Positions 1-64,000 of a stretch of 64,000 bases of DNA are shown here, one piece after another. The stretch comes from Chitinophagales bacterium (GTDB lineage Bacteria; Bacteroidota; Bacteroidia; Chitinophagales; UBA10324). Each line of letters starts with the position of its first letter. Within the stretch, counting starts at the first letter, position 1. The stretch is taken from assembly GCA_035638255.1 (NCBI GenBank), contig DASRAJ010000157.1, forward strand, positions 94,827 through 158,826. Direction: 5' to 3'. The translations under genes were made by a program, and so were the position numbers. The notes under the pieces were generated by a model. It saw only the letters and a list, made by a program, of their open reading frames with translations. It was not told the DNA's origin and searched no databases.

Positions 1-24
1 TTTTGGATAGGGCTTGGAGGTCCT

Positions 25-420
25 TTGCAAACCATGTTGACGGGAACAATTGGTCTTCTTCTGCTTTTCCTTTACCGCAAGTCTTTTTACTCACGAGAAC
101 AACTCACTTTCAGACAATGGGTTTTAGTTTTTGTTTCTCTGTTTTGGCTGAGACAAACAGCAAATTTTTTTGCATTGATCGGTAGCTATGTTATTAACGG
201 AAAACTCTCAGTTTGCAGTGATGAAATCAGACTTGAGCAGTCTCTTCAATTACCCGGCTTGACCATTTCTGCTCTCACAGGAATTATAGGTGCAGTGATT
301 TTGACAATTGTAATTTTCAAATTCATTCCGGCAATGCAGCGGATGACGTTCATACTTTCAGGAATTACCGGAGGAATGACAGGATATTTTTTATGGTTAG
401 TTTTGCCCGCAAGAATTTAG
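25..420 (+). CDS. hypothetical multi-pass membrane protein
   Basis: 131-aa ORF made mostly of hydrophobic helices. No recognisable family motif. The upstream region is cut by the window edge. Confidence 0.45.
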   Translation: MQTMLTGTIGLLLLFLYRKSFYSREQLTFRQWVLVFVSLFWLRQTANFFALIGSYVINGKLSVCSDEIRLEQSLQLPGLTISALTGIIGAVILTIVIFKFIPAMQRMTFILSGITGGMTGYFLWLVLPARI

Positions 421-575
421 TTCACTAAGCGTGATCAAGAATGTTTTTAACTAACATTGCATCTACCTTGTAACGGTTTATGATGAAAGCAGGTTTATCA
501 CCCGAAAGATTGTTGTTTTAAAATAAAAGGTTTCTCCATAAAGAAACTACACAAGGATGTGATAAGGAAACAAAA

Positions 576-1622
576 ATGAAAAGAAAATCTCCCGACGATA
601 AGCCGCAAGGCATCGGCACAAAAATTCTAAAAGGGATAGGCATTGCAACAGCTATTATCTCGCTGATTCTTGGAGGCAACCAGGTTTATAAAATGATTCT
701 GGAGAGGCAACACCGGGCCGAGCGCGACAAAAAAATCGGTGCCTTGCTAAAAGATTCAGAATCGCAGGTGAATGCCAACGATTATAACGGGGCATGGAAA
801 ACATTAAAGCAAGCTCAAGAATTGAACGCCGATTCACGGGAGGTAGAAAAGGAGCAGGTGCAGGTTGCAATGAAATGGATTCGCAGTGTTTATTTTGAAA
901 GAACCGCTGCGATAAAGAATTATTCGGAGGTGGTTGACATGTTAACGCCTGTTCTCAATCACGAATTAAATTTGGTTGATGACAAGCAGGCAGCAGATAT
1001 CCTGGCTCACATCGGATGGGCAAACTATCTGAAATCGTTCGATGGGATTACCGATTTAAAAACGGAGGAATTGTTTCAGGAAGCAATTAGGAAAGATTCA
1101 CTCAACGTATATGCAAATGCCATGTGGGGCTATTGGCTTATAAAAAATGGAAATCCCTTGGATGAAGCAAAGGCGCATTTTGAGATGGCATTAAAAGGTG
1201 ACAGGGACAAACCTTTTGTGAGGCAAATGCAGTTATATGCTTTTTATATGAATCAGGATATAAATGTGCAAATGGAAATTATGAAAGTGGTAAATTCAAT
1301 GCGTAAAGGTGCGGAAGAGCTAAGTGTAGACAAACGCCAGGGGATAGTAAATGAGGCATACAATTTTTTTGGAAAAGAATTATTCGATAGCATCAACACC
1401 GTTTTATCACCGGATGAGCATCTCGCCACTTTTAACTATCTCATTAGTCAAACTGATTATGCAACCCATCCGAATCTGTTATTGACTCATGCTCTTCTTT
1501 TAGAAAACGCAGGCGAAAAATCAAAAGCACTTGTGATTTTTCAATCTTTAAAAAAAGAAAAATATTTCGCAAGAATGAAAGAAGTTGATGATGGGATAAA
1601 AAGGATTACGGGTAAAAAATGA
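576..1622 (+). CDS. hypothetical membrane-anchored helical-repeat protein
   Basis: 348-aa ORF with one N-terminal TM segment (GIGIATAIISLILGG) followed by a helical, TPR-like composition. No catalytic motif recognised. Confidence 0.6.
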   Translation: MKRKSPDDKPQGIGTKILKGIGIATAIISLILGGNQVYKMILERQHRAERDKKIGALLKDSESQVNANDYNGAWKTLKQAQELNADSREVEKEQVQVAMKWIRSVYFERTAAIKNYSEVVDMLTPVLNHELNLVDDKQAADILAHIGWANYLKSFDGITDLKTEELFQEAIRKDSLNVYANAMWGYWLIKNGNPLDEAKAHFEMALKGDRDKPFVRQMQLYAFYMNQDINVQMEIMKVVNSMRKGAEELSVDKRQGIVNEAYNFFGKELFDSINTVLSPDEHLATFNYLISQTDYATHPNLLLTHALLLENAGEKSKALVIFQSLKKEKYFARMKEVDDGIKRITGKK

Positions 1623-1933
1623 AGATGTTACCTTTTGAAAAGGATCACACATTATCAGGATATTTCGAAATTAACCAAACGATTGTTGTTCCAATCAAAA
1701 GTCCGCCAATTGTCAGGGTAAAAACTATAAATGTTTTAAAGTCTTTTGCAAGGCAATAACGACAGTATTGAAGAAGTTAGGCACAAGCTGCGGATGGTAT
1801 CGCAAAATGCGTGAATCATGTAACATTTTTCCAAAATTGTGTAACGATAATCGTTTAAAGAGAACTTAGGTTTACAGTGTAATAATTCCGTTACACCCGT
1901 CCCGCCGGAAGCGGGAAACTAAATTCAAAAAAA

Positions 1934-2140
1934 ATGTCAACAACACCAACAACAGGAAACTCGTCTCCTGAAAAAGGAAACTGGAATTATCAGAAGAGCA
2001 AGCTCAAAGAACAATTCCCGACCTTAACGGATTCGGATTTGCAATATGAAGAAGGCAAAAAAGATTTCATGTTCACCAGGTTGCAAACTAAACTTGGCAT
2101 AACCAGAACAGAACTTGATACAATTATTTCAGAGTTTTAA
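1934..2140 (+). CDS. CsbD-like general stress protein
   Basis: 68-aa ORF. GNWNYQKSKLKEQFPTLTDSDL...EGKKD...LQTKLGITRTEL matches the CsbD pattern (GxWxxxKGKLKExxGxLTDDDL...GKxDxLxGxIQxxYG). Confidence 0.65.
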   Translation: MSTTPTTGNSSPEKGNWNYQKSKLKEQFPTLTDSDLQYEEGKKDFMFTRLQTKLGITRTELDTIISEF

Positions 2141-2155
2141 GCATTCTTAAATTTG

Positions 2156-2195
2156 AAAAAGGTCGTTAACCAATTTGCTTAACGACCTTTTTTTT
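2156..2195. terminator. bidirectional rho-independent terminator
   Basis: aaaaaGGTCGTTAAccaatttgcTTAACGACCttttttt: a 9-bp perfect stem flanked by an A-run and a T-run, between convergent genes. Confidence 0.7.
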
Positions 2196-2241
2196 GCGAG
2201 GCGCGGTTGCTTGTTCCAGCCAGGAAGGAGGGCACTTTTTC

Positions 2242-3813
2242 TTATTCTCTCCCAAACAAGACCACGTGTTCACTCTGCGTTTGCATAGCGGTAGAAATGC
2301 GGAGCAGATAACTTCCCGGCCAGAGAGAACTTATATCAACGTCAAGATGATGGAAGAAACCGCTTGTGCTTCTCAACAGTTGTCCATTCTGATTAAACAA
2401 CTCAATAGTGGCATTTGAAGGGTCGAAAAAGATAACTTCCAGGTAGGTGCCGGAATTTATAACCTTCCAATACTGCTCATTGGAGGTAACGATCATTTGC
2501 TTTTGTCCGCTGCAACTGTAATTATCAGACATGTCAGGGGAAGAAGCGGCCTTGCACCGGCTGTTTACGCAATCAAAAAACAATGAAGTGTTGATGTTGG
2601 AACATTCATCGCACAATACTGCCTGGAAAAAACTCGCTGCGCGCTGAACGATGTAAGCCCTTACCTTCGAATTCTGGTTATAGCTAAGACCGAAGGGATC
2701 AGCATCTCCTCCGGTTCCATGACCCATATCAGAATCAAGATAAACCTCGGCACAAATGTTTTTGCTCAGGCATTCATCATAAATAGCGCTTGATCCTGCA
2801 AGCCAAACGATATTGCCTGCAGCAGGATTGGTATAATGGATGCTGTCACATTGATCTGCGGTAGCTTTGCTTCCGGTACTATATGTATTAGCGTATAGAT
2901 TGTATGCCACCGTGGCATCCAATTCCCCGTGAAAGCCAATGAAAGGCGGCTCACCCGCATCTATAAAATTCAGAGCGGTTCCGCTGCTGTCTGACTCTGC
3001 CAGACCACCCCATAAATTTATGACACCACGGATCGTGTAGCTCATGGCTGGCTTGCCATAATAGAACCGTGGCATGGGAGCACGATCATCCAGGGTGCCG
3101 AGAACGGCGGATACGCCGGGCATTACGGCATCGGCCTCTTGCTGATCCAGGTAGGCGGTGTTCACAGCAATCACCCCACCTTCGCTTTGGCCTCCTATAA
3201 AAATTTTATTCACGTCAATCTTATAAGGTTCACCTCCATCGTTCTGCCGTTTGATGATCGTTCTGATGGCGCCGCGGGCATCCTGCAATCCACGGTAGAG
3301 CGCAAGCATATAGGAGGCAGAGATCCCGCTATTGTCGCCATCTTTGCCGCGGCGGTATTCAACACTAAAAGCAACAAACCCGCGCCTTGCGAAATCTATA
3401 CAGTAATCTTCCTCGTCTGATTTATCGCTGCATTCACTGAAACCACCACCATGAAAAAGGATGATTGCCGGGAGTTGAGGATAAGTACCGCAGGAAAGAT
3501 AAGGATAATAAACATCGTAGGTGAGTGAATTTTCAGCAGCATCACTTCCATATAGGCATCCAGTGTTGACTACACAACTTGGCTTAGTGATTTGGAAGTC
3601 AATGAAAGCATTGGAGATATTTGATGAAGCATAAGACATGTTGCTCACGGTGATGATCTTGCTTTTGGAAAGGAATGTACTGTTAAGACAATCAGAACAG
3701 GTGAATCCGCAAAAGGCTTGCGAATAAAGAAAGGATGGAAAAATGATCGCTAACAAGAGCAATATCTGCGTACGGCAGTTAGGTTGTTTCATGGTAAGTT
3801 TGTTTTTGGACAA
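2242..3813 (-). CDS. secreted alpha/beta-hydrolase (esterase/lipase-like) with T9SS C-terminal sorting domain
   Basis: Signal peptide, HGGGF oxyanion motif, GQSEG nucleophile elbow (GxSxG), and a roughly 80-aa beta-rich C-terminus typical of Por/T9SS CTDs. Confidence 0.8.
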   Translation of the reverse strand: MSKNKLTMKQPNCRTQILLLLAIIFPSFLYSQAFCGFTCSDCLNSTFLSKSKIITVSNMSYASSNISNAFIDFQITKPSCVVNTGCLYGSDAAENSLTYDVYYPYLSCGTYPQLPAIILFHGGGFSECSDKSDEEDYCIDFARRGFVAFSVEYRRGKDGDNSGISASYMLALYRGLQDARGAIRTIIKRQNDGGEPYKIDVNKIFIGGQSEGGVIAVNTAYLDQQEADAVMPGVSAVLGTLDDRAPMPRFYYGKPAMSYTIRGVINLWGGLAESDSSGTALNFIDAGEPPFIGFHGELDATVAYNLYANTYSTGSKATADQCDSIHYTNPAAGNIVWLAGSSAIYDECLSKNICAEVYLDSDMGHGTGGDADPFGLSYNQNSKVRAYIVQRAASFFQAVLCDECSNINTSLFFDCVNSRCKAASSPDMSDNYSCSGQKQMIVTSNEQYWKVINSGTYLEVIFFDPSNATIELFNQNGQLLRSTSGFFHHLDVDISSLWPGSYLLRISTAMQTQSEHVVLFGRE

Positions 3814-4147
3814 AGAAGAAATCAGAGTGAATTTTCAATGGGATTGCTCCTTGTCCTGAATAGCACAATTCTGAAGCCGGGATTTTGAATTTCGGGAGTA
3901 GAATATTATGACTCTTCAGGATGGATTCTTTGAAGTGTGGGACGTAAGTGAAATGAAGTGAGCCTCTCAAAAATGTTTTACCTTGAAGGTAAGCAGCACC
4001 TGAAATCATAACTGGCGATTGCCATGAGAAATAAAATGATGAGCGCAAAAAATCCAGCGGATTGAAATCGAAAGTTGATAAGTGAATATTGTTCAAAAAA
4101 AACTGGGAGAAGGGATTGATATTTCCGGAGTAATGAAATTGAATGTT

Positions 4148-6166
4148 CTATGAAACTATGTCTCCTTGTGATTTGCTGCCTTTGTTTTTTGGAGAAGATT
4201 TCTTCCTGTTTTTCTTTGCATCAGATGCTTCGAAAAGTTTGTGCCCGATGATGACTCGCAAAATTTCTCCCACGCTCCACGCTTGAGCAACACATCCGCG
4301 GGGCGTAAAAGGCGGCTCCGCATCCATGATCTCGGAAACCGATCCGATGCATCTTTCGCTGAGATGGTATTTGAAATCTTCAATCACTTGCTTCGCTTCT
4401 GATTTACCTTTTGCTCCGTCCACTTTAATAATTGCATCCACATAAGCGCCGAGCAGCCAATCCCAAATAGTTCCCTGGTGGTATGCACTATCGCGTTGCA
4501 ATTGATTACCGCCATAGTGCGGTTTGTAATCAGCGTGATCAGCAGATAAGCTTCGCAAGCCAGCCGGGGTGTACAATTTCTCTTTTACGATTTTCAAAAT
4601 GCTCTTTGCTTGTTTGCCTTTCATCAGCGGGAAAGGAAGTGAAATGGAAAACAATTGATTCGGCCGAATGCTTGGGTCTTTATACGCTCCGTTCACGCAA
4701 TCGTAAAGACATTTCATTTCTTCATTCCAGAAAACTTTTGGAAACTGTTCTTTCACCTTCTCAGCGCGGGCAGAAAAAATTTTTGCTTCTGATTTTTCTC
4801 CGTTGAGCTTGAGAAGATCAGCATAGATCATGAGGGCATTGTACCAGAGTGCATTGATCTCAACAGGTTTCCCGATTCGGGGAGTCACCACCCAGGAGTC
4901 TATTCTTGCATCCATCCAGGTGAGTTGCTGTCCTTCTGTTCCTGCATACAACAAGCCATCTTCATCCGTGTGAATGTTATAGCGTGTCCCTTTAAAATGC
5001 CAGGCGATAATGTCTTTCAATACAGGTAACAATTCCTTCAGTACAAATTTTTTGTCTGAAGATGCTTCGAAGTATTTATGAATGGCGATGAAGAACCAGA
5101 GCGTTGCATCTGCAGTATTGTATTCAGGCGCCTCACCATAATCCGGAAAGCGATTTGGCAACATGCCCTGGCTTACACTCTTCGCGAAGGCAGAAAGAAT
5201 TTTTTTCGCATCAGCGAATCGTTCGGTTGTCAGGCACAAGCCGGGCAGTGCAATCATGGTGTCGCGTCCCCAATCACTAAACCAATGATAGCCGGCTATG
5301 ATGGTTTTCAAATCTTCGCCGCGCTTTACAATGAACTGATCAGCAGCGAGCGCAAGAGTTTTCAAAACCGGATGACTGTATTTTTTATTGGAAAGAATTT
5401 TTTCCCGCCTTGCAAATTCTTCTTTGAACAATTTAACGGCATCTCTTCCTCCGGGGTTTTCTGTAGAGATGATGATACCAAATTCATCATCTGCTTTCGC
5501 CTCCTTCAGAAATTTTCCATGCGTAAAAAGATCTTCCGTGAAGTCAAGCCCGCGGTATTGCTCTTCAGCATATTCAAAATTTCGATACCAGTCCGGCTGA
5601 TGATTGAATGATGAATCAGGAATAGAAATGAAAAGTTCCGGTGAATCACGATATGCCTTCGCTCTGAGAATTCCATTTTGAAAATTTGCTTCACGATTGA
5701 TGTCGTTATTCTCCCGGGAGAGAGAATGGAAATCCCTGAAAGCAACGAGCGGAAGAAATTCAATTTTGAAAGTTGATGGTGCTGTGAGCACTTTGTAGAT
5801 GATCAGCGTAGTATTCTCTCTGTGAACGGCGGCAATTGTTTTCCTGATAGAGGTTCCATTTGGCATCTCGTACAGGAATTCGGGAAAGAGATCGCGAGTG
5901 AATGATTTGAGAAAGCTGAAGCCCTGAGGATGTATAGCATCTTTGTATTGGTTACTTCCCAACTCAAAACGCTCATCACTGTCAATGAGGGTCTCATCTA
6001 ATTTTGAAAGCAAATTCAAACGCTCAACGGGCGGCTTCATGGAGGCGATGAGCAAACTATGGTAGCGACGCGTGTGCGCCCCGATGAGAGATGAGCTTGC
6101 GTATCCACCCAAGCCGTTAGTCTCAAGCCATTCTAATTTGGTTCCTGACTCAAAAGTGTAGTTCAT
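4148..6166 (-). CDS. glycogen debranching enzyme (amylo-alpha-1,6-glucosidase family, GDE_C)
   Basis: 672 aa. N-terminal WLETNGLGGYASS and central GYHWFSDWGRDTMIALPGL are typical of bacterial and archaeal GDE-type debranching enzymes. Confidence 0.85.
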   Translation of the reverse strand: MNYTFESGTKLEWLETNGLGGYASSSLIGAHTRRYHSLLIASMKPPVERLNLLSKLDETLIDSDERFELGSNQYKDAIHPQGFSFLKSFTRDLFPEFLYEMPNGTSIRKTIAAVHRENTTLIIYKVLTAPSTFKIEFLPLVAFRDFHSLSRENNDINREANFQNGILRAKAYRDSPELFISIPDSSFNHQPDWYRNFEYAEEQYRGLDFTEDLFTHGKFLKEAKADDEFGIIISTENPGGRDAVKLFKEEFARREKILSNKKYSHPVLKTLALAADQFIVKRGEDLKTIIAGYHWFSDWGRDTMIALPGLCLTTERFADAKKILSAFAKSVSQGMLPNRFPDYGEAPEYNTADATLWFFIAIHKYFEASSDKKFVLKELLPVLKDIIAWHFKGTRYNIHTDEDGLLYAGTEGQQLTWMDARIDSWVVTPRIGKPVEINALWYNALMIYADLLKLNGEKSEAKIFSARAEKVKEQFPKVFWNEEMKCLYDCVNGAYKDPSIRPNQLFSISLPFPLMKGKQAKSILKIVKEKLYTPAGLRSLSADHADYKPHYGGNQLQRDSAYHQGTIWDWLLGAYVDAIIKVDGAKGKSEAKQVIEDFKYHLSERCIGSVSEIMDAEPPFTPRGCVAQAWSVGEILRVIIGHKLFEASDAKKNRKKSSPKNKGSKSQGDIVS

Positions 6167-6303
6167 CGCCGTTACATTGCAGGTTCAAGTAACATTTTTT
6201 TCTTCTCATGAATGTCTTGCACAATAAGGAAAGTTTAAACGCTGTTGAAACCAGACAAACAAAAAAGGTTTCAACTTCCGCTGAAACCCTGACTCGCTAT
6301 GGG

Positions 6304-6378
6304 TGGGAGTTGACGGGTTCGAACCGCCGACCCTCTGCTTGTAAGGCAGATGCTCTGAACCAGCTGAGCTAAACTCCC
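6304..6378 (-). tRNA. tRNA-Val (anticodon TAC)
   Basis: The reverse complement GGGAGTTTAGCTCAGCTGG...CTGCCTTACAAGCAG...GGTTCGAACCCGTCAACTCCCA folds as a cloverleaf. The anticodon loop is CTTACAA and the T-loop GGTTCGAACC. No encoded CCA. Confidence 0.9.
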
Positions 6379-6477
6379 TTTTAAAAGTGGTCGCAAAAGT
6401 AACTGCTTACGTCGAAAGCACAAACGGATTCTGCAAACTCTAAGATTCATGGTGACTGAAACTTTACTTTTGCCGGC

Positions 6478-7983
6478 ATGAGCGTGAAGTCAGTTCTGGC
6501 AAAGCCGTTTGCGAATGTGATTCACCGGCGAATTGTCAAGTGGAGCAAAGAAGCAGAGCGTGCCCAGGAGTTTTGGTTTCACAAGCTGATTACTGACGGA
6601 AAGAAAACTTCTTTCGGAAAAGAGCATCAGTTCGAAAAAATCACAAGTCATGATGAGTTTGTAAAGCAGGTGCCGCAAAGTGAATACGAAAATTTCATTC
6701 CTTACATCGAGCGAATAAAAGGCGGAGAAGAGAATGTTTTGTGGAAAGGCAAACCGATCTACTTTGCCAAATCTTCAGGAACCACTTCAGGCATCAAGTA
6801 CATTCCAATCACCAAAGATTCCATTCCCAATCACATTGACACTGCGCGCAACGCGTTGCTGATGTACATCGCTGAAACAGGCAATACGCAATTTGTGAAT
6901 GGCAAGATGATTTTTTTATCAGGAAGCCCCCGGCTGGAAGAGGTTGGAGGGATCCTCACCGGGCGATTGAGCGGCATTGTAAATCATCATGTTCCACGAT
7001 ATCTGAGGGGGAATCAACTGCCATCCTATGAAACCAATTGTATTGAGGATTGGGAAATAAAAGTAGAGAAGATTGTAGAAGAAACGATGAAGGAAGACAT
7101 GACGCTCATCAGTGGCATTCCTCCCTGGATGCAGATGTATTTTGAAAAGCTTTTAGAGAAAACAGGAAAACAAACCATCAAAGAAATTTTCCCCAACTTT
7201 CAGGTACTCGTACATGGCGGCGTAAACTTTGAGCCCTATCGCGCGAAGCTGTTCAACACCATAGGAGCCGGGATTGATTCCATTGAAACATATCCCGCTT
7301 CGGAGGGATTCATCGCATTTCAGGATTCACAAACTGCAGAAGGATTGTTGCTGAATGTTGATTCAGGAATTTTCTTTGAGTTTGTTCCCGCCGGGGAAAT
7401 ATTCTCCTCGTCGCCCGCAAGATTACAATTGAAAGATGTTGAGGTAGGCGCGAACTATGCCATCATAATTTCCTCCAATGCGGGATTATGGGGTTATCAA
7501 CTTGGTGACACGGTAAAGTTCATTTCAAAAAATCCTTACCGGGTTGTTGTGACGGGAAGAACAAAACATTTTATCTCTGCTTTTGGCGAGCATGTGATTG
7601 GCGAAGAAGTAGAGTATGCTTTGATGAAAGCAGCAAAAGAAGAAGGGTTGGAAGTGATTGAATTTACAGTAGCACCTCAAGTGAATCCCTCCGATGAGTT
7701 ATTGCCATATCATGAATGGTTTGTTGAATTCGCCGTTGCCCCTGCTGATATAAATTCATTTCGATTGAAAGTTGACCAACTTCTCCGGGAGAAAAACATT
7801 TACTACGATGATCTTATATCCGGCAATATTCTTCAGCCGCTAAAAATCACTCTTCTGCAAAGGGATGCTTTCCGCAATTACATGAAATCAATCGGTAAGC
7901 TTGGCGGACAAAACAAAGTGCCGCGATTGAGTAATGACAGGAATGTTGCTGACGCAATTCAACCGCACGTTGTGAATGCTTGA
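6478..7983 (+). CDS. GH3 (auxin-responsive promoter) family acyl-adenylate-forming enzyme
   Basis: 501 aa. FAKSSGTTSGIKYIPIT, the PWM...YFE region and the overall length match the bacterial GH3 family common in Bacteroidota. Confidence 0.85.
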   Translation: MSVKSVLAKPFANVIHRRIVKWSKEAERAQEFWFHKLITDGKKTSFGKEHQFEKITSHDEFVKQVPQSEYENFIPYIERIKGGEENVLWKGKPIYFAKSSGTTSGIKYIPITKDSIPNHIDTARNALLMYIAETGNTQFVNGKMIFLSGSPRLEEVGGILTGRLSGIVNHHVPRYLRGNQLPSYETNCIEDWEIKVEKIVEETMKEDMTLISGIPPWMQMYFEKLLEKTGKQTIKEIFPNFQVLVHGGVNFEPYRAKLFNTIGAGIDSIETYPASEGFIAFQDSQTAEGLLLNVDSGIFFEFVPAGEIFSSSPARLQLKDVEVGANYAIIISSNAGLWGYQLGDTVKFISKNPYRVVVTGRTKHFISAFGEHVIGEEVEYALMKAAKEEGLEVIEFTVAPQVNPSDELLPYHEWFVEFAVAPADINSFRLKVDQLLREKNIYYDDLISGNILQPLKITLLQRDAFRNYMKSIGKLGGQNKVPRLSNDRNVADAIQPHVVNA

Positions 7984-8090
7984 ATTCCCGCCATTAATTC
8001 TTCTTTTGAAAGGTTTCGAGTCCTATTTCTTACTATTTCAATTCAATAGCCCTTCAAATTGGGTAGCAATCATATATTATAAGTACCTTT

Positions 8091-8462
8091 GTGGTCAAGA
8101 TGAAAGAACTCGAAATTTACCAGGCAGTCTGGAAAAAATACTTACCCGTGATCGCCATGAAATTGAAGCAGGTGATCAGGAACAACGAATCATCGCACGT
8201 TGGCATGTATCAATTCGAATTCCACAGCACGGGCAAAAAGAAAAAGGTAGGCTATCAATTCGATCTTGAATTGAATAAAGGTCGCGTTATGAATGATATT
8301 TCAGGATCACTGGTAGCCAAGCAATTGACTGAAACAATGAAATCAGATCCTACAGTAAGGCCTTTACTGAATTCAGGTCATTTCATATTTAGCCTCAACA
8401 GTGATTATATTTTAACCATTCAAATCAAGAGTGAAGTTCCACACCCTGTAACTGAGGCGTGA
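8091..8462 (+). CDS. hypothetical protein
   Basis: 123-aa ORF with coding-like composition and no recognised motif. The alternative start MKELEIY at 8100 is plausible. Confidence 0.5.
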   Translation: MVKMKELEIYQAVWKKYLPVIAMKLKQVIRNNESSHVGMYQFEFHSTGKKKKVGYQFDLELNKGRVMNDISGSLVAKQLTETMKSDPTVRPLLNSGHFIFSLNSDYILTIQIKSEVPHPVTEA

Positions 8463-8581
8463 GAGAGTGGTTATCTTTTTTGCTTCAATGAATTGATGAG
8501 TTCCTCCTTATCACTGTTATCATCGCTTCGTACCAATAACTACTTTTCTGTAACTTCCTGGTTAATTTCGTTCTTCAAACT

Positions 8582-8812
8582 ATGAATGAAGCAACCGGAA
8601 TCGGGAAACTGTTCATCATTTGCGGAATAATCCTGGTTGTGATAGGAACTGTATTGTTGTTCGCGGGCAAAATTCCATTCATCGGAAAATTGCCGGGAGA
8701 TATTGTTATAAGGAAAGGAAATTTTTCATTTTATTTCCCTGTCGTCACTTCGATTGTGGTAAGCCTTATCCTCACGCTCATTTTCTTTTTGATTTCCAGA
8801 TTCAAACAATAA
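8582..8812 (+). CDS. DUF2905 family small membrane protein
   Basis: 76 aa. GKLPGDIVIRKGNFSFYFPVVTSIVVSLILTLIFF matches the DUF2905 signature (LPGDI.i.r.nf.fyfP..tsi..S..lt). Confidence 0.7.
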   Translation: MNEATGIGKLFIICGIILVVIGTVLLFAGKIPFIGKLPGDIVIRKGNFSFYFPVVTSIVVSLILTLIFFLISRFKQ

Positions 8813-8839
8813 TTTTACCTTTCAGGATAAATTTTTCTC

Positions 8840-9379
8840 ATGCAGTGGATTGCTTTTGTTCTTGCGATAATAGTTTTAATCTACCGTTTCATTTCGAAAC
8901 AGAAGCGGGAACAGGAAGAAGCGGAACGAAGACGCCGGCAAATTCCTCCCAATACTCCTGCTACAACAACATCCACAACCACAACTGAAAACCCGGAGAA
9001 CGGTGATAAACCGCAACCTAAAACGATTGAAGAGATTCTGAGGGAAATGCACCGCCGCGTTGAGACGCAATCAAAACCGTATGCAAAACCCGTAGCGCAA
9101 AGGCCGGTGTCCCAAAAGCCCGCAGCAAAAAAAGAAGCGCCGAAGCCGCTTCCAAAAGTTCATGCGAAGAAGGAACCTGAACCATTTCTTACGGAAGAAT
9201 ATTCGGCCTACAAAATTGAAGAGGCCAAAATTCCTGCAAACATGGCAGAAGATTTTATTAAGCAAGGGCAGCTCTCTGATATTTATAATGTGCCGAAGAA
9301 AAAATATTCAGCGCTCAATAATTTCAACCTGCAGGATGCGGTGGTGGCACAAATTATTTTACAGCGTCCTGAATGGTAG
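8840..9379 (+). CDS. hypothetical membrane-anchored low-complexity protein
   Basis: 179 aa with an N-terminal TM helix, then a charged, P/K/E-rich region. Confidence 0.55.
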   Translation: MQWIAFVLAIIVLIYRFISKQKREQEEAERRRRQIPPNTPATTTSTTTTENPENGDKPQPKTIEEILREMHRRVETQSKPYAKPVAQRPVSQKPAAKKEAPKPLPKVHAKKEPEPFLTEEYSAYKIEEAKIPANMAEDFIKQGQLSDIYNVPKKKYSALNNFNLQDAVVAQIILQRPEW

Positions 9380-9411
9380 CGCCATAAAAAAATCAGGATT
9401 GAAGAGATGTT

Positions 9412-10689
9412 CTACCCGTCATTCGGGTCATTCTGCATCACCAATTGCATGGTCTGCCTGCTTTTCTGCTCCAGTAAAATCGTCTTTCCCTTCAAATATC
9501 TCTCGATCACTTCCGGCGTATAATGACGAATGGTGAGAAGTTCAAGATGCTCATTAATCAGCACTGCGAAAGGTTGTTTCAGTTCTTCAAGCAGGGGAGA
9601 AATTCTCTCTGAGAAATCAGCACAAATGGAAAAGCTTAGTGCAGAGTTTTGCATCAGGTTCGCTTTCACTCTGTGGTTTGCAAGAATCCTGAAGATGTGA
9701 CTCAGGCTTTCTTCAGCGATGAAAGAAAAATCTTTCGGATAAATAGAGATGAGAATTTGATTTGGTTTTAAAACAAGAACGGGAGGATAGCCTGAAACAT
9801 CACCGTCTTCATTGATAATTGTTCCTGATTTTCCGGGATCAGGAAAGTAACGAACATGCAGCGGAATTTTCTTGTTCTGCAGCGGCTTGATTGTTTTTGG
9901 ATGAATCACTGTAGCACCGTAATATGTCATTTCAATCGCTTCATGATAGGAGAGGAGATCAATTTTTGTTGCGTTTGGAAAATACCGTGGATCAGCATTC
10001 AGCACACCATAAACGTCTTTCCAAATCGTGACGCTTTCTGCATCCAATGCATACGCAAAGATTGCTGCTGAGTAGTCAGATCCTTCTCTGCCAAGAGTCG
10101 TGGTGAAATTTTCTGAAGTGCCACCGAGAAAACCTTGCGTAAGTACAAACTGATTGTTGAGTAATGAAGGAATCTTCTGCTGAATGTTTTGCTCGGTGAT
10201 TTGCCAGTCTACTTTCCCTTCCCTGAAAGTGCTGTCAGTTCGAATGCAGTCCCGCACATCAAGCCATTGAACAGGAATGTTGCGATGATTCAGGTAACCT
10301 GCGAGCATTTTTGAAGAAACCATTTCACCGATGGAAACAATCTGGTCGTAGAGATAATCGTAGGCGTCATGCGGCTCATCTTCGAGAATCCAATCAATCT
10401 CCACAAAGGTGTTGTTCACCTCATCAAAAATCTTGTCCTCTGTTTCGTGAAAAAGCTCTTTAAGGATTTGGTAGTGATCATGCTTCACTTTTTCGAGCAA
10501 CTCATTTGCATTTCCTTTTTTGAAGTAGTATGCATTCACAACTTCTTCGAGTGCATTTGTTGTTTTACCGAGAGCCGAAACAATGAGCACAATCTTTTCC
10601 CCCCGAAATGCTGAAAGAATATTTGCGACGTTGATGAACGAAGCTGAATCTTTAATTGACGCGCCGCCGAATTTAAAAACTTTGATCAT
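9412..10689 (-). CDS. aspartate kinase
   Basis: MIKVFKFGGASIKD and SALGKTTNALE kinase motifs, with C-terminal ACT-like regions. The start is moved to the Met of MIKVFKFGG, 17 codons inside the track ORF. Confidence 0.9.
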   Translation of the reverse strand: MIKVFKFGGASIKDSASFINVANILSAFRGEKIVLIVSALGKTTNALEEVVNAYYFKKGNANELLEKVKHDHYQILKELFHETEDKIFDEVNNTFVEIDWILEDEPHDAYDYLYDQIVSIGEMVSSKMLAGYLNHRNIPVQWLDVRDCIRTDSTFREGKVDWQITEQNIQQKIPSLLNNQFVLTQGFLGGTSENFTTTLGREGSDYSAAIFAYALDAESVTIWKDVYGVLNADPRYFPNATKIDLLSYHEAIEMTYYGATVIHPKTIKPLQNKKIPLHVRYFPDPGKSGTIINEDGDVSGYPPVLVLKPNQILISIYPKDFSFIAEESLSHIFRILANHRVKANLMQNSALSFSICADFSERISPLLEELKQPFAVLINEHLELLTIRHYTPEVIERYLKGKTILLEQKSRQTMQLVMQNDPNDG

Positions 10690-10876
10690 GCTGAAGAATC
10701 CTTTTTCAATAGTGCCGCGCAAAACTAAAAGTATTGTCACGCAGATTGCGCAGATTAAGCAGATGAAAAAATAAGTGGTGCTGCAAGAGTAATTCTATTC
10801 CACAATAAATAATGAGTTGTGTTTTAATTCCAGGCAAAAAAAATCTGCCTGATCTGCGAAATCTGCGAGACCTTGA

Positions 10877-11593
10877 TTATTTCAAAACAAAAAAATGATC
10901 CACACCGGTTTTTCTGGTTGTGGTAAAGTTCTCGGCGTAATCAACGCCAATCATTCTTCCCAATGTTTGAGCGCGATACTTCAATGACTCCAAAAATTCA
11001 GGAGTAGAAATGTAAGTGACGGGCTCTTTGGAATTTGGATTATAGAACTGCGATCGAAAGCACATAACCGCTTCCATTCGTTTTTCCCAATAACCGGAGA
11101 TGTCAATCAGAACATCAGGCTCGAGCCACATATCCTGCAAATAGTGGTACAATGCTCTTGGTCGCCACGGCTCCTGCGATTGGTCATCAATTTTCGTTTC
11201 AATCTTTTTCAGACCTGAAAGAAAACATGCTTCGCGAACCAGCTCCGCAGCTCTGCCATGATCGGGATGACGGTCCACCACAGCATTCGCCACCACAATT
11301 TCCGGCTGATATTTTCTGAGCATCGTAATAACCTTCAATTGATGCTCTTCATCATTTTGAAAAAATCCGTCGCGCATATTGAGATTCTCACGCACATGCA
11401 CTCCCATTACTTTTGTTGCTGCTGCGGCTTCTGCATCCCGAATTTCAGGAGTGCCCCGTGTTCCCAATTCGCCGTGAGTCAGGTCAATGATGCCTGCTTT
11501 TTTTCCGAGCGTAACATGTTTAATAATAGTCCCGGCACAGGAGAGTTCTACGTCATCAGGATGAGCACTGAAAGCAAGGAGATCGAGTTTCAT
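10877..11593 (-). CDS. bshB1: bacillithiol biosynthesis deacetylase BshB1 (LmbE/PIG-L family)
   Basis: LLAFSAHPDDVELSCAGT, GELGTRG and HPDH zinc-site motifs. Length is 238 aa. Confidence 0.85.
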   Translation of the reverse strand: MKLDLLAFSAHPDDVELSCAGTIIKHVTLGKKAGIIDLTHGELGTRGTPEIRDAEAAAATKVMGVHVRENLNMRDGFFQNDEEHQLKVITMLRKYQPEIVVANAVVDRHPDHGRAAELVREACFLSGLKKIETKIDDQSQEPWRPRALYHYLQDMWLEPDVLIDISGYWEKRMEAVMCFRSQFYNPNSKEPVTYISTPEFLESLKYRAQTLGRMIGVDYAENFTTTRKTGVDHFFVLK

Positions 11594-11595
11594 TT

Positions 11596-11693
11596 GGTGA
11601 ATGGTGAATGGTGAATGGTGAATGGTGAATGGTCAGTGGTCAATGGTGAATGGTCAATAGTCAATGGTCAATGGTCAATGGTCAATGGTCAAT
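11596..11693. repeat. 14-unit tandem heptanucleotide array (GGTGAAT/GGTCAAT)
   Basis: Read directly: 5x GGTGAAT, GGTCAGT, GGTCAAT, GGTGAAT, GGTCAAT, AGTCAAT, 4x GGTCAAT. It starts 2 nt from the bshB1 start codon and lies in the bshB1/idi divergent intergenic region. Confidence 0.95.
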
Positions 11694-11749
11694 GGTTAGG
11701 TAATACAAGTGCAAAGGTAATTTTTACGAACACCTTACTTTGCAGGATT

Positions 11750-12268
11750 ATGAAAAAGGAATTTGTTGTCCTTGTAAATAGACATGGAAGGAGAGTGGGT
11801 GTTGCTGAGAAACTTGAAGCGCATAAGAAAGGATTGCTTCATCGTGCATTCAGTGTCTTCATTTTTAATGATCGAGGAGAAATGCTTTTGCAGAAGCGGG
11901 CCGCAGGTAAATATCACTTTGCAGGATTGTGGAGTAATGCGTGTTGCAGCCATCCCCGCGAAGGAGAAAAAGTTTTGTCGGCTGCGAAAAGAAGATTGAT
12001 GGAAGAATTGAATTTGAAAGCCCTGCTTGAGTCAAAAGGGGTAATTACATATAAGCTTTTCGATACAAAAAGCGGCTTGACGGAACATGAGTTGGATTAC
12101 ATTTTCACAGGGAGATTCACCGGTAAGATTGATTTCAGGAAGAATGAAGTGGAAGATTTGAGATGGATTTCAATTTTGCAGTTGAAGAAAGAAATGAAGA
12201 CATATCCTGAAAAATTTACGCCGTGGTTTCTGACAATCATGAAAGAGATTAGTAACCTTCTAAAATGA
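11750..12268 (+). CDS. idi: isopentenyl-diphosphate delta-isomerase, type 1 (Nudix)
   Basis: LHRAFSVFIFN...LLQKRA..K.HFAGLWSNACCSHP...TEHELDYIF. The start is moved to MKKEFVV because the track ORF N-terminus (NGEWSVVNGEW...) is just the translated heptamer array. Confidence 0.85.
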   Translation: MKKEFVVLVNRHGRRVGVAEKLEAHKKGLLHRAFSVFIFNDRGEMLLQKRAAGKYHFAGLWSNACCSHPREGEKVLSAAKRRLMEELNLKALLESKGVITYKLFDTKSGLTEHELDYIFTGRFTGKIDFRKNEVEDLRWISILQLKKEMKTYPEKFTPWFLTIMKEISNLLK

Positions 12269-12309
12269 AATTCCCTCGAAGAGGATGTTCTTCAAGGGAA
12301 TCAGCTTGT

Positions 12310-12397
<88 letters not shown>

Positions 12398-12557
12398 GTG
12401 TGCAAAGGTAAGCCGCAGAATTCATTTGGCTGGAGGAATACTTTAGAGTAATGACCAATAAATTCGATTTGCTTAGTCTCACCGGAACCGGACGAGAAAA
12501 ACATGGTGTTCGACAAAAAAGAATTCTGACGTTCGGGGAAAGCCAGTTGCATTCAGG

Positions 12558-13367
12558 TTAATGCACCACGGCAATTTTTTCAGAAACATTTTTTCTGCCG
12601 GCAATTGCAGAGGCAACATAAATTCCTGATGTTGGCGTCGTGAATTCAAAACGGTTGATTCCTTTAGCCGCGATAAAATGTTTTGCTACTATTTTTCTTC
12701 CCAAAATATCTGAGAAGGTAAATGATACTTCTCCTCCGGTTTCGCTGTAATATTCAACCATCATATTTCCCTGTTGATGCACCATCAATCCATTCTGTTG
12801 TGATGATTGCGTTTCAATAGAAGTTGGAATTACGGAAGGGCTTAAGATCCAATTCACAATCGTTGTATCAAGCGGGCTCATGGCAGTGGGATACCACGTT
12901 ACCCAATGTCCTAATTCATCAATGGCAAACTTTTGAAAATTCCAGAGGACGGGCGCGTCAGCGACTCCGTTCAAGCTTTCATGCGTGAGCCAGTCGTAGA
13001 TATCGCTGATTTGGTTTCCACTCACTGTGGTTAGCGACATCATCTGAAAGGTGATACCATAAGTATCGAGGCAAAATTCGATGATGGTAGAATCATCATC
13101 GGATTCCTGGTTAAAATCATCGGAAGGAAAACCGATAATCTCAAAATCAGTTCCACCGTATTGATCGTAGAGTTCCTGCAGCAAACCATATTCATACGTG
13201 AAGGCGCAGAAGCTTGCCGTGTTTACCACCAGTACCTTCTTACCGTAAAATACAGAGAAGTCGAGCGTGTCGCCATAGATGGTTGGTTCAGAAAAATCGT
13301 GAAAGGTTTGTGCCTGTGAAAGCGGGGAGAAAAAAACAAGAGCGAAAAAGAGGAAGAATTTTTTCAT
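12558..13367 (-). CDS. secreted glutathione-peroxidase-like thioredoxin-fold protein with T9SS C-terminal domain
   Basis: Signal peptide MKKFFLFFALVFF. VVNTASFCAFT aligns with GPx NVASxCGxT, GFPSDDFNQE with GFPCNQFGxQE, and WNFQKF with WNFxKF. The C-terminal ~90 aa are CTD-like. The start is moved to MKKFF. Confidence 0.7.
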   Translation of the reverse strand: MKKFFLFFALVFFSPLSQAQTFHDFSEPTIYGDTLDFSVFYGKKVLVVNTASFCAFTYEYGLLQELYDQYGGTDFEIIGFPSDDFNQESDDDSTIIEFCLDTYGITFQMMSLTTVSGNQISDIYDWLTHESLNGVADAPVLWNFQKFAIDELGHWVTWYPTAMSPLDTTIVNWILSPSVIPTSIETQSSQQNGLMVHQQGNMMVEYYSETGGEVSFTFSDILGRKIVAKHFIAAKGINRFEFTTPTSGIYVASAIAGRKNVSEKIAVVH

Positions 13368-13601
13368 CGTATAAAGGTTGAGACTTTTACGCAATCCGGT
13401 TGCGTAAGTTTTCTTTAAAGGAAATGTGATCTGTAAATTTAGGTTACTTAGCCGGAACAAGCTTCATCATTAACATGGAGCGGATCAAAAATATACAGCC
13501 GCGGATTTGAAGACAGATTTGTTTACTAGGTGCGCTCACGTTTCGAAATTATTTTTTTCGCTTTTACCTTAACGCCCGCAAGTTAGCTTTGCATTTTAAG
13601 C

Positions 13602-14699
13602 TTGATAAATATGGACAAAGATCCAAACCTCATCGTTCACACCACGCACCCGCTCAATGCCGAGCCACCGCTTGATAAGCTGCGTGAAAATTTCATCACA
13701 CCCTATCAAAAATTTTACATCCGCAATCATGGCGACATACCTCAAATAGATCCAAAGACATTTCACCTTCAGGTAAACGGCCTGGTAGAGCATGAATTGG
13801 AATTGTCACTCGATAAGCTCATAAACGATTTCACAAAACATACCGTGATGGCATCGCTGCAATGTGCTGGCAACCGTCGTACTGAATTGCTTGCAGTGGC
13901 GCCGATTCCGGATGAAGTACTGTGGCAAGAGGGCGCGATTGGAAATGCAACATGGAAGGGAGTGCCGTTAAAAGATATTTTGATGGCCGCAGGCATAAAA
14001 GAAACAGCACGCTATGTCGAGTTTACGGGTGCCGATGAAGTATTTCGTCAGGGTGAAAATGTTGGATTTGGCGCATCCATTCCCATTGATAAAGGAATGA
14101 GCGATGATGTGTTGCTTGCTTATGAAATGAATGGCAATCCACTCACTCCCATTCATGGGTTTCCCTTGCGTGCTGTGGTTCCCGGTTATATTGGCGCACG
14201 AAGCGTGAAGTGGCTGACGCGAATTACATTGCTGTCCGGGCCATCAAAAAATTATTTCCAGGATCATGCTTACCGCTTGTTTCCACCGGAAGTGAATGCT
14301 GAAACAGTGGATTGGAATTCCGGCTTGCAGTTGAGTGAGATTGATGTGAATAGTGTGATCACTTTTCCGAAGAACAGTGAAATAATTTCAGATGCAGAAT
14401 TCACGGTGCAAGGTTGGGCGATGAGCGGGGGAGGAAAAAAAATTGCACGGGTTGAGGTTTCCATTAACAGTGGAGAGACGTGGATTATGGCAACGATCAC
14501 TGAGGGCAATCAACCATGGGCGTGGGCTTTCTGGGAAGCCCGATTGAAATTAGAAAATGGAGAACATGAAATCATCGTGCGTGCGTTTGATACCGAATCG
14601 AACACGCAACCGGAACACGCGCGACAAGTATGGAATTTCAAAGGGTATATGAACAATGCGTGGCACCGGGTTAAGGTTCAGGTGAAAAGCGAGAGGTGA
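13602..14699 (+). CDS. sulfite-oxidase-family molybdopterin oxidoreductase
   Basis: The LQCAGNRR molybdenum-cysteine motif, FYIRNHG, and a C-terminal dimerisation-like Ig domain. 365 aa. Confidence 0.85.
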   Translation: MINMDKDPNLIVHTTHPLNAEPPLDKLRENFITPYQKFYIRNHGDIPQIDPKTFHLQVNGLVEHELELSLDKLINDFTKHTVMASLQCAGNRRTELLAVAPIPDEVLWQEGAIGNATWKGVPLKDILMAAGIKETARYVEFTGADEVFRQGENVGFGASIPIDKGMSDDVLLAYEMNGNPLTPIHGFPLRAVVPGYIGARSVKWLTRITLLSGPSKNYFQDHAYRLFPPEVNAETVDWNSGLQLSEIDVNSVITFPKNSEIISDAEFTVQGWAMSGGGKKIARVEVSINSGETWIMATITEGNQPWAWAFWEARLKLENGEHEIIVRAFDTESNTQPEHARQVWNFKGYMNNAWHRVKVQVKSER

Positions 14700-14742
14700 A
14701 ATTGTGAGTCCCGGTTAAATAGGGAGAGCTTGGCAATCTTGA

Positions 14743-15138
14743 ATGGTGGAGGGTATGGTATCTGTTTTCAGATTTCAAAAGAAATATTTCTTCGCTGCTT
14801 TTTTATTATTCTTGGTTGAGGTATTTATTGCTGTGTTCATTCATGACAAATTTATCCGCCCCTATGGTGGTGATTTTTTAGTTGTCGTCATGATATATTG
14901 CTTTCTTAAAAGCTTTTGGAATGAACCGGTTTGGGTAGTTGCAGTATCGGTGTTGTTGTTTTCTTATTTAGTTGAAGTGTCGCAGTATTTTAAACTTATC
15001 ATCCACCTTGGATTGCAAAACTCCAAACTGGCTACTGTCATTTTAGGGAGATCCTTTCAATGGTTTGATATGCTGGCGTATACCCTGGGAATTGTCCTCG
15101 TTTTTTGTCTTGAAAAAATGAGAATGGGTAAAAGCTAA
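14743..15138 (+). CDS. small integral membrane protein (possibly DUF2809-like)
   Basis: 131 aa with four predicted TM helices. The IRPYGGDFLVVVMIYC segment resembles DUF2809. This assignment is from memory only. Confidence 0.5.
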   Translation: MVEGMVSVFRFQKKYFFAAFLLFLVEVFIAVFIHDKFIRPYGGDFLVVVMIYCFLKSFWNEPVWVVAVSVLLFSYLVEVSQYFKLIIHLGLQNSKLATVILGRSFQWFDMLAYTLGIVLVFCLEKMRMGKS

Positions 15139-15407
15139 ATGCAGCTCCGGTAATTCCATCTTTGCTCTTAATATTATGAGGTAGCGCAAACGGGCAACCT
15201 AACCGCTGTTATTTTTTTACATAAGGCGATGAAACATGTACAGTACAAGAATCGCTTCCCACTTCCAACCATATTGTGGATTCACAAAATTTATTCTTTC
15301 CCCGTTGAACAACCTGATAAATGAGGTAATTAATGTTTTTTGCCCGTTCTTGTAACTAATCAGGTTTAAGTACGTAAATCTCTGTCTGATCCTTCAATCT
15401 AAAAACA

Positions 15408-15749
15408 ATGTCGGATCCAGAGACCATGCAAAACCAAGCCATCATAAAAAATATCCTTCCCCGTAAACTACAACCTGTCGCCAACCCGCAACATCTGCAG
15501 TTGCTCAACCCGTTAGTAGCGCACACTGTTGAAGTAAAAAATATTTTCCCTGTAATAAACATTGATCACTCTCACGTTTCCTTCGAGGTTGCTATTCGGC
15601 CGAATGTGAAAAGTATGCTTCAATGCAAAATCGAAACGATGGTAGTGGGTGAGGAGACTTCCCAAATTCAAACCATCGTGATAAATAGTTCTGATGTTAC
15701 GGTTTTGCGTTTTGTAATTGGTGTTGATGACAACGAAAAAGTTAGCTGA
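15408..15749 (+). CDS. hypothetical protein (weak call)
   Basis: 113-aa ORF in an otherwise ORF-poor 1-kb stretch. It competes with overlapping minus-strand ORFs and has no motif. Confidence 0.25.
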   Translation: MSDPETMQNQAIIKNILPRKLQPVANPQHLQLLNPLVAHTVEVKNIFPVINIDHSHVSFEVAIRPNVKSMLQCKIETMVVGEETSQIQTIVINSSDVTVLRFVIGVDDNEKVS

Positions 15750-16199
15750 TTCATAGAAGCGCTGTAGCACTGTAAAGGAATATTCTGAACCGGAATTTCC
15801 TCACACATCAAACTCTCATTTCAAATTTGCCCTGTTGTTGTAGTAAACGTCTTTGCTGTGTCGCCTGACCTGCAACTCAAATTTTCATCAGTGGGTAGTT
15901 CATAGTAAGCTGTCTCCAGGAAAGATATTCTACCCGCCGGTTTAAAATGGCGGGCACTTGATTTCCCCCTTAACATTCTTCCGTAAATTGTTTGCATGGC
16001 GCTCCTGCGCTTCGTCGCATTTCATTTAAAGAGTCTCATGTGGAATGGGAATGATTGAGAACAGTACATTGAAAATTTTTTTTAACTTTGATATAACTCC
16101 CCATGTCTCTGTTGTAGCTTAGAAACATCAAAAAAGGATATGCATAATGGAGATAGCTCTTCAATATTTTTTCTTTCGATCTAAAAACTAAAACCTAAC

Positions 16200-18200
16200 A
16201 TGAAAAGAAATTTTCTACTCCTTCTCGCATTAACTATCTTTTCAGTCCCGGCGTTAAGCCAATATTATTATATCCCCTTTCTATCGGATCCCGGTAACCC
16301 CGGTGGACTCAATCCTGATAGTGAATATCCTGTTGGTGGTGGTCTTCCGGCAGGATGGACGCCAATAGCTTCTACCGGCAATCTTCCTCCTTCATGGAGC
16401 AGCATAGAAACACTTCCATTTGCATTTTCTTTTAATGGAAATGCTGTCACTCAGTTCAAGGCCTCGACAACCGGCGTTGTTACTTTCGATGTGAATGCAG
16501 TTGCTGTTCCTTCCGCCTACAATTCAACACTTCCTGATGCATCCATTCCTGATAACTCCATTATGGCCTGGGGAATTCAAAGCATGGGTGTGAATGACAA
16601 TATCTGTACGAAAGTATTCGGTACGGCTCCCAACAGGCAATATTGGATTTTTTATACCTCCTATTCGAGCAACAATGATTCCGCTCACTACGTCTATTGG
16701 TCAATCGTGCTTGAAGAAACTTCAAATAACATTTATGTCGTCGATCAGCGTAACAATTCTCAGGATCAAGACCTCACTGTAGGTATTCAAATCAACTCAG
16801 CAATTGCAACCGAGGTCACGGGCTCGCCGTTGATTGATGCATTTTCCGGTTCTGACCCTACTGAGGCCGACAATAATTATTACAAGTTTATTCATGATGC
16901 CCAGTTCTCTCTGAACATGACCGCAACTAATATTACTATGCATCCTTACCAGAGTTTTGCCAATCCGCCTTTCTTCGTGACAGGAAAATTATTAAACGAA
17001 GGGTCGGCGACTATCACGAGCTTTGATATTAATTATTCCATCGACGGTGGAGCTCCCATTACGGCCCCTGTCAGCGGTGTTTCGATTGTCTTTGGCTCTC
17101 AATATGATTTTATTCATCCGACGGCCTGGACACCTTCATCAACAGCAGATTACACCGTTACAATTTGGGCAAGCAATCTGAATGGTGGCAATGATGAAGA
17201 CCCTGCCGACGATCAGCTCAGCACTATCATTCATGTAGTTCCGGTAGTAACTCAACTCACTCCTTTATTTGAAGAATTCACGAGTTCCACTTGCCCTCCT
17301 TGCGCCGTTAACAATCCCATATTCGATGCATTGCTGGAAGATAATCCTGGTAAGTTCACTTGTGTGAAATACCAAATGTCATGGCCGCCTCCCGGTGATG
17401 ATTATTATAATCCGGATGGTGAAACACGCAGAACGCTTTACGGTGTTACGGGCATTCCTGATTTAGAAGTTGATGGTATTAACCCCGGAGTGCCCCCCGC
17501 ATATTACACTAATTCTAATTTCGATCAGGAATACTATAAGCCATCTTACATGACTATTGATGCGACTTATACTATTACCGATAGTACTGTTAGCGTCAAT
17601 TCAACAATTACTCCATTAATTGATTTTACCGGAGCGATCAAAGCTTTCATTGCGGTGGTAGAAAACCCCACACACAATAATGCTTCCACCAATGGCGAAA
17701 CAGAATTTACTTATGTAGAACAAAAGATGCTTCCTAACGGAGTGGGCACATTACTTCTGGACCTTACTGCTAATTCTGTAAAAACAGTTGATAAATCTTA
17801 CACTTTCTCTGCTTCCAGCAATGTGGAAGATTATGGTCACCTGCTTGTTGTGGAGTGGGTTCAGAACCTGACTACACATGAAGTTTATCAATCTGCTTTC
17901 GCTACACTCGTCACAGGTCAACAGGAGATTGATAATGTTTCAAGTGGCATCATCAATGTTTTTCCTAATCCCGCTACAGATGTTTCTGATCTTTTCTTTC
18001 AATTAGAAAAAGATGATGTCGTCTCTCTCAAAATTATGAATACCCTCGGCCAGCCGGTTTATGCAAGCGACATGGGAATGATGCACCACGGAAATCACCA
18101 CGCAAGCATGTGCGTTTCTGATTTGAGCAATGGTATTTATTTTATTTCATTGCAAATCGGGAAAAACATCTACAGGAGCAGATTGGTAGTTCAGCAATGA
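16200..18200 (+). CDS. secreted T9SS cargo protein with thioredoxin-like CxxC segment
   Basis: Signal peptide, FEEFTSSTCPPCA motif, and C-terminal VFPNPATDVS...IYFISLQ...RLVVQQ typical of a Por secretion CTD. Confidence 0.8.
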   Translation: MKRNFLLLLALTIFSVPALSQYYYIPFLSDPGNPGGLNPDSEYPVGGGLPAGWTPIASTGNLPPSWSSIETLPFAFSFNGNAVTQFKASTTGVVTFDVNAVAVPSAYNSTLPDASIPDNSIMAWGIQSMGVNDNICTKVFGTAPNRQYWIFYTSYSSNNDSAHYVYWSIVLEETSNNIYVVDQRNNSQDQDLTVGIQINSAIATEVTGSPLIDAFSGSDPTEADNNYYKFIHDAQFSLNMTATNITMHPYQSFANPPFFVTGKLLNEGSATITSFDINYSIDGGAPITAPVSGVSIVFGSQYDFIHPTAWTPSSTADYTVTIWASNLNGGNDEDPADDQLSTIIHVVPVVTQLTPLFEEFTSSTCPPCAVNNPIFDALLEDNPGKFTCVKYQMSWPPPGDDYYNPDGETRRTLYGVTGIPDLEVDGINPGVPPAYYTNSNFDQEYYKPSYMTIDATYTITDSTVSVNSTITPLIDFTGAIKAFIAVVENPTHNNASTNGETEFTYVEQKMLPNGVGTLLLDLTANSVKTVDKSYTFSASSNVEDYGHLLVVEWVQNLTTHEVYQSAFATLVTGQQEIDNVSSGIINVFPNPATDVSDLFFQLEKDDVVSLKIMNTLGQPVYASDMGMMHHGNHHASMCVSDLSNGIYFISLQIGKNIYRSRLVVQQ

Positions 18201-18322
18201 GAGCAGGAAGGCACTTATGAGTGCGGCAAGAATCTTGAGTTAATCTTATAGAAGAAAAGAGAAGTGGCAGCTTCTCCCGAAAGTGAATTTCTCTCTATCT
18301 GAACTTGCTAAAACCGTGCTCT

Positions 18323-20605
18323 ATGAAAAAAATAATTTCCTCATCGGCTATTCTTTTGCTCCTTTTAATTTCGAACTGCGGTTATGCGCAGTGCATGTAT
18401 CCCGTTTCATTATTGGAGAGAGTACAACAATCTCAGATCATTATAGAAGGAAAAGTAATTTCCGCAAGCTCATTCTGGAATGATTCGCAATCCATGATTT
18501 ATACGGCAAGTGAAATAGAAGTGTATAAGTTCTTTAAAGGAGAATTTGCTTCAGAAAGAATTTCAGTGATTACAGAAGGTGGGCAGGTAGATAACGACAT
18601 GGTGGTCGCAGAGCCGGGCATTCGGCTTTATAATGGGCAGGCAGGAATATTTTTCATGCACCACTCCAATTACAATGTTTCAAGAGCAACCGGCAGCACA
18701 GTTAACTATGAATTGTATGCCGCGAACCAGGGGTTCATAAGATACGATTTGACAGATAAAACTGCCCATGATCCTTTTGGAAGTTATGATGATCTTGAGA
18801 CAGAACTTTACAACCCGATATTGAGTGTTGCCGGCAATCCTTCCTTCATTGAGATAAAGGAGGTTGATTTTTTCCAGCCCGGAAACAATAGCCGGTCACT
18901 GCTACCTCCTACTATTTCTTCCTTCAGTCCCACTTCAACTTATGCCGGCACACTGAGCGCCAACCTGTTTACCATCACCGGAACTAATTTCGGTTTCAGC
19001 TACGTGCCAGGCACCTCGAAGCTTGAATTTAAAAATGCCAATGACGGAGGTTCCACCTATATTACTGCACCGGATAATCACATCCAGAGTTGGACCAGCA
19101 CCACCATCACCGCCTGGATTCCGACGGGTGCCTGCAAGGGGCAAATCAGAGTTACAAATAACATCCCTGAAAGTGCAGTGTCGTCCTCATCAGTTACTAT
19201 CCTCTACAATGAAACGAATGTTAATTCAGGCGGGACCTACTATTTGCCCGATCTTGTCAATGATAACGGCTCAGGTGGATACACCTTTGTTTACAATACA
19301 ACATTCAATAGCAACACGGCGGCAGTTGGCGCTTTCGAGCGTGCGCTTGGAACATGGCGCTGCGGTACGTTTGTAAACTTCACAAAGTCCGGAACCACGT
19401 CCATTGCTGTAAATGCCAGCGATGGAACGAACGTTATAACTTTTGACGGATCAAGCCCGCTCTCATCAGGTGTTTTAGGTACTGCCTACAGTTACTATAC
19501 GAGCTGTGCGGCAGGAGTATGGTATCTTTCAGAAACAGATTTAAAATTGCGCACTAACGGAACAGGAGGAATTACCTGGAATTACGGGCCGGGTGCGACT
19601 ACGTCAGGATTTACTGATCTTGAATCTGTTGTCTTGCATGAATTAGGTCATGCTCATCAGTTAGGTCATACAAGTCTTAGTCCTGTTACAGTTATGCATT
19701 ATTCTATCGGCAGTGGTACTGACCGCAGAACCCTAACGTCTGCCAGTGAAGTTGACGGAGGCGATGATGTTATGTCACGAAGCATCATCAGCAATTCGTG
19801 CGGACCATCTCATATAACAGCGCTCACAGCAGGCACCTGCGCGTTCGCTGCTGCGCCTATTGCTGATTTTGTTGCTTCGTCAACGTCAGTGTGCAAAAAC
19901 AAGACACTTGACTTCACAGATTTGAGTACTAATTCACCTACATCATGGTCGTGGACTTTTGACGGTGCAACTCCTTCTACCAGCACTCTTCAGAATCCAA
20001 CAGGGATAAAATATACAACCGTGGGTAGCCATGCAGTTACTCTCACTGCAACGAATGCTATTGGCTCTGATGCGGAAACGAAGAGCGGCTACATTACAGT
20101 GAATGCTCTGCCCACTGTTACAGTTAGCTCGGCACCGTGCTCCAGTGCGGTGGTAGTTCTTACAGCTACTGCTACTCCCGGAACAGGAATTAAATACAAA
20201 TGGAAGAAGGATGGAGCTGCGATAAGCGGTGCAACTAAGAAAACTTATTCAGCAACAGCAAGCGGCACCTACAAATGCACGGTGACCATCAGCGCTACAG
20301 GATGCGCAAAAACCTCATCGGGTATCGCGGTTACAATCAGTTGCAAAATGAATGATGCAGATGCATCTCCTGCTGTGAATGTTTATCCGAATCCGTCAGC
20401 AGGTTTTTTCGTGTTCGGAACTTCAGCTTTTGATTCCGATGGTGAGGTTGAGATATATGACATCACAGGCAGGCGAATCGAAAGCCATCATTTCTCAAGT
20501 AGCGATGTGATAGCAGGACAAAATCTTGCAAACGGAATTTACATGGCGGAGATCAGAGTGAGCGGAAAATTAAAGAAAGGGATTAAATTGGTGAAGGACC
20601 AATAA
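18323..20605 (+). CDS. secreted metzincin-like zinc metalloprotease with PKD domain and T9SS C-terminal domain
   Basis: HELGHAHQLGH (HExxHxxxxxH) followed by a Met-turn-like VMHY. PKD-like segment FTDLSTNSPTSWSWTFDGATPSTS...VTLTATN. CTD VYPNPSAGFF...GIYMAEI. The start is moved to MKKIISS. Confidence 0.85.
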   Translation: MKKIISSSAILLLLLISNCGYAQCMYPVSLLERVQQSQIIIEGKVISASSFWNDSQSMIYTASEIEVYKFFKGEFASERISVITEGGQVDNDMVVAEPGIRLYNGQAGIFFMHHSNYNVSRATGSTVNYELYAANQGFIRYDLTDKTAHDPFGSYDDLETELYNPILSVAGNPSFIEIKEVDFFQPGNNSRSLLPPTISSFSPTSTYAGTLSANLFTITGTNFGFSYVPGTSKLEFKNANDGGSTYITAPDNHIQSWTSTTITAWIPTGACKGQIRVTNNIPESAVSSSSVTILYNETNVNSGGTYYLPDLVNDNGSGGYTFVYNTTFNSNTAAVGAFERALGTWRCGTFVNFTKSGTTSIAVNASDGTNVITFDGSSPLSSGVLGTAYSYYTSCAAGVWYLSETDLKLRTNGTGGITWNYGPGATTSGFTDLESVVLHELGHAHQLGHTSLSPVTVMHYSIGSGTDRRTLTSASEVDGGDDVMSRSIISNSCGPSHITALTAGTCAFAAAPIADFVASSTSVCKNKTLDFTDLSTNSPTSWSWTFDGATPSTSTLQNPTGIKYTTVGSHAVTLTATNAIGSDAETKSGYITVNALPTVTVSSAPCSSAVVVLTATATPGTGIKYKWKKDGAAISGATKKTYSATASGTYKCTVTISATGCAKTSSGIAVTISCKMNDADASPAVNVYPNPSAGFFVFGTSAFDSDGEVEIYDITGRRIESHHFSSSDVIAGQNLANGIYMAEIRVSGKLKKGIKLVKDQ

Positions 20606-20720
20606 TCCTGTAGCAATAACTATATGGCGAGATAGGCATCTGTTTAAAAATAAATTCGAGCTATCCTTCAGTCCTTCGCAACACTTTGACAAGCTACTGA
20701 TGGACCACCTCTGGATAATG

Positions 20721-20852
20721 ACCAATTATCAATCACCAATTTACCAAATAATTATAAAAGAAAAAAATGAAGGAATGAATCTGAGTCCACCGTCATTTTG
20801 AAATTTTAATTTTAAAATTTGATTGATCATTGATCATTGGCAATTGGTAATT
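20721..20852. repeat. two inverted 7-nt-periodic tracts (ACCAATT-like / complement) flanking an AT-rich spacer
   Basis: 20721-20753 accaatt atcaatc accaatt taccaaa faces 20821-20852 gattgat cattgat cattggc aattggt in inverted orientation. Confidence 0.7.
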
Positions 20853-21105
20853 TTTTCAGGTTCATCTTCCGTTGTTTTCCCGCTCCGCGGGATGGGTTCT
20901 CAGGGTGACCTCCCGGCACGGTGCATGCCTGTTCCTGTCGAAGGATTGAGTTTGCAAATCTTTTATATAAGTTTTAAACCGCTTCCAAGAGATCTTCTTT
21001 GATTGAGTGGTTCTGAAAAAAAATTTTGCTTCGCTTGCGAAAAAAAAATCATTTTAGCTTTCTGAAAACAAAAAAGAATACCGCTCCTTTATTTTTCCAG
21101 GCTGA

Positions 21106-22170
21106 ATGATCTCAGGAAAATCCTACGCTACGTTTATTCGCTACTACCGAATCGTTCCGGTTACCATTTTGGGCGCAGTGATAGGATTTATCTATTCCAA
21201 CATCCTCTACTTCAGCAAACTCTCAGCATTGAATAATTACATTCCCGGTGCGCTGCTTGGAACTGCCACGGCCATGGCGATCGGTTACTCGGTTTTAGCT
21301 TTCGATTTTCTTTTTATGAACCGTGTGATCCGGAAAGCTCAACCCTGGATTTTGCTAATAACAAGAATCATTGCGTATTCAATTTTCGCTCTTTTCTGGA
21401 TTTCACTCCTCTATATTTTTATTTACGGGATTCGTGACCGATTGCCGTTGCATGAGATCGGTTTGAAGTTCAGGGAAAACGGACGCATACAAATCGTGAG
21501 CGCCGGCGCAGTCACCATGACAATTATAGCCGTTTTCTTCTACCAGATTTCGCTGATGCAAAGCCGCAATGCACTCGTCAATTATTTGCTGGGAAGATAT
21601 TCAAAACCGAAGAGGATGAAAAAGATTTTCATGTTTCTTGATCTCACCTCCTCCACCACACATGCTGAGCACTTAGGTGATTTGAAATTCAGCAGTCTGC
21701 TCCAGGATTGCTTTTTTGATCTCGCAAGATCAGTGCATGAAACAAATGGCGACGTCTATCAATACATTGGCGACGAAGCAGTACTGGTATGGGATTATCT
21801 GGATGAGAAAAAAAATTCCAACTGTATAGAATGCTTTATGCGTTACCGTGACACGTTGCAAAAGAGGGGTGAATTCTATATGAACAAGTATGGTTTTGTT
21901 CCCAGATTTAAAGCAGGCATTCATGGCGGGGATGTGGTAGTGGTTCGTGTGGGCGAAATAAAAAAGGAGATCGCTTATCACGGCGATGTACTCAACACCA
22001 CGGCGCGGCTCGAATCACTTTGCAATCAAATGCAAACGCCCCTGGTAATTTCAGGAAACTTGCTGAGAGACATTCACCTCAATGGCGAATTGAAATTTGA
22101 GCAGATGCCTTCTGTTCCATTGAAGGGAAAGGAGCAGTCAGTAGAGATTTTCAGGTTGCTATTGCAATAA
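21106..22170 (+). CDS. membrane-anchored class III adenylate/guanylate cyclase
   Basis: N-terminal TM helices, then FMFLDLTSST...YIGDEAVLVW...GIHGGDVVVVRVGE...YHGDVLNTTARLES (CYTH/Guanylate_cyc signature). Confidence 0.85.
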   Translation: MISGKSYATFIRYYRIVPVTILGAVIGFIYSNILYFSKLSALNNYIPGALLGTATAMAIGYSVLAFDFLFMNRVIRKAQPWILLITRIIAYSIFALFWISLLYIFIYGIRDRLPLHEIGLKFRENGRIQIVSAGAVTMTIIAVFFYQISLMQSRNALVNYLLGRYSKPKRMKKIFMFLDLTSSTTHAEHLGDLKFSSLLQDCFFDLARSVHETNGDVYQYIGDEAVLVWDYLDEKKNSNCIECFMRYRDTLQKRGEFYMNKYGFVPRFKAGIHGGDVVVVRVGEIKKEIAYHGDVLNTTARLESLCNQMQTPLVISGNLLRDIHLNGELKFEQMPSVPLKGKEQSVEIFRLLLQ

Positions 22171-22343
22171 AAAAATTGCCACCAGGACAAGCAGGACTTA
22201 GCCAGGATGCTCGTAAGATTTCAAAGCGCCTCTCCTTCGGCCGGCCGATGTAAAAAATTGAACGAGCGTTAGTTGGTCTGTTTCAATTAGTTCTTATCTT
22301 GTTGCCGTTAGCCTCATTCATTCACCCAAAAAAAATTTCAATT

Positions 22344-22721
22344 ATGGTAGCAATCGTTGTCATTTACATCGCTGTAATAGTAATGATGTTCGCCGCCTTA
22401 TGGCGCATCTTTGAAAAAGCCGGTCAACCGGGTTGGGCCGCCATTGTGCCCATCTACAACCTTCTGATTGAACTGCGCATCATTCACAAACCATGGTGGT
22501 GGATTCTTATGTTTCTCATTCCATTAGTGAATATCATTTTCGCCATTTGGATGGTAAACCTGATCAGCAAAAGCTTTGGAAAAGATGAGGGGTTCACGAT
22601 CGGCCTCCTGCTGCTTCCTTTCGTCTTCTATCCAATACTTGCCTGGGGTAAGGCCACTTACCAGGGGGGAATCGTGAGAGAATCAGATCCTACAGTAATT
22701 GATTCCGGAGCGATGAGCTGA
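22344..22721 (+). CDS. DUF5684 family membrane protein
   Basis: WRIFEKAGQPGWAAIVPIYNLL...KPWWW...IPLVNIIF...FGKDEGFTIGLLLLPFVFYPILAWG matches the DUF5684 pattern. The start is moved to MVAIVV. Confidence 0.7.
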   Translation: MVAIVVIYIAVIVMMFAALWRIFEKAGQPGWAAIVPIYNLLIELRIIHKPWWWILMFLIPLVNIIFAIWMVNLISKSFGKDEGFTIGLLLLPFVFYPILAWGKATYQGGIVRESDPTVIDSGAMS

Positions 22722-22859
22722 ACGAACAGTTTGAATTCCTGTGTCTCGGATGAGCAATTCATTGCTGAGGTCTTTAATTTCATTGAATGCCTTTGCAGAA
22801 AGTTTCTGTGGATCTGAAACTACCCGGTAAGCTGTGTGTGAGTCGAGCAAATATTTCAT
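22683..22859 (-). pseudogene. truncated PIN-domain (VapC-like) toxin remnant
   Basis: My own translation: MKYLLDSHTAYRVVSDPQKLSAKAFNEIKDLSNELL resembles a PIN N-terminus (MKYLLDTH...DP.LS..A...I.D..NEL). The frame then runs into unrelated sequence antisense to the neighbouring gene and stops at 58 aa. Its ATG overlaps the upstream antitoxin stop (ATGA). Confidence 0.5.
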
Positions 22860-23077
22860 TGCATATACTCTTTCATTTCATCGAGCGGTTCGTCAAAGTC
22901 GGGAGACATAGAACCTTTGCCAACTCCAACCCCAAGAATTCTCTCGTGATTTTTTTCGCTTGCTTGCTTATGTGCTTTCGCAAGCAATGAGTCAAGATAT
23001 ACATCAAGTTGCGTTTTAAAATCTTCGGGCAACTGTGCAATTTTTTCGAGCAGGGAATTTACTGAGGGTAGGATCAT
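22856..23077 (-). CDS. DUF2281-type antitoxin (VapB-like)
   Basis: 73 aa. LLEKIAQLPEDFKTQLDVYLDSLL and C-terminal GSMSPDFDEPLDEMKEYM match the DUF2281 pattern (..msdDFDaPLedFkdYM). Confidence 0.65.
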   Translation of the reverse strand: MILPSVNSLLEKIAQLPEDFKTQLDVYLDSLLAKAHKQASEKNHERILGVGVGKGSMSPDFDEPLDEMKEYMQ

Positions 23078-23425
23078 TCACTGCGGCGGCATACTTCTGA
23101 GTTTCCTCCACTCAAAAAGTTCGTGCACTCACGGTTGACATTTCGTTTAGCGGTTTGTCTTTGCGGGCATCTGCAGTGATCACCACTTCCTTTCCTTCCA
23201 TCACATTTTGTTCCATCTGGACAGAGAGTACTGTTTCCTTTCCTGCATTCACTACAATATTTATTGCGGCATCCTTATAACCGATGTGAGTGATTTGGAG
23301 AACATGATTGCCCACAGGGACATGCTCCAATCTGAAATTTCCATTGTCATCTGTTGATGCACCAATCACCGGATCACGCCCAACAAGAATCACATTGGCG
23401 CTTGTTAATGTTGTTTCCACAATGA
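23078..23425 (-). pseudogene. internal fragment of a TonB-dependent receptor (paralogous to 53367..55721)
   Basis: The translated fragment SANVILVGRDPVIGASTDDNGNFRLEHVPVGNHVLQITHIGYKDAAIN...KPLNEMSTVSARTF aligns with residues near the N-terminus of the intact receptor (14 differences in 97 aa by my count). It lacks a signal peptide and everything after the plug start. It has an in-frame TGA after SARTF, and DNA similarity continues to about 23078. Confidence 0.8.
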
Positions 23426-23476
23426 CGCTTCATTATTAGTAATCTTCATATCAGTTTAGTATTTACTTTGCATGGT

Positions 23477-24733
23477 TTACTTTGATGCATAAACAATATA
23501 ATTATTGAAATACTTTTCGACTTTACTTTTATTCTTTGAAACAAAGTCAGCATATTGATCATAAATATCGAAATGAAAGCACGTTACCATCACATAACAA
23601 TCGAGGTAACCATCCTTCTGCATTCTTCGCGCTTCTTCCAATAGAGGGTCATTGCTGTTCTTAAGCATTTGTTCCCAACAAAAGACTTCAAGGTAATGTG
23701 ATTCGGTGAGCTGATTGGGCTTAACAATGACTCCTCTGTCATCACAATAGTCTTCGATTTGCTCCATGGCATCTTCGTAAAAAGTCCACGGTTGTTTTAC
23801 GACTATGGAGTCAGGATCATTGTAGAACATATCAGAGCTGTCAAGCCCAATCCTGTTTGGAAAGACGCCTCGTGCTGTCCACTTGATATCAAGCTTTTGG
23901 TTGTTCATGTACGCTGCATCGTCCAGCTTCCCCGTCATTGCAAGATCGGGATACACTGCCATGGTCAGGATTGATTCCTGGAGGGCGCGTTCATAAAGCT
24001 TCTCCTTCATGTATGCATCTACCAGGTATTTTCTTGGTTCCAGGAATGTGGGAAATCTGTTCACCGCCTCTTGAAATGATTTGATCGCTTCCGTGTAGTT
24101 TCCCATAAAGAAATAGCAATCGCCGAGGTACAAACTCGCTTTGTAAAAATCAGGCTGCTCACTTACCGCTCTCTTGTACAATTTTGCAGCACTGCTGTAA
24201 TCCTTATTCACAAATTCCTTTTCTGCATCATCAAAATATTTTAAAGCTTTTTTACTTACTTCTGAATCCACTTCCGTGTCAATAAAACGAATTCGCAGCA
24301 TGGTTGATGCCCTGTAAGCTTCATTAGACATAAGAGTAGCTTTTCGCATCGTGTACTTGTACTTATTAAAAGCTAGCTTGGAAGGTCGAATGTTGTTTAG
24401 CATATTCATCAGGTTCTTTGCCAGGGAATCATCCTTTACTTCATTCCCGTCCTTGTCTTTAGTGGTGACTGTCATAGCTCCTCCAAGAAGCTGATCCATC
24501 ATTTTGCTGCTTTGATATTCCTGATATCTCAAATCACAGAGGTAATCCCAGCCTGCTCCGTATTCCGGATTTTCCCTGAGCACTTTCACAAGATATTCGT
24601 CTGCCTCATCGGTTTTTCCGTTGTCAGCAAGAGAATGTGCCTTGTCTAATTTCTTATCGAGTTTGTTTGACTGAGCAAATGCGACTGATATGGAAATAGA
24701 AAGTGTGAGTACTATGGAGATAATTTTATTCAT
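23477..24733 (-). CDS. secreted TPR-repeat protein
   Basis: Signal peptide and several TPR-like units (AAKLYKRAVSEQPDFYKASLYLGDCYFFMGNYTEAIKSFQEAV...). Confidence 0.7.
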   Translation of the reverse strand: MNKIISIVLTLSISISVAFAQSNKLDKKLDKAHSLADNGKTDEADEYLVKVLRENPEYGAGWDYLCDLRYQEYQSSKMMDQLLGGAMTVTTKDKDGNEVKDDSLAKNLMNMLNNIRPSKLAFNKYKYTMRKATLMSNEAYRASTMLRIRFIDTEVDSEVSKKALKYFDDAEKEFVNKDYSSAAKLYKRAVSEQPDFYKASLYLGDCYFFMGNYTEAIKSFQEAVNRFPTFLEPRKYLVDAYMKEKLYERALQESILTMAVYPDLAMTGKLDDAAYMNNQKLDIKWTARGVFPNRIGLDSSDMFYNDPDSIVVKQPWTFYEDAMEQIEDYCDDRGVIVKPNQLTESHYLEVFCWEQMLKNSNDPLLEEARRMQKDGYLDCYVMVTCFHFDIYDQYADFVSKNKSKVEKYFNNYIVYASK

Positions 24734-24913
24734 GTGGTTGGTGTTTTAGAATGAAGTATGAGGAGGAATCAGTTTTTCATCAAGATATAGAGTGAAAGTA
24801 ACATTTAAAATGAGCTTTGCCTTCACAAACTTTTCAAAGAGAAATCTTCTGACGTTTCAAATTGAGTACTGCCTCTCGCAGGTTTTATAAATTAAAATGC
24901 AATTAGGTAACTG

Positions 24914-25465
24914 CTAATAACGAGCAATAGATCGAACAGATGCAATCAAAGAATCGCCCTCAGTTTGGATAAAGAATTCAATTACCATGGCAGGAAAAAA
25001 TTCACACGGCGGAGGATGATCTAACTTCCGGCCAGCCCCATCATAAAATCCAATTTGATTATTGTTCTTATCATAATTATTAAGTACACCAACCGGTTCA
25101 ATTTGTATTGACAAGCCGGAATCAGTTTGTTCAATCCAGCGAATCCAATAAATATCAGCACTTAATCTGTTTAAATTAGTTTGCAATTCACAAATTTCAT
25201 CCTCTGTTAAAATAACTACGGAATCAATTCGAACCTGTTTTAAATAATGAAACCAGACGGAGTCAGATGAAAAAATAAAACCCTTGGACAAAATTGGGGC
25301 AAAAAAAGTATCTGATTTTTTATTTTTTGCAAACGTTAGTTCCAATTTAATTGCTGCTTCAAGAGATGCTATAGTATCACTAAAATTCTTTTTCTTCTGA
25401 TCACTCAGTTGAGAGCAGTTATAATTCGCGAGAGATACTGCAAGACATAAAATCAGGATTCTCAT
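24914..25465 (-). CDS. hypothetical lipoprotein
   Basis: 183 aa. MRILILCLAVSLANYNCS is a lipoprotein-like signal. No family recognised. Confidence 0.55.
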   Translation of the reverse strand: MRILILCLAVSLANYNCSQLSDQKKKNFSDTIASLEAAIKLELTFAKNKKSDTFFAPILSKGFIFSSDSVWFHYLKQVRIDSVVILTEDEICELQTNLNRLSADIYWIRWIEQTDSGLSIQIEPVGVLNNYDKNNNQIGFYDGAGRKLDHPPPCEFFPAMVIEFFIQTEGDSLIASVRSIARY

Positions 25466-25487
25466 TGCTCCTTTTTAAACTATCATT

Positions 25488-25735
25488 TCACTCCATATAA
25501 ACCACCTTCTCCACCTCCCCAACATTAACTCTCCCATTCTCTTCCCTCCTCTTCATCTCCTCCAGCGCACTTGCCACAAATTTTACAAACAACGGATGAG
25601 GATTATCTACTGTACTCTTCAGCTCCGGATGATACTGCACACCGATAAACCAAGGATGCTTTTTAAGTTCCATCACTTCCAACAAATCACTTTCAGGGTT
25701 CGTGCCCACTGCAGCAAAACCATTTTCTACTGGCA
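25488..25735 (-). pseudogene. duplicated 3-prime fragment of CTP synthase (pyrG)
   Basis: About 237 nt align with the 3-prime end of the intact pyrG at 26160-26396 with 19 mismatches by my count. The translation differs at only 3 of 71 residues. There is no upstream pyrG sequence. Confidence 0.85.
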
Positions 25736-25762
25736 GGTGTCCTCACCCGCCACTACTGAAAT

Positions 25763-26113
25763 TTATCTCTTCTTTTTCTTAGAAGCTTTCGCTATTTTGT
25801 TATACGCTAAAGCGAGCTGAATCCAGTACTCTAATTTCTTTTTTGTATTCAGTGCATCTATATCAACAAAAACATAACCTTTCATTACTCTACCTGTAAA
25901 GTCCATGGGCTTGCAACCTTCTTTCTCCATGGCTTCATCAAACTTTGCGGGGTCAAGACGTACCATCAGGCGATCCGTTTCGACGCCCACGCACATTTTA
26001 TCATTGACCATAAAACATAAACCGCCAAACATTTTTTTCTCTTCAATATTTTTATGAGTTTGAGAAATAATTTCTCTTGTTCTGTCAGCTAATTTTTCGT
26101 CGTAGGCCATTGC
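25763..26113 (-). CDS. TfoX N-terminal domain protein
   Basis: LADRTREIIS......KKMFGGLCFMVNDKMCVGV...LMVRLDP is typical of the TfoX_N family. The start is moved to MAYDEKL. Confidence 0.7.
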   Translation of the reverse strand, partial: AMAYDEKLADRTREIISQTHKNIEEKKMFGGLCFMVNDKMCVGVETDRLMVRLDPAKFDEAMEKEGCKPMDFTGRVMKGYVFVDIDALNTKKKLEYWIQLALAYNKIAKASKKKKR

Positions 26114-26158
26114 GTGAGTTGCGATTAAATTCAATTTGCTATTCTGATTTTTTCGGCA

Positions 26159-27950
<1,792 letters not shown>

Positions 27951-28007
27951 TGGAAAGCGATTAAGGCGCAGGTCATCTTTGACCGGGCTCTGCTTCAGAC
28001 TTGAGTA

Positions 28008-28162
28008 CAATGTCATTAAGTTAACGGAAGAGATTTGACAACTTTTTTAAATTTCTATGGTTTGATGTGCAGTAATACCTTTGAAAAGTTGTCAAATCTT
28101 GCCTTCCATTTGATTCAAATTCATTCAATGACCAATGATCAATCCTTAATTTAATGACATTG
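28008..28162. repeat. nested long inverted repeat
   Basis: The outer arms caatgtcattaa (28008-28019) and ttaatgacattg (28151-28162) are perfect complements. The inner arms agatttgacaactttt (28031-28046) and aaaagttgtcaaatct (28084-28099) form a perfect 16-bp inverted repeat with a 37-nt spacer. Confidence 0.85.
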
Positions 28163-28359
28163 GACTTGCGCAAGCAGGAGTTTTAGCAGGTACAAACTCC
28201 CATACCGGAATGTTATTCCGTAACCTGGACTCGAAATCAATCCTTGATTAAGTCTTCGAATCATTTAAAGGGGTTAGTTACTCAGAATGTCACATTACCC
28301 TGAGAGATTGATGGGGGCACGGTTGTTACAGTGTATGGTCGTGTTTTAAACCCACACCC

Positions 28360-28689
28360 ATGATGATCAACTTAATCGAGACGAAGGCAGCATCTATGGT
28401 ATTGGATTCAATAAAGAATATTTATAGAAAAGAAATCCTTAACCTGATTAATGACTTTCCCGGCATTACTGTTAAGGAACTTTATAAAGGGCTGTGTTGG
28501 AAGCAGTCAGTGGTATCCCATCATTTGGTCTGCCTGAGGCGATCAGGTTTGGTTCGATCTGAACGCGCCGGGAAATCCATTCACTATTATGCTCATCTGG
28601 AGAATATCAACGTAATGAGACTACTTGTACAACAACTGGCGACTTACTTCAAGGGAGTTGATTCCCGGAAACTTCAGAGTGTCGCTTAA
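28360..28689 (+). CDS. ArsR/SmtB-family winged-helix transcriptional regulator
   Basis: ILNLINDFPGITVKELYKGLCWKQSVVSHHLVCLRRSGLVRSERAGKSIHY matches the ArsR HTH (..l...l..sq..vShHL..L...GlV...r.Gk...Y). Confidence 0.8.
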   Translation: MMINLIETKAASMVLDSIKNIYRKEILNLINDFPGITVKELYKGLCWKQSVVSHHLVCLRRSGLVRSERAGKSIHYYAHLENINVMRLLVQQLATYFKGVDSRKLQSVA

Positions 28690-28727
28690 TTTTTCTTCGA
28701 AGAAAATAACCTTTTCTGCCGCTGTTG

Positions 28728-28955
28728 GTGCGAGCGCCGTTGTTGTGTCGCTGACCAACAACCAAAGCGCGAGCAATTTTTTTTCCGAAGGGATTCCTTC
28801 GGAACAGGCAAAGAAGGTAGAAAATTTTTATTGGGATTTGCGGTTGACAGGGAAATCAACCTCAAGTAAGAATCCGCACTTCAGTTGTTGGTTTGGTCTA
28901 CCTCGCGCATGATCAAGTACAAAGACCAACAACGGCATTAAGATAAAACTTTGTT
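28728..28955. repeat. dispersed intergenic repeat, copy A (split by a ~150-bp insert with a 9-bp hairpin)
   Basis: gtgcgagcgccgttgttgtgtcgctgaccaa...aaagcgcgagcaattttt at 28728-28784 and ggcattaagataaaactttgtt at 28932-28955 match copy B (50951-51038) and copy C (32688-32730). The insert contains ttccgaagg-gatt-ccttcggaa. Confidence 0.7.
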
Positions 28956-28964
28956 CCTGACTCC

Positions 28965-30263
28965 TTAGTTTTTGACAAACACTTTCCTCATTATAACCTT
29001 ATTCGCAAATGCAGTGAGAAGATAAACACCGGATGAAAGCGAGCTCACGTCAAGTTGAATATTCGGTAGTGTGTATTCAGAAACCAGGTTCTTTACGAGT
29101 ATAACTTGTCCGGCGAGATTGGTGATCTCGATTCGGTCTATTTCATAATTGTTAGCTGAAATGTTCAGTTGATCTGCAACCGGATTTGGGTAAGCATTGA
29201 AAATCATTTCCTCTTGCTGTGCGATTCGCAGCGGAGTACTGAAAGATTGAGTGTCACTCCACGCAGACCATGCATTCGGATTGCTTGCGCATTTAGAGCG
29301 CACCTGCCAGACATATCCTGTGCCCGGAGTGAGCCCGGTTATCTTCTTCGATCCTTTTGTTCCGGCCGGATTTATAGCTGACCAGCTTGACGCTCCCGAA
29401 GGTTTGTAACGGACTTTGTAACCAATGGCACAGTTGGTAACTGCCCAGTTCAGCTTAGCGCTTGTGCCGGTAATATTGGACGCAGAAAGCCCTGCAGGTG
29501 TGGTGCAAATGATGCTGCAGCAATTAATGGCCCAGACCGGTTTGGTAGAAGAAGTGCCGCTACCGAGTGTACCGTCGTTGTTGGTGGAAGAATAATCATT
29601 CACTATGGTTCCGCTGCCGTCATTCATGCGCCAGTAAGAGATCAGGTTTGGCTCACTTGCGCTAAGCACGCTGTTCATGGTGTTTTGAATCTGGGATTGT
29701 GTCCGCGCGCTGTTCCACATCCTGATTTCGCGAAAGGTGCCTTTGTGCATTCCGCCGAGACGAAGAGCTGTTCCAATATTGATGTTGTTGAGTATGGTGT
29801 CTTCTATCCAGTACTGGTTCCAGACCACCATATTTCCATCAATATATAAAGTGACATAAAACGGCGGATTAATATTCCTGTCGACCACGGCAGCAACATG
29901 GTGACATTGTCCGTCCCGTAAATCCTGCCCGTCTGCTGTAGCGAAAGCTCCGACCTTCAGGAATAATTCCAGGTATCCGTTTTCAATTCTAAGACTGAGT
30001 GTTGATGACCAGACACCGTTGTTCCATTCAGGATCGCTTCGTATAATGTTTTCCTGGGTATAACCTGAAGCAGGCACGTCATCGCGAATCCAGGCTTCGA
30101 GGGTGAAATCACCTGTGCCGAAATTGTAGACTGAATTAGCCGGCACTGTAACTAAGTCATCTGCGCCGTCGAAATAAAGAGTAGTGCTTGAGATTTGTGC
30201 CTTCGACAGAAAAGAAATGAAAAGAAGGAACGCCAAAAACGGAGGGAGGAATTGTTGTTTCAT
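28965..30263 (-). CDS. secreted LamG-like lectin/FN3 protein with T9SS C-terminal domain
   Basis: LYFDGADDLVTVP...GDFTLEAWI (LamG jelly-roll), FN3-like PAGLSASNITGTSAKLNW...YKVRYK...TGLTPGTGYVWQVRS, and CTD AYPNPVADQL...GVYLLTAF. Confidence 0.8.
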   Translation of the reverse strand: MKQQFLPPFLAFLLFISFLSKAQISSTTLYFDGADDLVTVPANSVYNFGTGDFTLEAWIRDDVPASGYTQENIIRSDPEWNNGVWSSTLSLRIENGYLELFLKVGAFATADGQDLRDGQCHHVAAVVDRNINPPFYVTLYIDGNMVVWNQYWIEDTILNNINIGTALRLGGMHKGTFREIRMWNSARTQSQIQNTMNSVLSASEPNLISYWRMNDGSGTIVNDYSSTNNDGTLGSGTSSTKPVWAINCCSIICTTPAGLSASNITGTSAKLNWAVTNCAIGYKVRYKPSGASSWSAINPAGTKGSKKITGLTPGTGYVWQVRSKCASNPNAWSAWSDTQSFSTPLRIAQQEEMIFNAYPNPVADQLNISANNYEIDRIEITNLAGQVILVKNLVSEYTLPNIQLDVSSLSSGVYLLTAFANKVIMRKVFVKN

Positions 30264-30399
30264 TTTCCAGGTGTTTCTATTTAAAAAAGTATGGATTTTC
30301 TGCCACTGTTGAAGTGTTCGCCAATGTAGGAAGAGTTTTGAATATGAAAGGGAAATTTTTCAGGGAGTCGCTCTCCAATTCTTGCATGAACTCCTTTCT

Positions 30400-30915
30400 T
30401 TATTCCTCACTTGCTTCAAGAAGAGTCTTGAAGTACTGTTTCGATTTCTTGCTTTCATACTTGAAGGGAATGGTGAAGAGCAAGCATCCAAAAACCACCA
30501 TAATAAAAGGGATCAATGCTCCAAACGAAAATCCTTCTTTCAACACTTGCCGGTATTGAGCGATTAATGCCAGCAGTACTACAATGCAAACACTAAGGAC
30601 AACTCCCATCCAAAAGATCATGAAAATTATTACCGCTTTTGCAGGACGCATTCTGATTCTGATTTCAGTATATGCCTGCGTCTGAGAAACATGTCCCATG
30701 ATCATTGGCAGAAAAGAATTTCTATAATCAATGATCCTGCGGATTTTAAAATAGCCGTCCTTTAATTTTCCTTCGTAGGGTTTTGAGGAGTTTTTTGTCC
30801 AAAAAAAATGATTGAATGTTTCTTTCGGCTCGATGATTTGTGCGAGACGCTTTATAACCTCATCTTCCGATAGCGGAGATATTAATTTATAGTTTTCAAA
30901 AGGCAGAACTTTCAT
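30400..30915 (-). CDS. hypothetical membrane protein
   Basis: 171 aa with a soluble N-terminal half and two C-terminal TM helices. Confidence 0.55.
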   Translation of the reverse strand: MKVLPFENYKLISPLSEDEVIKRLAQIIEPKETFNHFFWTKNSSKPYEGKLKDGYFKIRRIIDYRNSFLPMIMGHVSQTQAYTEIRIRMRPAKAVIIFMIFWMGVVLSVCIVVLLALIAQYRQVLKEGFSFGALIPFIMVVFGCLLFTIPFKYESKKSKQYFKTLLEASEE

Positions 30916-31073
30916 TTTTTTATTTCAGGTTTTTACTTTCTGCAATCCTATTTGCTCTCTTTTTTCTTCATCATCTTCTTCAGCCACTCGCAAATCCGGC
31001 ACAAAGGTCGCCAAGGGCTTTAAAATTTGGGAGATGGTTTGCTATTCAGTGTAACCTCCTCACGAAAGAAAAT

Positions 31074-32657
31074 CTATCTTATAATTACAACTTCAGTTTC
31101 TCCAAATTGTATTTCACTCCCCGCAACCAAATGATAACTTCCGGAAGGAAGATTTTTTGACTGGATCGAAACTATTTGATTGCTCCGATTTACTGTTATA
31201 TTACTCATGCTTAACACGGCCTGACCGATACTGTTAAATAACTCAAGAGTCATCTTATCTGAATTCTCAGAAGTGATTGTGACATTTATTTCATCTGAAG
31301 CAGGAACAGGAAAAGCGCTGATGCTAAATGCAGGATAAGTAATTGGTGACGGGATGCCCACAACCGATGATAACTTAAACAACACAACATCACCAGCTCC
31401 GTGATTGTTAGTCACGTCCCCATCATTTGAATCTGTGCTTCCCGTAAAAATAACTTCCTGACCATTGAAGAAACTCACATCCCACATCTCATCGTAACCT
31501 GAGCCGCCAATACATTTTTGCCAGACAAGATTACCCGATGAATCTACCTCGATGATCCAGCCATCAACCGAACCATGATTTCCTGACACATCTCCATCAT
31601 TAGAATCAACAAAACCGGAAAGAATAAAATGATGATCAGATGTTTCCAGTAATCCAAATGGGATATCAAAACCGGAACCCCCGAAACATTTTTGCCAGAT
31701 TATATCACCATCGGAATCCAAATGCACTAACCAAAAATCCCAGATGCCATGATTTCCTGAGACGTCTCCATCATTTGATTCCGTAAAACTTAAGACCATA
31801 TAACGTCCTTCAAAAACCTGAAGCGCATTAAATCCCTCTTCGCCGAGCGAACCGCCTAAACACTTTTGCCAGACGAGGTCACCGTCAGCATTAAGTCGAA
31901 GAACCCATGTACTACCGCTTGTTTGGTCGCAGCCGATAGGATCTCCATCTATTGAGGAAGATGCTCCGGCAACAATGTATCCTCCATCAGAACAGGTGCT
32001 GATTCCTACACCCAGATCCGCATCACTGCCGCCATAGTTCTTGTTCCAAACAATATTTCCGAAAGTATCCACCTTTGTTACCCACAGATCATATTGCCCT
32101 TTGTTGCCTGTAAAATCGCCATCGTTAGAATCTGTAAATCCTGTAATAACAATTGCTTTATCCAATGAAAGTGTAGCAAATTGCACATTATCATTGGACG
32201 AACCACCAATAGATTTCTGCCAGATAATCTGTCCCGATTTTGTTAAGCGAACTACCCAATAGTCATGATCACCATGGTTGCCGGAAACATCTCCATCATT
32301 GGACTTCGAATATGCTACTATAAAGTATCCGTTGCCTGCTTCATATCCATCATATCCAAAATCTGCATTCGTGCCTCCCAAACATTTCTGCCATTGAAGA
32401 CTTCCGTTTGCATCTAACTTAACCGCCCAAACGTCCTGAAGAGTATCATGTAATCCGGAAACATCTCCGTCATTTGAGCGGGTAACACCTACAATCAAAA
32501 TACCTCCGTCAGAAGTTTCATGCGCTCTGAAATTGCCCTCGCTATTTGACCCGCCAAAACATTTCTGCTGGAGAATTGATGGTTGCGTAAAGGCGATTGT
32601 TGCTTCTGTTAAAAGCAGAATTAGAATAGTAAGGGTCTTTTGTATAAATGACTTCAT
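31074..32657 (-). CDS. secreted repeat (beta-propeller-like) protein with T9SS C-terminal domain
   Basis: Seven to eight ~48-aa repeats of SNDGDVSGNHG..D.W.VKLD..G...WQKC.GGS..D, plus a signal peptide and a CTD. Confidence 0.8.
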   Translation of the reverse strand: MKSFIQKTLTILILLLTEATIAFTQPSILQQKCFGGSNSEGNFRAHETSDGGILIVGVTRSNDGDVSGLHDTLQDVWAVKLDANGSLQWQKCLGGTNADFGYDGYEAGNGYFIVAYSKSNDGDVSGNHGDHDYWVVRLTKSGQIIWQKSIGGSSNDNVQFATLSLDKAIVITGFTDSNDGDFTGNKGQYDLWVTKVDTFGNIVWNKNYGGSDADLGVGISTCSDGGYIVAGASSSIDGDPIGCDQTSGSTWVLRLNADGDLVWQKCLGGSLGEEGFNALQVFEGRYMVLSFTESNDGDVSGNHGIWDFWLVHLDSDGDIIWQKCFGGSGFDIPFGLLETSDHHFILSGFVDSNDGDVSGNHGSVDGWIIEVDSSGNLVWQKCIGGSGYDEMWDVSFFNGQEVIFTGSTDSNDGDVTNNHGAGDVVLFKLSSVVGIPSPITYPAFSISAFPVPASDEINVTITSENSDKMTLELFNSIGQAVLSMSNITVNRSNQIVSIQSKNLPSGSYHLVAGSEIQFGETEVVIIR

Positions 32658-32687
32658 GATTTCTTCAGGTGATGATGCAAGAACTTA

Positions 32688-32730
32688 AGCGCGGGCAATC
32701 TTTCAGGCAATGAAGATAAAAACTTTGTTG
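32688..32730. repeat. dispersed intergenic repeat, copy C (partial)
   Basis: agcgcgggcaatctttcaggcaatgaagataaaaactttgttg matches the right half of copy B and the right end of copy A. Confidence 0.65.
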
Positions 32731-32753
32731 CTGCAATCAGGAAGTAAAACTCT

Positions 32754-33485
32754 TCACTTGAAACAATACTGCACACCTCCTGCAAGTCCGAAATAAAACT
32801 GGCGTACAATTAAGTCTTTGTCAAGCAGAAAATATTTGAAAAGACAATTTAGAGAGATAGAGATTTTCTTTGAAGCCCGGTAGCGCATACCTGCCTGAAA
32901 CAGCAAAGCCGCATCGGTGCTTCTGAATAAATCCTGTTCGCTCCAGGATTCTTGAGTTCCATTGTTGTAGTAAGCGGTTGTGTGCTCATTCTTGCTCAGT
33001 AAGAAATCGACGGAGCCACCTGCTGAAATAATCGGAGAGAATCTTCCTGCATTAAAATCATATTTGATGAGAACAGGAAGGGTGAAGAAACTTGCCTGCT
33101 CATTATAGGAAATGATGTGAGGATCGGTGCCGCTATAGCCGTTAAAACCAAGTCCGTCAAACTCGTCACCGAAATCTAACTTGTCAACGTTTAATTGGAG
33201 TTCGAGCTTTTTAATTTCAATGCCGGGACAAGCAAGTATTTTCCAATGGCGGGTAAAAGAATATTCAAGTGAAACATTACCTCCGTAATCCCAATGACCA
33301 ATTACGCTATGTTCGATATCGGGTGAAGAGTTATCAAGATCAGGGCTCGCCTGATTTCTAAAGAGGCCGAGATCAAAACCCAATGAAAATTTTGAGCAGC
33401 TTGAATCATTATTTTCCTGCTGCCCTTTAACCAAAACAGCGGTAAAGAGAAAGTATAAGAGAATGAAGAACCTCGAAGTACACAT
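32754..33485 (-). CDS. outer-membrane beta-barrel (porin-family) protein
   Basis: Signal peptide, alternating hydrophobic beta-strand pattern, and a C-terminal aromatic residue (..QYCFK). Confidence 0.6.
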   Translation of the reverse strand: MCTSRFFILLYFLFTAVLVKGQQENNDSSCSKFSLGFDLGLFRNQASPDLDNSSPDIEHSVIGHWDYGGNVSLEYSFTRHWKILACPGIEIKKLELQLNVDKLDFGDEFDGLGFNGYSGTDPHIISYNEQASFFTLPVLIKYDFNAGRFSPIISAGGSVDFLLSKNEHTTAYYNNGTQESWSEQDLFRSTDAALLFQAGMRYRASKKISISLNCLFKYFLLDKDLIVRQFYFGLAGGVQYCFK

Positions 33486-33522
33486 TGCATGTAAATGTAC
33501 GAGGATTCTTATTCAGTAGTCT

Positions 33523-34599
33523 TCAATTTTCAACTACGAATTTCTTCACATCATTCCTTCCATCATGACTCACTTGTAATAAGTAAGTTCCGGAGGAGAA
33601 ACCCTGCGAGTCAAGTTGCTTTGAAAATATCCCTGTAACCGTTCCAAGATTTTCCGAATACAATTCTTTCCCCGAAAGATCGAATACTTTCATGGTGATC
33701 ATGCTTGGTTCAGGCGATTGAAGTTGAATGCTTAAACTATTAGCGGCAGGATTTGAAAGGATATTGAAGGATAAGGAACCTGTTTCTTCAAAGATGCCTG
33801 TAACACTTTCGTCAGCATAACCATCGCAATTGTCATCAATTCCATTGCGGACAATTTCTTTGACATCGGGATGAACAGCAGGATTTGAATCATCACAGTC
33901 ATTATTTACACTTGAATAAGCTCCATCGGGACTCACTGAGAAAATATATCCGGGAGCATTCATCGCTCCATAACTATCGCCGTCATCATCAGGATAGAAG
34001 ACGACACTACCTATATCTCCTGCTTTAATCATCTTGTTAGGGGTGGCTTCATAGGCATAATCAAGTATGGTGCATGGGGATGCCTCACTACTGACAGAGA
34101 GTCTTACCCAACCATAATGCAGTTCTCCATTAAAATTGAAACGCAGACCGAGATACTTTTTTTCCTGACTAATCCAGTTGCCGGATGTATAACGATATCC
34201 GCTTGTAAAGGATAATGAGAAATATGCTAAGGTTTGGCTCGACATATCGTCCCACTTTAATTGCGGATCAATATTATCACCGGCATTGAGAACAGCGGGG
34301 TAAAATTCAATTTGAGCACCAGGATAATTTTCAACGTTTGCGACCTCATTGTTGTCAACCGGCGAGACGTATACGTAACCGGTTTCAGTGCCTGTAGAGG
34401 AATATAGATAGGTGGTGATCCAATAGTCAACTAAGCCATCATTGTTTAAATCGAGTGAGTAAACTGAATTCAGTGAGACGGCATCAGGATTGACATCTGT
34501 GTAAACTATTTGAGCGTCGGCCAGTTTTGAGCCTGCGAGCAGACAACCAGCCATTGCTGAGTACTGCTTAAGTTTTTTACTGAGTGTGGCATTTTTCAT
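33523..34599 (-). CDS. secreted protein with MopE-like Cys/Asp motif and T9SS C-terminal domain
   Basis: NNDCDDSNPAVHPD...NGIDDNCDG putative metal-binding motif. CTD with GTYLLQVSHDG..VKKFVVEN. The start is moved to MKNATLSKK. Confidence 0.75.
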   Translation of the reverse strand: MKNATLSKKLKQYSAMAGCLLAGSKLADAQIVYTDVNPDAVSLNSVYSLDLNNDGLVDYWITTYLYSSTGTETGYVYVSPVDNNEVANVENYPGAQIEFYPAVLNAGDNIDPQLKWDDMSSQTLAYFSLSFTSGYRYTSGNWISQEKKYLGLRFNFNGELHYGWVRLSVSSEASPCTILDYAYEATPNKMIKAGDIGSVVFYPDDDGDSYGAMNAPGYIFSVSPDGAYSSVNNDCDDSNPAVHPDVKEIVRNGIDDNCDGYADESVTGIFEETGSLSFNILSNPAANSLSIQLQSPEPSMITMKVFDLSGKELYSENLGTVTGIFSKQLDSQGFSSGTYLLQVSHDGRNDVKKFVVEN

Positions 34600-34869
34600 A
34601 GGTGAGATTTTTAGAGCGTGAATTAATATCAGGAGACATAACACTGCATTTCTCTGCACTGTTGTTGGGAATGCGCTTGTTATGTTCCATGATTGGTAAA
34701 TCTAACGCAATAGATATCAGGTTTCGTGTATCTAATAAAAAATTTCTAAACTGTGACAAAGTGATTTAAGTGAACCTCGTTCGGGCGAGACAATTTTCTC
34801 CATGAAAAAAATATTCATGCTCATCTCAAGCAAAGCAATCTCTCGGCTTTCAAGTCCGAATTTTTTTTT

Positions 34870-35034
34870 GTACTTGTCACTTTGTACCCTGATTTCTTTT
34901 TTCATTTCGAAGAAAGACTGTCAGGTACTGGAATCAGGAATATGAAAAGACGTGCCGGGGAACCAGGTAGTGAAATGACGATTGATTCAGTTCGCGGAGA
35001 AGGGACGATGCTGAATCTTATTTTTACTATTTGA
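34870..35034 (+). pseudogene. C-terminal remnant of a HisKA_3-type histidine kinase
   Basis: My own translation: ..SGTGIRNMKRRAGEPGSEMTIDSVRGEGTMLNLIFTI* aligns with the G2 box and C-terminus pattern G.GLRNMRERAE.LGG.L.I.S..G.GT......P. No H-box or N-box ORF lies upstream. A T10 run sits at about 34858-34869. Confidence 0.5.
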
Positions 35035-35110
35035 AATCATTGGAGTACAAATAAACAGATGAGAGCTATATTAACGGCATAAGTCGGCAGCAATATTAAC
35101 ATCAACCAAC

Positions 35111-35719
35111 ATGAAAATGTTTTACGCCGTTATCGTACTTTTTGAAATAGGCGGGTTAGTTTTCTATTTAGCAAGTTGTAACAATAAGTCAAAAGTTAAC
35201 AAGCAAACTCAACAACAAAATCAAGACATGACCAAACGACAAATGGTTGACCCTAACAACAACCCCTACACGGGACTTCGGGACATGGCTTTAAGTGTTA
35301 CCGCAGAACAAATTCGTGTTCAAGTTCCATCCGACCAGACAAAAATTTATGGAGTAATTATGGATTGGGATTTAGGCAAAGGAACTGCGACACTTGTTTC
35401 ATTCCTTTCGGGTGACGCAAGTTTGTATTTAAGTTCAGGCGGAGGTATTATCGGTGGCGTTGGCCACGACAATGTACACCAGGCAGCTGTAGCGTTTATA
35501 GACAAAGCAGAAGATTATTTAAGCAGGACAATAAAAACCGAAACCGCTCCTTTACCTGACAAAAACGGTGTGAGATTTTATTTCTTAACCAATAAAGGCA
35601 AATTTGTAGGGCAGGAGCAAATGAAAAATCTTGATAACCGCTCATCCCAATGGCTGGGCTTATTTGACGAAGGAAACAAAGTGATAACTGAATTGCGCCT
35701 GAGTACTTCAAACAAATGA
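35111..35719 (+). CDS. hypothetical lipoprotein
   Basis: 202 aa with lipobox-like LASCNN. No family recognised. Confidence 0.55.
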   Translation: MKMFYAVIVLFEIGGLVFYLASCNNKSKVNKQTQQQNQDMTKRQMVDPNNNPYTGLRDMALSVTAEQIRVQVPSDQTKIYGVIMDWDLGKGTATLVSFLSGDASLYLSSGGGIIGGVGHDNVHQAAVAFIDKAEDYLSRTIKTETAPLPDKNGVRFYFLTNKGKFVGQEQMKNLDNRSSQWLGLFDEGNKVITELRLSTSNK

Positions 35720-35871
35720 CGAGGCAATCATGACATCAAGCGGATTTTGCATCATGCCACGGAAATAAAAAATTTATTCTTCTCCATCAATCAAATGCAT
35801 AAAACCTGACGCAGAATTACCAGGACTGCGTCAGGTTTAGGATAGTTGATAAAACCACTGCTTGATATAAA

Positions 35872-38043
35872 CTATGGAAGAGGTGCAATGGCAATGGCTG
35901 CGGTGTCACCTGCATCGAGATAATCCAGCGAGTTAACACCATCAGTATGCGTCGCATCAACGTGCAAGGTTTCTGCAAATGCTGCCTGCGGACAGGTACC
36001 AAGCATGGTGCCCACCGGGATTACTTTTGAATAAGCATCGAGCGGACTTGCTCCCATGGGTGAATTACCAACGGTGTAGAAATTATTTCCAATGGTTACT
36101 GCACCGGCTGAATTGCCTTCGATTACAGGATTGCTGTTTCCTTTCGTCACATTGAAACTATAGGTCGCAAAGTCGTGCGGATGTCCGGCAACGAAACGCA
36201 GCGTAACATTGTCCGTAGCCTTGTCATTGTAATAGCCAAAGCCGCACACGGTATCTGTAGTACCACTTGGAACAATCGCATCCTGAACATCAGCATAACA
36301 GTGATTATTATCAATGCGCATATAAAAACGGAATGCAATGGCCAGTCCCGCACCATTCTTGACCACATAGTGTTCGGGCAATCCATCGGCTGTTACCGTT
36401 TCCTGGGAAGGATCGAGAACAATGTCGGAAGGTTTCTTGGAAACCACATACGTGTCTGCAGGTATAGCCTGAACAACACCGGCCGCATTGACCAATTCGA
36501 AGGTTAGTTCATAGAGGCCTTCCATGGATAGTCCTGTTGTATTCAGATAAATGGTTGCCGTGTCCTGCCGTTCCCATTCTGCTCCCGGTTCGGGTACATC
36601 CAGTACTGCATCCGTATGCGGTATTTTATATTGAGCGTTTCCGCCAACCATTGCTGCACCCATCGGAAAATTATTAGAAGCGAATTGTGTATGTCCGGCC
36701 ACTACAATCGGATAGGTATAGTGCTTTGCAATATCTCCGGAGAGGTTATGATCGCCATCAGCAATAGGATTCAGGTTCCCGTCAAAAATTCTTTTAAACC
36801 TCCAGCGATAATGCGATGCGGCGGCGTTCGGGAATCCTGCACCGAACTGAACTACGAGTGGAAACGTGCTTCCAAACGGACTGATGTTTCCATAACCTCC
36901 GTATTGTGTAAGACCAACGGCGTCCGCCAAATGACCGCTGGCTGCGTGAGACTGTTGAATGCCCCGAATACTTGCTCCGAAGTTGATGCTCTTCATCCAG
37001 ATCACATCACCCGGCAATGGATCGCAAGAGCAGGGCCTCACCCGGTCATCATAGATGCGGATGTTGATGTCCGTTCCGCAGGGATAATTCCACCAGGTGT
37101 GGCAAGGTTTAAAGGGACGATAAACCGTTACCCAATTACCATCAATCAATACCTCAACCCAGACGTAAATGTTCTTGCCGCCGAAGTCCCAGAAGCTGAA
37201 ATCGAAATGACCGTTGCAATCACTTTCTGCCACGCCTAATTCTGTGCAGCGATAGAACCACGGCCAAAACCAGGGCCATAAGCAGAAGTAGGGATGCAAA
37301 TCGGTAAAGTGTTCTAAAACAGAGCTCTTAATGGCAGATAGTGAATCAGAGATGATGGCTGTTTGAACTTTTGCAGGAAGCGTAGGCAACGCAATCGTTT
37401 TGGCATTGCCGGTTGTAGAACTCATAACCTTTGCCATCCTGATACCCGGAACTCCTGATAGGAATGGTGGGTCCGGTGGATTGGGATTCGGGATGGGAAT
37501 TGGAATGCGTTCTTTCGGCCAGTCAATATGCGGGCGAAGCTTGGTGGCTAAATCAATGAATACCCAATCGGGGATATGGTTCCACCAAATAATAATCGGA
37601 TCAATATCACACACATGAACTCTTGCATCGCAAACAGGCAATATCTTCTCGACTCCATCAATGATAAACGATTTGGTCAGGTTACCTGTAATGTGACACC
37701 ATGGCCAGAAGATGGGCCAGTCAATGTGAGGTATAGCCGTAACATCAATTGTATGCTCAGGAGAAATAATGGTGGAGGTTTGAAATCCGCCCGCATTCTT
37801 CAACATGCCCGCTGAAACATTTTGAGCTAACTCTTTCGGCATTGGCGGGCCTATGATAAGTTGAACCTGGCCTCGCATAAGCGCCACCGGAGTTTCCAAT
37901 GTTGCCTCTCCTTTTGAAATGGGTTTAGACTCCAGCAATTTGCCGGTAGCATTTTCGAATACATAGGCATGAGCATTTTTCAATGCTTCGTGATGCCTGC
38001 TGTCAATTTTTAGTTTGACAGGCTTTGATCTTGTGTCTTTCAT
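35872..38043 (-). CDS. 723-aa orphan protein, no signal peptide
   Basis: Long uninterrupted ORF. Trp/Pro-rich patches (IDWPIFWPWCH, CLWPWFWPWFYRC, PIPIPNPNPPDPP) and a beta-rich C-terminal half. It is preceded by a partial copy of the shared leader. Confidence 0.75.
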   Translation of the reverse strand: MKDTRSKPVKLKIDSRHHEALKNAHAYVFENATGKLLESKPISKGEATLETPVALMRGQVQLIIGPPMPKELAQNVSAGMLKNAGGFQTSTIISPEHTIDVTAIPHIDWPIFWPWCHITGNLTKSFIIDGVEKILPVCDARVHVCDIDPIIIWWNHIPDWVFIDLATKLRPHIDWPKERIPIPIPNPNPPDPPFLSGVPGIRMAKVMSSTTGNAKTIALPTLPAKVQTAIISDSLSAIKSSVLEHFTDLHPYFCLWPWFWPWFYRCTELGVAESDCNGHFDFSFWDFGGKNIYVWVEVLIDGNWVTVYRPFKPCHTWWNYPCGTDINIRIYDDRVRPCSCDPLPGDVIWMKSINFGASIRGIQQSHAASGHLADAVGLTQYGGYGNISPFGSTFPLVVQFGAGFPNAAASHYRWRFKRIFDGNLNPIADGDHNLSGDIAKHYTYPIVVAGHTQFASNNFPMGAAMVGGNAQYKIPHTDAVLDVPEPGAEWERQDTATIYLNTTGLSMEGLYELTFELVNAAGVVQAIPADTYVVSKKPSDIVLDPSQETVTADGLPEHYVVKNGAGLAIAFRFYMRIDNNHCYADVQDAIVPSGTTDTVCGFGYYNDKATDNVTLRFVAGHPHDFATYSFNVTKGNSNPVIEGNSAGAVTIGNNFYTVGNSPMGASPLDAYSKVIPVGTMLGTCPQAAFAETLHVDATHTDGVNSLDYLDAGDTAAIAIAPLP

Positions 38044-38110
38044 AAGTTATTTTTTTTGCCTACTCTATTTCCCTTTTCAGCTTCCGGGTGCTTACTCTTT
38101 TCTTAGGATT
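38044..38110 (-). promoter_or_regulatory. partial copy of shared 5-prime leader (proximal block)
   Basis: ttttgcctactctatttcccttttcagcttccgggtgcttactctttt parallels ttttcgcctactcgttcccttttcggctgccgggtgcttactcttttt at 41593-41640. Confidence 0.6.
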
Positions 38111-38263
38111 TTCAGCTTGCTCCTTCTTTATCACATCTATAGTTCCGGGGAATCCATTCGCTGGCCTTCGACAAAGGCTAAAGCATTCTTGAAATATGGA
38201 TTAGTGGGATCTCTTCTTTCCTTTGCCTGATTTTATTCTGCATTTAGCATTAAGAGACAGGAA

Positions 38264-38743
38264 TTAATAAAGAAGCGTTAGTGAAGTATATCCTTCACTG
38301 CTATCGGTGCTTAGCATTATATCCCGTCCGAAATAAAAACGATTGTAATTTTCCTGCCAGGCAAATGAATCTATAGTGCCGGGAATAAATTGCAGGTCAC
38401 CGCTGACAATCGTACTGTCAATATTTACCTTCTCCCATGCATCATCTCCCTCAGCGATGAGCTTTACTTTCAGGTGACCACTTAGACCGTTTTCAAATTC
38501 TTTATAGCAGGGGAGGGCAGTGCCTGAAAAGGCAACTCCGGGACCATCGGGGTTTTTAAATTCCCAACAGTAAGCTGCATCGGAATCTTTACCGAGGCGA
38601 AGTGTGCGGCCCGGTTCCAGATTGGCGCGTTGAAGTAATTCATTATCACGATAGATTTCAAGGACTACAGGAGCGTTACTTCTGCTCCACCAGTTGTGAC
38701 CGGTTTGAATTGTCCAATAAACTTTGGTTACTTTAGTTGACAT
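38264..38743 (-). CDS. 159-aa PLAT/LH2-like beta-sandwich protein (tentative), no signal peptide
   Basis: VYWTIQTGHNWWSRSNAPVVLEIYRDNELL...LGKDSDAAYCWEF...LKVKLIAEGDDAWEKVNI follows the PLAT pattern (T.G....gTda.V...l.G.......L........f.rg......F......g.l..i.i..d..g....W....v). The assignment is by pattern only. Confidence 0.65.
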   Translation of the reverse strand: MSTKVTKVYWTIQTGHNWWSRSNAPVVLEIYRDNELLQRANLEPGRTLRLGKDSDAAYCWEFKNPDGPGVAFSGTALPCYKEFENGLSGHLKVKLIAEGDDAWEKVNIDSTIVSGDLQFIPGTIDSFAWQENYNRFYFGRDIMLSTDSSEGYTSLTLLY

Positions 38744-39035
38744 GACTTTTGATTTTGTTTTTTTCGCCTATTCCTAAAACCATTTCGGCTTCCGAATACT
38801 TCCTCTTTTTATCCCGTTCTTTCAGTGCTTACGGGCACAGGAAAGAGGGGCAAGGATTTTTAGCAAACTCCTATATGAATTGATTTATGAAAATGCTGTT
38901 GTTTTAAATCTTATGGCAGCAAAGGTGCAGTTCAGCGCTACTCCAGTACAACGGGAAAAACACCAGTAACCGCGGGTGATTTAACGGGGGTGAAAGAGCG
39001 GTTATATAGGAAGGAATAGGTTCTTTGCAGCAGAT
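38744..39035 (-). promoter_or_regulatory. shared leader/promoter module, copy 1 (proximal block plus shortened distal block)
   Basis: Contains the block ctctttttatcccgttctttcagtgcttacgggcacaggaaagaggggcaaggatttttagcaaactcctatat (about 74 nt), which I read as identical to copy 2. It also has the distal gcagcaaaggtgca...acaacgggaaaaacacc...gggtgatttaacgggggtgaaagagcggtt. Confidence 0.75.
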
Positions 39036-39323
39036 AAATCATCTACAAAATCATGGAAACAAATAATTCAATGGACAAACCTATAGGACATGGCGGGGCT
39101 ACAGCTATTAATACCGCATTTTGCAGTTCAATAAAATGAACCGCAGACCTGTCCCGATTTTTTTCGGGAGAGCGCAAAGAATTTCGCAGAGAAAAAAGGC
39201 AAAGTTTGACACCAGATAATTTGTAACTTTTTCTTTGTGCTATTCTTTGCGTTTTACTCCGGGTTCTTTGCGACAAAAATTCGAACTGCAAATTTCGGGT
39301 TAATCGGTTGTTCTTCGATTGTT

Positions 39324-40226
39324 TTAACCCTCTTTAAGCAATCTTGCAACAGCATTAGCAATCGGTAGTCCTGTCTTCAATTCAAAGTATGAAAATGCCG
39401 GTGAAGCATTTACTTCAAAGCAATACCATTCGCCTTTTGAAGTGCACCGCAGATCAATGCCTGATAGATGGAAGCCCAGGTGTTTGGAGAGCTCGATGCA
39501 ATTATTTTCAACAGCTTGCGGCAGGGTTACAATTTCCATTTCAGTTTGAGAGTAACGATAGTCTTCAGCAACAGAATGGATTTTGCAACTAAACGTACGA
39601 GTACCCACCACGTGTACTCGATAGTCAGTGCCTGCAATAAATTGCTGGAATTGTGTGGGGCAAAATTGGACATCCTTCATCCGAACGTAATCTTCGTCAG
39701 ACAATTTACGGACAATACTTCGAATTCCGCTGATGGATTTATAAATGATTTGTCCATGTCGCTTCCAAAATTTCTTCAGTTCATATGGAGACGTGGTTAT
39801 TAATGTTTCAGGTATAGAGAAGCCGAAATTCCCGATGATTGAACATTGATAAGGTTTGGAATGATTGGAAGCCATCAAAGAAGGACGGTTAATAACCAAA
39901 GCGTCGGTCATTTCAGACCAGCTCCATAGAATGTCTTCCGCCGCCGCCATTTGCTGAATATGACTATCAGTTGTGTCAAGGGCTTCATACTCCTCATAAT
40001 CCCTGAAATTATAAGTTCTAAAATAACATGTGCTGATATCGCTAACTGAAATTTTTTCTCCATAAATCTCTATCGTTCCTTTCAGCTTTGGAATAAAATT
40101 GATTTTTACTTTCAGCTCATCTAAATCGCGGTGGTTAAGAAAATAGAACGGTACATTCATTCGCTTCAATTCGTCAAACACCATTTGCATCGGTGTATCA
40201 TCTAACAGTCCCCAAAGCAGTATCAT
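39324..40226 (-). CDS. ATP-grasp enzyme (MvdD/MdnC/RimK-like)
   Basis: NHSKPYQCSIIGNFGFSIPETLIT....LKKFW......IYKSISG...TQFQQFIAGTDYRVHVVGTRTFSCKIHS...DYRY....IVTLP......C.ELSKHLGFHLSGIDLR.T..GEWYCFEVNASPAFSYFE..TGLPIANAVARLL parallels microviridin-type ATP-grasp ligases. The start is moved to MILLWGLLDD (ATG at 40226, 1 nt after the upstream stop). Confidence 0.8.
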   Translation of the reverse strand: MILLWGLLDDTPMQMVFDELKRMNVPFYFLNHRDLDELKVKINFIPKLKGTIEIYGEKISVSDISTCYFRTYNFRDYEEYEALDTTDSHIQQMAAAEDILWSWSEMTDALVINRPSLMASNHSKPYQCSIIGNFGFSIPETLITTSPYELKKFWKRHGQIIYKSISGIRSIVRKLSDEDYVRMKDVQFCPTQFQQFIAGTDYRVHVVGTRTFSCKIHSVAEDYRYSQTEMEIVTLPQAVENNCIELSKHLGFHLSGIDLRCTSKGEWYCFEVNASPAFSYFELKTGLPIANAVARLLKEG

Positions 40227-40227
40227 G

Positions 40228-40926
40228 TCAAGTTTTTTTTGAAAAGAATTTAATGATTGCAGCAGCCACTTTTTTGTCATTAATATCGGGAAACTGAGAT
40301 GCATGTGCAAACTTCCATTCGCCATCAAAATTTCTTTTGAAACCGACTTGCAATAGATTTAAGTTCGTCACTTCAGCTAACCGGAGTGAATAATTTTGAA
40401 GCACTGCATTCTTTGTACCGATACATTTTCGCCCAATAACAGTTATTCTCGCATAGTCTTCATTTTTCAATGTGTTTGTTGTATAAGACCTTGTATTGGA
40501 TCTCTTCAATGATAGGGTAGGGATGGCTTGTTGCTGTGCCAATTTCATCCAATATTCTAATCTCCACAGTTGACCATTCAAGCAAGTGGGCGAAGGAGGG
40601 TTGAGTACAGGACATTTCAACTGTGAAAGAAACCATAGCATGAACGCATTCATTTCGCTGGCCACATAACTACGGTCTTCTTTATTTATTTGGACCAATT
40701 CCATCGGATAGATATTTGGAATAAGCGTGAGAACTCCTGAGATATTTCCAAGTTGGATTTTTTTACCCGATGCAACAATGCTTCCCTTCTCAATTTGATG
40801 GAAGAGAATATCTGTATCCTTTCTCGACAGATCCATACTCGTAAGTAAAGAGGCCGCCCCCCTGGTAAACTTATTTACCAAAGAAGCGGCTGCTTCGTCA
40901 AGAATGCTTGCAATTACCAGGACCAT
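40228..40926 (-). CDS. short ATP-grasp-like partner protein (N-terminal/central-domain-like, no obvious catalytic C-terminus)
   Basis: 232 aa. MVLVIASILDEAA...VLTLIPNIYP...YVASEMNAFMLWFLSQLKCPVLNPPS resembles the pre-ATP-grasp and substrate-clamp part of MdnB/C-type enzymes. Its start overlaps the upstream stop (TAATG). Confidence 0.6.
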   Translation of the reverse strand: MVLVIASILDEAAASLVNKFTRGAASLLTSMDLSRKDTDILFHQIEKGSIVASGKKIQLGNISGVLTLIPNIYPMELVQINKEDRSYVASEMNAFMLWFLSQLKCPVLNPPSPTCLNGQLWRLEYWMKLAQQQAIPTLSLKRSNTRSYTTNTLKNEDYARITVIGRKCIGTKNAVLQNYSLRLAEVTNLNLLQVGFKRNFDGEWKFAHASQFPDINDKKVAAAIIKFFSKKT

Positions 40927-41576
40927 TAGTTCTTGTTGCCTTTTCTTGCGGCTTTAGCTACTTTGCTTCCTACGGCAGGGCGTTCAGTTGATTTTATGAA
41001 AGCAGGGTTTTGACCAATAGTTTTTTCAAGCCCTTCTAAACGCTGTTCAACAGAGGCAAGCCATGCGGGATCACCAATATTTTGGAATGGGTCTCCTACT
41101 TCAGCATCTTTTAGCTTAGGAATTTCTATCTCCCGCTTTTGATGTACCTCATAAATAAATTCCTTATACTCTTTGAATTCTTTGAAATCTTTAATGAACT
41201 CCTTATGGGTCTCTTTGATATCTTTATTCTCTTTAATAAACTTGTGAAAAGGTTGGAAGCAAGTGAGAACAAGATCATTAAAATCCCCATCGCCGGCATC
41301 TTCTGATAAAATGTCGAAGGACACACCTGTTCCTAAAACAGTAGGGGAAGTAAGCTGCATAGCGGAATCCCGAAAAACGCCACTGCCAGGATTATTTTGG
41401 ATTTGAATCGTCCAGGGAAATCCGGCTCCGGCAAGTACAGTTACCGGCGGTGAGCCAACAGTGCCCGGATGAGGGCCGTTGTTTGTTCCGCCGCCGCTTA
41501 CTACAAACTGCTGAGCAAAAGCAGCAGACTTGGATTTTACAGTAATGGTCCAAGTTCCATGCATTGTAAGTGACAT
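40926..41576 (-). CDS. 216-aa protein: LecB/DUF4114-like calcium-lectin motif domain plus KEF-repeat charged tail, no signal peptide
   Basis: FDILSEDAGDGDFNDLVLTCFQP aligns with the LecB (PA-IIL) C-terminus FALVGSEDGTDNDYNDAVVVINWP, recalled from memory. It is followed by HKFIKENKDIKETHKEFIKDFKEFKEYKEFIYE. Confidence 0.7.
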   Translation of the reverse strand: MSLTMHGTWTITVKSKSAAFAQQFVVSGGGTNNGPHPGTVGSPPVTVLAGAGFPWTIQIQNNPGSGVFRDSAMQLTSPTVLGTGVSFDILSEDAGDGDFNDLVLTCFQPFHKFIKENKDIKETHKEFIKDFKEFKEYKEFIYEVHQKREIEIPKLKDAEVGDPFQNIGDPAWLASVEQRLEGLEKTIGQNPAFIKSTERPAVGSKVAKAARKGNKN

Positions 41577-41925
41577 AAGTTAAAGTTTTTACTTTTTCGC
41601 CTACTCGTTCCCTTTTCGGCTGCCGGGTGCTTACTCTTTTTATCCCGTTCTTTCAGTGCTTACGGGCACAGGAAAGAGGGGCAAGGATTTTTAGCAAACT
41701 CCTATATAATTAATTTTTAAACCTTCCGGTCTGTTAAGTCTGTGTAAAAGTTGATGAAAGCTGTTGCACATCTGAAAAGAAATTCTTTTAATCTTGTCGC
41801 AGCAAAGGTGCAGTGCAGCGATACCGCCGTACAACGGGAAAAATACCGGAAGCCGGGGGTGATTTAACGGGGGTGAAAGAGCGGTTGTATAAGAAAGAAT
41901 GAGTGGGTTCCTTGTATAGGATAAA
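41577..41925 (-). promoter_or_regulatory. shared leader/promoter module, copy 2 (full length)
   Basis: Proximal block 41577-41712 matches copy 1. Distal block 41719-41925 is nearly identical to 46097-46300. It contains the direct repeat GGGGGTGA-N6-GGGGGTGA (41855-41876). Confidence 0.75.
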
Positions 41926-42096
41926 CATTGTTGGCTTTAACTTTCAATCCAGTAAGCCGATATTAGTCTTGCAATCGCATACTTTACCACATCTGACCAA
42001 TTTCAATAACCAGTACCAGAAGTTATAAGTAATTCAATATTCCAGACAACAAGAAAGGATTGATGGTTGTTAACCATTTCAGGTTGCTTCGACTAT

Positions 42097-43287
42097 TCAA
42101 TCAAGCATTAGCGGGGGAAAGGCGGCTTCTGAATATGCCTGTTCTATTTTTCTAACCGTTTTTTCCCAGAGCCACTTTTTCCTTACCTCTTTTGCCCCGG
42201 CTATTCCAAGCCGCTTGCGAAGTGAAGTGTTTCTTGATAACTCGATAATGGATTCTGCCAGCGCATTGGGGTTTTTTGGAGGGACTAATTTTGCAGACAC
42301 ATTATGAGCTAAGATTTCAGATGGACCTCCAATGTTTGTTGCAACTATAGGCAAACCATATAGCATTCCTTCAAGAACAACCATACCAAAGGGTTCATAC
42401 CAGCTTGGAATCACCAGCATGTCTGCTTTTTCATACCATCCGTTTATTTCGCCAGGTGTAAGCCAACCTGTGAAATGCACTTGGTTTTTAAAGGGGGTAA
42501 GTGTATCAACCAAGCATTCTTTTTCGATTTCAACACCTCCGCCATAACCGCCTGCCAAAACAAATTTGGCCTTAGGGAAAGAGGTAAGTACTGTTGGAAT
42601 AGCATCTATCAAATCCCAAATTCCCTTTCGCTCTACAAATCTTCCGGTGTATAAAATAGTCAACTCAGTTTCTTTCCATTCGCGTTTTATAGAAGATAGC
42701 TCTGCCTCTTTATAATCTTCAATTCCGTTTCCTGCTACGCTTACTTTGTTTATTGCCTGAGGATAATATTCGGCCAGTATTTCCTTTTCACTTTCTGAAA
42801 TGGCAATGATTCGATCTGATTCATCGATGGCTTGTTCCTGCACCTGCCAGTGATTAAAAAGTTTCCCCACCTCATACTCAGCCTTGTCAATCGAATGCAC
42901 GGTAAAAACAATTGGGCAGTTACATCTTTCGCGTATTCTCATTGCGACAGGTAGTAACCATGCAGTGTGCAGATGTATAATATCAGGCACCCAATATTCT
43001 GATAACACATCAGCGATCTTCCATGCTTCGTTGGGAGCGACGTGAAAGAATAAAATATTTTCACGAACAATGATTTTTTCAGTGGAGAATTGATCTCTCA
43101 GGTCTTCCATTGAGTTGGTCTCCCAGCTTCCATAAGGCTGTTTATTCAGAACCAAAGCCCCACCGACAAGCAATACTCCAACTGAATAATGTTCTTTAGC
43201 GAGCGCTTTTGTCAATCCGCCTACTGCTGTACCGAGGCCTCCCCAAATTATAGGAGGATATTCCGGCGTTATGTGAAGGATTTTCAT
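42097..43287 (-). CDS. family 4 glycosyltransferase (glycogen-synthase-like GT-B)
   Basis: MKILHITPEYPP..WGGLG N-terminus and EPFGMVVLEGMLYGLPIVATNIGGPSEI (E-x7-E region). Confidence 0.85.
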   Translation of the reverse strand: MKILHITPEYPPIIWGGLGTAVGGLTKALAKEHYSVGVLLVGGALVLNKQPYGSWETNSMEDLRDQFSTEKIIVRENILFFHVAPNEAWKIADVLSEYWVPDIIHLHTAWLLPVAMRIRERCNCPIVFTVHSIDKAEYEVGKLFNHWQVQEQAIDESDRIIAISESEKEILAEYYPQAINKVSVAGNGIEDYKEAELSSIKREWKETELTILYTGRFVERKGIWDLIDAIPTVLTSFPKAKFVLAGGYGGGVEIEKECLVDTLTPFKNQVHFTGWLTPGEINGWYEKADMLVIPSWYEPFGMVVLEGMLYGLPIVATNIGGPSEILAHNVSAKLVPPKNPNALAESIIELSRNTSLRKRLGIAGAKEVRKKWLWEKTVRKIEQAYSEAAFPPLMLD

Positions 43288-43370
43288 GTATGATTCACGA
43301 CTAAAACTTTTTTATATCATAGAACATCTCAGCATTGTATTTTAAGGCATTGTTTAAAGAACAACAGGTT

Positions 43371-45866
43371 CTAAATTGCTTTGAACTGAATCCTTCTGAA
43401 TGATACCCTGCCAGTGTGCGTTTGCAATCCAACAAAATGGGTAACATCACTTCCTCTTAGCGGATCAGGATTAGAATAATCTGTTACTAAGCTCCCGTTG
43501 AGGAAGACATTGTAATTCTGACCGATGCACAGAATTTCCATTTGATTCCACTCTCCAGGATTTTTTAATTGCGGATTATTAGGCGCAGCAAATCCATAGA
43601 TGGCCGCGGTTTTATGAATATCCAAACCAGGGGGATTTCCCTCTCCGATGTTATTAATCTGAACCTCGAAGCCAAAATTGATAGCCACGTAAGCCGTGTT
43701 ATCAAAACCCTTGCTGTCTATATTAGGGAAGCGAACGAATACTCCGGAATTATCATCGTCACGCCATGTGAGAAACTCCAGTTTCAAGCTGTAATTCTGT
43801 GGCATCGCATCGGTATAATAAAGTAATCCTAAATCATTTCCTGGCTGTGATTCTAAAGCGCCACGTACGATATTAAAGCTACCGGGATTATCCCGGCCCG
43901 GTTGATTTTTAATGGTGCTCATCTTCCATTTACTCAAGTCAACTCCGTTAAACATCATTGTATAACCGGCATCGGGTACATCAGGAGGAACAATAAATTG
44001 ATCGGCTAACCTTCTTGCGAGTCCAACCCCAGTCAACATCGGATTAGGTGATCCTACTGTCGGAAACAGAACAGGTCCTGCGGCATAAGCATTGGAAACG
44101 AAATGAAATTTCCCGGTTTCATCCGTAACCGAATTCATGGGGTCACTGCCCATCCATAAAGTGCCGGCTTCATGATGCGTGGTGCCCATGCCATCTCGCC
44201 TTCCGCCATTCCAGCGATAGTCATAAGCATATAGGGCTTTCAAATCAGTAGCGGCGTTAGCAGGAAGCCATGCGTTTGAATTCGACAGCACCTCGAAATC
44301 TTCTCCATCAGCAAAAACTTTTGCAACATCATCTGAAGCTTTATCCATTGCATCCCACAATGCCATATCATTTGCGTTTAGACTATACGTGATGAAAGCG
44401 CGGGTTACTCCAACTTCATCAACCGGTTGCTCTGTAGCGAGGCGTATAAAACTTCCGGGATTTCTTGCTTCGGTTTCACCTATGCCCCTGATAGTAATAA
44501 CAACCGTAGTATCACTTGATTGGTTGAGCGCGTTGACAGAATCGAAGTCAGGAATTTTTTTGAAAAGCTCAGCTTCTGAATCTGTTGTTGGCTTTGAAAC
44601 TCCCGAAGCTGTTATCTGCAAATGGAAGAATCCTTTCTTGCCATTACCGCGATCGTGAGCGCCTTTAACAAACAGTGCAGATGCTTCGAGGGCTTGCAAT
44701 ACTGAACCCAGATTTTTTACTGACGTGCGCGGAATTCGTATAGTGAGATTCGATCGCAAATGCGCCATCAGGTTCTGGCCAATAAGGTTGTAGTTATTAA
44801 TTCCCTGAAAAGAAAGTAATGCCAGGCGGGTATTTTCAATGGTACCAATTGCGAGCACCACTTTGGTGCTTTCAGCAAGTGAGATAAATCCCTGCGTGGT
44901 TTCGATGCCGGTTACATGTGCAGTACCGTTAATTATTTCGGTTTGCAAACGAATTACCCTGCAATGCGGAACCACCATCAATCTCTTCTTAACATCATCA
45001 GGAGTGCCGTTGTGCATTGATTCGTTCGAGGCCTTTCGTGTTGAATCAATCATAAGTGGTACAGCACTGAATTTATTGATTGGAAATAATCCCGAAGCAC
45101 TCTTGGTTTGCACGGCGAGCGGCGCTTCTAATTTGAACTCGTTTACCTTTAATGGAGAAGAACCCGGAGGCGTTCCCGGATTAACAGGTAGCTTATTGAA
45201 AGGTATAGCATCAGAAATGTTTCCGTTCTTTATGCCGTCATGCAATTGCTTTCTGAGAGCATTATGAAGACCTCCATGGATAAAATCGTTACTAACATCG
45301 GTTCCTATTTGTGAGGCAGCTTCGGCGAAATACTTATTGTTAAGCTCATCCTTAACTATAGATGGCCATTTGTCATCAGGCATTTCAGTTAGGCCATTTA
45401 AATTTAAAAGTTGCGGCGACCAACCACCAAAAAATACTGACCTGCCTCCTAAACAATAGGACAGCCCTGGGAAGCCACCTTTAACATCCGAGCGCCATGG
45501 CAATCCCCATATTTCATTTCGTGGCACCATGGGATCAATTTCCGTTGCGCCGGGCGGAACGAGACCCAGTATGGGATAATTCTGAAAATGCTCACTCAGG
45601 ACAAATGGTCCTGCTTCAAGAATGAGAATGCGGTGGCTGTGACTTTTGTCTTTTTCAAAAAGATGTTGGGCAAACACAGGCCCGAAACTGCCACCGCCAA
45701 TCACTATAATGTCAAATGGGAGTGCATCGTTTTGCGGACTTCCGTCTTTGCGGCTTCGTCCCTTATCTGTACTGTTGATTGCTTCATCAAAACCATTGCA
45801 GATATATCTTCCCAATACATCTTTCGAAAAATCGGTTTCCTGAGATTTAATTGCTGTCATAAACAA
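43371..45866 (-). CDS. GMC-family FAD oxidoreductase fused to a C-terminal DUF1080 (3-keto-disaccharide-hydrolase-like) domain
   Basis: IIVIGGGSFGPVFAQ...ILILEAGP Rossmann motif. HHEAGTLWMG.D...SVTDETGKFH.VSNAYAAGPVLFPTVGSPNPMLTGVGLARR is the GMC C-terminal catalytic region. The C-terminal ~200 aa (MMFNGVDLSKWK...FEVQI...GEWNQMEI...FLNG...VGLQTHTGRVSFRRIQFK) are DUF1080-like. Confidence 0.8.
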   Translation of the reverse strand: MFMTAIKSQETDFSKDVLGRYICNGFDEAINSTDKGRSRKDGSPQNDALPFDIIVIGGGSFGPVFAQHLFEKDKSHSHRILILEAGPFVLSEHFQNYPILGLVPPGATEIDPMVPRNEIWGLPWRSDVKGGFPGLSYCLGGRSVFFGGWSPQLLNLNGLTEMPDDKWPSIVKDELNNKYFAEAASQIGTDVSNDFIHGGLHNALRKQLHDGIKNGNISDAIPFNKLPVNPGTPPGSSPLKVNEFKLEAPLAVQTKSASGLFPINKFSAVPLMIDSTRKASNESMHNGTPDDVKKRLMVVPHCRVIRLQTEIINGTAHVTGIETTQGFISLAESTKVVLAIGTIENTRLALLSFQGINNYNLIGQNLMAHLRSNLTIRIPRTSVKNLGSVLQALEASALFVKGAHDRGNGKKGFFHLQITASGVSKPTTDSEAELFKKIPDFDSVNALNQSSDTTVVITIRGIGETEARNPGSFIRLATEQPVDEVGVTRAFITYSLNANDMALWDAMDKASDDVAKVFADGEDFEVLSNSNAWLPANAATDLKALYAYDYRWNGGRRDGMGTTHHEAGTLWMGSDPMNSVTDETGKFHFVSNAYAAGPVLFPTVGSPNPMLTGVGLARRLADQFIVPPDVPDAGYTMMFNGVDLSKWKMSTIKNQPGRDNPGSFNIVRGALESQPGNDLGLLYYTDAMPQNYSLKLEFLTWRDDDNSGVFVRFPNIDSKGFDNTAYVAINFGFEVQINNIGEGNPPGLDIHKTAAIYGFAAPNNPQLKNPGEWNQMEILCIGQNYNVFLNGSLVTDYSNPDPLRGSDVTHFVGLQTHTGRVSFRRIQFKAI

Positions 45867-46096
45867 AAAGGTTTTAAGGTATTTGAATCTGCAGTTTATT
45901 TTTTTTGACTTAGGATTAAGGGGCGTTATAAAGATTTTCTGTAACCTTCGTTTTTATTTTTAAGGTTGATTTTTGTAAAATAGTTGAAGCCTTTTTTTTC
46001 AAATCGATTCAGATAGCATGTGAAGATATTCGTCAAGTACGGAAATCCTGATCTCTCGCCACTTTCAATCCCATTTAATATATTTAGGCTCTGGTT

Positions 46097-46300
46097 AAAA
46101 TCTTTCGGTCTGTTAAGCCTGTGTAAAAGTTGATGAAAGCTATTGCACATCTGAAAAGAAATTCTTTTAATCTTGTCGCAGCAAAGGTGCAAGACAACGC
46201 TACCGCAACACAACGGGAAAAACACCAGGAGCCGGGGGTGATTTAACGGGGGTGAAAGAGCGGTTGTATAAGAAAGGAAGGAATAGGTTCTTTGCAGCGA
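46097..46300 (-). promoter_or_regulatory. shared distal promoter/leader block, copy 3 (between the GMC gene and the divergent lipoprotein gene)
   Basis: Near-identical to 41719-41925 apart from a ~25-nt variable patch. The proximal block is absent here. Confidence 0.7.
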
Positions 46301-46340
46301 ATAAATAATCTATAAAAAAACTTGGTTAAACAATTCTCCT

Positions 46341-47504
46341 ATGCAAAACATTAAAAAGACGCCGATAGAGGCACTATGTAAATACCTGCTTTATGGAATA
46401 GTGATGATCGTGTTGTGGCTACATTTTTCCTGCAAGCAACAACAAACGAGTCCTGCACCTATTGAGAACATTTCAGACGACGCGTACTGTGCGACCAAGG
46501 TTGATAGCCTGATCCAAAGTCCTGAAGACCATACCGTGTTGGATTTCGAAAACCTGAGCCGCCAATGCCAGATGAAATTCCTGAAACAAGGACAGGACTC
46601 CCTTAGTGTAATGGATTCTACATCTCAGCATTTTCTCGCCTTAAGTCAGTTAGTATATGAAGCCGGATATTATCTTCTTGAGAAAGAGTATGAGGCAATT
46701 TGGTTTGAGGCACATAAAGGAAAATCAGTGCTTTATGACAATACAATTCCTGCTCAAAATGTGGTGGCAGGCTTTGATGTAAAAGTGAAAATAAGTGTAT
46801 TGATTCAGTACTATACTAATTCTGGCTTTGGAGACAATGGCGGAATTTTATGTGAGCCGGTTCTTGGTCCGATATTACCAGACGGGACAAGGGCTCTTGC
46901 AATTATGATTGCTACAGCTAATTCAGTGAATGGGAGTGGTAGCGGTTCGCTCACCATCAGCCAATATTGCGTTCTTAATAATCCGGGTCCGTACAGTAAT
47001 ATTTCTGACTTACATTTGTTGACACCACCATCGCCACCTCTGCCAGCAAGCCCCTTTAACACTACTATAGGAAGCCCAATTATTTCTTCTCATGACCCAA
47101 GAACTTACCGCTTTTATAGCTGGGACATGATCTATAATCACTACATTAAAGATAACCACCTTGATCCCCAATCTCCCTTCGCTTCGGATGGCAGACCCAA
47201 TAACCCAAACGGCTACATAGGTTTTGAGCTTGGTTATATTGATGGCGATATGCAGACACAGATTTGGGATCCACTACCTCCTAATGATGGCAGCGGTGCT
47301 ATATTATCTGTTGCGCCATATAATTATAACAAAGATGATGTATCAGGCATTACCACGCTCTTACCGCTTTATGACGATAAGGGTCACCTCGTTTTTAATC
47401 CCGCGGTAATGTTACCAAAAGATGCAGGAGGGAAAGGTGAAGGATACATCATGGAAATAGGAAAGCCCTGTCCGCCATACTGCGGCAGTAGTGGTACTCT
47501 TTAA
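46341..47504 (+). CDS. hypothetical lipoprotein
   Basis: 387 aa. A TM/signal segment ends in HFSCK (lipobox-like). Pro-rich central region, no family recognised. Confidence 0.65.
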   Translation: MQNIKKTPIEALCKYLLYGIVMIVLWLHFSCKQQQTSPAPIENISDDAYCATKVDSLIQSPEDHTVLDFENLSRQCQMKFLKQGQDSLSVMDSTSQHFLALSQLVYEAGYYLLEKEYEAIWFEAHKGKSVLYDNTIPAQNVVAGFDVKVKISVLIQYYTNSGFGDNGGILCEPVLGPILPDGTRALAIMIATANSVNGSGSGSLTISQYCVLNNPGPYSNISDLHLLTPPSPPLPASPFNTTIGSPIISSHDPRTYRFYSWDMIYNHYIKDNHLDPQSPFASDGRPNNPNGYIGFELGYIDGDMQTQIWDPLPPNDGSGAILSVAPYNYNKDDVSGITTLLPLYDDKGHLVFNPAVMLPKDAGGKGEGYIMEIGKPCPPYCGSSGTL

Positions 47505-47521
47505 TACGGTGAATCACTATC

Positions 47522-48241
47522 TTGCGAAGAAATCCCCACCGCCCAGTGAGTGATTTCTTCAAGGATATTTTTACGTGGATTCCTTTCGATGTTGAGCTTG
47601 GAACTGTTCTCATCTTTATCCTTTTTTCCAAAACACTTACAACAGAAGAAGTAATGGCAGCGGTAATAATTTTTGTTTCCTGGTTGATGGATGTTTTCAG
47701 CGATGCTATAACATTCAGTTATCATCCATTCTGGTTACTGCTTCAGGAGCACAGTAATCTCTGGTTCCCGAATTATAGCATGCCCATCATTTTCGCTTTG
47801 TATGCTATTTTGTATTTCTATCTTTTTCGAAAGCTGGAAATAAAATGGATAGTAGTATCCGGTTTCATGTTTTTTCTGTTACTCCATGTTGTCAACTTAT
47901 TATATTACCAGGGTTACCGGGGAACTGCAAGCAATTCATTGCTCGCCGGTCAGCTGCTAATTGGCGCCCTGGCATTTTTATACCTCCGGCATGTTGTGGA
48001 AACATCAGATGAGTCACCTTTTCGGAATTTTATGTTTTGGTTCTCTGCTGCAACATTGCTGAGTAATTTTGTTACGGCGCCTGTGACTTCCCTTTTAAGC
48101 TGGCTCCCATCAAATGACCCTAAAGTTTTTGGTGCGCTTTATAGTATTATTGGATTGTACATCGGTTACTACCTCAGTTACTTAATCATCATCATTGGAT
48201 TATTATGGACCCGAAAGCGTGGGATATTATTTTTTCAGTAG
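47522..48241 (+). CDS. multi-pass membrane protein, probably the detached sensor module of the downstream histidine kinase
   Basis: Six or so TM helices. It ends 37 nt inside the next ORF in another frame, at a T6 run. Confidence 0.55.
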   Translation: MRRNPHRPVSDFFKDIFTWIPFDVELGTVLIFILFSKTLTTEEVMAAVIIFVSWLMDVFSDAITFSYHPFWLLLQEHSNLWFPNYSMPIIFALYAILYFYLFRKLEIKWIVVSGFMFFLLLHVVNLLYYQGYRGTASNSLLAGQLLIGALAFLYLRHVVETSDESPFRNFMFWFSAATLLSNFVTAPVTSLLSWLPSNDPKVFGALYSIIGLYIGYYLSYLIIIIGLLWTRKRGILFFQ

Positions 48242-48999
48242 GCATTAGCACCTTCGCATTGCTTGTGCTTTTTGTGCTGGTAATCAATTTGCTTTTGGTG
48301 AGCCGCAACAAAAGGCTGACACACCGCAATGAGGTCCTTGAAATGAAAACCTCCTTCGAGAAAGAGTTGATGAAAACACAAGTGGAAGTCGCAGAAAATA
48401 CACTCAACGATATTGCCCGCGATTTGCACGATGATGTAGGACAGATGCTTACGTTCAGCATCATTCAGCTTAACAACATTCGACCGATGCCCGATGCAGC
48501 GACAGAAAAAAATATCGCGGCAGCCCGCGAGTCGGTACAAAACACACTTCAAAGTGTACGCAGTATTTCGAAAACACTCAGCAATGATTATCTTTCTTCT
48601 TTTGGAATGGAGGAATCTTTAAAGAGATTGTTTGAGCGAATTGCAAGACAGGGTATCGTCAGGACTACTCTTGTTTTCCCTGCAAACGTCCTGTTTAGTT
48701 CCCGGTCTAATGAAGTGTTTGCCTTTCGCATTATTCAGGAATTGGTCACAAATACTCTGAAACATTCCGGTGCAACAGAATTGTCACTGATCATCAGCGA
48801 AGCGGACGGTAATATTCAAATAGAGTATAGTGACAACGGCAAAGGGTTGCATGGAGATCAATTTAACAATGAGCAACTAAAAAACAGCCTGGGCTTTACG
48901 AATATTTTCAAGCGGGCGGAATTAATGCATGGCGAAATCACCATTTCAAATAATTCAGAAGGTGGATTCTATCTTCGTCTTTCATTTCCGAATAAGTAA
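48205..48999 (+). CDS. HisKA_3-type sensor histidine kinase (kinase core)
   Basis: H-box ARDLHDDVGQMLT, N-box ELVTNTLKHSGA, G1 DNGKGL, C-terminal GEITISNNSEGGFYLRLSFP. Confidence 0.8.
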   Translation: MDPKAWDIIFSVGISTFALLVLFVLVINLLLVSRNKRLTHRNEVLEMKTSFEKELMKTQVEVAENTLNDIARDLHDDVGQMLTFSIIQLNNIRPMPDAATEKNIAAARESVQNTLQSVRSISKTLSNDYLSSFGMEESLKRLFERIARQGIVRTTLVFPANVLFSSRSNEVFAFRIIQELVTNTLKHSGATELSLIISEADGNIQIEYSDNGKGLHGDQFNNEQLKNSLGFTNIFKRAELMHGEITISNNSEGGFYLRLSFPNK

Positions 49000-49053
49000 G
49001 AGTATTTCAACGCGTGATCAAGAGCGCAAAATCAAAACGAAACCTTCCCCAAT

Positions 49054-49737
49054 ATGCAGATCAAAATTGCACTTACCGACGATCACCAATTGGTGCGAAG
49101 CGGCATAAAAATGCTCATTGAAAATTTTCCGGAATTCAAAGTTGTCGTCGAGGCATCAAATGGAAAGGAGCTTCTGGAAAAACTCGCACTGCTAAAAGTT
49201 CTGCCTGAAATTGCAATGGTTGATGTTGCTATGCCGGTAATGGATGGATTTGAAACAACAAGAGAGTTGATTAGACAATACCCAAAGCTGAGGGTTGTAG
49301 CCTTGTCAGTCCATGATGATCTCCAAAGCGTGAATAGTATGATTGAAAGCGGAGCGAATGCTTACTTACTCAAAGATTCTTCTCCGCAAATTGTAAGGAA
49401 CACGTTGCAGCAGGTTTTTGAAAAAGGATATTACTACGATAAGTTTGTGATCGAAAGTTTGATGAAAGCAAGGCAGAAGCAGCAAGATGATGAACTGAAA
49501 AAAAACAACAGGTCGGGCCGTAACTCCGGAATTGATCCTGCATCACTTCTCACAGTCAGAGAGATTGAGTTCATGAAGCATAGCTGCAGCGAACTCACCT
49601 ATAAAGAAATTGCTGACCTCATGGAGGTTAGTTTGCGAACAGTTGACGGCTATCGCGAATCGGTATTCTCCAAACTTGATTTGAAATCAAGAACCGGAAT
49701 TGTTTTGTATGCTATTCATAAAGGATTGGCCCAGTAA
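49054..49737 (+). CDS. NarL/LuxR-family response regulator
   Basis: REC domain (IALTDDH...MVDVAMPVMDG...ALSVH) and a C-terminal LuxR HTH (LTVREIEFMKHSCSELTYKEIADLMEVSLRTVDGYRESVFSKL). Confidence 0.9.
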   Translation: MQIKIALTDDHQLVRSGIKMLIENFPEFKVVVEASNGKELLEKLALLKVLPEIAMVDVAMPVMDGFETTRELIRQYPKLRVVALSVHDDLQSVNSMIESGANAYLLKDSSPQIVRNTLQQVFEKGYYYDKFVIESLMKARQKQQDDELKKNNRSGRNSGIDPASLLTVREIEFMKHSCSELTYKEIADLMEVSLRTVDGYRESVFSKLDLKSRTGIVLYAIHKGLAQ

Positions 49738-49828
49738 AAGAAGAAGTGGTTGTATCAATTAATTTTGTCTGGAAAATTGGAGGTGATTTTTTACATTAGT
49801 TCCCGCAGTTAACCAAAAATCAAAAACC

Positions 49829-50491
49829 ATGAAAAAATATTTATTCGCCTTTTGGTTCGCCCTGACCGCAACGGGACTTTCAGCACAAACCGTAAACAAT
49901 AAATTAAGTTTTACTGCCGGGGGAGGGTTTCAGTTTTACTACGGGGATCTCGGAAACAACATCTATAAACTTAACCCTTCCTCCTATGGCTCAGTAAATA
50001 TTTCGCTGGGATATTACTTAACAAGATCCTTCGATGCCGGCTTCTTGGGATTCGTAGGTGACTACGGATATTGTCAAACTGAGGAAATGAAAAACACGGA
50101 GGTTCCCTTAAGCGACAGATGCCCCGGTTGTACAGCAAGAATAGGAATGGGGAATTTGAATTCGCGGTTGACTTCAGAAGGAATTTTCCTGAGATACAAA
50201 ATTGCCAATGGGTATCTCTTTTCTGAAAGCTCGAGAATAAGGCCGTACATTTTCTCAGGTGTAGTATTCAATCATGTAAGTGACCGGATGAAAAAGAATT
50301 GCGTTGTTGCAGGCAATTACTATTCGGTAAACAACGGTTTGGGCTTGCGGTATTATATGACTGAAAAAATCAGCATCGGTTGCGATCTTACAGTTGGTTA
50401 TTTCCTAAGCGATAAGCTTGATTATATCAAAAGATGTAGAAACGATATGTACATTCAAAACACTTTCTTTCTCGGAATAGATTTGTTCTAA
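49829..50491 (+). CDS. outer-membrane beta-barrel protein
   Basis: Signal peptide (ALTATGLSAQ), alternating beta-strand pattern, C-terminal FFLGIDLF. Confidence 0.65.
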   Translation: MKKYLFAFWFALTATGLSAQTVNNKLSFTAGGGFQFYYGDLGNNIYKLNPSSYGSVNISLGYYLTRSFDAGFLGFVGDYGYCQTEEMKNTEVPLSDRCPGCTARIGMGNLNSRLTSEGIFLRYKIANGYLFSESSRIRPYIFSGVVFNHVSDRMKKNCVVAGNYYSVNNGLGLRYYMTEKISIGCDLTVGYFLSDKLDYIKRCRNDMYIQNTFFLGIDLF

Positions 50492-50521
50492 TGGTAATAG
50501 TAAGCACTGTTTCGGTGAAAT

Positions 50522-50923
50522 TCACCGATAGCGAAACACGTAGATCAGGCACAGGCGGAACAGTACATCGAGAAAAACAAAAAGCAGGTAGGCGTAAATA
50601 AAAAGAATTCTCGAGATCGTAAAATCTTTAATGAGAAATACTACTATAGAAAGGAGCAACGCATGAAAGATGATCGCTAAAAAATGCTTCGGAAGTGATC
50701 GGCCGAAAAACTCATATTGCTCCCCCCCATAAAGCTTCAGCACCAGAGCGGTGATAATCCAGCAAAGCAGAAGTGCAACGGATGCTTTGAGAAAGTAAAT
50801 TTGAAAATTGGGTTTGAAATGTCCCCAGATCAAAAGGTATGCAAGAATAAAAGAAAAGATGAGCAGAAAAACATCTCCTGCCAGATTTAACAATGAATAA
50901 AGGCGTAACCTTTCTCGAATCAT
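50522..50923 (-). CDS. 133-aa polytopic membrane protein resembling only the N-terminal TM module of a polyprenyl-phosphate sugar transferase (possible fragment)
   Basis: From MIRERLRLYSLLNLAGDVFLLIFSFILAYLL... there are 4 TM helices and no catalytic C-terminal domain. The longer track ORF (to 51073) extends through repeat copy B and is not believed. Confidence 0.4.
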   Translation of the reverse strand: MIRERLRLYSLLNLAGDVFLLIFSFILAYLLIWGHFKPNFQIYFLKASVALLLCWIITALVLKLYGGEQYEFFGRSLPKHFLAIIFHALLLSIVVFLIKDFTISRILFIYAYLLFVFLDVLFRLCLIYVFRYR

Positions 50924-50950
50924 ATTCAGGAACGGATTTTTCTGTTCGTA

Positions 50951-51038
50951 GTGCGAGCGCCGTGGTGGTGTCACTGACCAATCCCTCAGTACAACAAAGA
51001 GGCGCGAGCAATTTTTCAGGCAATGAAGATAAAAAAAG
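50951..51038. repeat. dispersed intergenic repeat, copy B (compact form)
   Basis: gtgcgagcgccgtggtggtgtcactgaccaa...ggcgcgagcaatttttcaggcaatgaagataaaaa joins the left and right halves seen separately in copy A. Confidence 0.7.
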
Positions 51039-51217
51039 TCAATGCAAATTATTTCACAGGCTGAGACCCACAATCATTGCATGGGTGTTAACGACTACTG
51101 ATAGAATCATTGAGCCAATTAATCCGAGGCCAAAAAAGTGAGCGCTAAAAAAAATAGCGCAAGCGAAAATCACCCGCGCTATTGCAATTTCTATTTTTCC
51201 TGAAATGAAAAACGCTT

Positions 51218-51775
51218 CTACATGGGACTATCTTTCTTCATCATCGAAGAATCACCTGAAGATGCTTGCGGCGGCATCATTCCCATTTGCTGCATCATGG
51301 TCGCCATATCTATTATTCCCCAGTGGTCAGTTATTTTTCCGTCCTTAAATTTTAAAGCATCAGAAAAATCAAAACTCATTTCCTTATTCGAGACGGGCAT
51401 ACCCATGAATGACCCAGAGTTGGTTCCCTTGAAGGTTCCGTATTGCATCACCCAATCTCCCTCGGCAACCGTAGCCGTAATGGTAGATTTACCATTGGGG
51501 AATGCGGTGTGAAAAGAAGATATGATCTTCCTCAATATTTCTTTTGATGAGCCGGTCATACCGGGAGGCGGAGAATGGTCAACAGCATCATCAGAGAGGA
51601 GACTGTCAACGATTGTTGTGTCGCCGGCATCAAAGGCATCATCTAACCTTTGAACAAGCGCTTTGTTTTTTTCAAGCGTGTTGTTTTCTTTTTTCATCGT
51701 TCCATTGTCGTTGCATGAAGCGATGACAAAGAAAATTAATGCCGTAAAAATCAGGAGCAGAGATGGTGTCTTCAT
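51218..51775 (-). CDS. SnoaL-like (ester cyclase family) lipoprotein
   Basis: Signal with SCN lipobox. NKALVQRLDDAFDAGD...DDAVDHSPPPG......F...FPNG...I..TVAEGDWV...GTF.GTNSG.FMGMP..NKE.SF...D...FKDGKI.DHWG is the typical ester-cyclase pattern. The start is moved to MKTPSLL. Confidence 0.75.
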   Translation of the reverse strand: MKTPSLLLIFTALIFFVIASCNDNGTMKKENNTLEKNKALVQRLDDAFDAGDTTIVDSLLSDDAVDHSPPPGMTGSSKEILRKIISSFHTAFPNGKSTITATVAEGDWVMQYGTFKGTNSGSFMGMPVSNKEMSFDFSDALKFKDGKITDHWGIIDMATMMQQMGMMPPQASSGDSSMMKKDSPM

Positions 51776-52138
51776 GTTGATGTTTTTTGTGAGGAAATTT
51801 TGTGGCCAAAAGATACGAGCGGCATTTTGGAATTTCATTTCTTAAACATTTTTTTATTCCACAAGAGGATTCAATTGCGTTGCGTCGTTAAACTGTCTGA
51901 TGGGGGAGCAATACATCGCCCCTCAATAGACTCAATTTGTTAGGAGCACGTGCATGATTGAAATGAAAGTTAAGAGCGCCGACACTATTGATCTTCTGAC
52001 TTTTCTGTTCTCTCCACAGAAGTAAAGGTTCTATGAAGGTTCACGTATGTTGATTTAGCAACCTGAAAAAATTCCCCATTAGATTTGTGCGATCAATGTT
52101 CAATATTTAATCCCTCAGAGGGGTACGGAATTTTTCGA

Positions 52139-53263
52139 ATGAAACACCTCATCTTCTTTTTAATATTTCCCCTGTCGGTAAGTTCACAGGATGCTGATGT
52201 CTGGAAGAGGATTGATCATTTTGCAGAGAATACTTCTCCTGAGAATTTCACAGATGTTAACGAGTTCGGCAATTTTATCAATCAGCATTATTCAACGGCA
52301 AATGAAAAATCCCGCTTCATATACACTTGGATTGCAATCCACATCAGTTACGATACAGACTGTTTTTTGGGAAGAAACGATAACAAACAGGATGCAGAGT
52401 CCGTCTTTACAACGAAGAGGGCGGTGTGTGAAGGGTATGCAAATTTGTTCGACAAATTGTGCTGGTTAACCGGAGTAACAAGCATGAAAGTAGAGGGTCT
52501 TGGAGCAAGGCAAGCACACTCGCAGCATGCATGGAATGCCATAAAGGTGAATGGCACATGGTATCTTATTGATGTAACCTGGGCATCAGGTGGTTTAGAC
52601 AGCAGCAATCAATTCGAACATGCCTTTTCTGACTATTATTTCCTCACACAACCCGAACAATTTATTCATGAACATCTGCCTTACGATCCCATGTGGCAGC
52701 TTCTACGCAGCCCCGTGACCAAGAAAGATTTTTTTAACAAAAAATTTGCTGTCATATCAACTATTGGTTCCTTTTCTTTTGAAGATACTATTGCAAACTA
52801 TTTAGCACTCGACAGCGTCCGGCGTGAGTACGATTTTTACAGGAGATCATTCGCATTTGATCCTTTCAATTCTTTGGTGAAAGAAGGTTATACATACTCA
52901 CTCATGTTGGTTGCGAATAGCTACATCCACCAAGGTGATGATCGGTTCAACGATTATTTTAAAATAAAGAAACTTGCATTTGACTCTGCTCAAATCTTTG
53001 CTGGCAAAAGAGAGCAGGTAACTCTGTTGTTAGACAGTTGTTCACAATATTATTATGAGGCAAATCATATTTTTCAAAACCTGGACGCGCCGTCGCAGCC
53101 GGAGAACCTCATCGCGCTGAAAGAAAATCGCATGGTAATAGCTGAGAGATACCGCAATCTTGCCGAGGAAAAAAATTTCGTGAAATACTATTTCTCAGCA
53201 TCGCCTGAAAAGAGAGCGTCAGTTCTTCACAGTTATCTGAAAATATTAAATTTCAAGTTTTAA
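52139..53263 (+). CDS. transglutaminase-like cysteine peptidase domain protein
   Basis: Catalytic core RAVCEGYANLF......HAWNAIKVNGTWYLIDVTW (Cys-His-Asp arrangement). The start is moved to MKHLIFF. Confidence 0.8.
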   Translation: MKHLIFFLIFPLSVSSQDADVWKRIDHFAENTSPENFTDVNEFGNFINQHYSTANEKSRFIYTWIAIHISYDTDCFLGRNDNKQDAESVFTTKRAVCEGYANLFDKLCWLTGVTSMKVEGLGARQAHSQHAWNAIKVNGTWYLIDVTWASGGLDSSNQFEHAFSDYYFLTQPEQFIHEHLPYDPMWQLLRSPVTKKDFFNKKFAVISTIGSFSFEDTIANYLALDSVRREYDFYRRSFAFDPFNSLVKEGYTYSLMLVANSYIHQGDDRFNDYFKIKKLAFDSAQIFAGKREQVTLLLDSCSQYYYEANHIFQNLDAPSQPENLIALKENRMVIAERYRNLAEEKNFVKYYFSASPEKRASVLHSYLKILNFKF

Positions 53264-53366
53264 GAGTTGGTTTTATGAGGTCAGGAATTAGGGTGTGATA
53301 TTCCCCGGAAAAAATTGCCTTGCCTGTATCTTTTCAATCTTTCTCCGTTCTGAGAGAAAACATTTC

Positions 53367-55721
53367 ATGAAAAGAACATTCTCGTTTATCACCGTATTCC
53401 TATTTTTCTCTGCAATTCTTTCCGCCCAAACACCCACTCAAACCGTTCGTGGTACAGTGGTAGAGCAACACGTTGAAACACCCTTGCCCGGCGCCAATGT
53501 GATAGTTGTCGGAAGCGATCCTGTCATTGGATCATCCACGGATGACAACGGAAACTTCAGATTGGAGCATGTGCCTGTAGGCAATCATGTTCTTCAAATC
53601 ACTTACATGGGTTACAAGGATGCGGCAATAAACATTCTTGTGAATGCCGGAAAGGAAACTGTTGTGTCAATACAGCTTGAACAAAATGTTGTGGAAGGAA
53701 AAGAAGTGGTGGTCACTGCAGATTCCCGTAAAGACAAACCGTTAAACGAAATGTCAAGCGTGAGCGCGCGAACTTTTTCAGTGGAAGAAACACAGAAATA
53801 TGCAGCGGCCGTAAATGATCCTGCCCGTATGGCGCTGGCGTTTGCAGGAGTGGTTTCAGCAGATGACGGTAATAATAAAATTGTGATTCGCGGCAATGCA
53901 CCCAATGGTTTGTTGTGGCGCATGGAAGGTGTTGATATTCCAAATCCCAACCATTTTTCTGATGTAGGAACCGCAGGCGGTGGCATTTCGATTTTGAGTT
54001 CGCAATTGCTCGCCAATTCTGATTTCATTACCGGCGCATTTGCTGCTGAATATGGGAACGCCTTGTCAGGAGTATTCGATTTGAAATTGCGGAAAGGAAA
54101 TAACGAGCGAAATGAATTTACACTTCAGGCAGGGTTTCTTGGATTGAATGTGGCAGCAGAAGGTCCGTTCAGCAAAAACTGCAAGGGATCTTATCTCGTG
54201 AACTATCGCTATTCTACACTCAGCATTCTCAGCTATCTCGGACTTCTTGATCATACGAGTGTCACCAACTTTCAGGATCTGTGCTACAACATTTATCTTC
54301 CGACAAAGAAGGCAGGTTACTTCACGCTGTTTGGCTTCGGAGGATTGAGTGATGAAACTTCACGCGCACCAAAGGATTCTTCGAAGTGGACGAATTATTA
54401 TGATCGCTACAGCGAAAAATTTTATGCGAATACAGGAGCGGCAGGATTCACTCATGGAATCATCATTAATTCACGCACGTATCTGAAATCTGCATTAGTG
54501 CTTTCTTATGCAGGCAACGGTGACAATACAAGTCACTATACTCAGGATTATTCTTCTCTCACAGACGATCTGCTCAGTTATGTGCAGAAAAAAATTACAC
54601 TCAGCTCAACGTTGAACTACAAATTCGATTCACGCAATTCACTCCGCGCCGGAGCCATCGCAAACAAATTGGTGTATGATCTTTCTGATCAGTGGCTCAA
54701 CGATTCTACGAGCCTGCTTCAAACCTATATCTCGAATAACGGCAGTACCTACACGGTGCAAACATTTGCGCAATGGCAATTCAGATTGAACGATGCCATC
54801 ACTTTCAACGCCGGTTTTCATTACCTCTATCTTTTCCTCAACAATACATCTTCAGTCGAGCCGCGCGCTGCAGTAAGCTGGGCATTGAATGAAAAGCAAA
54901 CCTTAAGTGCTGCATACGGTCTCGTGAGCCAGATGCTGCCGATTGGTGTGTACTTCGCGCAAGCGCAGGATGAGCAGGGTAATATTTCCTTGCCGAATAA
55001 AAACTTATCGTTCACAAAGGCAAATCACTTTGTGCTGTCCTATGATTATTTGTTCTCGCCCAATGTTCATTTGAAAACAGAGGTGTATTACCAGGGTCTT
55101 TTCAATGTTCCTGTTGATGCTGATTCAGCAACTTCTTTTTCAATGCTCAATCTCTCGCAGGGTCTTGTCACTGATAACCTGGGAAATACCGGCACAGGAA
55201 AAAATTATGGCGTTGAATTCACGCTCGAAAAATTTCTGAGTAAAAATTATTACGCTCTTTTGTCAACCTCAATTTATCAATCGAAGTACAAAGGTTCAGA
55301 TGGCGTGCTGCGAAACACGCGCTATAATGGGAGCTATGCGGTTACCTTCACCGCAGGAAAAGATTTTTCTTTCAGGCAAAAATTTAAGAACCGTGTGTGG
55401 GGATTGAATGCAAAGGTGATTTACTCAGGTGGTTTCCGCGATACACCGATCGATCTTGAAGCATCTCGGCAAGATGGAGAAGCCGTGTATGTCAATACCG
55501 AAGCATTCACCAAAAAGATTCCTGATTATTTCAGGACTGATGTGGGAATCAGTTTGAAGCACAACAAAGCCAAATCTACGGGCACGTGGTCGCTCGACAT
55601 TCAAAATGCAACGAACAGACAAAATGTTTTTGTTCAGTACTACGATCCTCATCAGCAAAAAATTGTGACAGCTTATCAAACGCCGCTGATTCCGGTGTTG
55701 AATTATAAGATTGAGTTTTAG
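53367..55721 (+). CDS. TonB-dependent receptor with carboxypeptidase-regulatory-like N-terminal domain
   Basis: Signal peptide, VRGTVVE...PLPGANV...TDDNGNFRL (CarbopepD_reg), plug region, and a long beta-barrel ending in ..LNYKIEF. Confidence 0.9.
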   Translation: MKRTFSFITVFLFFSAILSAQTPTQTVRGTVVEQHVETPLPGANVIVVGSDPVIGSSTDDNGNFRLEHVPVGNHVLQITYMGYKDAAINILVNAGKETVVSIQLEQNVVEGKEVVVTADSRKDKPLNEMSSVSARTFSVEETQKYAAAVNDPARMALAFAGVVSADDGNNKIVIRGNAPNGLLWRMEGVDIPNPNHFSDVGTAGGGISILSSQLLANSDFITGAFAAEYGNALSGVFDLKLRKGNNERNEFTLQAGFLGLNVAAEGPFSKNCKGSYLVNYRYSTLSILSYLGLLDHTSVTNFQDLCYNIYLPTKKAGYFTLFGFGGLSDETSRAPKDSSKWTNYYDRYSEKFYANTGAAGFTHGIIINSRTYLKSALVLSYAGNGDNTSHYTQDYSSLTDDLLSYVQKKITLSSTLNYKFDSRNSLRAGAIANKLVYDLSDQWLNDSTSLLQTYISNNGSTYTVQTFAQWQFRLNDAITFNAGFHYLYLFLNNTSSVEPRAAVSWALNEKQTLSAAYGLVSQMLPIGVYFAQAQDEQGNISLPNKNLSFTKANHFVLSYDYLFSPNVHLKTEVYYQGLFNVPVDADSATSFSMLNLSQGLVTDNLGNTGTGKNYGVEFTLEKFLSKNYYALLSTSIYQSKYKGSDGVLRNTRYNGSYAVTFTAGKDFSFRQKFKNRVWGLNAKVIYSGGFRDTPIDLEASRQDGEAVYVNTEAFTKKIPDYFRTDVGISLKHNKAKSTGTWSLDIQNATNRQNVFVQYYDPHQQKIVTAYQTPLIPVLNYKIEF

Positions 55722-55834
55722 ACCTTTATTTTTTCGGACTCTGGTGTATCTCAATTATTCTATCCGGCCCGGAAAAATTCACTTGCCTCTGAAATCACCA
55801 ATAACTTTTGCATCTTGTGAAGAAATTTTAAGCT

Positions 55835-56179
55835 ATGAAAATAAATAACATCGAAGGACTTACCATGAAAGAGTTGCAGGATGAAGTTGATCGCGGAGGA
55901 AAATTTGTGATGTACCAATATTGCGTCTCCCTCCTCGTAGTGACCTTTCGCCGGCCGACTGATATTTATTTTGTTCGCGGAAACGAAAGTGCAGTTGGAA
56001 AAGGGATTCAATATTCCTGTATTTCATTCGTGGCAGGATGGTGGGGAATTCCCTGGGGACCCATCTATACCATAGGTAGCTTGATTAACAACTTCGGAGG
56101 TGGAAAAGATGTTACCATCGGAGTCATGCAATCATTGCAGCAGGCAGCACAGCAAGTTGAGCAAGCTCCTAAGAATTAA
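55835..56179 (+). CDS. hypothetical small membrane protein
   Basis: 114 aa with two hydrophobic segments (YCVSLLVVTF, ISFVAGWWGIPWGPIYTIG). Confidence 0.55.
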   Translation: MKINNIEGLTMKELQDEVDRGGKFVMYQYCVSLLVVTFRRPTDIYFVRGNESAVGKGIQYSCISFVAGWWGIPWGPIYTIGSLINNFGGGKDVTIGVMQSLQQAAQQVEQAPKN

Positions 56180-56231
56180 TTTATTCATTGCCATCCCAAA
56201 TATTTTTTTTGTCAATTGCTTACTAGCTGTA

Positions 56232-56273
56232 CCTATTGCCTATTGCCTATTGCCTATTGCCTACAGCCTACTT
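56232..56273. repeat. tandem heptanucleotide array (CCTATTG x4 plus 2 degenerate units)
   Basis: Read directly. It lies about 65 nt upstream of the yidC start. Confidence 0.9.
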
Positions 56274-56336
56274 CTTCCCGTGCATTCTCTCTTCGCCAAA
56301 ATCCCCTAAGTTTGCGCGCCTCTTTAAAACACCTGG

Positions 56337-58184
56337 ATGGATCGGAATACAGTTATTGGTTTTGTTCTTATTGCTCTTTTAATCATTGCTTACACCTACT
56401 TCAACACGCCCTCGGCAGAGCAGTTGAAACAAAAACATAAGGAGGATTCTATTGCTTTGGTTCAGCAACACTCCCGGGCACCCGGGACTGATTCATTGCA
56501 GCAAGTGAATCCTTCAGATACTGTGAAAGTGGCAACTGCTTCCCCAGGGGTAAAGGAGTTCCAACAAATTTTCCCTGACACCACCAACCAAAATGAAGAG
56601 CAATTCACTATAGAAAATGAAGTTTTAAAACTCACACTGTCGAACAGGGGAGGAAAGGTTGTTTCAGTGGAGTTGAAAAAATTCAGGACGTATGATCATA
56701 AACCGCTTGTTCTTTTTACTCCCGAGAATACTAAATTCGATTACACTTTTTTCGCGGGAACAGAAAAGATTGAAACAAACAATCTTCCTTTCAAGCCTGA
56801 ATCAACTTCCTTCTCCGTAGCAGGAAAAGACTCCGGAACATTTACGTTTCGCGCATACAACGGTGCATCGCGCTACCTCGAGCAGAAGTACGTGATGAAA
56901 GGAAATTCCTACATGGTGGATTATTCATTTTCGATGGTCGGAATGGATAGCTTGTTTCGCAATGCTGACTCGTATGTGAGTCTCGCCTGGGATACAAAAT
57001 ACAACCGCACCGAAAAAGATTTGTCGCAGGAGAGAACCTATTCTTCTGTCTATTTCCGCACCTGGAATGATGATGTGAACAGCATATCAGAAAGATCAAC
57101 AGGCGAGATGCACGCGCCCGGAAAAGTGCAATGGGTGTCAGGTAAAACACACTTCTTCAACTGTGCCTTAATTGCTAAAAATCCCTTTGATCAGGGTGAT
57201 GTTAGCTCGCAGTTTGATCTTAATGCAACCGATTATGTGAAGGAACTGAAAGCAGCATTGGTATTGCCGTATGACAGTAAGCAGAAGAATGTTTCTTTTC
57301 CCATGCAGTTCTATTTCGGTCCCAACAACTGGCAGGAACTGAAAAAATTTGACATTGAATTAGAGCAGGTAATTCCGATTGGTGCCGGGTTGTTCGGGTT
57401 CATCTCATCACCGCTCAACAAATTTTTTTTCATCCCCCTCTTTAATTTTCTCAATAATTATTTTACCAATTATGGATTGATCATTTTGATCATGACGCTT
57501 TTGCTGCGCATCATTCTCTTCCCGCTCACATATCGCTCATTCGTATCTGCTGCCAAGATGCGTGTGCTGAAGCCGGAGATTGATGAACTGAAAGCAAAGT
57601 ATGGTGATGACCAGGCAAAGTTTGGTCAGGAGCAAATGAAGCTTTTCAAACAGGCGGGAGTGAGTCCGCTTGGCGGATGTTTGCCACTGCTGTTGCAACT
57701 TCCGATTCTCGCGGCGATGTACACCTTCTTCCCGCAATCTATCGAGCTGAGGCAACAACCTTTTTGGTGGGTCACCGATCTATCTACGTATGATTCCATT
57801 TACACGTTCCATACAGCCATTCCCTTTTATGGCAATCACATTTCACTCTGGACTATCATCATGACGGTGACGTCAATCGGATTCGCCGTCTATAACAATC
57901 AGCTCAGCGGGGTCACCGGGCAAATGAAATGGATGGCCTATATCATGCCTGTGATGTTGCTGGGAATTTTTAATTCGCTGCCCGCTGCGCTTACATATTA
58001 TTACTCACTTTCTAACGTCATTGCATTTCTGCAACAGTTCCTCGTTAAGAATTTTATTATTGATGAACAAGCCATACACCGCCAAATTCAGGAGAACAAA
58101 AAGAAGCCGGTGAAAAAATCCAGTTGGGCAAAACGGCTGGAAGATTTACAGCGAGCGCAGCAACAACGACAAAAAGGAAAATGA
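56337..58184 (+). CDS. yidC: membrane protein insertase YidC
   Basis: Long periplasmic domain, then the conserved core GLIILIMTLLLRIILFPLT..S..S.AKM..L.PE...L..KY.DD......E.M.L.K..GV.PLGGCLP.L.Q.PI. 615 aa. Confidence 0.9.
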   Translation: MDRNTVIGFVLIALLIIAYTYFNTPSAEQLKQKHKEDSIALVQQHSRAPGTDSLQQVNPSDTVKVATASPGVKEFQQIFPDTTNQNEEQFTIENEVLKLTLSNRGGKVVSVELKKFRTYDHKPLVLFTPENTKFDYTFFAGTEKIETNNLPFKPESTSFSVAGKDSGTFTFRAYNGASRYLEQKYVMKGNSYMVDYSFSMVGMDSLFRNADSYVSLAWDTKYNRTEKDLSQERTYSSVYFRTWNDDVNSISERSTGEMHAPGKVQWVSGKTHFFNCALIAKNPFDQGDVSSQFDLNATDYVKELKAALVLPYDSKQKNVSFPMQFYFGPNNWQELKKFDIELEQVIPIGAGLFGFISSPLNKFFFIPLFNFLNNYFTNYGLIILIMTLLLRIILFPLTYRSFVSAAKMRVLKPEIDELKAKYGDDQAKFGQEQMKLFKQAGVSPLGGCLPLLLQLPILAAMYTFFPQSIELRQQPFWWVTDLSTYDSIYTFHTAIPFYGNHISLWTIIMTVTSIGFAVYNNQLSGVTGQMKWMAYIMPVMLLGIFNSLPAALTYYYSLSNVIAFLQQFLVKNFIIDEQAIHRQIQENKKKPVKKSSWAKRLEDLQRAQQQRQKGK

Positions 58185-58262
58185 TGGAATGATTTTTGGC
58201 CAAAAACTGATTATTTTCCTGAGAATAGTTACCTTTATTTTCTAAACAAAAAAAACCAAACC

Positions 58263-60185
58263 ATGAAAAAATCAACTTTACTACTTCTTTTCTGCTTACC
58301 GCTCTTCGTTGCCGGCCAAATAATACAGAAGGCACCGGGATTTTTATTAAGTAAACCGGAAAGCAATCTTGCAAATAAAGCAATACCCTATGTAAGACAA
58401 TTGTCAGGAGAAGTACCCACTGGCAATGAACCTTCGATTCCACTTGTTCCTGCACCCGCCCCTCCACAAAATACGCTGAGAGATGTTACAGCAACGGAAA
58501 TTGGAACTACTTACTATGATTTGCAAACTAATGGTTCGGTATATCCACGCCTGATAAACAATGGCGATGGAACATTCTCTGCCGTGTGGACCATGTCGCA
58601 GGAATCCACACCATGGACTGATCGCGGAACCGGTTACAATTATTTTAATGGATCCACTTGGGGTCCTGAGCCGGGCACGAGAGTGGAAGAAACGAGAACG
58701 GGTTTTACAAATGTTGCAGTAACAGCAAGCAACGCCGAATTTCTTCTACCTCATGCAGCTACTGCTGGTCCTTCCGGGGTAGGTGAACCATTCCTTTCAA
58801 ACCGTCCTGCAAAAGGATCAGGAGTGTGGACTTCATCGGCGACAGTGCTCGAATCACCGTCAGCAGGCAGTTTGTGGCCGCGTCTTGTGAGCGGAGGAAG
58901 TGATAATCAGACATTGCATGCAATTGCTATTACTACACCTACTAATCAAAATCCACCGGGCACCCTTTATCATGGACAAAGCGGAGCACTTCTCTATTCA
59001 CGTTCACAAGACGGTGGTGCAACATGGGATTTGAATCAGGTTCAGTTGCCGGGCATTGATAGCTCCCTTTATGAAGGATGGGATGGTGATGCTTATGCTA
59101 TTGACGCCAATGGTAATAATGTAGCCATAGTGCTTGGCGGCTTCACTCGCGATTGGGTACTGCTGAAATCTACTGACAATGGAACAACATGGACGAAGAC
59201 GGTGATATGGCAATTTCCAATTCCCTTTTATCAATCAGGAGCGCTTACTGATGTTGATGGAGATTATGTTGCTGATACAATTGACACACAGGATGGATCA
59301 CTCGCCGTTCTGATTGATGACAATGGCACAGTGCATTGTTGGGCTGGCTTTAACAGGGTGTTTAATGATGGTACTGCTGCCGGTTACTATTATTTCCCCG
59401 GACAAAACGGAATCCTTTATTGGAATGAAAGCATGGCTTACAATCCTCCGCAGATCATTGCAGGCGCCGTTGATGTAGATAGTAGTGGCACTCTTGACCT
59501 TGGGACTCTCGCAACTTCTTATGCTTGCGGCTTAAGTTCTTTCCCAAGTGCCGGCATTGATGCAAATGGTAATATTTACTTAAGCTATTGGGCAATTGTA
59601 GAAAATACTGCCGACGCTAACGGAAATAATCTGGGACACTCTTATATCATTTACTCAAAAGATGGAGGCACTACATGGTCATCTTTCACTGACCAACCAG
59701 GTCCGGTTGATTATATTGTTGACAATCTTACCGAAGGGTGTTACAGCTCCCTGGCACGCAAAGTTGATGATGCTTTCATTTATGCTCTGGTGCAGGAAGA
59801 TTATTGCGGGGGACAAGGAGTTTCTGTTGATGGATCAGGTGCTGTTATTGATCCCTGCAATACTGGCGGAACAAATTACATGATGTTTATCAGCATTGGA
59901 AATTTCGTGGTTGGTACTCCTTCAATTGCAGACAACTCCGCAAACATTAAAATGTACCCCGTACCCTCAGATGGTAACTTTACCATTGAAGGAATTAGCA
60001 CTGATAGAGTAAACGTCCTGGTGACCAATGCACTCGGTCAGTCAGTGGCCAAGTTCACTGATCAAAAGGTAAACAAGAGCCGTGTTGAATTGAACCTATC
60101 TTCGCTCAATAATGGAATGTATACTGTAAGTTTTGAAAACCAGGGTCAAACCATCTCAAAGAAGATCACCCTTTATAAGGATTAA
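58263..60185 (+). CDS. secreted BNR/sialidase-like beta-propeller protein with T9SS C-terminal domain
   Basis: Signal peptide, BNR-type motifs SQDGGATWD, STDNGTTWT, SKDGGTTWS, and CTD MYPVPSDGNF...GMYTVSF. Confidence 0.8.
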   Translation: MKKSTLLLLFCLPLFVAGQIIQKAPGFLLSKPESNLANKAIPYVRQLSGEVPTGNEPSIPLVPAPAPPQNTLRDVTATEIGTTYYDLQTNGSVYPRLINNGDGTFSAVWTMSQESTPWTDRGTGYNYFNGSTWGPEPGTRVEETRTGFTNVAVTASNAEFLLPHAATAGPSGVGEPFLSNRPAKGSGVWTSSATVLESPSAGSLWPRLVSGGSDNQTLHAIAITTPTNQNPPGTLYHGQSGALLYSRSQDGGATWDLNQVQLPGIDSSLYEGWDGDAYAIDANGNNVAIVLGGFTRDWVLLKSTDNGTTWTKTVIWQFPIPFYQSGALTDVDGDYVADTIDTQDGSLAVLIDDNGTVHCWAGFNRVFNDGTAAGYYYFPGQNGILYWNESMAYNPPQIIAGAVDVDSSGTLDLGTLATSYACGLSSFPSAGIDANGNIYLSYWAIVENTADANGNNLGHSYIIYSKDGGTTWSSFTDQPGPVDYIVDNLTEGCYSSLARKVDDAFIYALVQEDYCGGQGVSVDGSGAVIDPCNTGGTNYMMFISIGNFVVGTPSIADNSANIKMYPVPSDGNFTIEGISTDRVNVLVTNALGQSVAKFTDQKVNKSRVELNLSSLNNGMYTVSFENQGQTISKKITLYKD

Positions 60186-60206
60186 TTTTTACATGGTACT
60201 TTCAAG

Positions 60207-60238
60207 AACCTCCGGGCAAATTGTTCGGAGGTTTTTTT
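60207..60238 (+). terminator. rho-independent terminator
   Basis: aaCCTCCGggcaaattgttCGGAGGttttttt. Confidence 0.8.
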
Positions 60239-60426
60239 ATGAGCTAACTGAATTACTGCATACCGGTTACTCAATTTTAAAGAAAGAGAAGTTACATTCA
60301 CATGACTTCTCTTTTCTTTTTTCTAAACTGTTTTTTGCATCTTTGCGACAATCTCAATTGCCAATGTCATTTGTTACATTTGTCTGATCAAAAAAAAAAT
60401 TCTGAACCAAACACAATTCAAAGCTC

Positions 60427-62376
60427 ATGAAAAAACTTTTACTCACTTTAAGTTCAGTACTTGTTGTAGCGATCGCTTTCAGTCAACAGAATGTTTCTGT
60501 CAGCAATGAAGCACTGAAGGGCCGTCTCAAAAACTTCCCGTCGCAAGATGGAACTCCTTACGCAAATCCCTTAATGGTCACTCACGTGTTGCCACAACAT
60601 CAAAGCAACGGTGGTCTTCGATCACTTACCGAGGTGAAGTTTTCCAGTTCTCACAATGGATTCATGTTATTAGTAAGTCAATCGCAGTGCCTCACGGTGA
60701 ACACTGATTTAAAACTCATCAACTTCACTCAACGCGCTCCTGAGAGCATTGTTCAGGCGAATGGTGGAGGAACTAATGCAACCGGTATTATTACAAACAG
60801 TTGGTCTGTGAATGATGGAGCAACATGGGATACTGATAACGTAGTCATTCCTGTACAGGGTGCCTCTCACTGCCGGTATCCGTCTGGAGGCATTTACAAT
60901 CCTCCCGGAAATACAAATCCTCTTGAAGCTTATTCTGTAGTTGGGGGGCCATGTACTGATGACGTTAACTGGATACAGTATTACTATGGAAGCGCGAAAC
61001 TTGATGGTTCCAACGGCGATCAGCAGTTCTACGATAATCAAAATGGAAATTCTTTTCAGCAAATGCCGCGCTTGAGTTTTACTACTTGCGGAAATTTAGC
61101 CTTCGTTTTGGGATCTACTATTGATTTTAATCCCACCCCGTTATTTACTGATTTCCCGGGAGCTGTTATCAACCGGGGGGTATTTAATACAGTAACAAAT
61201 AAATTTGACTGGACTCAAATTCCTGTTCATGTACCTCTTGCACTTGATCAAACCGGTACGCAGGAATTTGAAAACCTGGGCAATCTTGCGTTTAATGATG
61301 ATGGCTCTATCGGTTACTTCGTAATTCTTGGTGTTGATTCAGCTAACCCTGTTGGATATTATCCTATCATTTTCAGATCTACGGACTTTGGACTTACATG
61401 GGTAGAACAATCATTCTTTGATTTCAGAAATATTGCTGTATGGGATAGCGCTCTTTATCTGCCGACACACGGTTCTACAAGTAAAAAACCGCTCTTCTCA
61501 TGGACTGATGGCATCGATGCCGTAGTGGATAACAATGGACTCTTACATTTAATCTGCACCATATACAGTGCGTCTTCTGATGATATTGATTCACTTGGTT
61601 ATAGTTACACCTTTCCCAAGCCACTCATTTTCGACGTACACCAGGTCGGTGATGTTTGGGATGCTTACTTCATTGATAGCGTTTTAACCCTCAATGGTAC
61701 TTCTATAATATGGACAAGCACTACGGCTCCTTTTACAGTCGGAGTTGACGCGCGCATTCAGGCAGCCACTTCTCCTGATCGCACAAAGATCTTTACAATC
61801 TGGGCTGACACTGATCCGCAATGGGGCCTTACCACGAATGATTTGCCTGATCTCAAAGGAATGGGCGTTGATTGGTCATCAGGTGTTCCTACAAATACCG
61901 GGGTCATTAACTTCACTGCGAATACCGATTACCTCCAGGTGAATTTCTGGCATTACGTTTCCGACCGTGCTTTCGATGCCGGTGGTGGAATGTTTACAGT
62001 CCCTGTTACCATTTCACAATCACGCGACGGTCAGAGCGTCATGGATAATGTGATGGATCACTACTATGTAAACGATGTTACCTTCCCCTTCACAGTGGGA
62101 GTTCCTCCGGTAAATAACGTTTCGTTCTCGGTTGATCAAAACTATCCGAACCCTTTCAGCGATCAAACGCAAATAAAAGTAACGCTCGCCAGACCTTCTG
62201 ATGTGAACCTGAGGATCACGAACATCTTAGGTCAGGAAGTAGCGAATAAGAACTTCAATTTTTCAGGCGGAAGTCACAACATCCATTTAAGTAAAAGCAA
62301 TTTCAGCAGCGGGGTTTACAATTTCACTGTTACCGCTGATGGCAAGCAAATAAGTAAGACGATGATTATCCAGTAA
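60427..62376 (+). CDS. secreted BNR-like beta-propeller protein with T9SS C-terminal domain (distant paralog of 58263..60185)
   Basis: Signal peptide, SVNDGATWD and STDFGLTWV motifs, and CTD NYPNPFSDQT...GVYNFTV. Confidence 0.8.
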   Translation: MKKLLLTLSSVLVVAIAFSQQNVSVSNEALKGRLKNFPSQDGTPYANPLMVTHVLPQHQSNGGLRSLTEVKFSSSHNGFMLLVSQSQCLTVNTDLKLINFTQRAPESIVQANGGGTNATGIITNSWSVNDGATWDTDNVVIPVQGASHCRYPSGGIYNPPGNTNPLEAYSVVGGPCTDDVNWIQYYYGSAKLDGSNGDQQFYDNQNGNSFQQMPRLSFTTCGNLAFVLGSTIDFNPTPLFTDFPGAVINRGVFNTVTNKFDWTQIPVHVPLALDQTGTQEFENLGNLAFNDDGSIGYFVILGVDSANPVGYYPIIFRSTDFGLTWVEQSFFDFRNIAVWDSALYLPTHGSTSKKPLFSWTDGIDAVVDNNGLLHLICTIYSASSDDIDSLGYSYTFPKPLIFDVHQVGDVWDAYFIDSVLTLNGTSIIWTSTTAPFTVGVDARIQAATSPDRTKIFTIWADTDPQWGLTTNDLPDLKGMGVDWSSGVPTNTGVINFTANTDYLQVNFWHYVSDRAFDAGGGMFTVPVTISQSRDGQSVMDNVMDHYYVNDVTFPFTVGVPPVNNVSFSVDQNYPNPFSDQTQIKVTLARPSDVNLRITNILGQEVANKNFNFSGGSHNIHLSKSNFSSGVYNFTVTADGKQISKTMIIQ

Positions 62377-62385
62377 TGATGTAAA

Positions 62386-62419
62386 CTGAATTTTTAAAAA
62401 ACCTCCGGGCAATTGTTCG
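62386..62419 (+). terminator. rho-independent terminator (near-identical to 60207..60238)
   Basis: aaaaaaCCTCCGggcaattgttCGGAGGtttttt. Confidence 0.8.
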
Positions 62420-62545
62420 GAGGTTTTTTGTTAAGAAGATGTTGGTGTGAAGAAACCCGAGAATAATAATTTCAAATTTTGAATAATTGTCCCGATTGAT
62501 CGGGATGGATAAATTGTTAAATGGCTTTCGCTCCCTCTGTTATTT

Positions 62546-62602
62546 TAGCCATTTAGCCATTGAACCATTCAGCCATCGTTACCAATAACGATTAACAAAT
62601 AA
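62546..62602. repeat. degenerate 7-nt-periodic tract upstream of ddl
   Basis: tagccat ttagcca ttgaacc attcagc catcgtt accaata acgatta acaaata, read directly. Confidence 0.6.
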
Positions 62603-62612
62603 CTTTACCCCC

Positions 62613-64000
62613 ATGATTAGAGTAGGAATTTTTTTCGGCGGGGCTTCGCGCGAGCGCGAGATTTCATTTGCCGGTGGTAGAACGGTATATGATAATTTGG
62701 ATAAAAATCTCTTTGAGCCAATTCCCATTTTCGTTGATTCGAAGGGAAACTTTATTGAACTGACCTGGAAATTTATTTACAAAGGAACCATCCGCGATTT
62801 CTATCCTCCTGCGAATTTTATTCCTTCATCACAATATAGTTTCCTCCAAAAGGAGTCCTTCGGACAGATTTATCTTGAGTCACTCGGTGAATTGAGTGCG
62901 GAGCAACAAGAAAAAATTATTTCTTCTGTCGGGAAAAAAATTTCCATTGAAGAATTGAAATCGAAAATTGATTTTGCATTTCTCTCATTGCACGGTGCGT
63001 GGGGAGAGGACGGAACAATACAGGGAATGCTTGAATGGCTGAACATTCCATATTCCGGCTCCGGTATTCTTCCTTCTGCAATTGGAATGGATAAAGCGTT
63101 TCAGAAAAAGGTGATGAAGGAAAGTGGTTTTGAGGTGGCGAAAAGTTTTGTAATCCACCGCGATGAATGGATCACCCCTCAATCCCCTGAATGGGAAGCC
63201 CTGTCGCGCAGCGAAAGCGGTTCTCCCTTTAGCGAGTTAGACAGTAGTGAGAGCAAGAAAAGTCAGAAGGAAATTTTCAAACGCGCGGTAAAAAAAATTG
63301 GGTTGCCTTTTGTCATTCGCCCGGCGAATCAGGGATCGTCCATCGGTGTTTCCATCGTTCATAAAAAACACTTTGAGGAATTTTCAGTCGCGGTAAACGC
63401 CGCATTCTTCATCACAAAAATTTCTTCGAAGGAATGGAAAAAATTTTCAGAAGAAGAGAAAGTACATTGGGTTCACACAGTTTCGGAAATAAAAGATGGA
63501 ATTGGAATCCCCTTCATCATCAACAGCACGATAATCTATCATCCCGGGGAATTGCTGCAATTCATTGACAACTATTTTGCAAAACCTGATGATGATCTCT
63601 TTGTTGACACAGGTGATTCTTTGCTTTTGCAAAGCGTCTATCAGGAACAGGAAGTGCTCATCGAAGAGTTCATAGAAGGAATCGAATTCTCCTGCATTGT
63701 AATTCGCAATGATACTGATGAAGCGGGAAGAGAATCACTGGCGCTTCCTCCAACGGAAATCAGAAAAGGAGGAGAGGTATATGATTACCGCTCGAAATAT
63801 CTCGCGGGAATGAGCCGCAAGGTGACGCCGATTGATTTGCCCGATAAAGAAATTGAACGCATCCGCAAAGCATGCGAGCAGTTGTTTGATTTCTTCGGCT
63901 TTCACGTGTATGCGCGCATTGACGGATTTATCCGCAAGCGCGACAATAAAATTTTTCTAAACGATCCTAACACTACTTCAGGAATGCTGCCTTCATCATT
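62613..64000 (+). CDS. ddl: D-alanine--D-alanine ligase (long Bacteroidota form), 3-prime end outside the window
   Basis: Not in the ORF track because it runs off the end. My own translation from ATG 62613: MIRVGIFFGGASREREISFAGGRTVYDNL...LHGAWGEDGTIQGMLEWLNIPYSGSG...GLPFVIRPANQGSSIGVSIV...EEFIEGIEFSC...ARIDGF...FLNDPNT. Confidence 0.85.
   Translation, partial: MIRVGIFFGGASREREISFAGGRTVYDNLDKNLFEPIPIFVDSKGNFIELTWKFIYKGTIRDFYPPANFIPSSQYSFLQKESFGQIYLESLGELSAEQQEKIISSVGKKISIEELKSKIDFAFLSLHGAWGEDGTIQGMLEWLNIPYSGSGILPSAIGMDKAFQKKVMKESGFEVAKSFVIHRDEWITPQSPEWEALSRSESGSPFSELDSSESKKSQKEIFKRAVKKIGLPFVIRPANQGSSIGVSIVHKKHFEEFSVAVNAAFFITKISSKEWKKFSEEEKVHWVHTVSEIKDGIGIPFIINSTIIYHPGELLQFIDNYFAKPDDDLFVDTGDSLLLQSVYQEQEVLIEEFIEGIEFSCIVIRNDTDEAGRESLALPPTEIRKGGEVYDYRSKYLAGMSRKVTPIDLPDKEIERIRKACEQLFDFFGFHVYARIDGFIRKRDNKIFLNDPNTTSGMLPSS

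What the first reader, a model, noticed from the sequence alone, without database searches (positions are those of the whole stretch)
35872..46320. Ten-kb minus-strand cluster of signal-peptide-less orphan proteins tied together by a repeated leader module
The cluster has four transcription units. They are the GMC::DUF1080 oxidoreductase plus GT4; the coupled trio of LecB-motif/KEF-repeat protein, short ATP-grasp-like protein and ATP-grasp enzyme; the PLAT-like 159-aa protein; and the 723-aa orphan. Each unit is preceded by a copy or partial copy of the same non-coding module (46097-46300, 41577-41925, 38744-39035, 38044-38110). Repeating a long, near-identical upstream sequence before every unit of a cluster suggests a dedicated common regulator or RNA leader. 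None of the proteins has a signal peptide, although the surrounding region is dominated by secreted T9SS cargo. I do not recognise this domain combination (calcium-lectin-like motif, PLAT-like sandwich, paired ATP-grasp proteins, sugar-oxidising GMC/DUF1080 fusion, GT4) as any described pathway, defence system or RiPP class. A HisKA_3/NarL two-component pair (47522-49737) and a lipoprotein gene lie immediately next to it and are candidate regulators or partners, but that link is pure inference.
Basis: partly seen in the sequence, partly recalled or inferred. Interest (0 to 1): 0.85.

Follow-up and report, generated by a model that had tools for sequence, protein, structure and literature searches.

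The report
Shared RNA leader, protein-tail ATP-grasp operon
A 10-kb Bacteroidota gene cluster really does reuse one upstream sequence; its conserved core is a known but unexplained RNA motif (DUF805b) that also precedes related genes in distant bacteria, and the cluster's central operon looks like a rare enzyme system that chemically cross-links the tail of a lectin-like protein.

Summary
Three about 220-nt copies (module A) and three copies of a start-proximal module lie upstream of the four minus-strand units and nowhere else in the 64-kb window. The start-proximal 70-85 nt is a tandem pair of Rfam DUF805b (RF02914) units ending 13-21 nt before the ATG. The same leader sits upstream of 723-aa homologues in two Mucilaginibacter-type genomes and in Dyella. 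It also sits upstream of the homologous tail-protein/ATP-grasp operon and of a multicopper oxidase on another contig. It is therefore a conserved cis-regulatory leader, not a MITE. Module A is specific to this lineage.

The proteins are not all orphans. The 723-aa protein belongs to a family with 171 hits, and it stands alone in the seven other genomes examined. The "trio" is a conserved, very rare operon: a protein with a Lys/Glu-repeat C-terminal tail, a truncated ATP-grasp-like partner, and a graspetide-synthetase-type ATP-grasp. Its closest precedents are corallotide-type large-precursor graspetides. The tail occurs on 22 proteins with unrelated N-terminal domains (tyrosinase-like, galactose-oxidase-like, subtilase, LecB-like).

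Whole-cluster synteny is not conserved, so this looks like a leader-defined regulon rather than one pathway. I rate it a new variant of known kinds, of moderate to high interest.

The parts
43371..45860 (-). GMC oxidoreductase fused to DUF1080 (3-keto-disaccharide hydrolase domain), 829 aa from ATG 45860, no signal peptide
   Evidence: Pfam GMC_oxred_C 2e-11 and 3keto-disac_hyd 2e-32; translation
42097..43287 (-). GT4 glycosyltransferase, 396 aa
   Evidence: Pfam Glycos_transf_1 4e-36 and Glyco_transf_4
40926..41576 (-). 216-aa protein. N-terminal part is a PA-IIL/LecB-like lectin domain (about residues 5-108). C-terminal part is the tail: Lys/Glu repeat (110-148), IPKLKDAEVGDP, a coiled coil, FIKSTERPAVG and a basic end. 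Proposed substrate of the ATP-grasp.
   Evidence: Top 13 PDB fold matches are all PA-IIL lectins. The Ca loop aligns to LecB. The tail is shared with P0123 and the L014 and L016 proteins and with 22 proteins in 1.84 billion representatives.
40228..40926 (-). 232-aa partner protein, probably a truncated, catalytically dead ATP-grasp paralogue. Its start overlaps the stop of the 216-aa gene.
   Evidence: hhalign is colinear with the ATP-grasp minus its central domain, E 4.5e-4, probability 33%. Found only in four trio loci.
39324..40226 (-). ATP-grasp enzyme of the graspetide-synthetase type, 300 aa, starting 1 nt after the partner gene's stop
   Evidence: NCBIfam TIGR04187 2e-39, MvdC/MvdD. PDB PsnB 7drm 2e-23, CdnC, MdnC. 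A DLR motif is conserved.
38264..38743 (-). 159-aa protein of unknown function, no signal peptide, preceded by the full module A plus tandem leader
   Evidence: No Pfam, NCBIfam or PDB sequence match
35872..38043 (-). 723-aa protein made of several beta-sandwich (Ig-like) domains with conserved Cys/Trp motifs. It belongs to a family of unknown function.
   Evidence: 171 homologues. AF2 mean pLDDT 83, mostly beta. Only generic Ig/FN3 fold matches.
46095..46320 (-). Module A copy 1, between the lipoprotein gene and the GMC unit, about 230 nt upstream of the GMC start
41716..41945 (-). Module A copy 2, upstream of the trio
38880..39055 (-). Module A copy 3, upstream of the 159-aa gene; about 60 nt are deleted relative to copies 1 and 2
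41598..41666 (-). Tandem DUF805b-class leader of the trio. Unit 1 variant (hairpin CCCG...CGGG plus AAAGAGUAAGCA) is at 41628-41666. Unit 2 is at 41598-41631. It ends 21 nt before the ATG.
   Evidence: Rfam 26.4 bits; R1 35.9 bits; alignment A12
38765..38835 (-). Tandem DUF805b-class leader of the 159-aa gene. Unit 1 variant is at 38797-38835 and unit 2 at 38765-38800. It ends 21 nt before the ATG.
   Evidence: R1 32.7 bits; alignment A12
38057..38125 (-). Tandem DUF805b leader of the 723-aa gene. Unit 1 is at 38089-38125 (above the Rfam gathering score). Unit 2 is at 38057-38088. It ends 13 nt before the ATG.
   Evidence: Rfam 41.0 bits against a gathering score of 35.6, and 23.0 bits; R1 44.6 and 20.7 bits
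47522..49737 (+). Polytopic membrane protein, HisKA_3 kinase and NarL-type response regulator. Candidate regulator only; the link is unproven.
   Evidence: ORFs. The same three-gene architecture lies next to the 723-aa homologue in Mucilaginibacter sp. UYP25, but at only 26-27% identity.

Best explanation
The cluster is four adjacent transcription units for signal-peptide-less proteins. What links them is a shared cis-regulatory cassette, not a shared pathway.

Shown: the trio, the 159-aa gene and the 723-aa gene each carry a tandem pair of DUF805b-class RNA units immediately upstream of the start codon. Each unit is a 3-4 bp hairpin with a loop of the form GNAAGCYGAAAA, followed by AGAGUARGC and an A-rich spacer. 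The same leader precedes homologues of these genes, and other signal-less enzymes, in distant genomes.

Inferred: the leader acts on the mRNA at or near translation initiation and co-regulates a dispersed regulon. Module A and the 5' part of module B form a lineage-specific promoter/operator-plus-leader cassette that was copied in front of three units.

The enzymatic core is the coupled trio. Inferred: the graspetide-type ATP-grasp, working with a truncated inactive paralogue as partner, installs side-chain Lys-Glu (KxxxE) isopeptide macrolactams in the Lys/Glu-repeat C-terminal tail of the LecB-like protein. The conserved FIxxxERPxVG segment would serve as the recognition (follower) element.

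GMC::DUF1080, GT4, the 159-aa protein and the 723-aa protein are co-located, and probably co-regulated, neighbours. No biochemical link between them and the trio has been demonstrated.
For: Leader:
- Rfam DUF805b hits lie on the coding strand 13-21 nt before the ATG of three units. An independent model finds no other copy in the 64-kb window.
- The hairpin shows compensatory changes, AGGA/UCCU versus CCC/GGG.
- The same leader is found upstream of 723-aa homologues in L019 (tandem; Rfam 28.2 and 25.9 bits), L020 (35 bits) and Dyella L006 (32.9 bits).
- It is also found upstream of the tail-protein gene (tandem) and the multicopper oxidase gene in L014, and in diverged form in L010.
- Leader nucleotide identity between the window and L019 is 73%, against 41% amino-acid identity for the protein.
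- There are no conserved terminal inverted repeats or target-site duplications.

Trio:
- The same three-gene order, with overlapping or abutting stop and start codons, is seen in L010, L011, L014 and L015; in L016 a 58-aa ORF lies between the tail protein and the partner. Identities are 47-57%.
- Only the tail of the first protein is conserved, not its N-terminal domain.
- The ATP-grasp's best relatives are graspetide synthetases.
- There are seven Kxxx[ED] motifs in the tail.
- Precedents exist: KxxxD isopeptides in a 22-kDa precursor made by a TIGR04187 enzyme, and partner dependence (PMC13097080); (KxxE)n lactams and inactive cooperating ATP-grasp enzymes (PMC12848669).
Against: - No expression data exist. 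Transcription starts and any RNA-level action of the leader are inferred only.
- The GMC/GT4 unit lacks the DUF805b unit.
- Four of the eight 723-aa loci examined lack the leader (L002, L004, L017, L018).
- DUF805b was named for DUF805 genes, and no gene here is DUF805.
- The proposed loop-tail pseudoknot is not consistently supported (and later copies).
- The ATP-grasp scores far below the TIGR04187 curated cut-off (135 against 350 bits).
- The partner's homology to ATP-grasp is weak (hhalign probability 33%).
- No chemistry has been shown. The tail could instead be a targeting or assembly module, and the true substrate could lie elsewhere.
Confidence: 0.55

Rival explanations
1. The seven genes form one biosynthetic pathway for a glycosylated or oxidised graspetide-like product. 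GT4 and GMC::DUF1080 tailor the modified tail protein, and the 159-aa and 723-aa proteins are accessory or immunity factors.
For: The genes are contiguous, on the same strand, and share module A. A signal-less multicopper oxidase with the same leader sits just upstream of the trio in L014. Oxidative tailoring enzymes are common in graspetide clusters (PMC13097080).
Against: The 723-aa gene stands alone in seven other genomes, with no ATP-grasp, GT4 or GMC nearby. L010 and L011 show the trio followed by non-coding sequence.
Confidence: 0.15
2. The repeated module works as DNA, not RNA. It is a promoter/operator cassette bound by a dedicated transcription factor, for example the adjacent NarL-type regulator, and the DUF805b similarity is incidental.
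For: The invariant 28-mer of module A contains the direct repeat TCACCCCCG-N5-TCACCCCCG. Module A sits about 230 nt upstream of the GMC start, where an RNA leader role is unlikely. A HisKA_3/NarL set lies beside the cluster and beside the L020 homologue.
Against: The start-proximal unit keeps a fixed distance of 13-21 nt to the ATG, lies on the coding strand only, shows compensatory stem changes, and is conserved in genomes that lack module A. The two two-component systems are only 26-27% identical.
Confidence: 0.2
3. The module copies are a mobile or selfish repeat (MITE-like) that landed in intergenic spaces by chance and has no role in expression.
For: Near-identity of 85-94% between copies placed in front of unrelated genes implies recent copying.
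Against: All copies share one orientation, sit directly upstream of start codons, and are confined to 8 kb of a 64-kb window. No conserved terminal inverted repeats or target-site duplications were found. The 28-mer is absent from 185,579 species-representative genomes. The core is conserved upstream of homologous genes across phyla.
Confidence: 0.05
4. The Lys/Glu tail is not the ATP-grasp substrate. It is a targeting or self-assembly module (for secretion, a compartment or a matrix) carried by signal-less exoenzyme-like proteins. The ATP-grasp pair modifies something else, or ligates residues as RimK and tubulin glutamylases do.
For: The tail sits on many unrelated enzyme domains that normally act outside the cell, and they lack signal peptides. 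It is predicted to be a helix, then a disordered stretch, then a coiled coil. RimK-family similarity is also detected.
Against: Graspetide synthetases are much closer relatives than RimK (2e-39 against 1e-11). In four loci from independent samples the tail protein is translationally coupled to the enzyme pair, and the tail is the only conserved part of that protein.
Confidence: 0.2

Closest known systems
Rfam RF02914 DUF805b RNA motif (clan CL00115; candidate cis-regulatory RNA of Bacteroidota from comparative genomics; function unknown; origin in Weinberg et al. 2017 is from my own knowledge)
   Same: One unit scores above the gathering threshold and five more score 20-33 bits. The units share the small hairpin with a GGAAGCCGAAAA-type loop and the AGAGUAGGCA tail, and they sit immediately upstream of coding genes.
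   Different: None of the downstream genes encodes a DUF805 protein. The units here are mostly tandem pairs. The downstream genes are a 723-aa Ig-like family, Lys/Glu-tail proteins with their ATP-grasp operon, a multicopper oxidase and a 159-aa protein. One instance is in a gammaproteobacterium (Dyella).
Corallotide-type graspetides (group 15; CorA/CorB; PMC13097080)
   Same: Both have a TIGR04187-like ATP-grasp, an unusually large precursor (about 22-24 kDa) with a folded N-terminal part, and repeated Kxxx(D/E) motifs. In corallotide these motifs become i/i+4 isopeptide macrolactams. Both synthetases depend on, or are coupled to, a partner protein.
   Different: There is no 2OG oxygenase or beta-lactamase here. 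The partner is a truncated ATP-grasp-like protein. The acceptor is Glu rather than Asp, in a [hydrophobic-K-E]n repeat. The conserved recognition-like motif lies C-terminal to the repeats. The N-terminal domains are interchangeable enzymes or lectins. The organisms are not Corallococcus.
'Branch 8' ATP-grasp loci of Makarova et al. 2022 (PMC8939145)
   Same: Both have an ATP-grasp plus a truncated, inactive ATP-grasp paralogue. Both are associated with peptidases of unrelated families, and no small precursor is detectable.
   Different: Membership could not be tested because the branch 8 sequences are not at hand. In the loci here the adjacent large protein carries a conserved Lys/Glu tail, which would make it the substrate. 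That idea is not raised in the passages I read; the paper screened only proteins of 150 aa or fewer as precursor candidates.
PA-IIL / LecB family of calcium-dependent fucose/mannose lectins
   Same: The fold matches (TM 0.55-0.62 normalised to the target, probability 1.0), and the acidic Ca-binding loop is conserved: SEDAGDGDFND against SEDGTDNDYND.
   Different: My hmmscan found no Pfam hit, although a precomputed PF07472 hit is on record. The domain does not end at the C-terminal Gly whose carboxylate completes the LecB Ca site; it continues into a 110-residue tail.

Membership tests
Rfam DUF805b (RF02914) | Covariance-model score at or above the gathering threshold (35.6 bits) | tested here: met
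   38089-38125 scores 41.0 bits. The other units score 20.8-32.9 bits, below threshold, but align as homologues of the member.
Rfam DUF805b (RF02914) | Short hairpin supported by compensatory changes | tested here: met
   All 4 stem pairs show changes on both sides across 9 copies. 72% of stem cells are paired, the covariation score exceeds all 500 shuffles, and it exceeds every slid register. The sample is small and the copies are partly related.
Rfam DUF805b (RF02914) | Located upstream of genes encoding DUF805 (PF05656) proteins | tested here: not met
   No DUF805 hit for any downstream protein in the window. The downstream genes in L014, L019, L020 and L006 are tail proteins, a multicopper oxidase and 723-aa homologues.
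Graspetide (omega-ester/amide peptide) biosynthetic system | ATP-grasp enzyme of the graspetide-synthetase clade | tested here: met
   The six best PDB sequence matches are PsnB, CdnC, MdnC, an MvdD-like protein, MdnB and AMdnB (2e-23 to 7e-7). The best NCBIfam match is TIGR04187 at 2e-39, but 135 bits is below the curated cut-off of 350.
Graspetide (omega-ester/amide peptide) biosynthetic system | Catalytic D-F-R type motif retained | tested here: met
   D258-L259-R260 are invariant in the three trio ATP-grasp sequences. The aligned stretch of the 232-aa partner family shows no conserved D-x-R. The motif definition is from PMC13097080.
Graspetide (omega-ester/amide peptide) biosynthetic system | Adjacent precursor with donor (Lys/Thr/Ser) and acceptor (Asp/Glu) residues in repeated core motifs | tested here: met
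   The 216-aa protein has 7 Kxxx[ED] motifs in its tail. Homologous tails have [hydrophobic-K-E]n or KD(T/G) repeats.
Graspetide (omega-ester/amide peptide) biosynthetic system | Side-chain macrolactone or macrolactam cross-links actually present in the product | not testable with these tools
   This needs co-expression and mass spectrometry.
Corallotide-type group 15 | Strictly co-occurring 2OG-Fe(II) oxygenase and beta-lactamase-fold protein | tested here: not met
   No such domains appear among the seven cluster proteins or in L010, L014 or L016.
Makarova 2022 branch 8 ATP-grasp loci | Truncated, inactive ATP-grasp paralogue encoded beside the active enzyme | tested here: inconclusive
   hhalign gives E 4.5e-4 and probability 33%, colinear, with the central domain missing. 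Pairwise BLAST gives E 0.026. Phylogenetic placement in branch 8 was not tested.
PA-IIL / LecB lectins | PA-IIL beta-sandwich fold with the acidic Ca-binding loop | tested here: met
   The top 13 Foldseek PDB hits are all PA-IIL family members. The loop aligns with the acidic and Asn residues of the LecB Ca-binding loop motif conserved. The model's pLDDT is only about 60 in this domain.
PLAT/LH2 domain (159-aa protein) | Match to PLAT profile or fold | tested here: not met
   No Pfam hit even at E up to 10 and no PDB sequence hit.
MITE / mobile repeat | Terminal inverted repeats, target-site duplications, dispersed copies without gene-class preference | tested here: not met
   No conserved inverted termini or flanking duplications. 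All copies are confined to the cluster and share one orientation. The rest of the source genome is not available.

The most novel reading that the evidence does not exclude
The tandem DUF805b leader is a sensor-type, riboswitch-like translational control element. It defines a dispersed, horizontally mobile regulon of signal-peptide-less proteins of extracellular type: Ig-like 723-aa proteins, copper oxidases and lectins.

Within that regulon, a previously unrecognised protein-tail modification system operates. It consists of an ATP-grasp plus a dead ATP-grasp partner, and it cross-links a portable Lys/Glu-repeat C-terminal tail. This would also explain the 'precursor-less', peptidase-associated branch 8 graspetide loci: there, the neighbouring large protein itself is the substrate.
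Probability: 0.3. Interest if true: 0.8.

Novelty: new variant of a known kind. Interest (0 to 1): 0.62.

Why it matters
DUF805b is an orphan RNA motif with no known ligand, partner or regulon. Here it is linked to a concrete and unexpected gene set, in tandem form, and it is more conserved than the proteins it precedes. One example is in a cultured strain, Mucilaginibacter sp. UYP25. That makes its function directly testable.

The trio points to enzyme-installed side-chain cross-links on full-size proteins (lectins, tyrosinase-like, galactose-oxidase-like, proteases) through a portable C-terminal tail. This extends graspetide chemistry from peptides to a protein tag. It also offers an answer to a published puzzle: ATP-grasp loci with a truncated paralogue and no detectable precursor.

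Tried and rejected
- Exact 28-mer of module A against 185,579 species genomes: no match. Module A is lineage-specific and no comparative data could be obtained for it.
- Relatives of the 232-aa partner in genome contigs and metagenome contigs: only the already known L010 contig was found.
- Small ORFs inside module A, on either strand, as hidden precursor peptides: rejected. The plus-strand 37-codon ORF is disrupted in copy 3, and by my count from the sequences copies 1 and 2 differ by about 8 non-synonymous and 3 synonymous changes.
- RNAalifold on module A: a weak structure with no compensatory pairs.
- H-type pseudoknot (loop GCY pairing with tail RGC): it looked good on 9 copies. Three unit-1 variants (window 216 and 159 leaders, L019) have GCA opposite AGC, so it is left as inconclusive.
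- Bacteroidetes -33/-7 promoter scan: only one TAnnTTTG-type site in the four intergenic regions, so the promoters remain unassigned.
- Fold searches of the 723-aa model against PDB and the viral library: only generic Ig/FN3 matches with TM about 0.1-0.2.
- PADLOC defence models: nothing relevant.
- The L002 145-aa neighbour as a homologue of the 159-aa protein: no.
- Literature search for the tail motifs (FIRPEERP and others): no paper.
- The text of Weinberg 2017 held here does not mention DUF805, and its supplements are not held.

Full report
OBSERVATION

Seven minus-strand ORFs lie between 35872 and 45866. They are a GMC::DUF1080 fusion, a GT4 glycosyltransferase, a coupled trio (216, 232 and 334/300 aa), a 159-aa ORF and a 723-aa ORF.

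- Module A is about 220 nt and has three copies: 46095-46320, 41716-41945 and 38880-39055. Copies 1 and 2 are 91% identical over 182 nt without gaps and 85% over the gapped alignment.
- A 28-mer within module A is identical in all three copies and is found nowhere else in the window; zero matches are expected by chance.
- A second, start-proximal module (module B) has two full copies (41577-41715 and 38744-38879) with a 97-nt core at 94% identity. A related copy lies at 38044-38127.
- All copies are on the coding strand, directly upstream of a unit.
- There are no conserved terminal inverted repeats or flanking duplications.
- The GMC/GT4 unit has only module A, ending about 230 nt before its start. 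The 723-aa gene has only the start-proximal element.

WHAT THE START-PROXIMAL ELEMENT IS

It matches Rfam DUF805b (RF02914), a cis-regulatory RNA motif.

- 38089-38125 scores 41.0 bits, above the gathering score of 35.6.
- 41598-41629 scores 26.4 bits and 38057-38088 scores 23.0 bits.
- The leaders are tandem pairs. Unit 1 is a hairpin, AGGA-loop-UCCU or the module-B variant CCCG-UAAGCACUGAAAGAA-CGGG, followed by AAAGAGUAAGCA. Unit 2 is CCC-GGNAGCYGAAAA-GGG followed by AGAGUAGGC and an A-rich spacer.
- Each pair ends 13-21 nt before the ATG.
- A model built from nine units finds only these four significant positions in the whole window with filters off.
- The stem shows compensatory changes.

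THE LEADER ELSEWHERE

Comparative data decide the question. The same leader appears in the following places.

- As a tandem pair, 19 nt upstream of the tail-protein gene of the homologous trio on contig L014, and as a single unit 19 nt upstream of the neighbouring signal-less multicopper oxidase gene.
- In diverged form upstream of the trio in L010.
- As a tandem pair upstream of a 723-aa homologue (41% amino-acid identity) in a Mucilaginibacter-type contig, L019. This was confirmed independently by Rfam at 28.2 and 25.9 bits.
- As a single unit upstream of the homologue in Mucilaginibacter sp. UYP25 (L020, 35 bits).
- As a single unit in the gammaproteobacterium Dyella koreensis (L006, 32.9 bits), where it overlaps a start codon that is probably annotated too far upstream.

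Leader nucleotide identity between the window and L019 or L014 is 73-74%, which is higher than the identity of the proteins. Four other 723-aa loci (L002, L004, L017, L018) lack the leader. None of the downstream proteins is a DUF805 protein.

The element is therefore a conserved, gene-class-associated leader. It is not a MITE, and it is not new as a motif. Module A has no counterpart in L014, L019 or L020 or in species-representative genomes. It appears specific to this lineage, and I read it as the promoter/operator part of a duplicated regulatory cassette. That reading is an inference.

THE PROTEINS

The 723-aa protein is not an orphan.

- It has 171 homologues of 700-760 aa in Bacteroidota and some Proteobacteria.
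- A confident AlphaFold model (mean pLDDT 83) shows a mostly-beta model with several beta-sandwich domains.
- Fold matches are only generic Ig/FN3.
- In seven other genomes it stands alone among unrelated genes.

The trio is a real and very rare operon.

- The 232-aa family has only four loci in 5.8 billion proteins plus the JGI and GTDB scans.
- In each locus the order is tail protein, then an approximately 232-aa protein, then an approximately 300-aa ATP-grasp, with overlapping or abutting stops and starts (in L016 a 58-aa ORF follows the tail protein). Identities are 47-57%.
- The ATP-grasp is of the graspetide-synthetase type: TIGR04187 at 2e-39; PDB PsnB at 2e-23, then CdnC and MdnC. It keeps the D-x-R motif.
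- The 232-aa protein aligns colinearly with the ATP-grasp but lacks the central domain and the D-x-R motif (hhalign E 4.5e-4, weak).

The first gene of the trio varies in its N-terminal domain but keeps its C-terminal tail.

- Here the N-terminal domain is a PA-IIL/LecB-like lectin. The top 13 PDB fold matches are all PA-IIL lectins, and the Ca loop is conserved.
- In L010 and L014 the N-terminal domain looks tyrosinase-like by eye; it has no Pfam hit.
- The tail consists of [hydrophobic-K-E]n or KD(T/G) repeats, then IPKLKDAEGDP, a coiled coil, FI(R/K)xxERPxVG and a basic end.
- An exhaustive phmmer search with the tail found 22 proteins. In the 21 retrieved sequences the tail is C-terminal. 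It sits on kelch/galactose-oxidase-like, subtilase, M11-like, tyrosinase-like and unannotated domains, and the complete sequences lack N-terminal signal peptides by eye.

MECHANISM (INFERRED)

The ATP-grasp, with its dead paralogue as partner, forms Lys-Glu side-chain lactams in the Kxxx(E) repeats. The FIxxxERPxVG segment serves as the recognition element. Three published precedents support this.

- Corallotide: a 22-kDa precursor with five KxxxD isopeptides made by a TIGR04187 enzyme that needs a partner (PMC13097080).
- (KxxE)n lactams and inactive cooperating ATP-grasp enzymes (PMC12848669).
- The 'branch 8' loci, which have a truncated ATP-grasp, unrelated peptidases and no detectable precursor (PMC8939145).

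WHAT REMAINS OPEN

- The roles of GMC::DUF1080, GT4 and the 159-aa protein are unknown.
- The 'PLAT-like' label has no sequence support.
- The HisKA_3/NarL link gains one weak parallel in L020: the same three-gene architecture, but at 26-27% identity.
- No defence-system models match.

VERDICT

This is a leader-defined set of co-located genes built around a rare, graspetide-like protein-tail modification operon. It is a new variant of known kinds, not a categorically new system.

Noticed in passing
L020:12387-14567 and window 47522-49737: A three-gene set (polytopic membrane protein, single-TM HisKA_3 kinase, NarL-type regulator) lies next to the 723-aa homologue in Mucilaginibacter sp. UYP25, just as it lies next to the window cluster. 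Identity is only 26-27%, so orthology is unproven. The two-gene membrane-plus-kinase layout in both places suggests that the overlap at window 48205-48241 is genuine and not a frameshift.
   Followed up: partly
L006:9992-10043 (Dyella koreensis): The annotated start of P0073 lies inside the DUF805b unit. The true start is probably the ATG 42 nt downstream (MKMKTQ...), which matches the family's N-terminus. A Bacteroidota-type leader in a gammaproteobacterium suggests that the gene and its leader were transferred together.
   Followed up: partly
window 33523-34659; L014:295-2241; tail proteins P0128-P0146: There is a copper theme. A MopE-like Cu-binding T9SS protein flanks the cluster. A signal-less multicopper oxidase carries the leader in L014. 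Many tail proteins have tyrosinase-like or galactose-oxidase-like domains.
   Followed up: no
window 39056-39323: The 270-nt spacer between the ATP-grasp stop and module A copy 3 holds an inverted repeat with 24-nt arms (39173-39196 and 39228-39251). It also holds extra copies of the GCAAAGAACC motif that marks the 5' edge of each module A. This may be a terminator, an operator, or both.
   Followed up: no
window 46236-46263, 41857-41884, 38974-39001: The invariant 28-mer of module A contains the direct repeat TCACCCCCG-N5-TCACCCCCG, which looks like a tandem protein-binding site.
   Followed up: no
L007:678-9502: A LecB-like protein without the Lys/Glu tail (P0122, 55% identical over the lectin domain) sits in a different same-strand cluster. 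That cluster has DUF6345, a 983-aa protein and several small unannotated proteins, and no ATP-grasp.
   Followed up: no
window 45860-45866 and 40226-40328: The mechanical ORF starts are probably too long. The GMC gene more likely starts at ATG 45860 than at TTG 45866. The ATP-grasp more likely starts at ATG 40226 (MILLWG..., conserved in L010 and L014) than at TTG 40328.
   Followed up: yes
L016:1-351: The most distant trio locus has a tail with KD(T/G/A) triplet repeats in place of Lys/Glu repeats, and an extra 58-aa coiled-coil ORF lies between the tail protein and the partner gene.
   Followed up: no

Follow-up and report, generated by a model that had tools for sequence, protein, structure and literature searches.

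Two identical 74-nt blocks in a Chitinophagales gene cluster as 5′ halves of DUF805b-class RNA leaders

The closest described relative of the element analysed here is the DUF805b RNA motif, a cis-regulatory Rfam family (RF02914; clan CL00115, shared with DUF805, RF02913) with a gathering score of 35.6 bits. Its consensus, AAGGcGGAAgCCGAAAAgCCUuAAaAGAGUAGGcA, comprises a 4-bp stem, a 12-nt loop (GNAAGCYGAAAA) and a purine tail (AAAAGAGUARGCA). In the original description it reportedly occurred as two or three adjacent units with non-homologous genes downstream. Some better understood leaders are of similar design. The preQ1-I riboswitch, of about 34 nt, is an H-type pseudoknot with an A-rich tail and is also known in tandem forms. 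The Escherichia coli rpsA leader is a translational enhancer lacking a Shine-Dalgarno (SD) sequence, with hairpins that carry conserved loop motifs, and the target leaders of CsrA/RsmA present several GGA hairpin loops, although to our knowledge Bacteroidota lack CsrA. DUF805b itself is an orphan motif, catalogued without known function. Its source is Weinberg et al. (2017, NAR 45:10811; PMC5737381), whose main text does not name it, and no paper discussing the DUF805 RNA motif was found in the literature searched. The ribosomes of Bacteroidia are blind to SD sequences (PMC7797042, PMC6847099, PMC9976891, PMC13000453). SD-free start-site choice in Bacteroidota is still under study.

The window, that is, the whole 64,000-nt stretch of Chitinophagales DNA analysed, contains a 74-mer twice on the minus strand, recovered without a mismatch by an exact-match search which gave 0 matches in 100 shuffles (Table 1). 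An earlier note on this DNA had described about 74 nt identical before two different genes. The block is indeed there at 100% identity, and only the positions first given for it (41639-41712 and 38806-38879) have to be lowered, by 5 and 3 nt. The segments singled out in that note (CTCTTT/AAAGAG, CCCGT/ACGGG and short hairpins of the CGG/CCG type) all occur as written, and the roughly 60 nt from the block to each ATG, there called loosely similar, are 71-78% alike (repeat family D6). The third version that it saw before the 723-aa gene is also present, with a larger extent, reaching 38126 and not 38110. We refer to the three leaders as copies A, B and C. L001, an independent Logan contig from the same organism, starts exactly at the first base of copy A, and its other end lies about 30 nt inside copy B in a BLAST match; an assembler that meets a true exact repeat is expected to end contigs in this way.

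Table 1. Features of the leaders and their surroundings (positions are those of the window)
Feature	Position	Strand	Description
74-nt block, copy A	41634..41707	-	Upstream of the 216-aa gene (ORF 40926-41576); 100% identical to copy B
74-nt block, copy B	38803..38876	-	Upstream of the 159-aa gene (ORF 38264-38743)
Hairpin H0, copy A	41684..41703	-	AGGA-GUUUGCUAAAAA-UCCU; DUF805b hairpin geometry, 4-bp stem and 12-nt loop
Hairpin H0, copy B	38853-38872	-	Same hairpin as 41684..41703
Pyrimidine-rich linker	41667..41683	-	UGCCCCUCUUUCCUGUG; contains the CUCUUU of the earlier note
Hairpin H1′	41644..41666	-	CCCGU-AAGCACUGAAAGA-ACGGG; aligned by model R1 as hairpin 1
Tail 1	41628..41643	-	AUAAAAAGAGUAAGCA; the 74-nt identity stops inside this tail, after GAG
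Canonical DUF805b unit, copy A	41598..41629	-	CCC/GGG stem, loop GGCAGCCGAAAA, tail AACGAGUAGGCG (41598-41609)
Linker from tail 2 to ATG, copy A	41577..41597	-	21 nt, A-rich, G-poor; ATG 41574-41576 of the 216-aa gene
Copy B, remainder of leader	38765..38836	-	H1′, diverged tail 1 and diverged second unit (UUCGGAAGCCGAAAUGG...GAAUAGGCG)
Copy C, canonical two-unit leader	38057..38126	-	Before the 723-aa gene; units 38089-38125 and 38057-38088
Genes served by copies A and B	38264..41576	-	216 aa, 232 aa, ATP-grasp protein (39324-40328), 159 aa
Distal block, copy 1 of 3	41716..41925	-	Repeat of about 150-210 nt; others at 46095-46317 and 38903-39050

Comparison with Rfam, a step suggested in the earlier note, places the element in the described family DUF805b, and it is hence not new. 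One unit of copy C (38089-38125) scores 41.0 bits against RF02914, above the gathering score of 35.6; the other (38057-38088, 23.0 bits) and the canonical unit of copy A (41598-41629, 26.4 bits, E 2.4e-5 in a short search) fall below it, and the hairpins inside the 74-nt block drew no Rfam report. Two covariance models extend this result: R1, a tandem model derived from 74 aligned canonical tandems (alignment A3), and R2, a single-unit model. Run over the 64-kb window with filters off, R1 returned exactly three strong sites. That at 38057-38126 (81.3 bits, E 2.3e-16) is a sequence of its own training set; the two lying outside that set are full-length two-unit matches at 41598-41667 (53.0 bits, E 4e-10) and 38765-38836 (30.6 bits, E about 4e-5), in both of which the CCCGU/ACGGG hairpin of the block is taken as hairpin 1. 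The CCCGT/ACGGG hairpin that the earlier note had drawn is plausible, as it takes the place of a unit hairpin in the tandem-model alignment.

The single-unit model gives 35.2 bits (E 1.4e-9) at 41598-41629, and the features of the family are recognizable around it. A stem of 3-4 bp encloses a 12-nt loop (GGAAGCCGAAAA) and covaries in relatives, a purine-rich 3′ tail (AAaAGAGUAGGcA) directly follows the hairpin at both copy-A tails, and all three leaders have the context of the family, upstream of non-homologous Bacteroidota genes and often with adjacent units. On the 74-nt block alone, R2 detects only weak likeness to canonical units: 13.4 bits (E 0.018) for 41630-41667, and 7.2 bits (E 1.9) for hairpin H0, for which R1 gives a local hairpin match of 11.3 bits (E 0.73); these H0 matches are weak alone. 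The R1 figure is that of the first 20 structured bases of the block, AGGAGUUUGCUAAAAAUCCU, which match the hairpin-1 part of the model locally. From the R2 scores, the block proper is a diverged relative of the canonical units and is assigned by way of the full array, not through the block by itself. We conclude that the block is the 5′ half of a DUF805b-class leader (RF02914, clan CL00115), an assignment that is well supported; that the element as a whole belongs to this class is very probable. With its extended architecture it joins a catalogued family and does not constitute a new class.

In each of the three leaders there are two units made of a hairpin and a purine tail, to which copies A and B add a leading 5′ hairpin (H0) and a pyrimidine linker. 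No such linker was seen in the relatives examined, as judged from their printed upstream flanks. The loop of H0 carries UGCU, able to pair with AGCA of tail 1, and the minimum free energy (MFE) fold extends this pairing to 7 bp; the H1′ loop is a poorer fit to the tail. As far as can be read from the sequence, H1′ may be either a diverged unit hairpin or an extra hairpin inserted between a hairpin and its tail, and the succession of H0, pyrimidine linker, H1′ and tail 1 may correspondingly be an insertion type or include a third unit. In 14 of 92 relatives (L028 is one example) an extra hairpin, variable in sequence, separates hairpin 1 from the tail belonging to it, and single-unit leaders also occur. 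The purine stretch of tail 1, AAAAAGAGUAAGCA (41628-41641), stands directly 3′ of the hairpin; the 3′ end of the block, AAAAAGAG, continuing with UAAGCA, is the tail of the preceding unit, and in copy B the tail continues past the end of identity as GAGGAAGUA. The second unit of copy B was missed by both the Rfam and the R2 searches. An outer CTCTTT/AAAGAG pairing, as in the fold first proposed, would use the AAAGAG of the tail, which is unpaired in the family consensus structure; the two copies, being identical here, carry no covariation information for or against it.

Relatives were collected with a degenerate tandem pattern (GAGTARGC, 3-9 nt, AGCYGAAA, 4-16 nt, GAGTARGC), keeping one genome per species. 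This gave 85 loci, nearly all in Bacteroidota, so that further homologues, for which the earlier note had proposed to look, exist in at least 85 genome loci. The carriers include Chitinophagaceae, Mucilaginibacter, Pedobacter, Flavipsychrobacter, Taibaiella, Paludibacter and Spirosomataceae; about 20 of the 35 positions of each unit are near-invariant across orders. Several loci have three to five leaders. A count of units per leader by regular expression was discarded as too noisy (mononucleotide-shuffled loci gave 41 hits), and a metagenome scan with the 159-aa protein produced one weak locus, of no use. The tandem is absent from 2.9 million viral contigs, which is a weak argument against a generic translation enhancer, since phages would borrow one.

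A repeat within one genome, near which the contigs of other assemblies break, might also be the terminus or relic of a mobile element (a MITE or IS end), a possibility of which the earlier note had warned. We found no such signature: flanking inverted repeats were not detected, no transposase gene is adjacent, neither 72,556 plasmid nor 50,697 phage records gave a match, and all copies agree in orientation and in their placement with respect to start codons. The probability of this explanation is minimal. The exact identity of the two 74-nt blocks probably goes back to recent duplication, or to gene conversion, among the leaders of the cluster, which is the simplest reading: constraint alone gives no 100% identity, as the remainder of the leaders is 71-78% alike and relatives vary at many positions of the block. 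In locus L028, two leaders standing before unrelated genes differ from each other at two positions and have an inserted hairpin unlike that of the window; this pair is an independent instance of leader copying within a cluster.

Covariation was assessed in related sequences, the two window copies being identical and therefore holding no such information of their own. Two alignments were used, A3 (the 74 canonical tandems) and A4, a model alignment of 112 sequences representing 111 distinct relatives. As the earlier note had thought worth checking, both stems covary: pairing in H1 and H2 holds in about 92% of cells, compared with 77-80% for shuffled columns (0 of 500; A3 and A4), every stem pair shows double changes, and the stem pairs are 86-98% paired per helix among relatives. 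The inner CGG-AAG-CCG hairpin of the same note finds no support, with 65.8% of cells paired and 65.7% after shuffling. It was rejected on this ground, the conserved stem being the outer CCC/GGG around the 12-nt loop; from the RF02914 match and the consensus layout, what had been taken for a short downstream hairpin is the loop region of a DUF805b unit.

Within one unit, covariation is also seen between two triplets, GCY of the loop and RGC of the tail. The loop-tail pairs of unit 2 are C-G in 79 cases, U-A in 8, U-G in 3 and C-A in 2 (Fisher p = 7e-8), and in unit 1 loop Y and tail R are likewise associated (Fisher p = 2e-5); association of a loop with the tail of the other unit is weak. In L016 and L073, loop and tail switch together while the stem type is unchanged, which indicates more than a swap of unit types, and G-C to A-U changes at the first pseudoknot pair are seen in hits not selected by the pattern (L047:3469 and L047:4540). 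Overall, the two 3-bp loop-tail helices are 94.1% paired, compared with 90.4% in shuffled columns (0 of 500), and contain 34 doubly changed cells against 9.8 in shuffles. A C-A mismatch occupies the unit-1 pseudoknot in about a quarter of sequences, and the aligned sequences, being relatives, are not independent samples. These alignments lend moderate support to a small 3-bp loop-tail pseudoknot in each unit.

It might be argued that the repeat acts at the DNA level only, as a duplicated part of a promoter or operator whose identity reflects recent duplication and which has no function as RNA. Apart from the uninformative identity of the two copies, this could appeal to the MFE folds of the A and B leaders, which are not stabler than those of shuffles (z = -0.96 and -1.70); as the two copies moreover fold differently, MFE structures were set aside. 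It could also appeal to the surroundings, which include a separate distal block, likewise present in three copies, and genes for a two-component system. The distal block, probably a promoter or operator region, stands upstream of three transcription units. One of these, the unit of an 831-aa GMC-oxidoreductase fusion, has no DUF805b leader, so that the distal block is an independent module; it is absent from all relatives fetched. Two-component systems are found near leaders in the window and in about 8 of 84 loci, which is only about twice chance expectation by a rough estimate, and were therefore not used as evidence. A purely DNA-level element is very improbable in view of the compensatory changes that keep both stems paired in 111 distinct relatives, of the strand-specific position of the elements, which invariably precede a start codon by a fixed distance, and of the lack of room for promoters between cistrons in L039 and L028. 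As to promoters themselves, the Bacteroidota -7 box TAnnTTTG has no fixed position in 83 upstream regions of relatives (17 scattered hits) and is represented in the window by one-mismatch candidates only, such as CACCTTTG in all three distal blocks; a sigma-70 scan was at chance level, the sigma-70 model being unsuited to Bacteroidota.

For the 91 instances with a downstream ORF, the median gap between tail 2 and the ATG is 19 nt, and about 85% fall between 10 and 29 nt. In the window the three distances are 21, 21 and 13 nt, with the ATG of copy B at 38741-38743 and that of copy C at 38041-38043. The linker is A/U-rich, with G under about 7% at its positions 4-16, and resembles Bacteroidota start regions. 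Some leaders are intercistronic: 15 of 92 begin within 60 nt of a same-strand stop codon, and in L039 each spacer of 85-110 nt in an array of five consecutive cistrons is filled by one leader, which begins 1-2 nt past the stop codon in the spacer that was read base by base. The products of this array include an M19-like dipeptidase, a phage-type lysozyme and an M15/VanY peptidase.

Occupancy of every L039 spacer, leaders placed directly after stop codons and loci with three to five leaders would all suit an mRNA processing or stabilising element, in which the units block exonucleases or define cleavage and make each cistron a stable separate mRNA, rather like the intercistronic PPR sites of chloroplasts or the 5′ stabilisers of Gram-positive bacteria. 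We consider this quite unlikely as the explanation, since a pure stabiliser needs no tight spacing to the ATG; it is compatible with the start-region module favoured below and could thus coexist with it and not replace it.

The genes downstream have little in common. BLAST groups the 91 proteins into 61 unrelated clusters, and most have no Pfam family; those that are annotated include phage tail-collar proteins, a GEVED domain protein, an MbnB/TglH/ChrH-family RiPP enzyme, outer membrane beta-barrel proteins and peptidases, and a DUF805 domain is encoded by none of the downstream genes sampled. Of the products of the window genes, the 216-aa protein has a weak PA-IIL match, and the 159-aa protein has a confident predicted structure (pLDDT 89.8) with a weak likeness to PLAT/LH2 domains. 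The ATP-grasp protein that ends the copy-A operon matches TIGR04187, a RiPP-maturase subfamily, best, at 135 bits, below the curated cut-off of 350; a long hairpin (39173-39251) lies 3′ of its gene. T9SS C-terminal sorting domains are also encoded within the window. Homologues of all three window genes bear the leader elsewhere (L074 and L094, L033, and L028). Four homologues of the 216-aa protein were found, and the distant operon L005 has a recognizable but degenerate leader. The 159-aa family is widespread: its Bacteroidota orthologues in L028, L096 and L097 (Terrimonas) have the leader, and one orthologue each from Verrucomicrobiales and Arthrobacter has instead an SD-like GAGG 7-12 nt before the ATG.

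The diversity of downstream genes also recalls second-messenger riboswitches, and the units could form a tandem riboswitch for a small molecule or second messenger, each 35-nt unit being a minimal H-type pseudoknot aptamer and the pair acting cooperatively to alter ribosome access. Unit size and layout are as in preQ1-I (hairpin, A-rich tail, short loop-tail helix), the near-invariance of about 20 of 35 positions would suit an aptamer, and the tandem arrangement is the rule. On the other side, the 61 downstream families share no coherent metabolic theme, and the loose architecture, with single units and extra hairpins, is more typical of modular binding sites. Nor was a conserved expression platform seen: conservation stops about 19 nt short of the ATG, copies A and C have no terminator on the way from leader to ATG, and a weak hairpin with a U-run occurs in copy B only and is not kept by relatives. 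Conserved pairing with the start region was not noticed on inspection of the printed flanks by eye, and a search of 37900-46500 at E up to 10 gave no match to any Rfam riboswitch family. A riboswitch is therefore unlikely. Among the roles that the earlier note had entertained, protein binding fits the data better, and the riboswitch-like alternative is less favoured.

On the sequences compared, this is an RNA module that is specific for one strand, coupled to each cistron's start codon and confined to Bacteroidota. That it is functional and not a product of drift, as first surmised, agrees with the relatives and with their covarying stems, which mark it as a conserved 5′-UTR or intercistronic RNA element. 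The fixed spacing, the modular number of units, the inserted hairpins that are tolerated, the lack of relationship among downstream genes and the intercistronic placement together suggest a site read by a conserved trans-acting partner. The leader, we infer, most likely serves SD-less mRNAs as an RNA module that acts in cis where translation begins and is read by a conserved factor. The units would work in cis, at the level of the RNA, around the translation start of each cistron. There they would fold, probably as compact hairpin-pseudoknots joining loop GCY and tail RGC. Their invariant loop and tail bases would thereby be displayed to the putative partner, which could be the 30S platform, bS1 or an RNA-binding regulator, and which would set ribosome loading on the A-rich stretch just downstream. 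Leaders of one gene cluster would be copied or homogenised by duplication or gene conversion. The mechanism, in which units at the start region set ribosome loading through a trans-acting partner, is put forward tentatively and at somewhat under even odds; identity and mechanism taken jointly receive a compromise figure of about 0.55.

A bolder version, possible but doubtful, is that DUF805b hairpin-pseudoknots are a structure-based, SD-independent docking signal at the translation starts of Bacteroidota accessory genes. The signal may stand before every cistron of some operons, with the 30S platform, bS1 or a dedicated RNA-binding regulator as its putative reader, and the genes concerned may include those for RiPP-type, cell-wall-degrading and lectin-like proteins. 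If this were true, a phylum with ribosomes indifferent to SD sequences would possess a post-transcriptional regulon defined by this signal. If a conserved partner exists, the motif would mark a regulon of poorly known accessory genes, and its use as a portable part for expression in Bacteroidota is also conceivable. In any case, this locus and its relatives constrain the function of the motif through the spacing of about 19 nt, the occupancy of whole spacers, the candidate pseudoknot, the tolerance of inserted hairpins, the replacement of the leader by an SD sequence in orthologues of other phyla and the copying of leaders within a cluster.

Several known systems resemble parts of this picture. 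The guanidine-II (mini-ykkC) riboswitch likewise has a tandem of two tiny hairpins, their loops conserved, ahead of a start codon, but is distinguished by its ACGR tetraloop, by coherent downstream genes (guanidine export) and by the lack of a conserved tail. By analogy, the rpsA and CsrA/RsmA leaders share arrays of small hairpins, an invariant loop motif, A/U-rich single strands and a start with a weak SD; their motifs are unrelated in sequence to those described here, and they serve one gene (rpsA) or a known protein (CsrA). Similarity to preQ1-I lies in size, in the order of hairpin and A-rich tail, in a short helix between loop and 3′ tail and in the proximity of the translation start. 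It differs in that there is no sequence or model match and that the leaders have no queuosine-related genes downstream; in DUF805b units, moreover, five loop bases (GAAAA) lie between the stem and the pseudoknot strand, and the second helix leaves the ribosome-binding site uncovered. With DUF805b itself the leaders share the consensus AAGGcGGAAgCCGAAAAgCCUuAAaAGAGUAGGcA, the 4-bp stem and 12-nt loop, the purine tail, the adjacent units and the unrelated Bacteroidota genes downstream. They depart from it in the score of the unit at 41598-41629 (26.4 bits, under the gathering score of 35.6) and in the 74-nt block, which adds a tailless 5′ hairpin, a pyrimidine linker and a diverged hairpin to the described family.

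In relatives, leaders of the DUF805b type (Rfam RF02914), in which two hairpin-plus-purine-tail units may stand in series upstream of the ATG, can occur in arrays. At one locus (L039) five cistrons follow each other with spacers of 85–110 nt, each of which is occupied by a tandem leader; in the one spacer that was read base by base, 1–2 nt separate the previous stop codon from the leader start. Among the products of this locus are an M19-like dipeptidase, a phage-type lysozyme and an M15/VanY peptidase that also has a peptidoglycan-binding domain. A second locus (L028) has three leaders in one cluster. Two of these are nearly identical (two differences) and precede unrelated genes, and their inserted hairpin, AUCUGCC...GGCAGAU, is not the same as that of the window. 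Leaders of the same cluster appear to undergo homogenisation.

Leaders of four further loci (L037, L047, L048 and L092) carry an extra hairpin, e.g. GTGCTTTTTGATTTATAAAAGCAT, between the ATG and the purine tail closest to it, and the proteins encoded downstream are small (~72–92 aa). In Chitinophaga sp. CF118, a stretch of ~16 kb holds at least eight leaders with an extra hairpin in this position.

A separate repeated module, the distal block, lies farther upstream than the leaders and precedes three transcription units in the window, one of which, an 831-aa gene, is without a DUF805b leader. Its three copies are 84–88% alike and share the core AACCGCTCTTTCACCCCCGTTAAATCACCC with no difference (3/3). 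It was found in none of the fetched relatives and may be a promoter or operator. The operon that follows copy A (the leader with the 74-nt block before the 216-aa gene) has a distant homologue, which encodes proteins of 278 aa and 233 aa and a RimK-like protein of 300 aa (L005–L009); a degenerate version of the leader lies in the first 100 nt of these loci. All five of these independent assemblies break off 82–101 nt before the gene begins, pointing to a repeat there too. Other repeats of the window are listed in the table; the gene containing families D3 and D5 encodes a 527-aa protein with a T9SS C-terminal sorting domain.

Features of the window and of two relative loci (L-numbers, each on its own scale)
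Feature	Position	Strand	Description
Histidine kinase and response regulator	48205-49737	+	HisKA_3, short (~265 aa); NarL/LuxR-type (~215 aa)
Copy A operon	39324-41576	minus	216-aa gene first, ATP-grasp gene last
Inverted repeat	39173-39251		arms 24 nt, 83% complementary, 31 nt between; just 3' of ATP-grasp gene
159-aa gene	38264-38743	minus	behind copy B
Distal block	41716-41925, 46095-46317, 38903-39050	minus	three copies
Tandem array	11581-11706		7-nt units TGGTGAA and TGGTCAA
Period-174-nt repeats	31399-32488		families D3 and D5, within gene 31074-32657
Direct repeat	25488-25728, 26159-26399		241 nt, 92% identical, 671 nt apart
Terminator-like hairpin, repeated	60200-60237, 62392-62429		CCTCCGGGCAA..TTGTTCGGAGG, then T run
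L039 array	2199-6336	minus	five cistrons
L028 cluster	4788-6082	minus	three leaders

A two-component kinase/regulator pair adjoins leader-bearing genes in the window and in several unrelated genomes (L061, L063, L071, L072, L089), whose response regulators are 38–43% identical to that of the window; by a rough estimate, this proximity occurs only about two times as often as expected by chance.

The copy A operon is possibly a graspetide-type cluster. Its ATP-grasp protein matches best the RiPP-maturase subfamily TIGR04187 (135 bits, under the curated cut-off of 350) and more weakly MvdC and MvdD; its first product, the 216-aa protein, shows a weak PA-IIL lectin match and a Lys/Glu-rich segment. 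The inverted repeat at its end may be its terminator. Pfam has no model for the well conserved family of the 159-aa protein (112 homologues, 52–72% identity), which has members in Bacteroidota, Verrucomicrobiales and Arthrobacter. The AlphaFold model of this protein is an all-beta sandwich (pLDDT 89.8), for which Foldseek gives a weak likeness (E ~5e-3, TM 0.4–0.48) to the PLAT/LH2 domains of alpha-toxin and lipoxygenases.

Follow-up and report, generated by a model that had tools for sequence, protein, structure and literature searches.

The distal block occurs in three copies within one gene cluster of the window (the whole stretch of 64,000 nucleotides that was analysed, from a soil MAG of the Chitinophagales) and is read here, with a probability of about 0.62, as a cis-regulatory DNA cassette which comprises the promoter and operator of the adjacent two-component system and which was duplicated ahead of two more operons. 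Read along the minus strand, the cassette would be arranged in the order of a tandem operator TCACCCCC-N6-TCACCCCC, a gap of 20 nucleotides, a TTG within TTTTTCCCGTTGT, a 21-nucleotide spacer and the box CACCTTTG. The housekeeping sigma factor of Bacteroidota would initiate about 5 nucleotides past this box, and transcription would run through long leaders into a lectin/ATP-grasp trio at copy 2, the 159-aa gene (and the 723-aa gene) at copy 1 and the GMC/DUF1080-GT4 operon at copy 3, which probably subjects three unrelated operons in a single cluster to a common control. Judging by the inferred direction of copying, copy 3, which lies in the divergent promoter region of the two-component operon, is probably the ancestral one, and its duplication in front of two further operons would have wired them to the same regulator by promoter reuse. 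By comparison with a DNA cassette, an RNA or gene nature of the block is poorly supported.

Searches of the 6.98-Mb genome with BLAST, nhmmer --max and a mismatch-tolerant regular expression return three copies of the block only, all within one cluster of approximately 10 kb (Table 1). This genome-wide pattern search rules out a generic repeat, and the block is specific to its cluster; the single 8-mer GGGGGTGA occurs 84 times in the genome, which is about chance level. An interspersed repeat of the REP or MITE type was rejected on the same count and on the homology between copies, which continues past the inverted repeats. The sequence-only reading had located all three copies correctly, including the shortened copy 1, which corresponds to the right-hand ~115-145 nucleotides of the block at 86% identity. 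It had called copies 2 and 3 nearly identical, and their similarity is indeed high, but at 88-91.6% identity that wording is slightly too strong. In the left part (~75-80 nucleotides) copies 2 and 3 share about 95% identity and copy 1 has lost most of the sequence, a further right-hand extension is common to copies 1 and 3 (to 39050 and 46317), and homology between copies was looked for beyond the right edge and is absent. Three stretches, namely gcagcaaaggtgca, acaacgggaaaaa and the 30-mer GGGTGATTTAACGGGGGTGAAAGAGCGGTT, are unchanged in all copies, and no indel is found in any copy from the -7 box to the operator, outside of which indels are common. Each copy has the same orientation relative to the minus-strand genes downstream of it, and these genes are mutually non-homologous. 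Beyond this genome, neither the whole block in 28 genomes of the family, nor an exact 28-mer in a genome contig collection, nor an exact 20-mer in a metagenome contig collection, nor a distant-mode search of plasmid and phage collections gave a match, and metagenome reads contained only the same strain, with blocks that show no variation. No protein homologue of the block was found, and a six-frame tblastn search against its own genome was empty, which led to the rejection of a gene-fragment remnant.

Table 1. The three copies of the distal block, their predicted elements and the neighbouring features, in window positions
Feature	Position	Strand	Remark
Copy 1 of the block, shortened	38905-39035		right-hand extension to 39050
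Copy 1, TTG-N21-CACCTTTG promoter	38920-38951	-	faces 159-aa gene and probably 723-aa gene; predicted start ~38915
Copy 1, predicted tandem operator	38972-38993	.	first unit GCGGGTGA
159-aa gene downstream of copy 1	38264-38743	-	
Copy 2 of the block	41719-41925		
Copy 2, left part of block	41719-41798	-	would form the initial ~80 nt of a predicted 5' leader of ~222 nt; putatively transcribed
Copy 2, predicted -7 box CACCTTTG	41803-41810	-	5/6 match to TAnnTTTG; predicted start ~41798
Copy 2, predicted -33/-7 spacer	41811-41831	-	21 nt; the "hypervariable patch"
Copy 2, predicted -33 TTG	41832-41834	-	within invariant TTTTTCCCGTTGT
Copy 2, predicted tandem operator GGGGGTGA-N6-GGGGGTGA	41855-41876	.	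about -57 to -78 of predicted minus-strand start
Copy 3 of the block	46097 to 46300/46317/46320		right-hand extension shared with copy 1 to 46317
Copy 3, TTG-N21-CACCTTTG promoter	46182-46213	-	faces GMC/DUF1080-GT4 operon; predicted start ~46177
Copy 3, predicted tandem operator	46234-46255	.	86-107 nt before ATG (46341) of two-component operon
Copy 3, candidate promoter of two-component operon, TTG-N20-GTTCTTTG(CAGC)	46264-46298	+	predicted start ~46299, 42-nt leader
GMC/DUF1080-GT4 operon downstream of copy 3	43371-45866, 42097-43287	-	
DUF805b RNA motif (Rfam RF02914)	41598-41629; 38057-38125		latter before 723-aa gene
Four-gene two-component operon	46341-49737	+	387-aa lipoprotein, 239-aa multi-pass membrane protein, HisKA_3 histidine kinase, Response_reg+GerE (NarL/LuxR-type) regulator

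The sole composite promoter-like element common to all three copies is TTG-N21-CACCTTTG on the gene (minus) strand. Sigma-A promoters of Bacteroidota carry TTTG at -33 and TAnnTTTG at -7, the latter at positions -12 to -5 (PMC9723704; PMC7366714), and the box position relative to the start was here taken from PMC9723704. On the gene strand the invariant gcagcaaaggtgca becomes CACCTTTG, which matches five of the six specified positions of TAnnTTTG with C in place of T as the first base, and TTG stands exactly 21 nucleotides upstream of it in every copy. The earlier view that a canonical -7 box is missing gives way to a predicted, near-consensus sigma-A promoter whose box, at 5/6, is itself not canonical, a point against the call. 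This promoter resembles its relatives in the TTG, the spacer length, the 8-mer ending in TTTG and the occurrence of the same composite before many genes of this genome, and differs from them in the first base of the box and in its unusually long leaders. Upstream of genes, the ratio of sense to antisense matches is 384:84 for TAnnTTTG, 123:65 for CAnnTTTG and 15:2 for the exact CACCTTTG; for TTG-N20/21-CAnnTTTG it is 22:3 with a sharp spacing peak, 20-21 nucleotides being the enriched spacings for this box class. Outside the cluster, 13 of the 17 copies of the composite stand 10-130 nucleotides before an ORF of at least 150 aa, a positive predictive value of 76%; random positions do so in 17% of cases and matches to the reversed pattern in 8%. 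The promoter call for the block is supported by these genome-wide counts and by the gene proximity of the composite; the signature is statistically valid in this genome, its statistics being somewhat less independent than the raw counts because a single family of paralogous promoters accounts for about a quarter of the TTG-N20/21-CAnnTTTG instances. A position weight matrix around the exact boxes added no information. An ECF-type promoter, which had also been suggested, does not fit: the expected (G)AAC and CGT(C/A) elements about 16-17 nucleotides apart (AAC-N16/17-CGT) are absent, the only AAC...CGT pair (ACAACC-N13-CGTT) being wrongly spaced, TCACCCCC resembles neither a -35 nor a -10 element, the repeats lie upstream of the promoter and not inside it, and the window ORFs that were scanned include no ECF sigma gene. 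A further candidate promoter at the junction of the distal and proximal blocks (TATAGGAGTTTG) was rejected, TA-N4-TTTG not being enriched in the genome (80:109).

The stretch between the two promoter elements coincides with what had been described as a hypervariable patch and, from its place in the sequence, would simply be the spacer between the -33 and -7 elements, free in sequence and constant in length (21 nucleotides in all three copies). The variability is real for copy 3 against the other two, as 8 of the 15 differences between copies 2 and 3 fall inside one 22-nucleotide window (p=0.004); it does not hold for copies 1 and 2, which differ at 5 of 19 positions in the patch, not significantly above elsewhere. 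Divergence of the spacer between copies reaches 42%. The proposal that the patch determines specificity is abandoned in favour of the spacer, and its duplex energies with neighbouring genes (within +/-4.5 kb) are at background level. Nor does it appear to derive from a diversity-generating retroelement, the differences not being confined to adenines and no reverse transcriptase being seen.

Upstream of the promoter, the tandem GGGGGTGA-N6-GGGGGTGA (TCACCCCC on the gene strand) is found 20 nucleotides from the -33 TTG in all three copies, although in copy 1 the first unit is GCGGGTGA and not GGGGGTGA. At about -57 to -78 the predicted operator would occupy the usual place of an activator site. 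Operators of the NarL/LuxR (GerE) family, including NarL heptamers and the sites of BvgA, RcsB and others, consist of short repeated half-sites upstream of promoters, and the arrangement of these half-sites, direct or inverted, differs among loci and species. The block shares with them the repeated half-sites upstream of a promoter, a candidate site at the regulator's own operon and a candidate regulator with Response_reg and GerE domains. We know of no operator that matches GGGGGTG[A/T]TTT with a 14-bp register, and, unlike the characterised NarL/LuxR systems, the regulator family in question, whose partners are a lipoprotein and a multi-pass membrane protein, is uncharacterised. Mimicry of a Shine-Dalgarno sequence by GGGGGUGA was rejected; the repeats lie outside the predicted transcripts, and pairing is imperfect because the 16S 3' end of this genome reads ...GGAAUACCUCCUUU.

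The protein most likely to bind the operator may be encoded next door. The operon of lipoprotein, membrane protein, HisKA_3 kinase and LuxR-type regulator is kept in five other genomes (G200, G229, G113, G022 and G144), and in three of them, which represent other genera, the G-run motif (GGGGGTGWTTT...) is found upstream of the orthologous operon. In G200 it takes the form GGGGGTGTTTTCACGGGGGGAAAGATGCGG, with the orientation and distance seen in copy 3, and is the only GGGGGTGWTTT in that genome; in G022 two of the three genomic matches lie upstream of the operon as an inverted pair, forming a palindrome, and in G229 one of four does, the 11-mer being otherwise at chance frequency in these three genomes. 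In G113 and G144 the resemblance to the motif is no more than loose, and a profile search did not recover it there. Alignment of copy 3 with the corresponding region of G200 gives a score of 136, compared with 83 +/- 7 for shuffles, and the recognition helix RTVDGYRESVF is identical in all seven orthologous regulators. In the relatives the motif occurs in either orientation, between divergent genes and upstream of their likely promoters. A tandem site for a DNA-binding regulator, as the sequence-only reading had suggested, is therefore the best reading of the repeats, given their fixed distance to the promoter and the motif kept beside orthologous operons, and its link to the adjacent NarL/LuxR-type regulator gains comparative support from the motif upstream of the orthologous regulator operon and from the invariant helix; by guilt by association, that regulator is the candidate operator-binding protein. 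No relative carries the target cluster, and the 216-aa, 387-aa and 831-aa proteins have no orthologue in the 28 to 301 genomes searched. Copy 3 also holds a candidate plus-strand promoter for the two-component operon itself, homologous to TTTTGCGTCGCGAATAA in G022, which together with the minus-strand promoter forms inner and outer inverted repeats; this candidate is weak because its box class is not enriched genome-wide.

The predicted leaders would be about 172, 222 and 317 nucleotides long at the three copies, and the distances from the block copies to their genes (172-317 nucleotides) contrast with 20-130 nucleotides for other genomic instances of the composite, which tells against the cassette. 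At copy 2 the predicted leader runs on into a DUF805b-like proximal block (41577-41712), and in two copies this proximal block would form part of the leader. The DUF805b RNA motif adjoins the distal block in copies 1 and 2, where it would share one transcript with the leader of the block, and differs from it in having an Rfam family. It is nevertheless a separate module, which is kept with the 159-aa gene in other genera that do not have the distal block. The 159-aa protein has many relatives of up to 72% identity, and every one open to inspection has the proximal leader alone; its orthologues in other genera combine this leader with other promoters, for example TTG-N20-TAGTTTTG in G017, which shows that the distal block is a promoter module separable from the leader. 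The left 75 nucleotides, 95% identical in copies 2 and 3, exceed what a promoter needs, which could mean recent copying or a role in the leader RNA.

Several other explanations start from the strands of the block. The plus strand of the core is purine-rich, as expected of a sense strand, which counts against the cassette and suggests that a promoter TTG-N22-TAATCTTG at 41789 and 46168 may instead drive transcription of the core into a leader or small RNA that is antisense to the cluster genes or divergent from them and uses the patch as a target-specific seed. In copies 2 and 3 the core is immediately preceded by this near-box, copy 3 runs straight into a plus-strand gene and one construct folds slightly better than its shuffles (z=-1.85). 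Such an RNA is nonetheless unlikely, since the TAnnCTTG class is not enriched before genes (142:152 alone, 1:1 with TTG at 22 nucleotides) and is missing from copy 1, the core folds with z of only -0.4 to -1.1, no terminator was found and the complementarity of the patch to neighbouring genes is background. Folding of single sequences and of the alignment on both strands gave no consistent structure signal, with z-scores from -0.06 to -2.3 that disagree between copies and strands and zero compensatory pairs among only three sequences, and Rfam returned no match to the block at E<=10. The occurrence of the motif in both orientations, and as a palindrome, in relatives is furthermore the behaviour of a DNA site. 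The same comparative argument bears on a minus-strand transcript from farther upstream, initiated at a canonical TAGGTTTG at 39083 or by read-through of the preceding genes, in which the tandem UCACCCCC region would be a Rho-loading site or attenuator within a long leader or intercistronic spacer. The minus strand is structureless with a C:G ratio of up to ~4:1 over ~100 nucleotides, copies 1 and 2 follow immediately after the minus-strand genes that precede them, a canonical -7 box does stand upstream of copy 1, and the TACAAC/GTTGTA pairing survives two one-sided substitutions as G-U, though on the minus strand only. Rho loading, however, needs neither a 30-nucleotide invariant sequence nor fixed spacing, the box at 39083 has no -33 TTG and about 0.5 such boxes are expected by chance in the region, and the relatives have the motif in the gap separating divergent genes, ahead of likely promoters, and as a palindrome in G022, all of which makes this origin quite unlikely.

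A protein-coding function is very unlikely. The plus strand holds mini-ORFs of 37 codons in copies 2 and 3 (MKA[V/I]AHLKRNSFNLVAAKVQ...QREK...PGVI) and an 18-codon remnant in copy 1, which might encode a small peptide family, spread across the cluster, with a conserved leader and the patch as a variable core, serving as extra substrates or regulators of the neighbouring, partner-dependent ATP-grasp ligase while the promoter-like features would be coincidental or overlapping. Both frames are open with a conserved N-terminal half, and in copy 1 an in-frame ATG has arisen where the conserved part begins, but a frameshift and a deletion break the frame of copy 1, 8 of 10 changed codons are non-synonymous, and the invariant 30-mer straddles the stop, with 22 nucleotides beyond it, and in copy 1 lies wholly after it. 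A profile search of 1.84 billion proteins yielded repeat artefacts only, namely a translated CRISPR-like repeat and a 5253-aa repeat protein. Described relatives of the ligase use large repeat-bearing substrates (PMC13097080), of the kind of the 216-aa protein, and the patch is accounted for by the promoter spacer. Neutral history is a further alternative, in which recent duplication or gene conversion left a block that has no function of its own and the motif matches are coincidental. The left part is fairly uniform in its ~95% identity, conversion is easy within 10 kb, to which the copies are confined, and constraint is hard to gauge from three copies. This, too, is improbable: the spacer is strongly divergent amid an invariant 30-mer and two invariant 13-14-mers with no indels between them, which is a signature of selection and not of recency, the operator motif is kept at the orthologous position in other families, and the composite predicts genes elsewhere in the genome. 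Finally, copy 3 contains an 11-nucleotide inverted repeat with one mismatch around ~105 nucleotides (9 nucleotides in copy 1) and an inner TACAAC...GTTGTA pair spanning 61 nucleotides, as might a MITE, an invertible promoter bounded by TCGCAGCAAAG/CTTTGCAGCGA or an attC-like site. A mobile or recombining element of this kind is extremely unlikely. On either side the copies remain homologous well beyond the inverted repeats, they number only three and lack target-site duplications, their interior shows no palindrome (which also argues against an attC-like site), contigs of two metagenome runs contain no inverted joints, and plasmid, phage, genome and metagenome collections contain no match. The inverted repeats are accounted for by two back-to-back promoters, each GTTGTA plus nCTTTGCnGCGA at the same spacing.

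The cassette that is favoured here has precedent in the reused or putative mobile promoters described as highly similar upstream regions before non-homologous genes of one genome (Nijveen, Matus-Garcia & van Passel 2012, PMC3575422). Like them, the block shows 86-92% identity over 115-210 nucleotides before non-homologous genes with no associated insertion sequence (neither a transposase nor bounded terminal repeats were seen at the block), and regulatory rewiring is the expected consequence. Unlike them, it has a probable donor that can be named, the putatively autoregulatory region of the two-component operon, its copies are confined to one 10-kb cluster, the cassette appears to be bidirectional, and in two copies it is joined to the DUF805b-like leader, itself another reused piece. 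As an element the block is of an ordinary kind, not a new one, though the example is unusually clear. If this reading is true, it would provide a testable wiring diagram for a cluster of orphan genes (the lectin-like protein with its ATP-grasp pair, the PLAT-like protein, the 723-aa orphan and the GMC/DUF1080-GT4 pair) under one uncharacterised envelope-type two-component system. It would also yield, for a regulator family conserved in at least two families of Bacteroidota, GGGGGTG[A/T]TTT as the candidate operator motif, paired in tandem or inverted fashion, and a clean natural case of promoter reuse with an identifiable donor locus. The value would be local, in annotation, in regulon prediction and in a CAnnTTTG promoter variant that is useful in this lineage.

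The repeated block is present three times in the window, at the positions that the sequence-only reading had given. Copies 2 and 3 are 88-92% identical, copy 1 corresponds to the right-hand 115-145 nt of the block at about 86% identity, and copies 1 and 3 have a further right-hand extension in common, to 39050 and 46317 respectively (family D4). All three retain GCAGCAAAGGTGCA, ACAACGGGAAAAA and the 30-mer GGGTGATTTAACGGGGGTGAAAGAGCGGTT, and the first unit of the tandem repeat in copy 1 reads GCGGGTGA. In the left 75-nt part copies 2 and 3 agree at 95%, a conservation that may reflect young age or an action in the leader RNA. The genome derives from a soil metagenome and comprises 6.98 Mb in 178 contigs, with the window on a contig of 166 kb. 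BLAST, nhmmer --max with three different profiles and a regular expression allowing one mismatch per repeat unit all find three copies only, while the single repeat 8-mer occurs 84 times, approximately at chance level. The block is thus specific to the cluster and not a generic, abundant repeat, and no relatives of it were found in 28 family genomes or in genome, metagenome, plasmid and phage collections. The genome is large compared with 27 other family genomes (1.9-4.9 Mb) and with the one genome of the same genus (3.2 Mb), it carries cluster genes without orthologues in the order, and its contamination is given as 1.5%; the excess may be a real expansion or a composite bin.

Each of the first three minus-strand units has one copy upstream. 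The orientation is the same throughout, and the downstream genes show no relationship among themselves. In copies 1 and 2 the distal block abuts a proximal block, a minus-strand DUF805b-like leader (Rfam RF02914). A plus-strand operon of four genes begins 40 nt to the right of copy 3; its products are a lipoprotein of 387 aa, a multi-pass membrane protein of 239 aa, a HisKA_3 kinase and a regulator with Response_reg and GerE domains. Por_Secre_tail domains are found near the cluster and, together with the promoter counts given below, assign the organism to Bacteroidota. Orthologues of the 216-aa, 387-aa and 831-aa proteins are absent from up to 301 genomes of the order.

Coordinates of the block copies, neighbouring genes and related loci
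Feature	Sequence	Position	Strand	Remark
Block copy 3	window	46097-46300		predicted start ~46177 (minus), leader ~317 nt
Block copy 2	window	41719-41925		predicted start ~41798 (minus), leader ~222 nt
Block copy 1	window	38905-39035		predicted start ~38915 (minus), leader ~172 nt
GMC-oxidoreductase/DUF1080 fusion	window	43371-45866	minus	first unit in transcription direction
GT4 glycosyltransferase	window	42097-43287	minus	first unit
216-aa protein	window	40926-41576	minus	second unit
232-aa protein	window	40228-40926	minus	second unit
ATP-grasp enzyme	window	39324-40328	minus	second unit
159-aa protein	window	38264-38743	minus	third unit
723-aa orphan	window	35872-38043	minus	fourth in order
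28-codon ORF	window	39053-39139	plus	METNNSMDKPIGHGGATAINTAFCSSIK
TAnnTTTG box	window	39076-39083	minus	TAGGTTTG
High-depth element	window	39163-39289		inverted repeat CGCAAAGAATTTCGCAGAGAAAAA / TTTTTCTTTGTGCTATTCTTTGCG
DUF805b-like leaders	G017 (L011)	1775-1837, 2366-2422, 2978-3032		~55 nt each
Four-gene operon	L040	7484-10577
Four-gene operon	L042	4387-7479
Four-gene operon	L043	10072-13234
Four-gene operon	L044	7451-10553
Four-gene operon	L045	9671-12681
Palindrome promoter family	C98	8962, 19580
Palindrome promoter family	C131	681, 2675, 4879
Palindrome promoter family	C10	38955, 45217
Palindrome promoter family	C104	24972

The 159-aa protein has many relatives, all at 72% identity or less, and those with readable DNA (in the genomes G016 and G017 and on three metagenome contigs) keep the DUF805b-like leader before the gene and lack the distal block, whose place in G017 is occupied by a canonical TTG-N20-TAGTTTTG promoter. 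The block is therefore a separable, lineage-specific module set before an older leader. G017, which like G016 represents another genus of the same family, carries its own leader before each of three consecutive genes (the 159-aa orthologue, a 96-aa gene and a gene of >591 aa), as does G016 (L013), and since these clusters show the same repetition, the provision of a leader per gene predates the genome studied here.

The conservation pattern of the block is best explained by a predicted promoter on the minus strand. Read on the gene strand, the invariant GCAGCAAAGGTGCA becomes TGCACCTTTGCTGC, and CACCTTTG agrees with the Bacteroidota sigma-A box TAnnTTTG at five of its six specified positions, with a TTG exactly 21 nt upstream within the invariant TTTTTCCCGTTGT. 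There is thus a candidate -7 box, which the sequence-only reading had missed, and the suggestion of an ECF-type promoter made in that reading finds no support. What had been described as a hypervariable patch is the 21 nt separating the two elements: the differences between copies 2 and 3 cluster in this spacer, with eight of the 15 falling into one 22-nt window (p=0.004), and no copy has indels between the box and the tandem repeats, while indels are common to the left of this stretch (copy 1) and to its right. Free sequence at fixed length is as expected of a promoter spacer. The sigma-A box spans -12 to -5 (PMC9723704), which places the predicted starts and leaders as tabulated. An exact TAnnTTTG box occurs just once across the three intergenic regions, on the upstream side of copy 1. 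It lacks a -33 TTG, and transcription from it, were it active, would cross the copy 1 operator.

Promoter patterns were counted in sense and antisense over 2198 upstream regions of long ORFs. TAnnTTTG at 10-95 nt before start codons occurs 384 times in sense and 84 in antisense, and CAnnTTTG (123 against 65) ranks first among its single-mismatch variants; no spacing of TA to TTTG other than the canonical one is enriched. TAnn[ACG]TTG, the class of the plus-strand candidate at 41789/46168, shows no enrichment (142 sense, 152 antisense). CACCTTTG itself is found 15 times in sense and twice in antisense. The distance from TTG to CAnnTTTG peaks sharply at 20/21 nt (22 sense, 3 antisense); about one quarter of these composites belong to one paralogous promoter family, so that the counts are not fully independent, and the enrichment persists once this family is taken out. 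TTG-N20/21-CACCTTTG has 17 genome copies outside the cluster, of which 13 are followed within 10-130 nt by an ORF that starts with ATG and spans at least 150 aa, compared with 17% for random positions, 8% for the reversed pattern and 24-29% for other spacings. A promoter family on four contigs of the same genome has a palindrome TCACC-N6/7-GG(T/C)GA overlapping TTGAC, with a CAnnTTTG box then following some 40 nt ahead of paralogous secreted proteins (MKK...ANAQYFQ...); its half-site GGTGA is similar to the block repeat unit, and it looks like a separate regulon.

An RNA element or a small gene would be alternative explanations for the block. The distal block has no Rfam match even at E<=10, folds of the whole block and its core give z-scores of -0.06 to -2.3 that are inconsistent across copies and strands, and alignment folds contain no compensatory pairs. 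Plus-strand frames of 37 codons exist in copies 2 and 3; the frame is broken in copy 1, eight of the ten codons differing between copies 2 and 3 alter the residue, and the 30-mer with the strongest conservation spans the stop codon and extends past it. Against 1.84 billion proteins, a profile search returned repeat artefacts only, and six-frame comparison with the own genome yielded no parent gene. As far as can be told, the distal block is neither RNA nor gene.

In all three copies 20 nt separate the tandem repeats from the -33 TTG downstream of them, the two units lying at approximately -57 to -64 and -71 to -78. Orthologues of the regulator (52-64% identity) occur in six sampled genomes of the order, five of which (G200, G229, G113, G022 and G144) keep the whole four-gene operon divergent from the neighbouring gene. 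G200 has GGGGGTGTTTTCACGGGGGGAAAGATGCGG, which comes close to the two-unit sequence of the block and is oriented alike, 60-91 nt from the start codon; this is regarded as the same distance as that of the copy 3 repeats (86-107 nt); G229 has GGGGGTGTTTTCCCCGGGTCAAAATACCCC, G022 a 26-nt perfect inverted pair on GGGGGGTGTTTTTC, and G113 and G144 looser versions. Alignment of the copy 3 and G200 regions scores 136, whereas shuffled sequences give 83 +/- 7. The 11-mer GGGGGTGWTTT has one to four hits per relative genome, about chance level and similar to a reversed control, with one of one (G200), two of three (G022) and one of four (G229) within the approximately 200-nt region upstream of the operon. 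The versions in G113 and G144 escaped a small motif profile, and three independent confirmations are therefore counted, not five. The G-run motif lies upstream of the likely operon promoter (TAGCTTTG, canonical, in G113; CAGCTTTG in G200) and in both orientations, which argues for a protein-binding DNA site, as originally proposed, and not an RNA element. The GerE recognition helix RTVDGYRESVF is invariant in all seven regulators, consistent with a common DNA target and with the suggested link to the neighbouring regulator. From these comparisons the tandem repeats are a putative operator tied to the neighbouring two-component system, whose regulator would be the binding protein. At all five loci the operon is divergent from its neighbour with a G-run motif upstream, and encodes a lipoprotein-like protein (290-390 aa), a multi-pass membrane protein without Pfam match (210-240 aa), a HisKA_3 kinase and a regulator of the LuxR type. 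The operon seems to constitute a so far uncharacterised sensing module of the order.

Inner (TACAAC/GTTGTA) and outer (TCGCAGCAAAG/CTTTGCAGCGA) inverted repeats together form two copies of GTTGTA...nCTTTGCnGCGA with nearly equal spacing, which point away from each other with the operator in between. In copy 3 the right-hand element reads TTG-N20-GTTCTTTG, lies 42 nt ahead of the lipoprotein start codon ATG, and is similar to TTTTGCGTCGCGAATAA at the equivalent position in G022. It has decayed in copies 1 (TTA with a 15-nt spacer) and 2 (GTTCCTTG), where no plus-strand gene follows. The box class in copy 3 is not enriched genome-wide (10:8), which makes this plus-strand promoter a weak candidate, possibly activator-dependent. 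The 28-codon ORF starts 3 nt past the end of copy 1, where the promoter remnant would point; it does not resemble the beginning of the 387-aa gene and is probably a chance frame. Between this ORF and the end of the ATP-grasp gene lies a short element whose word depth reaches 80-350x in two metagenome runs from soil, compared with about 8x in its surroundings, and which carries many variant letters; both indicate wide repetition, either within that community or in other genomes.

In the simplest reading, copy 3 would be the divergent control region native to the two-component operon, and copies 2 and 1 would be duplicates that kept the minus-strand promoter and operator and now stand before other cluster operons, presumably subject to activation or repression by the same regulator. 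On this reading the block is a case of promoter reuse, an already known kind of element (PMC3575422), with the donor locus here identifiable, and its main yield is a regulon that can be tested and a candidate operator motif for a regulator family not yet characterised.
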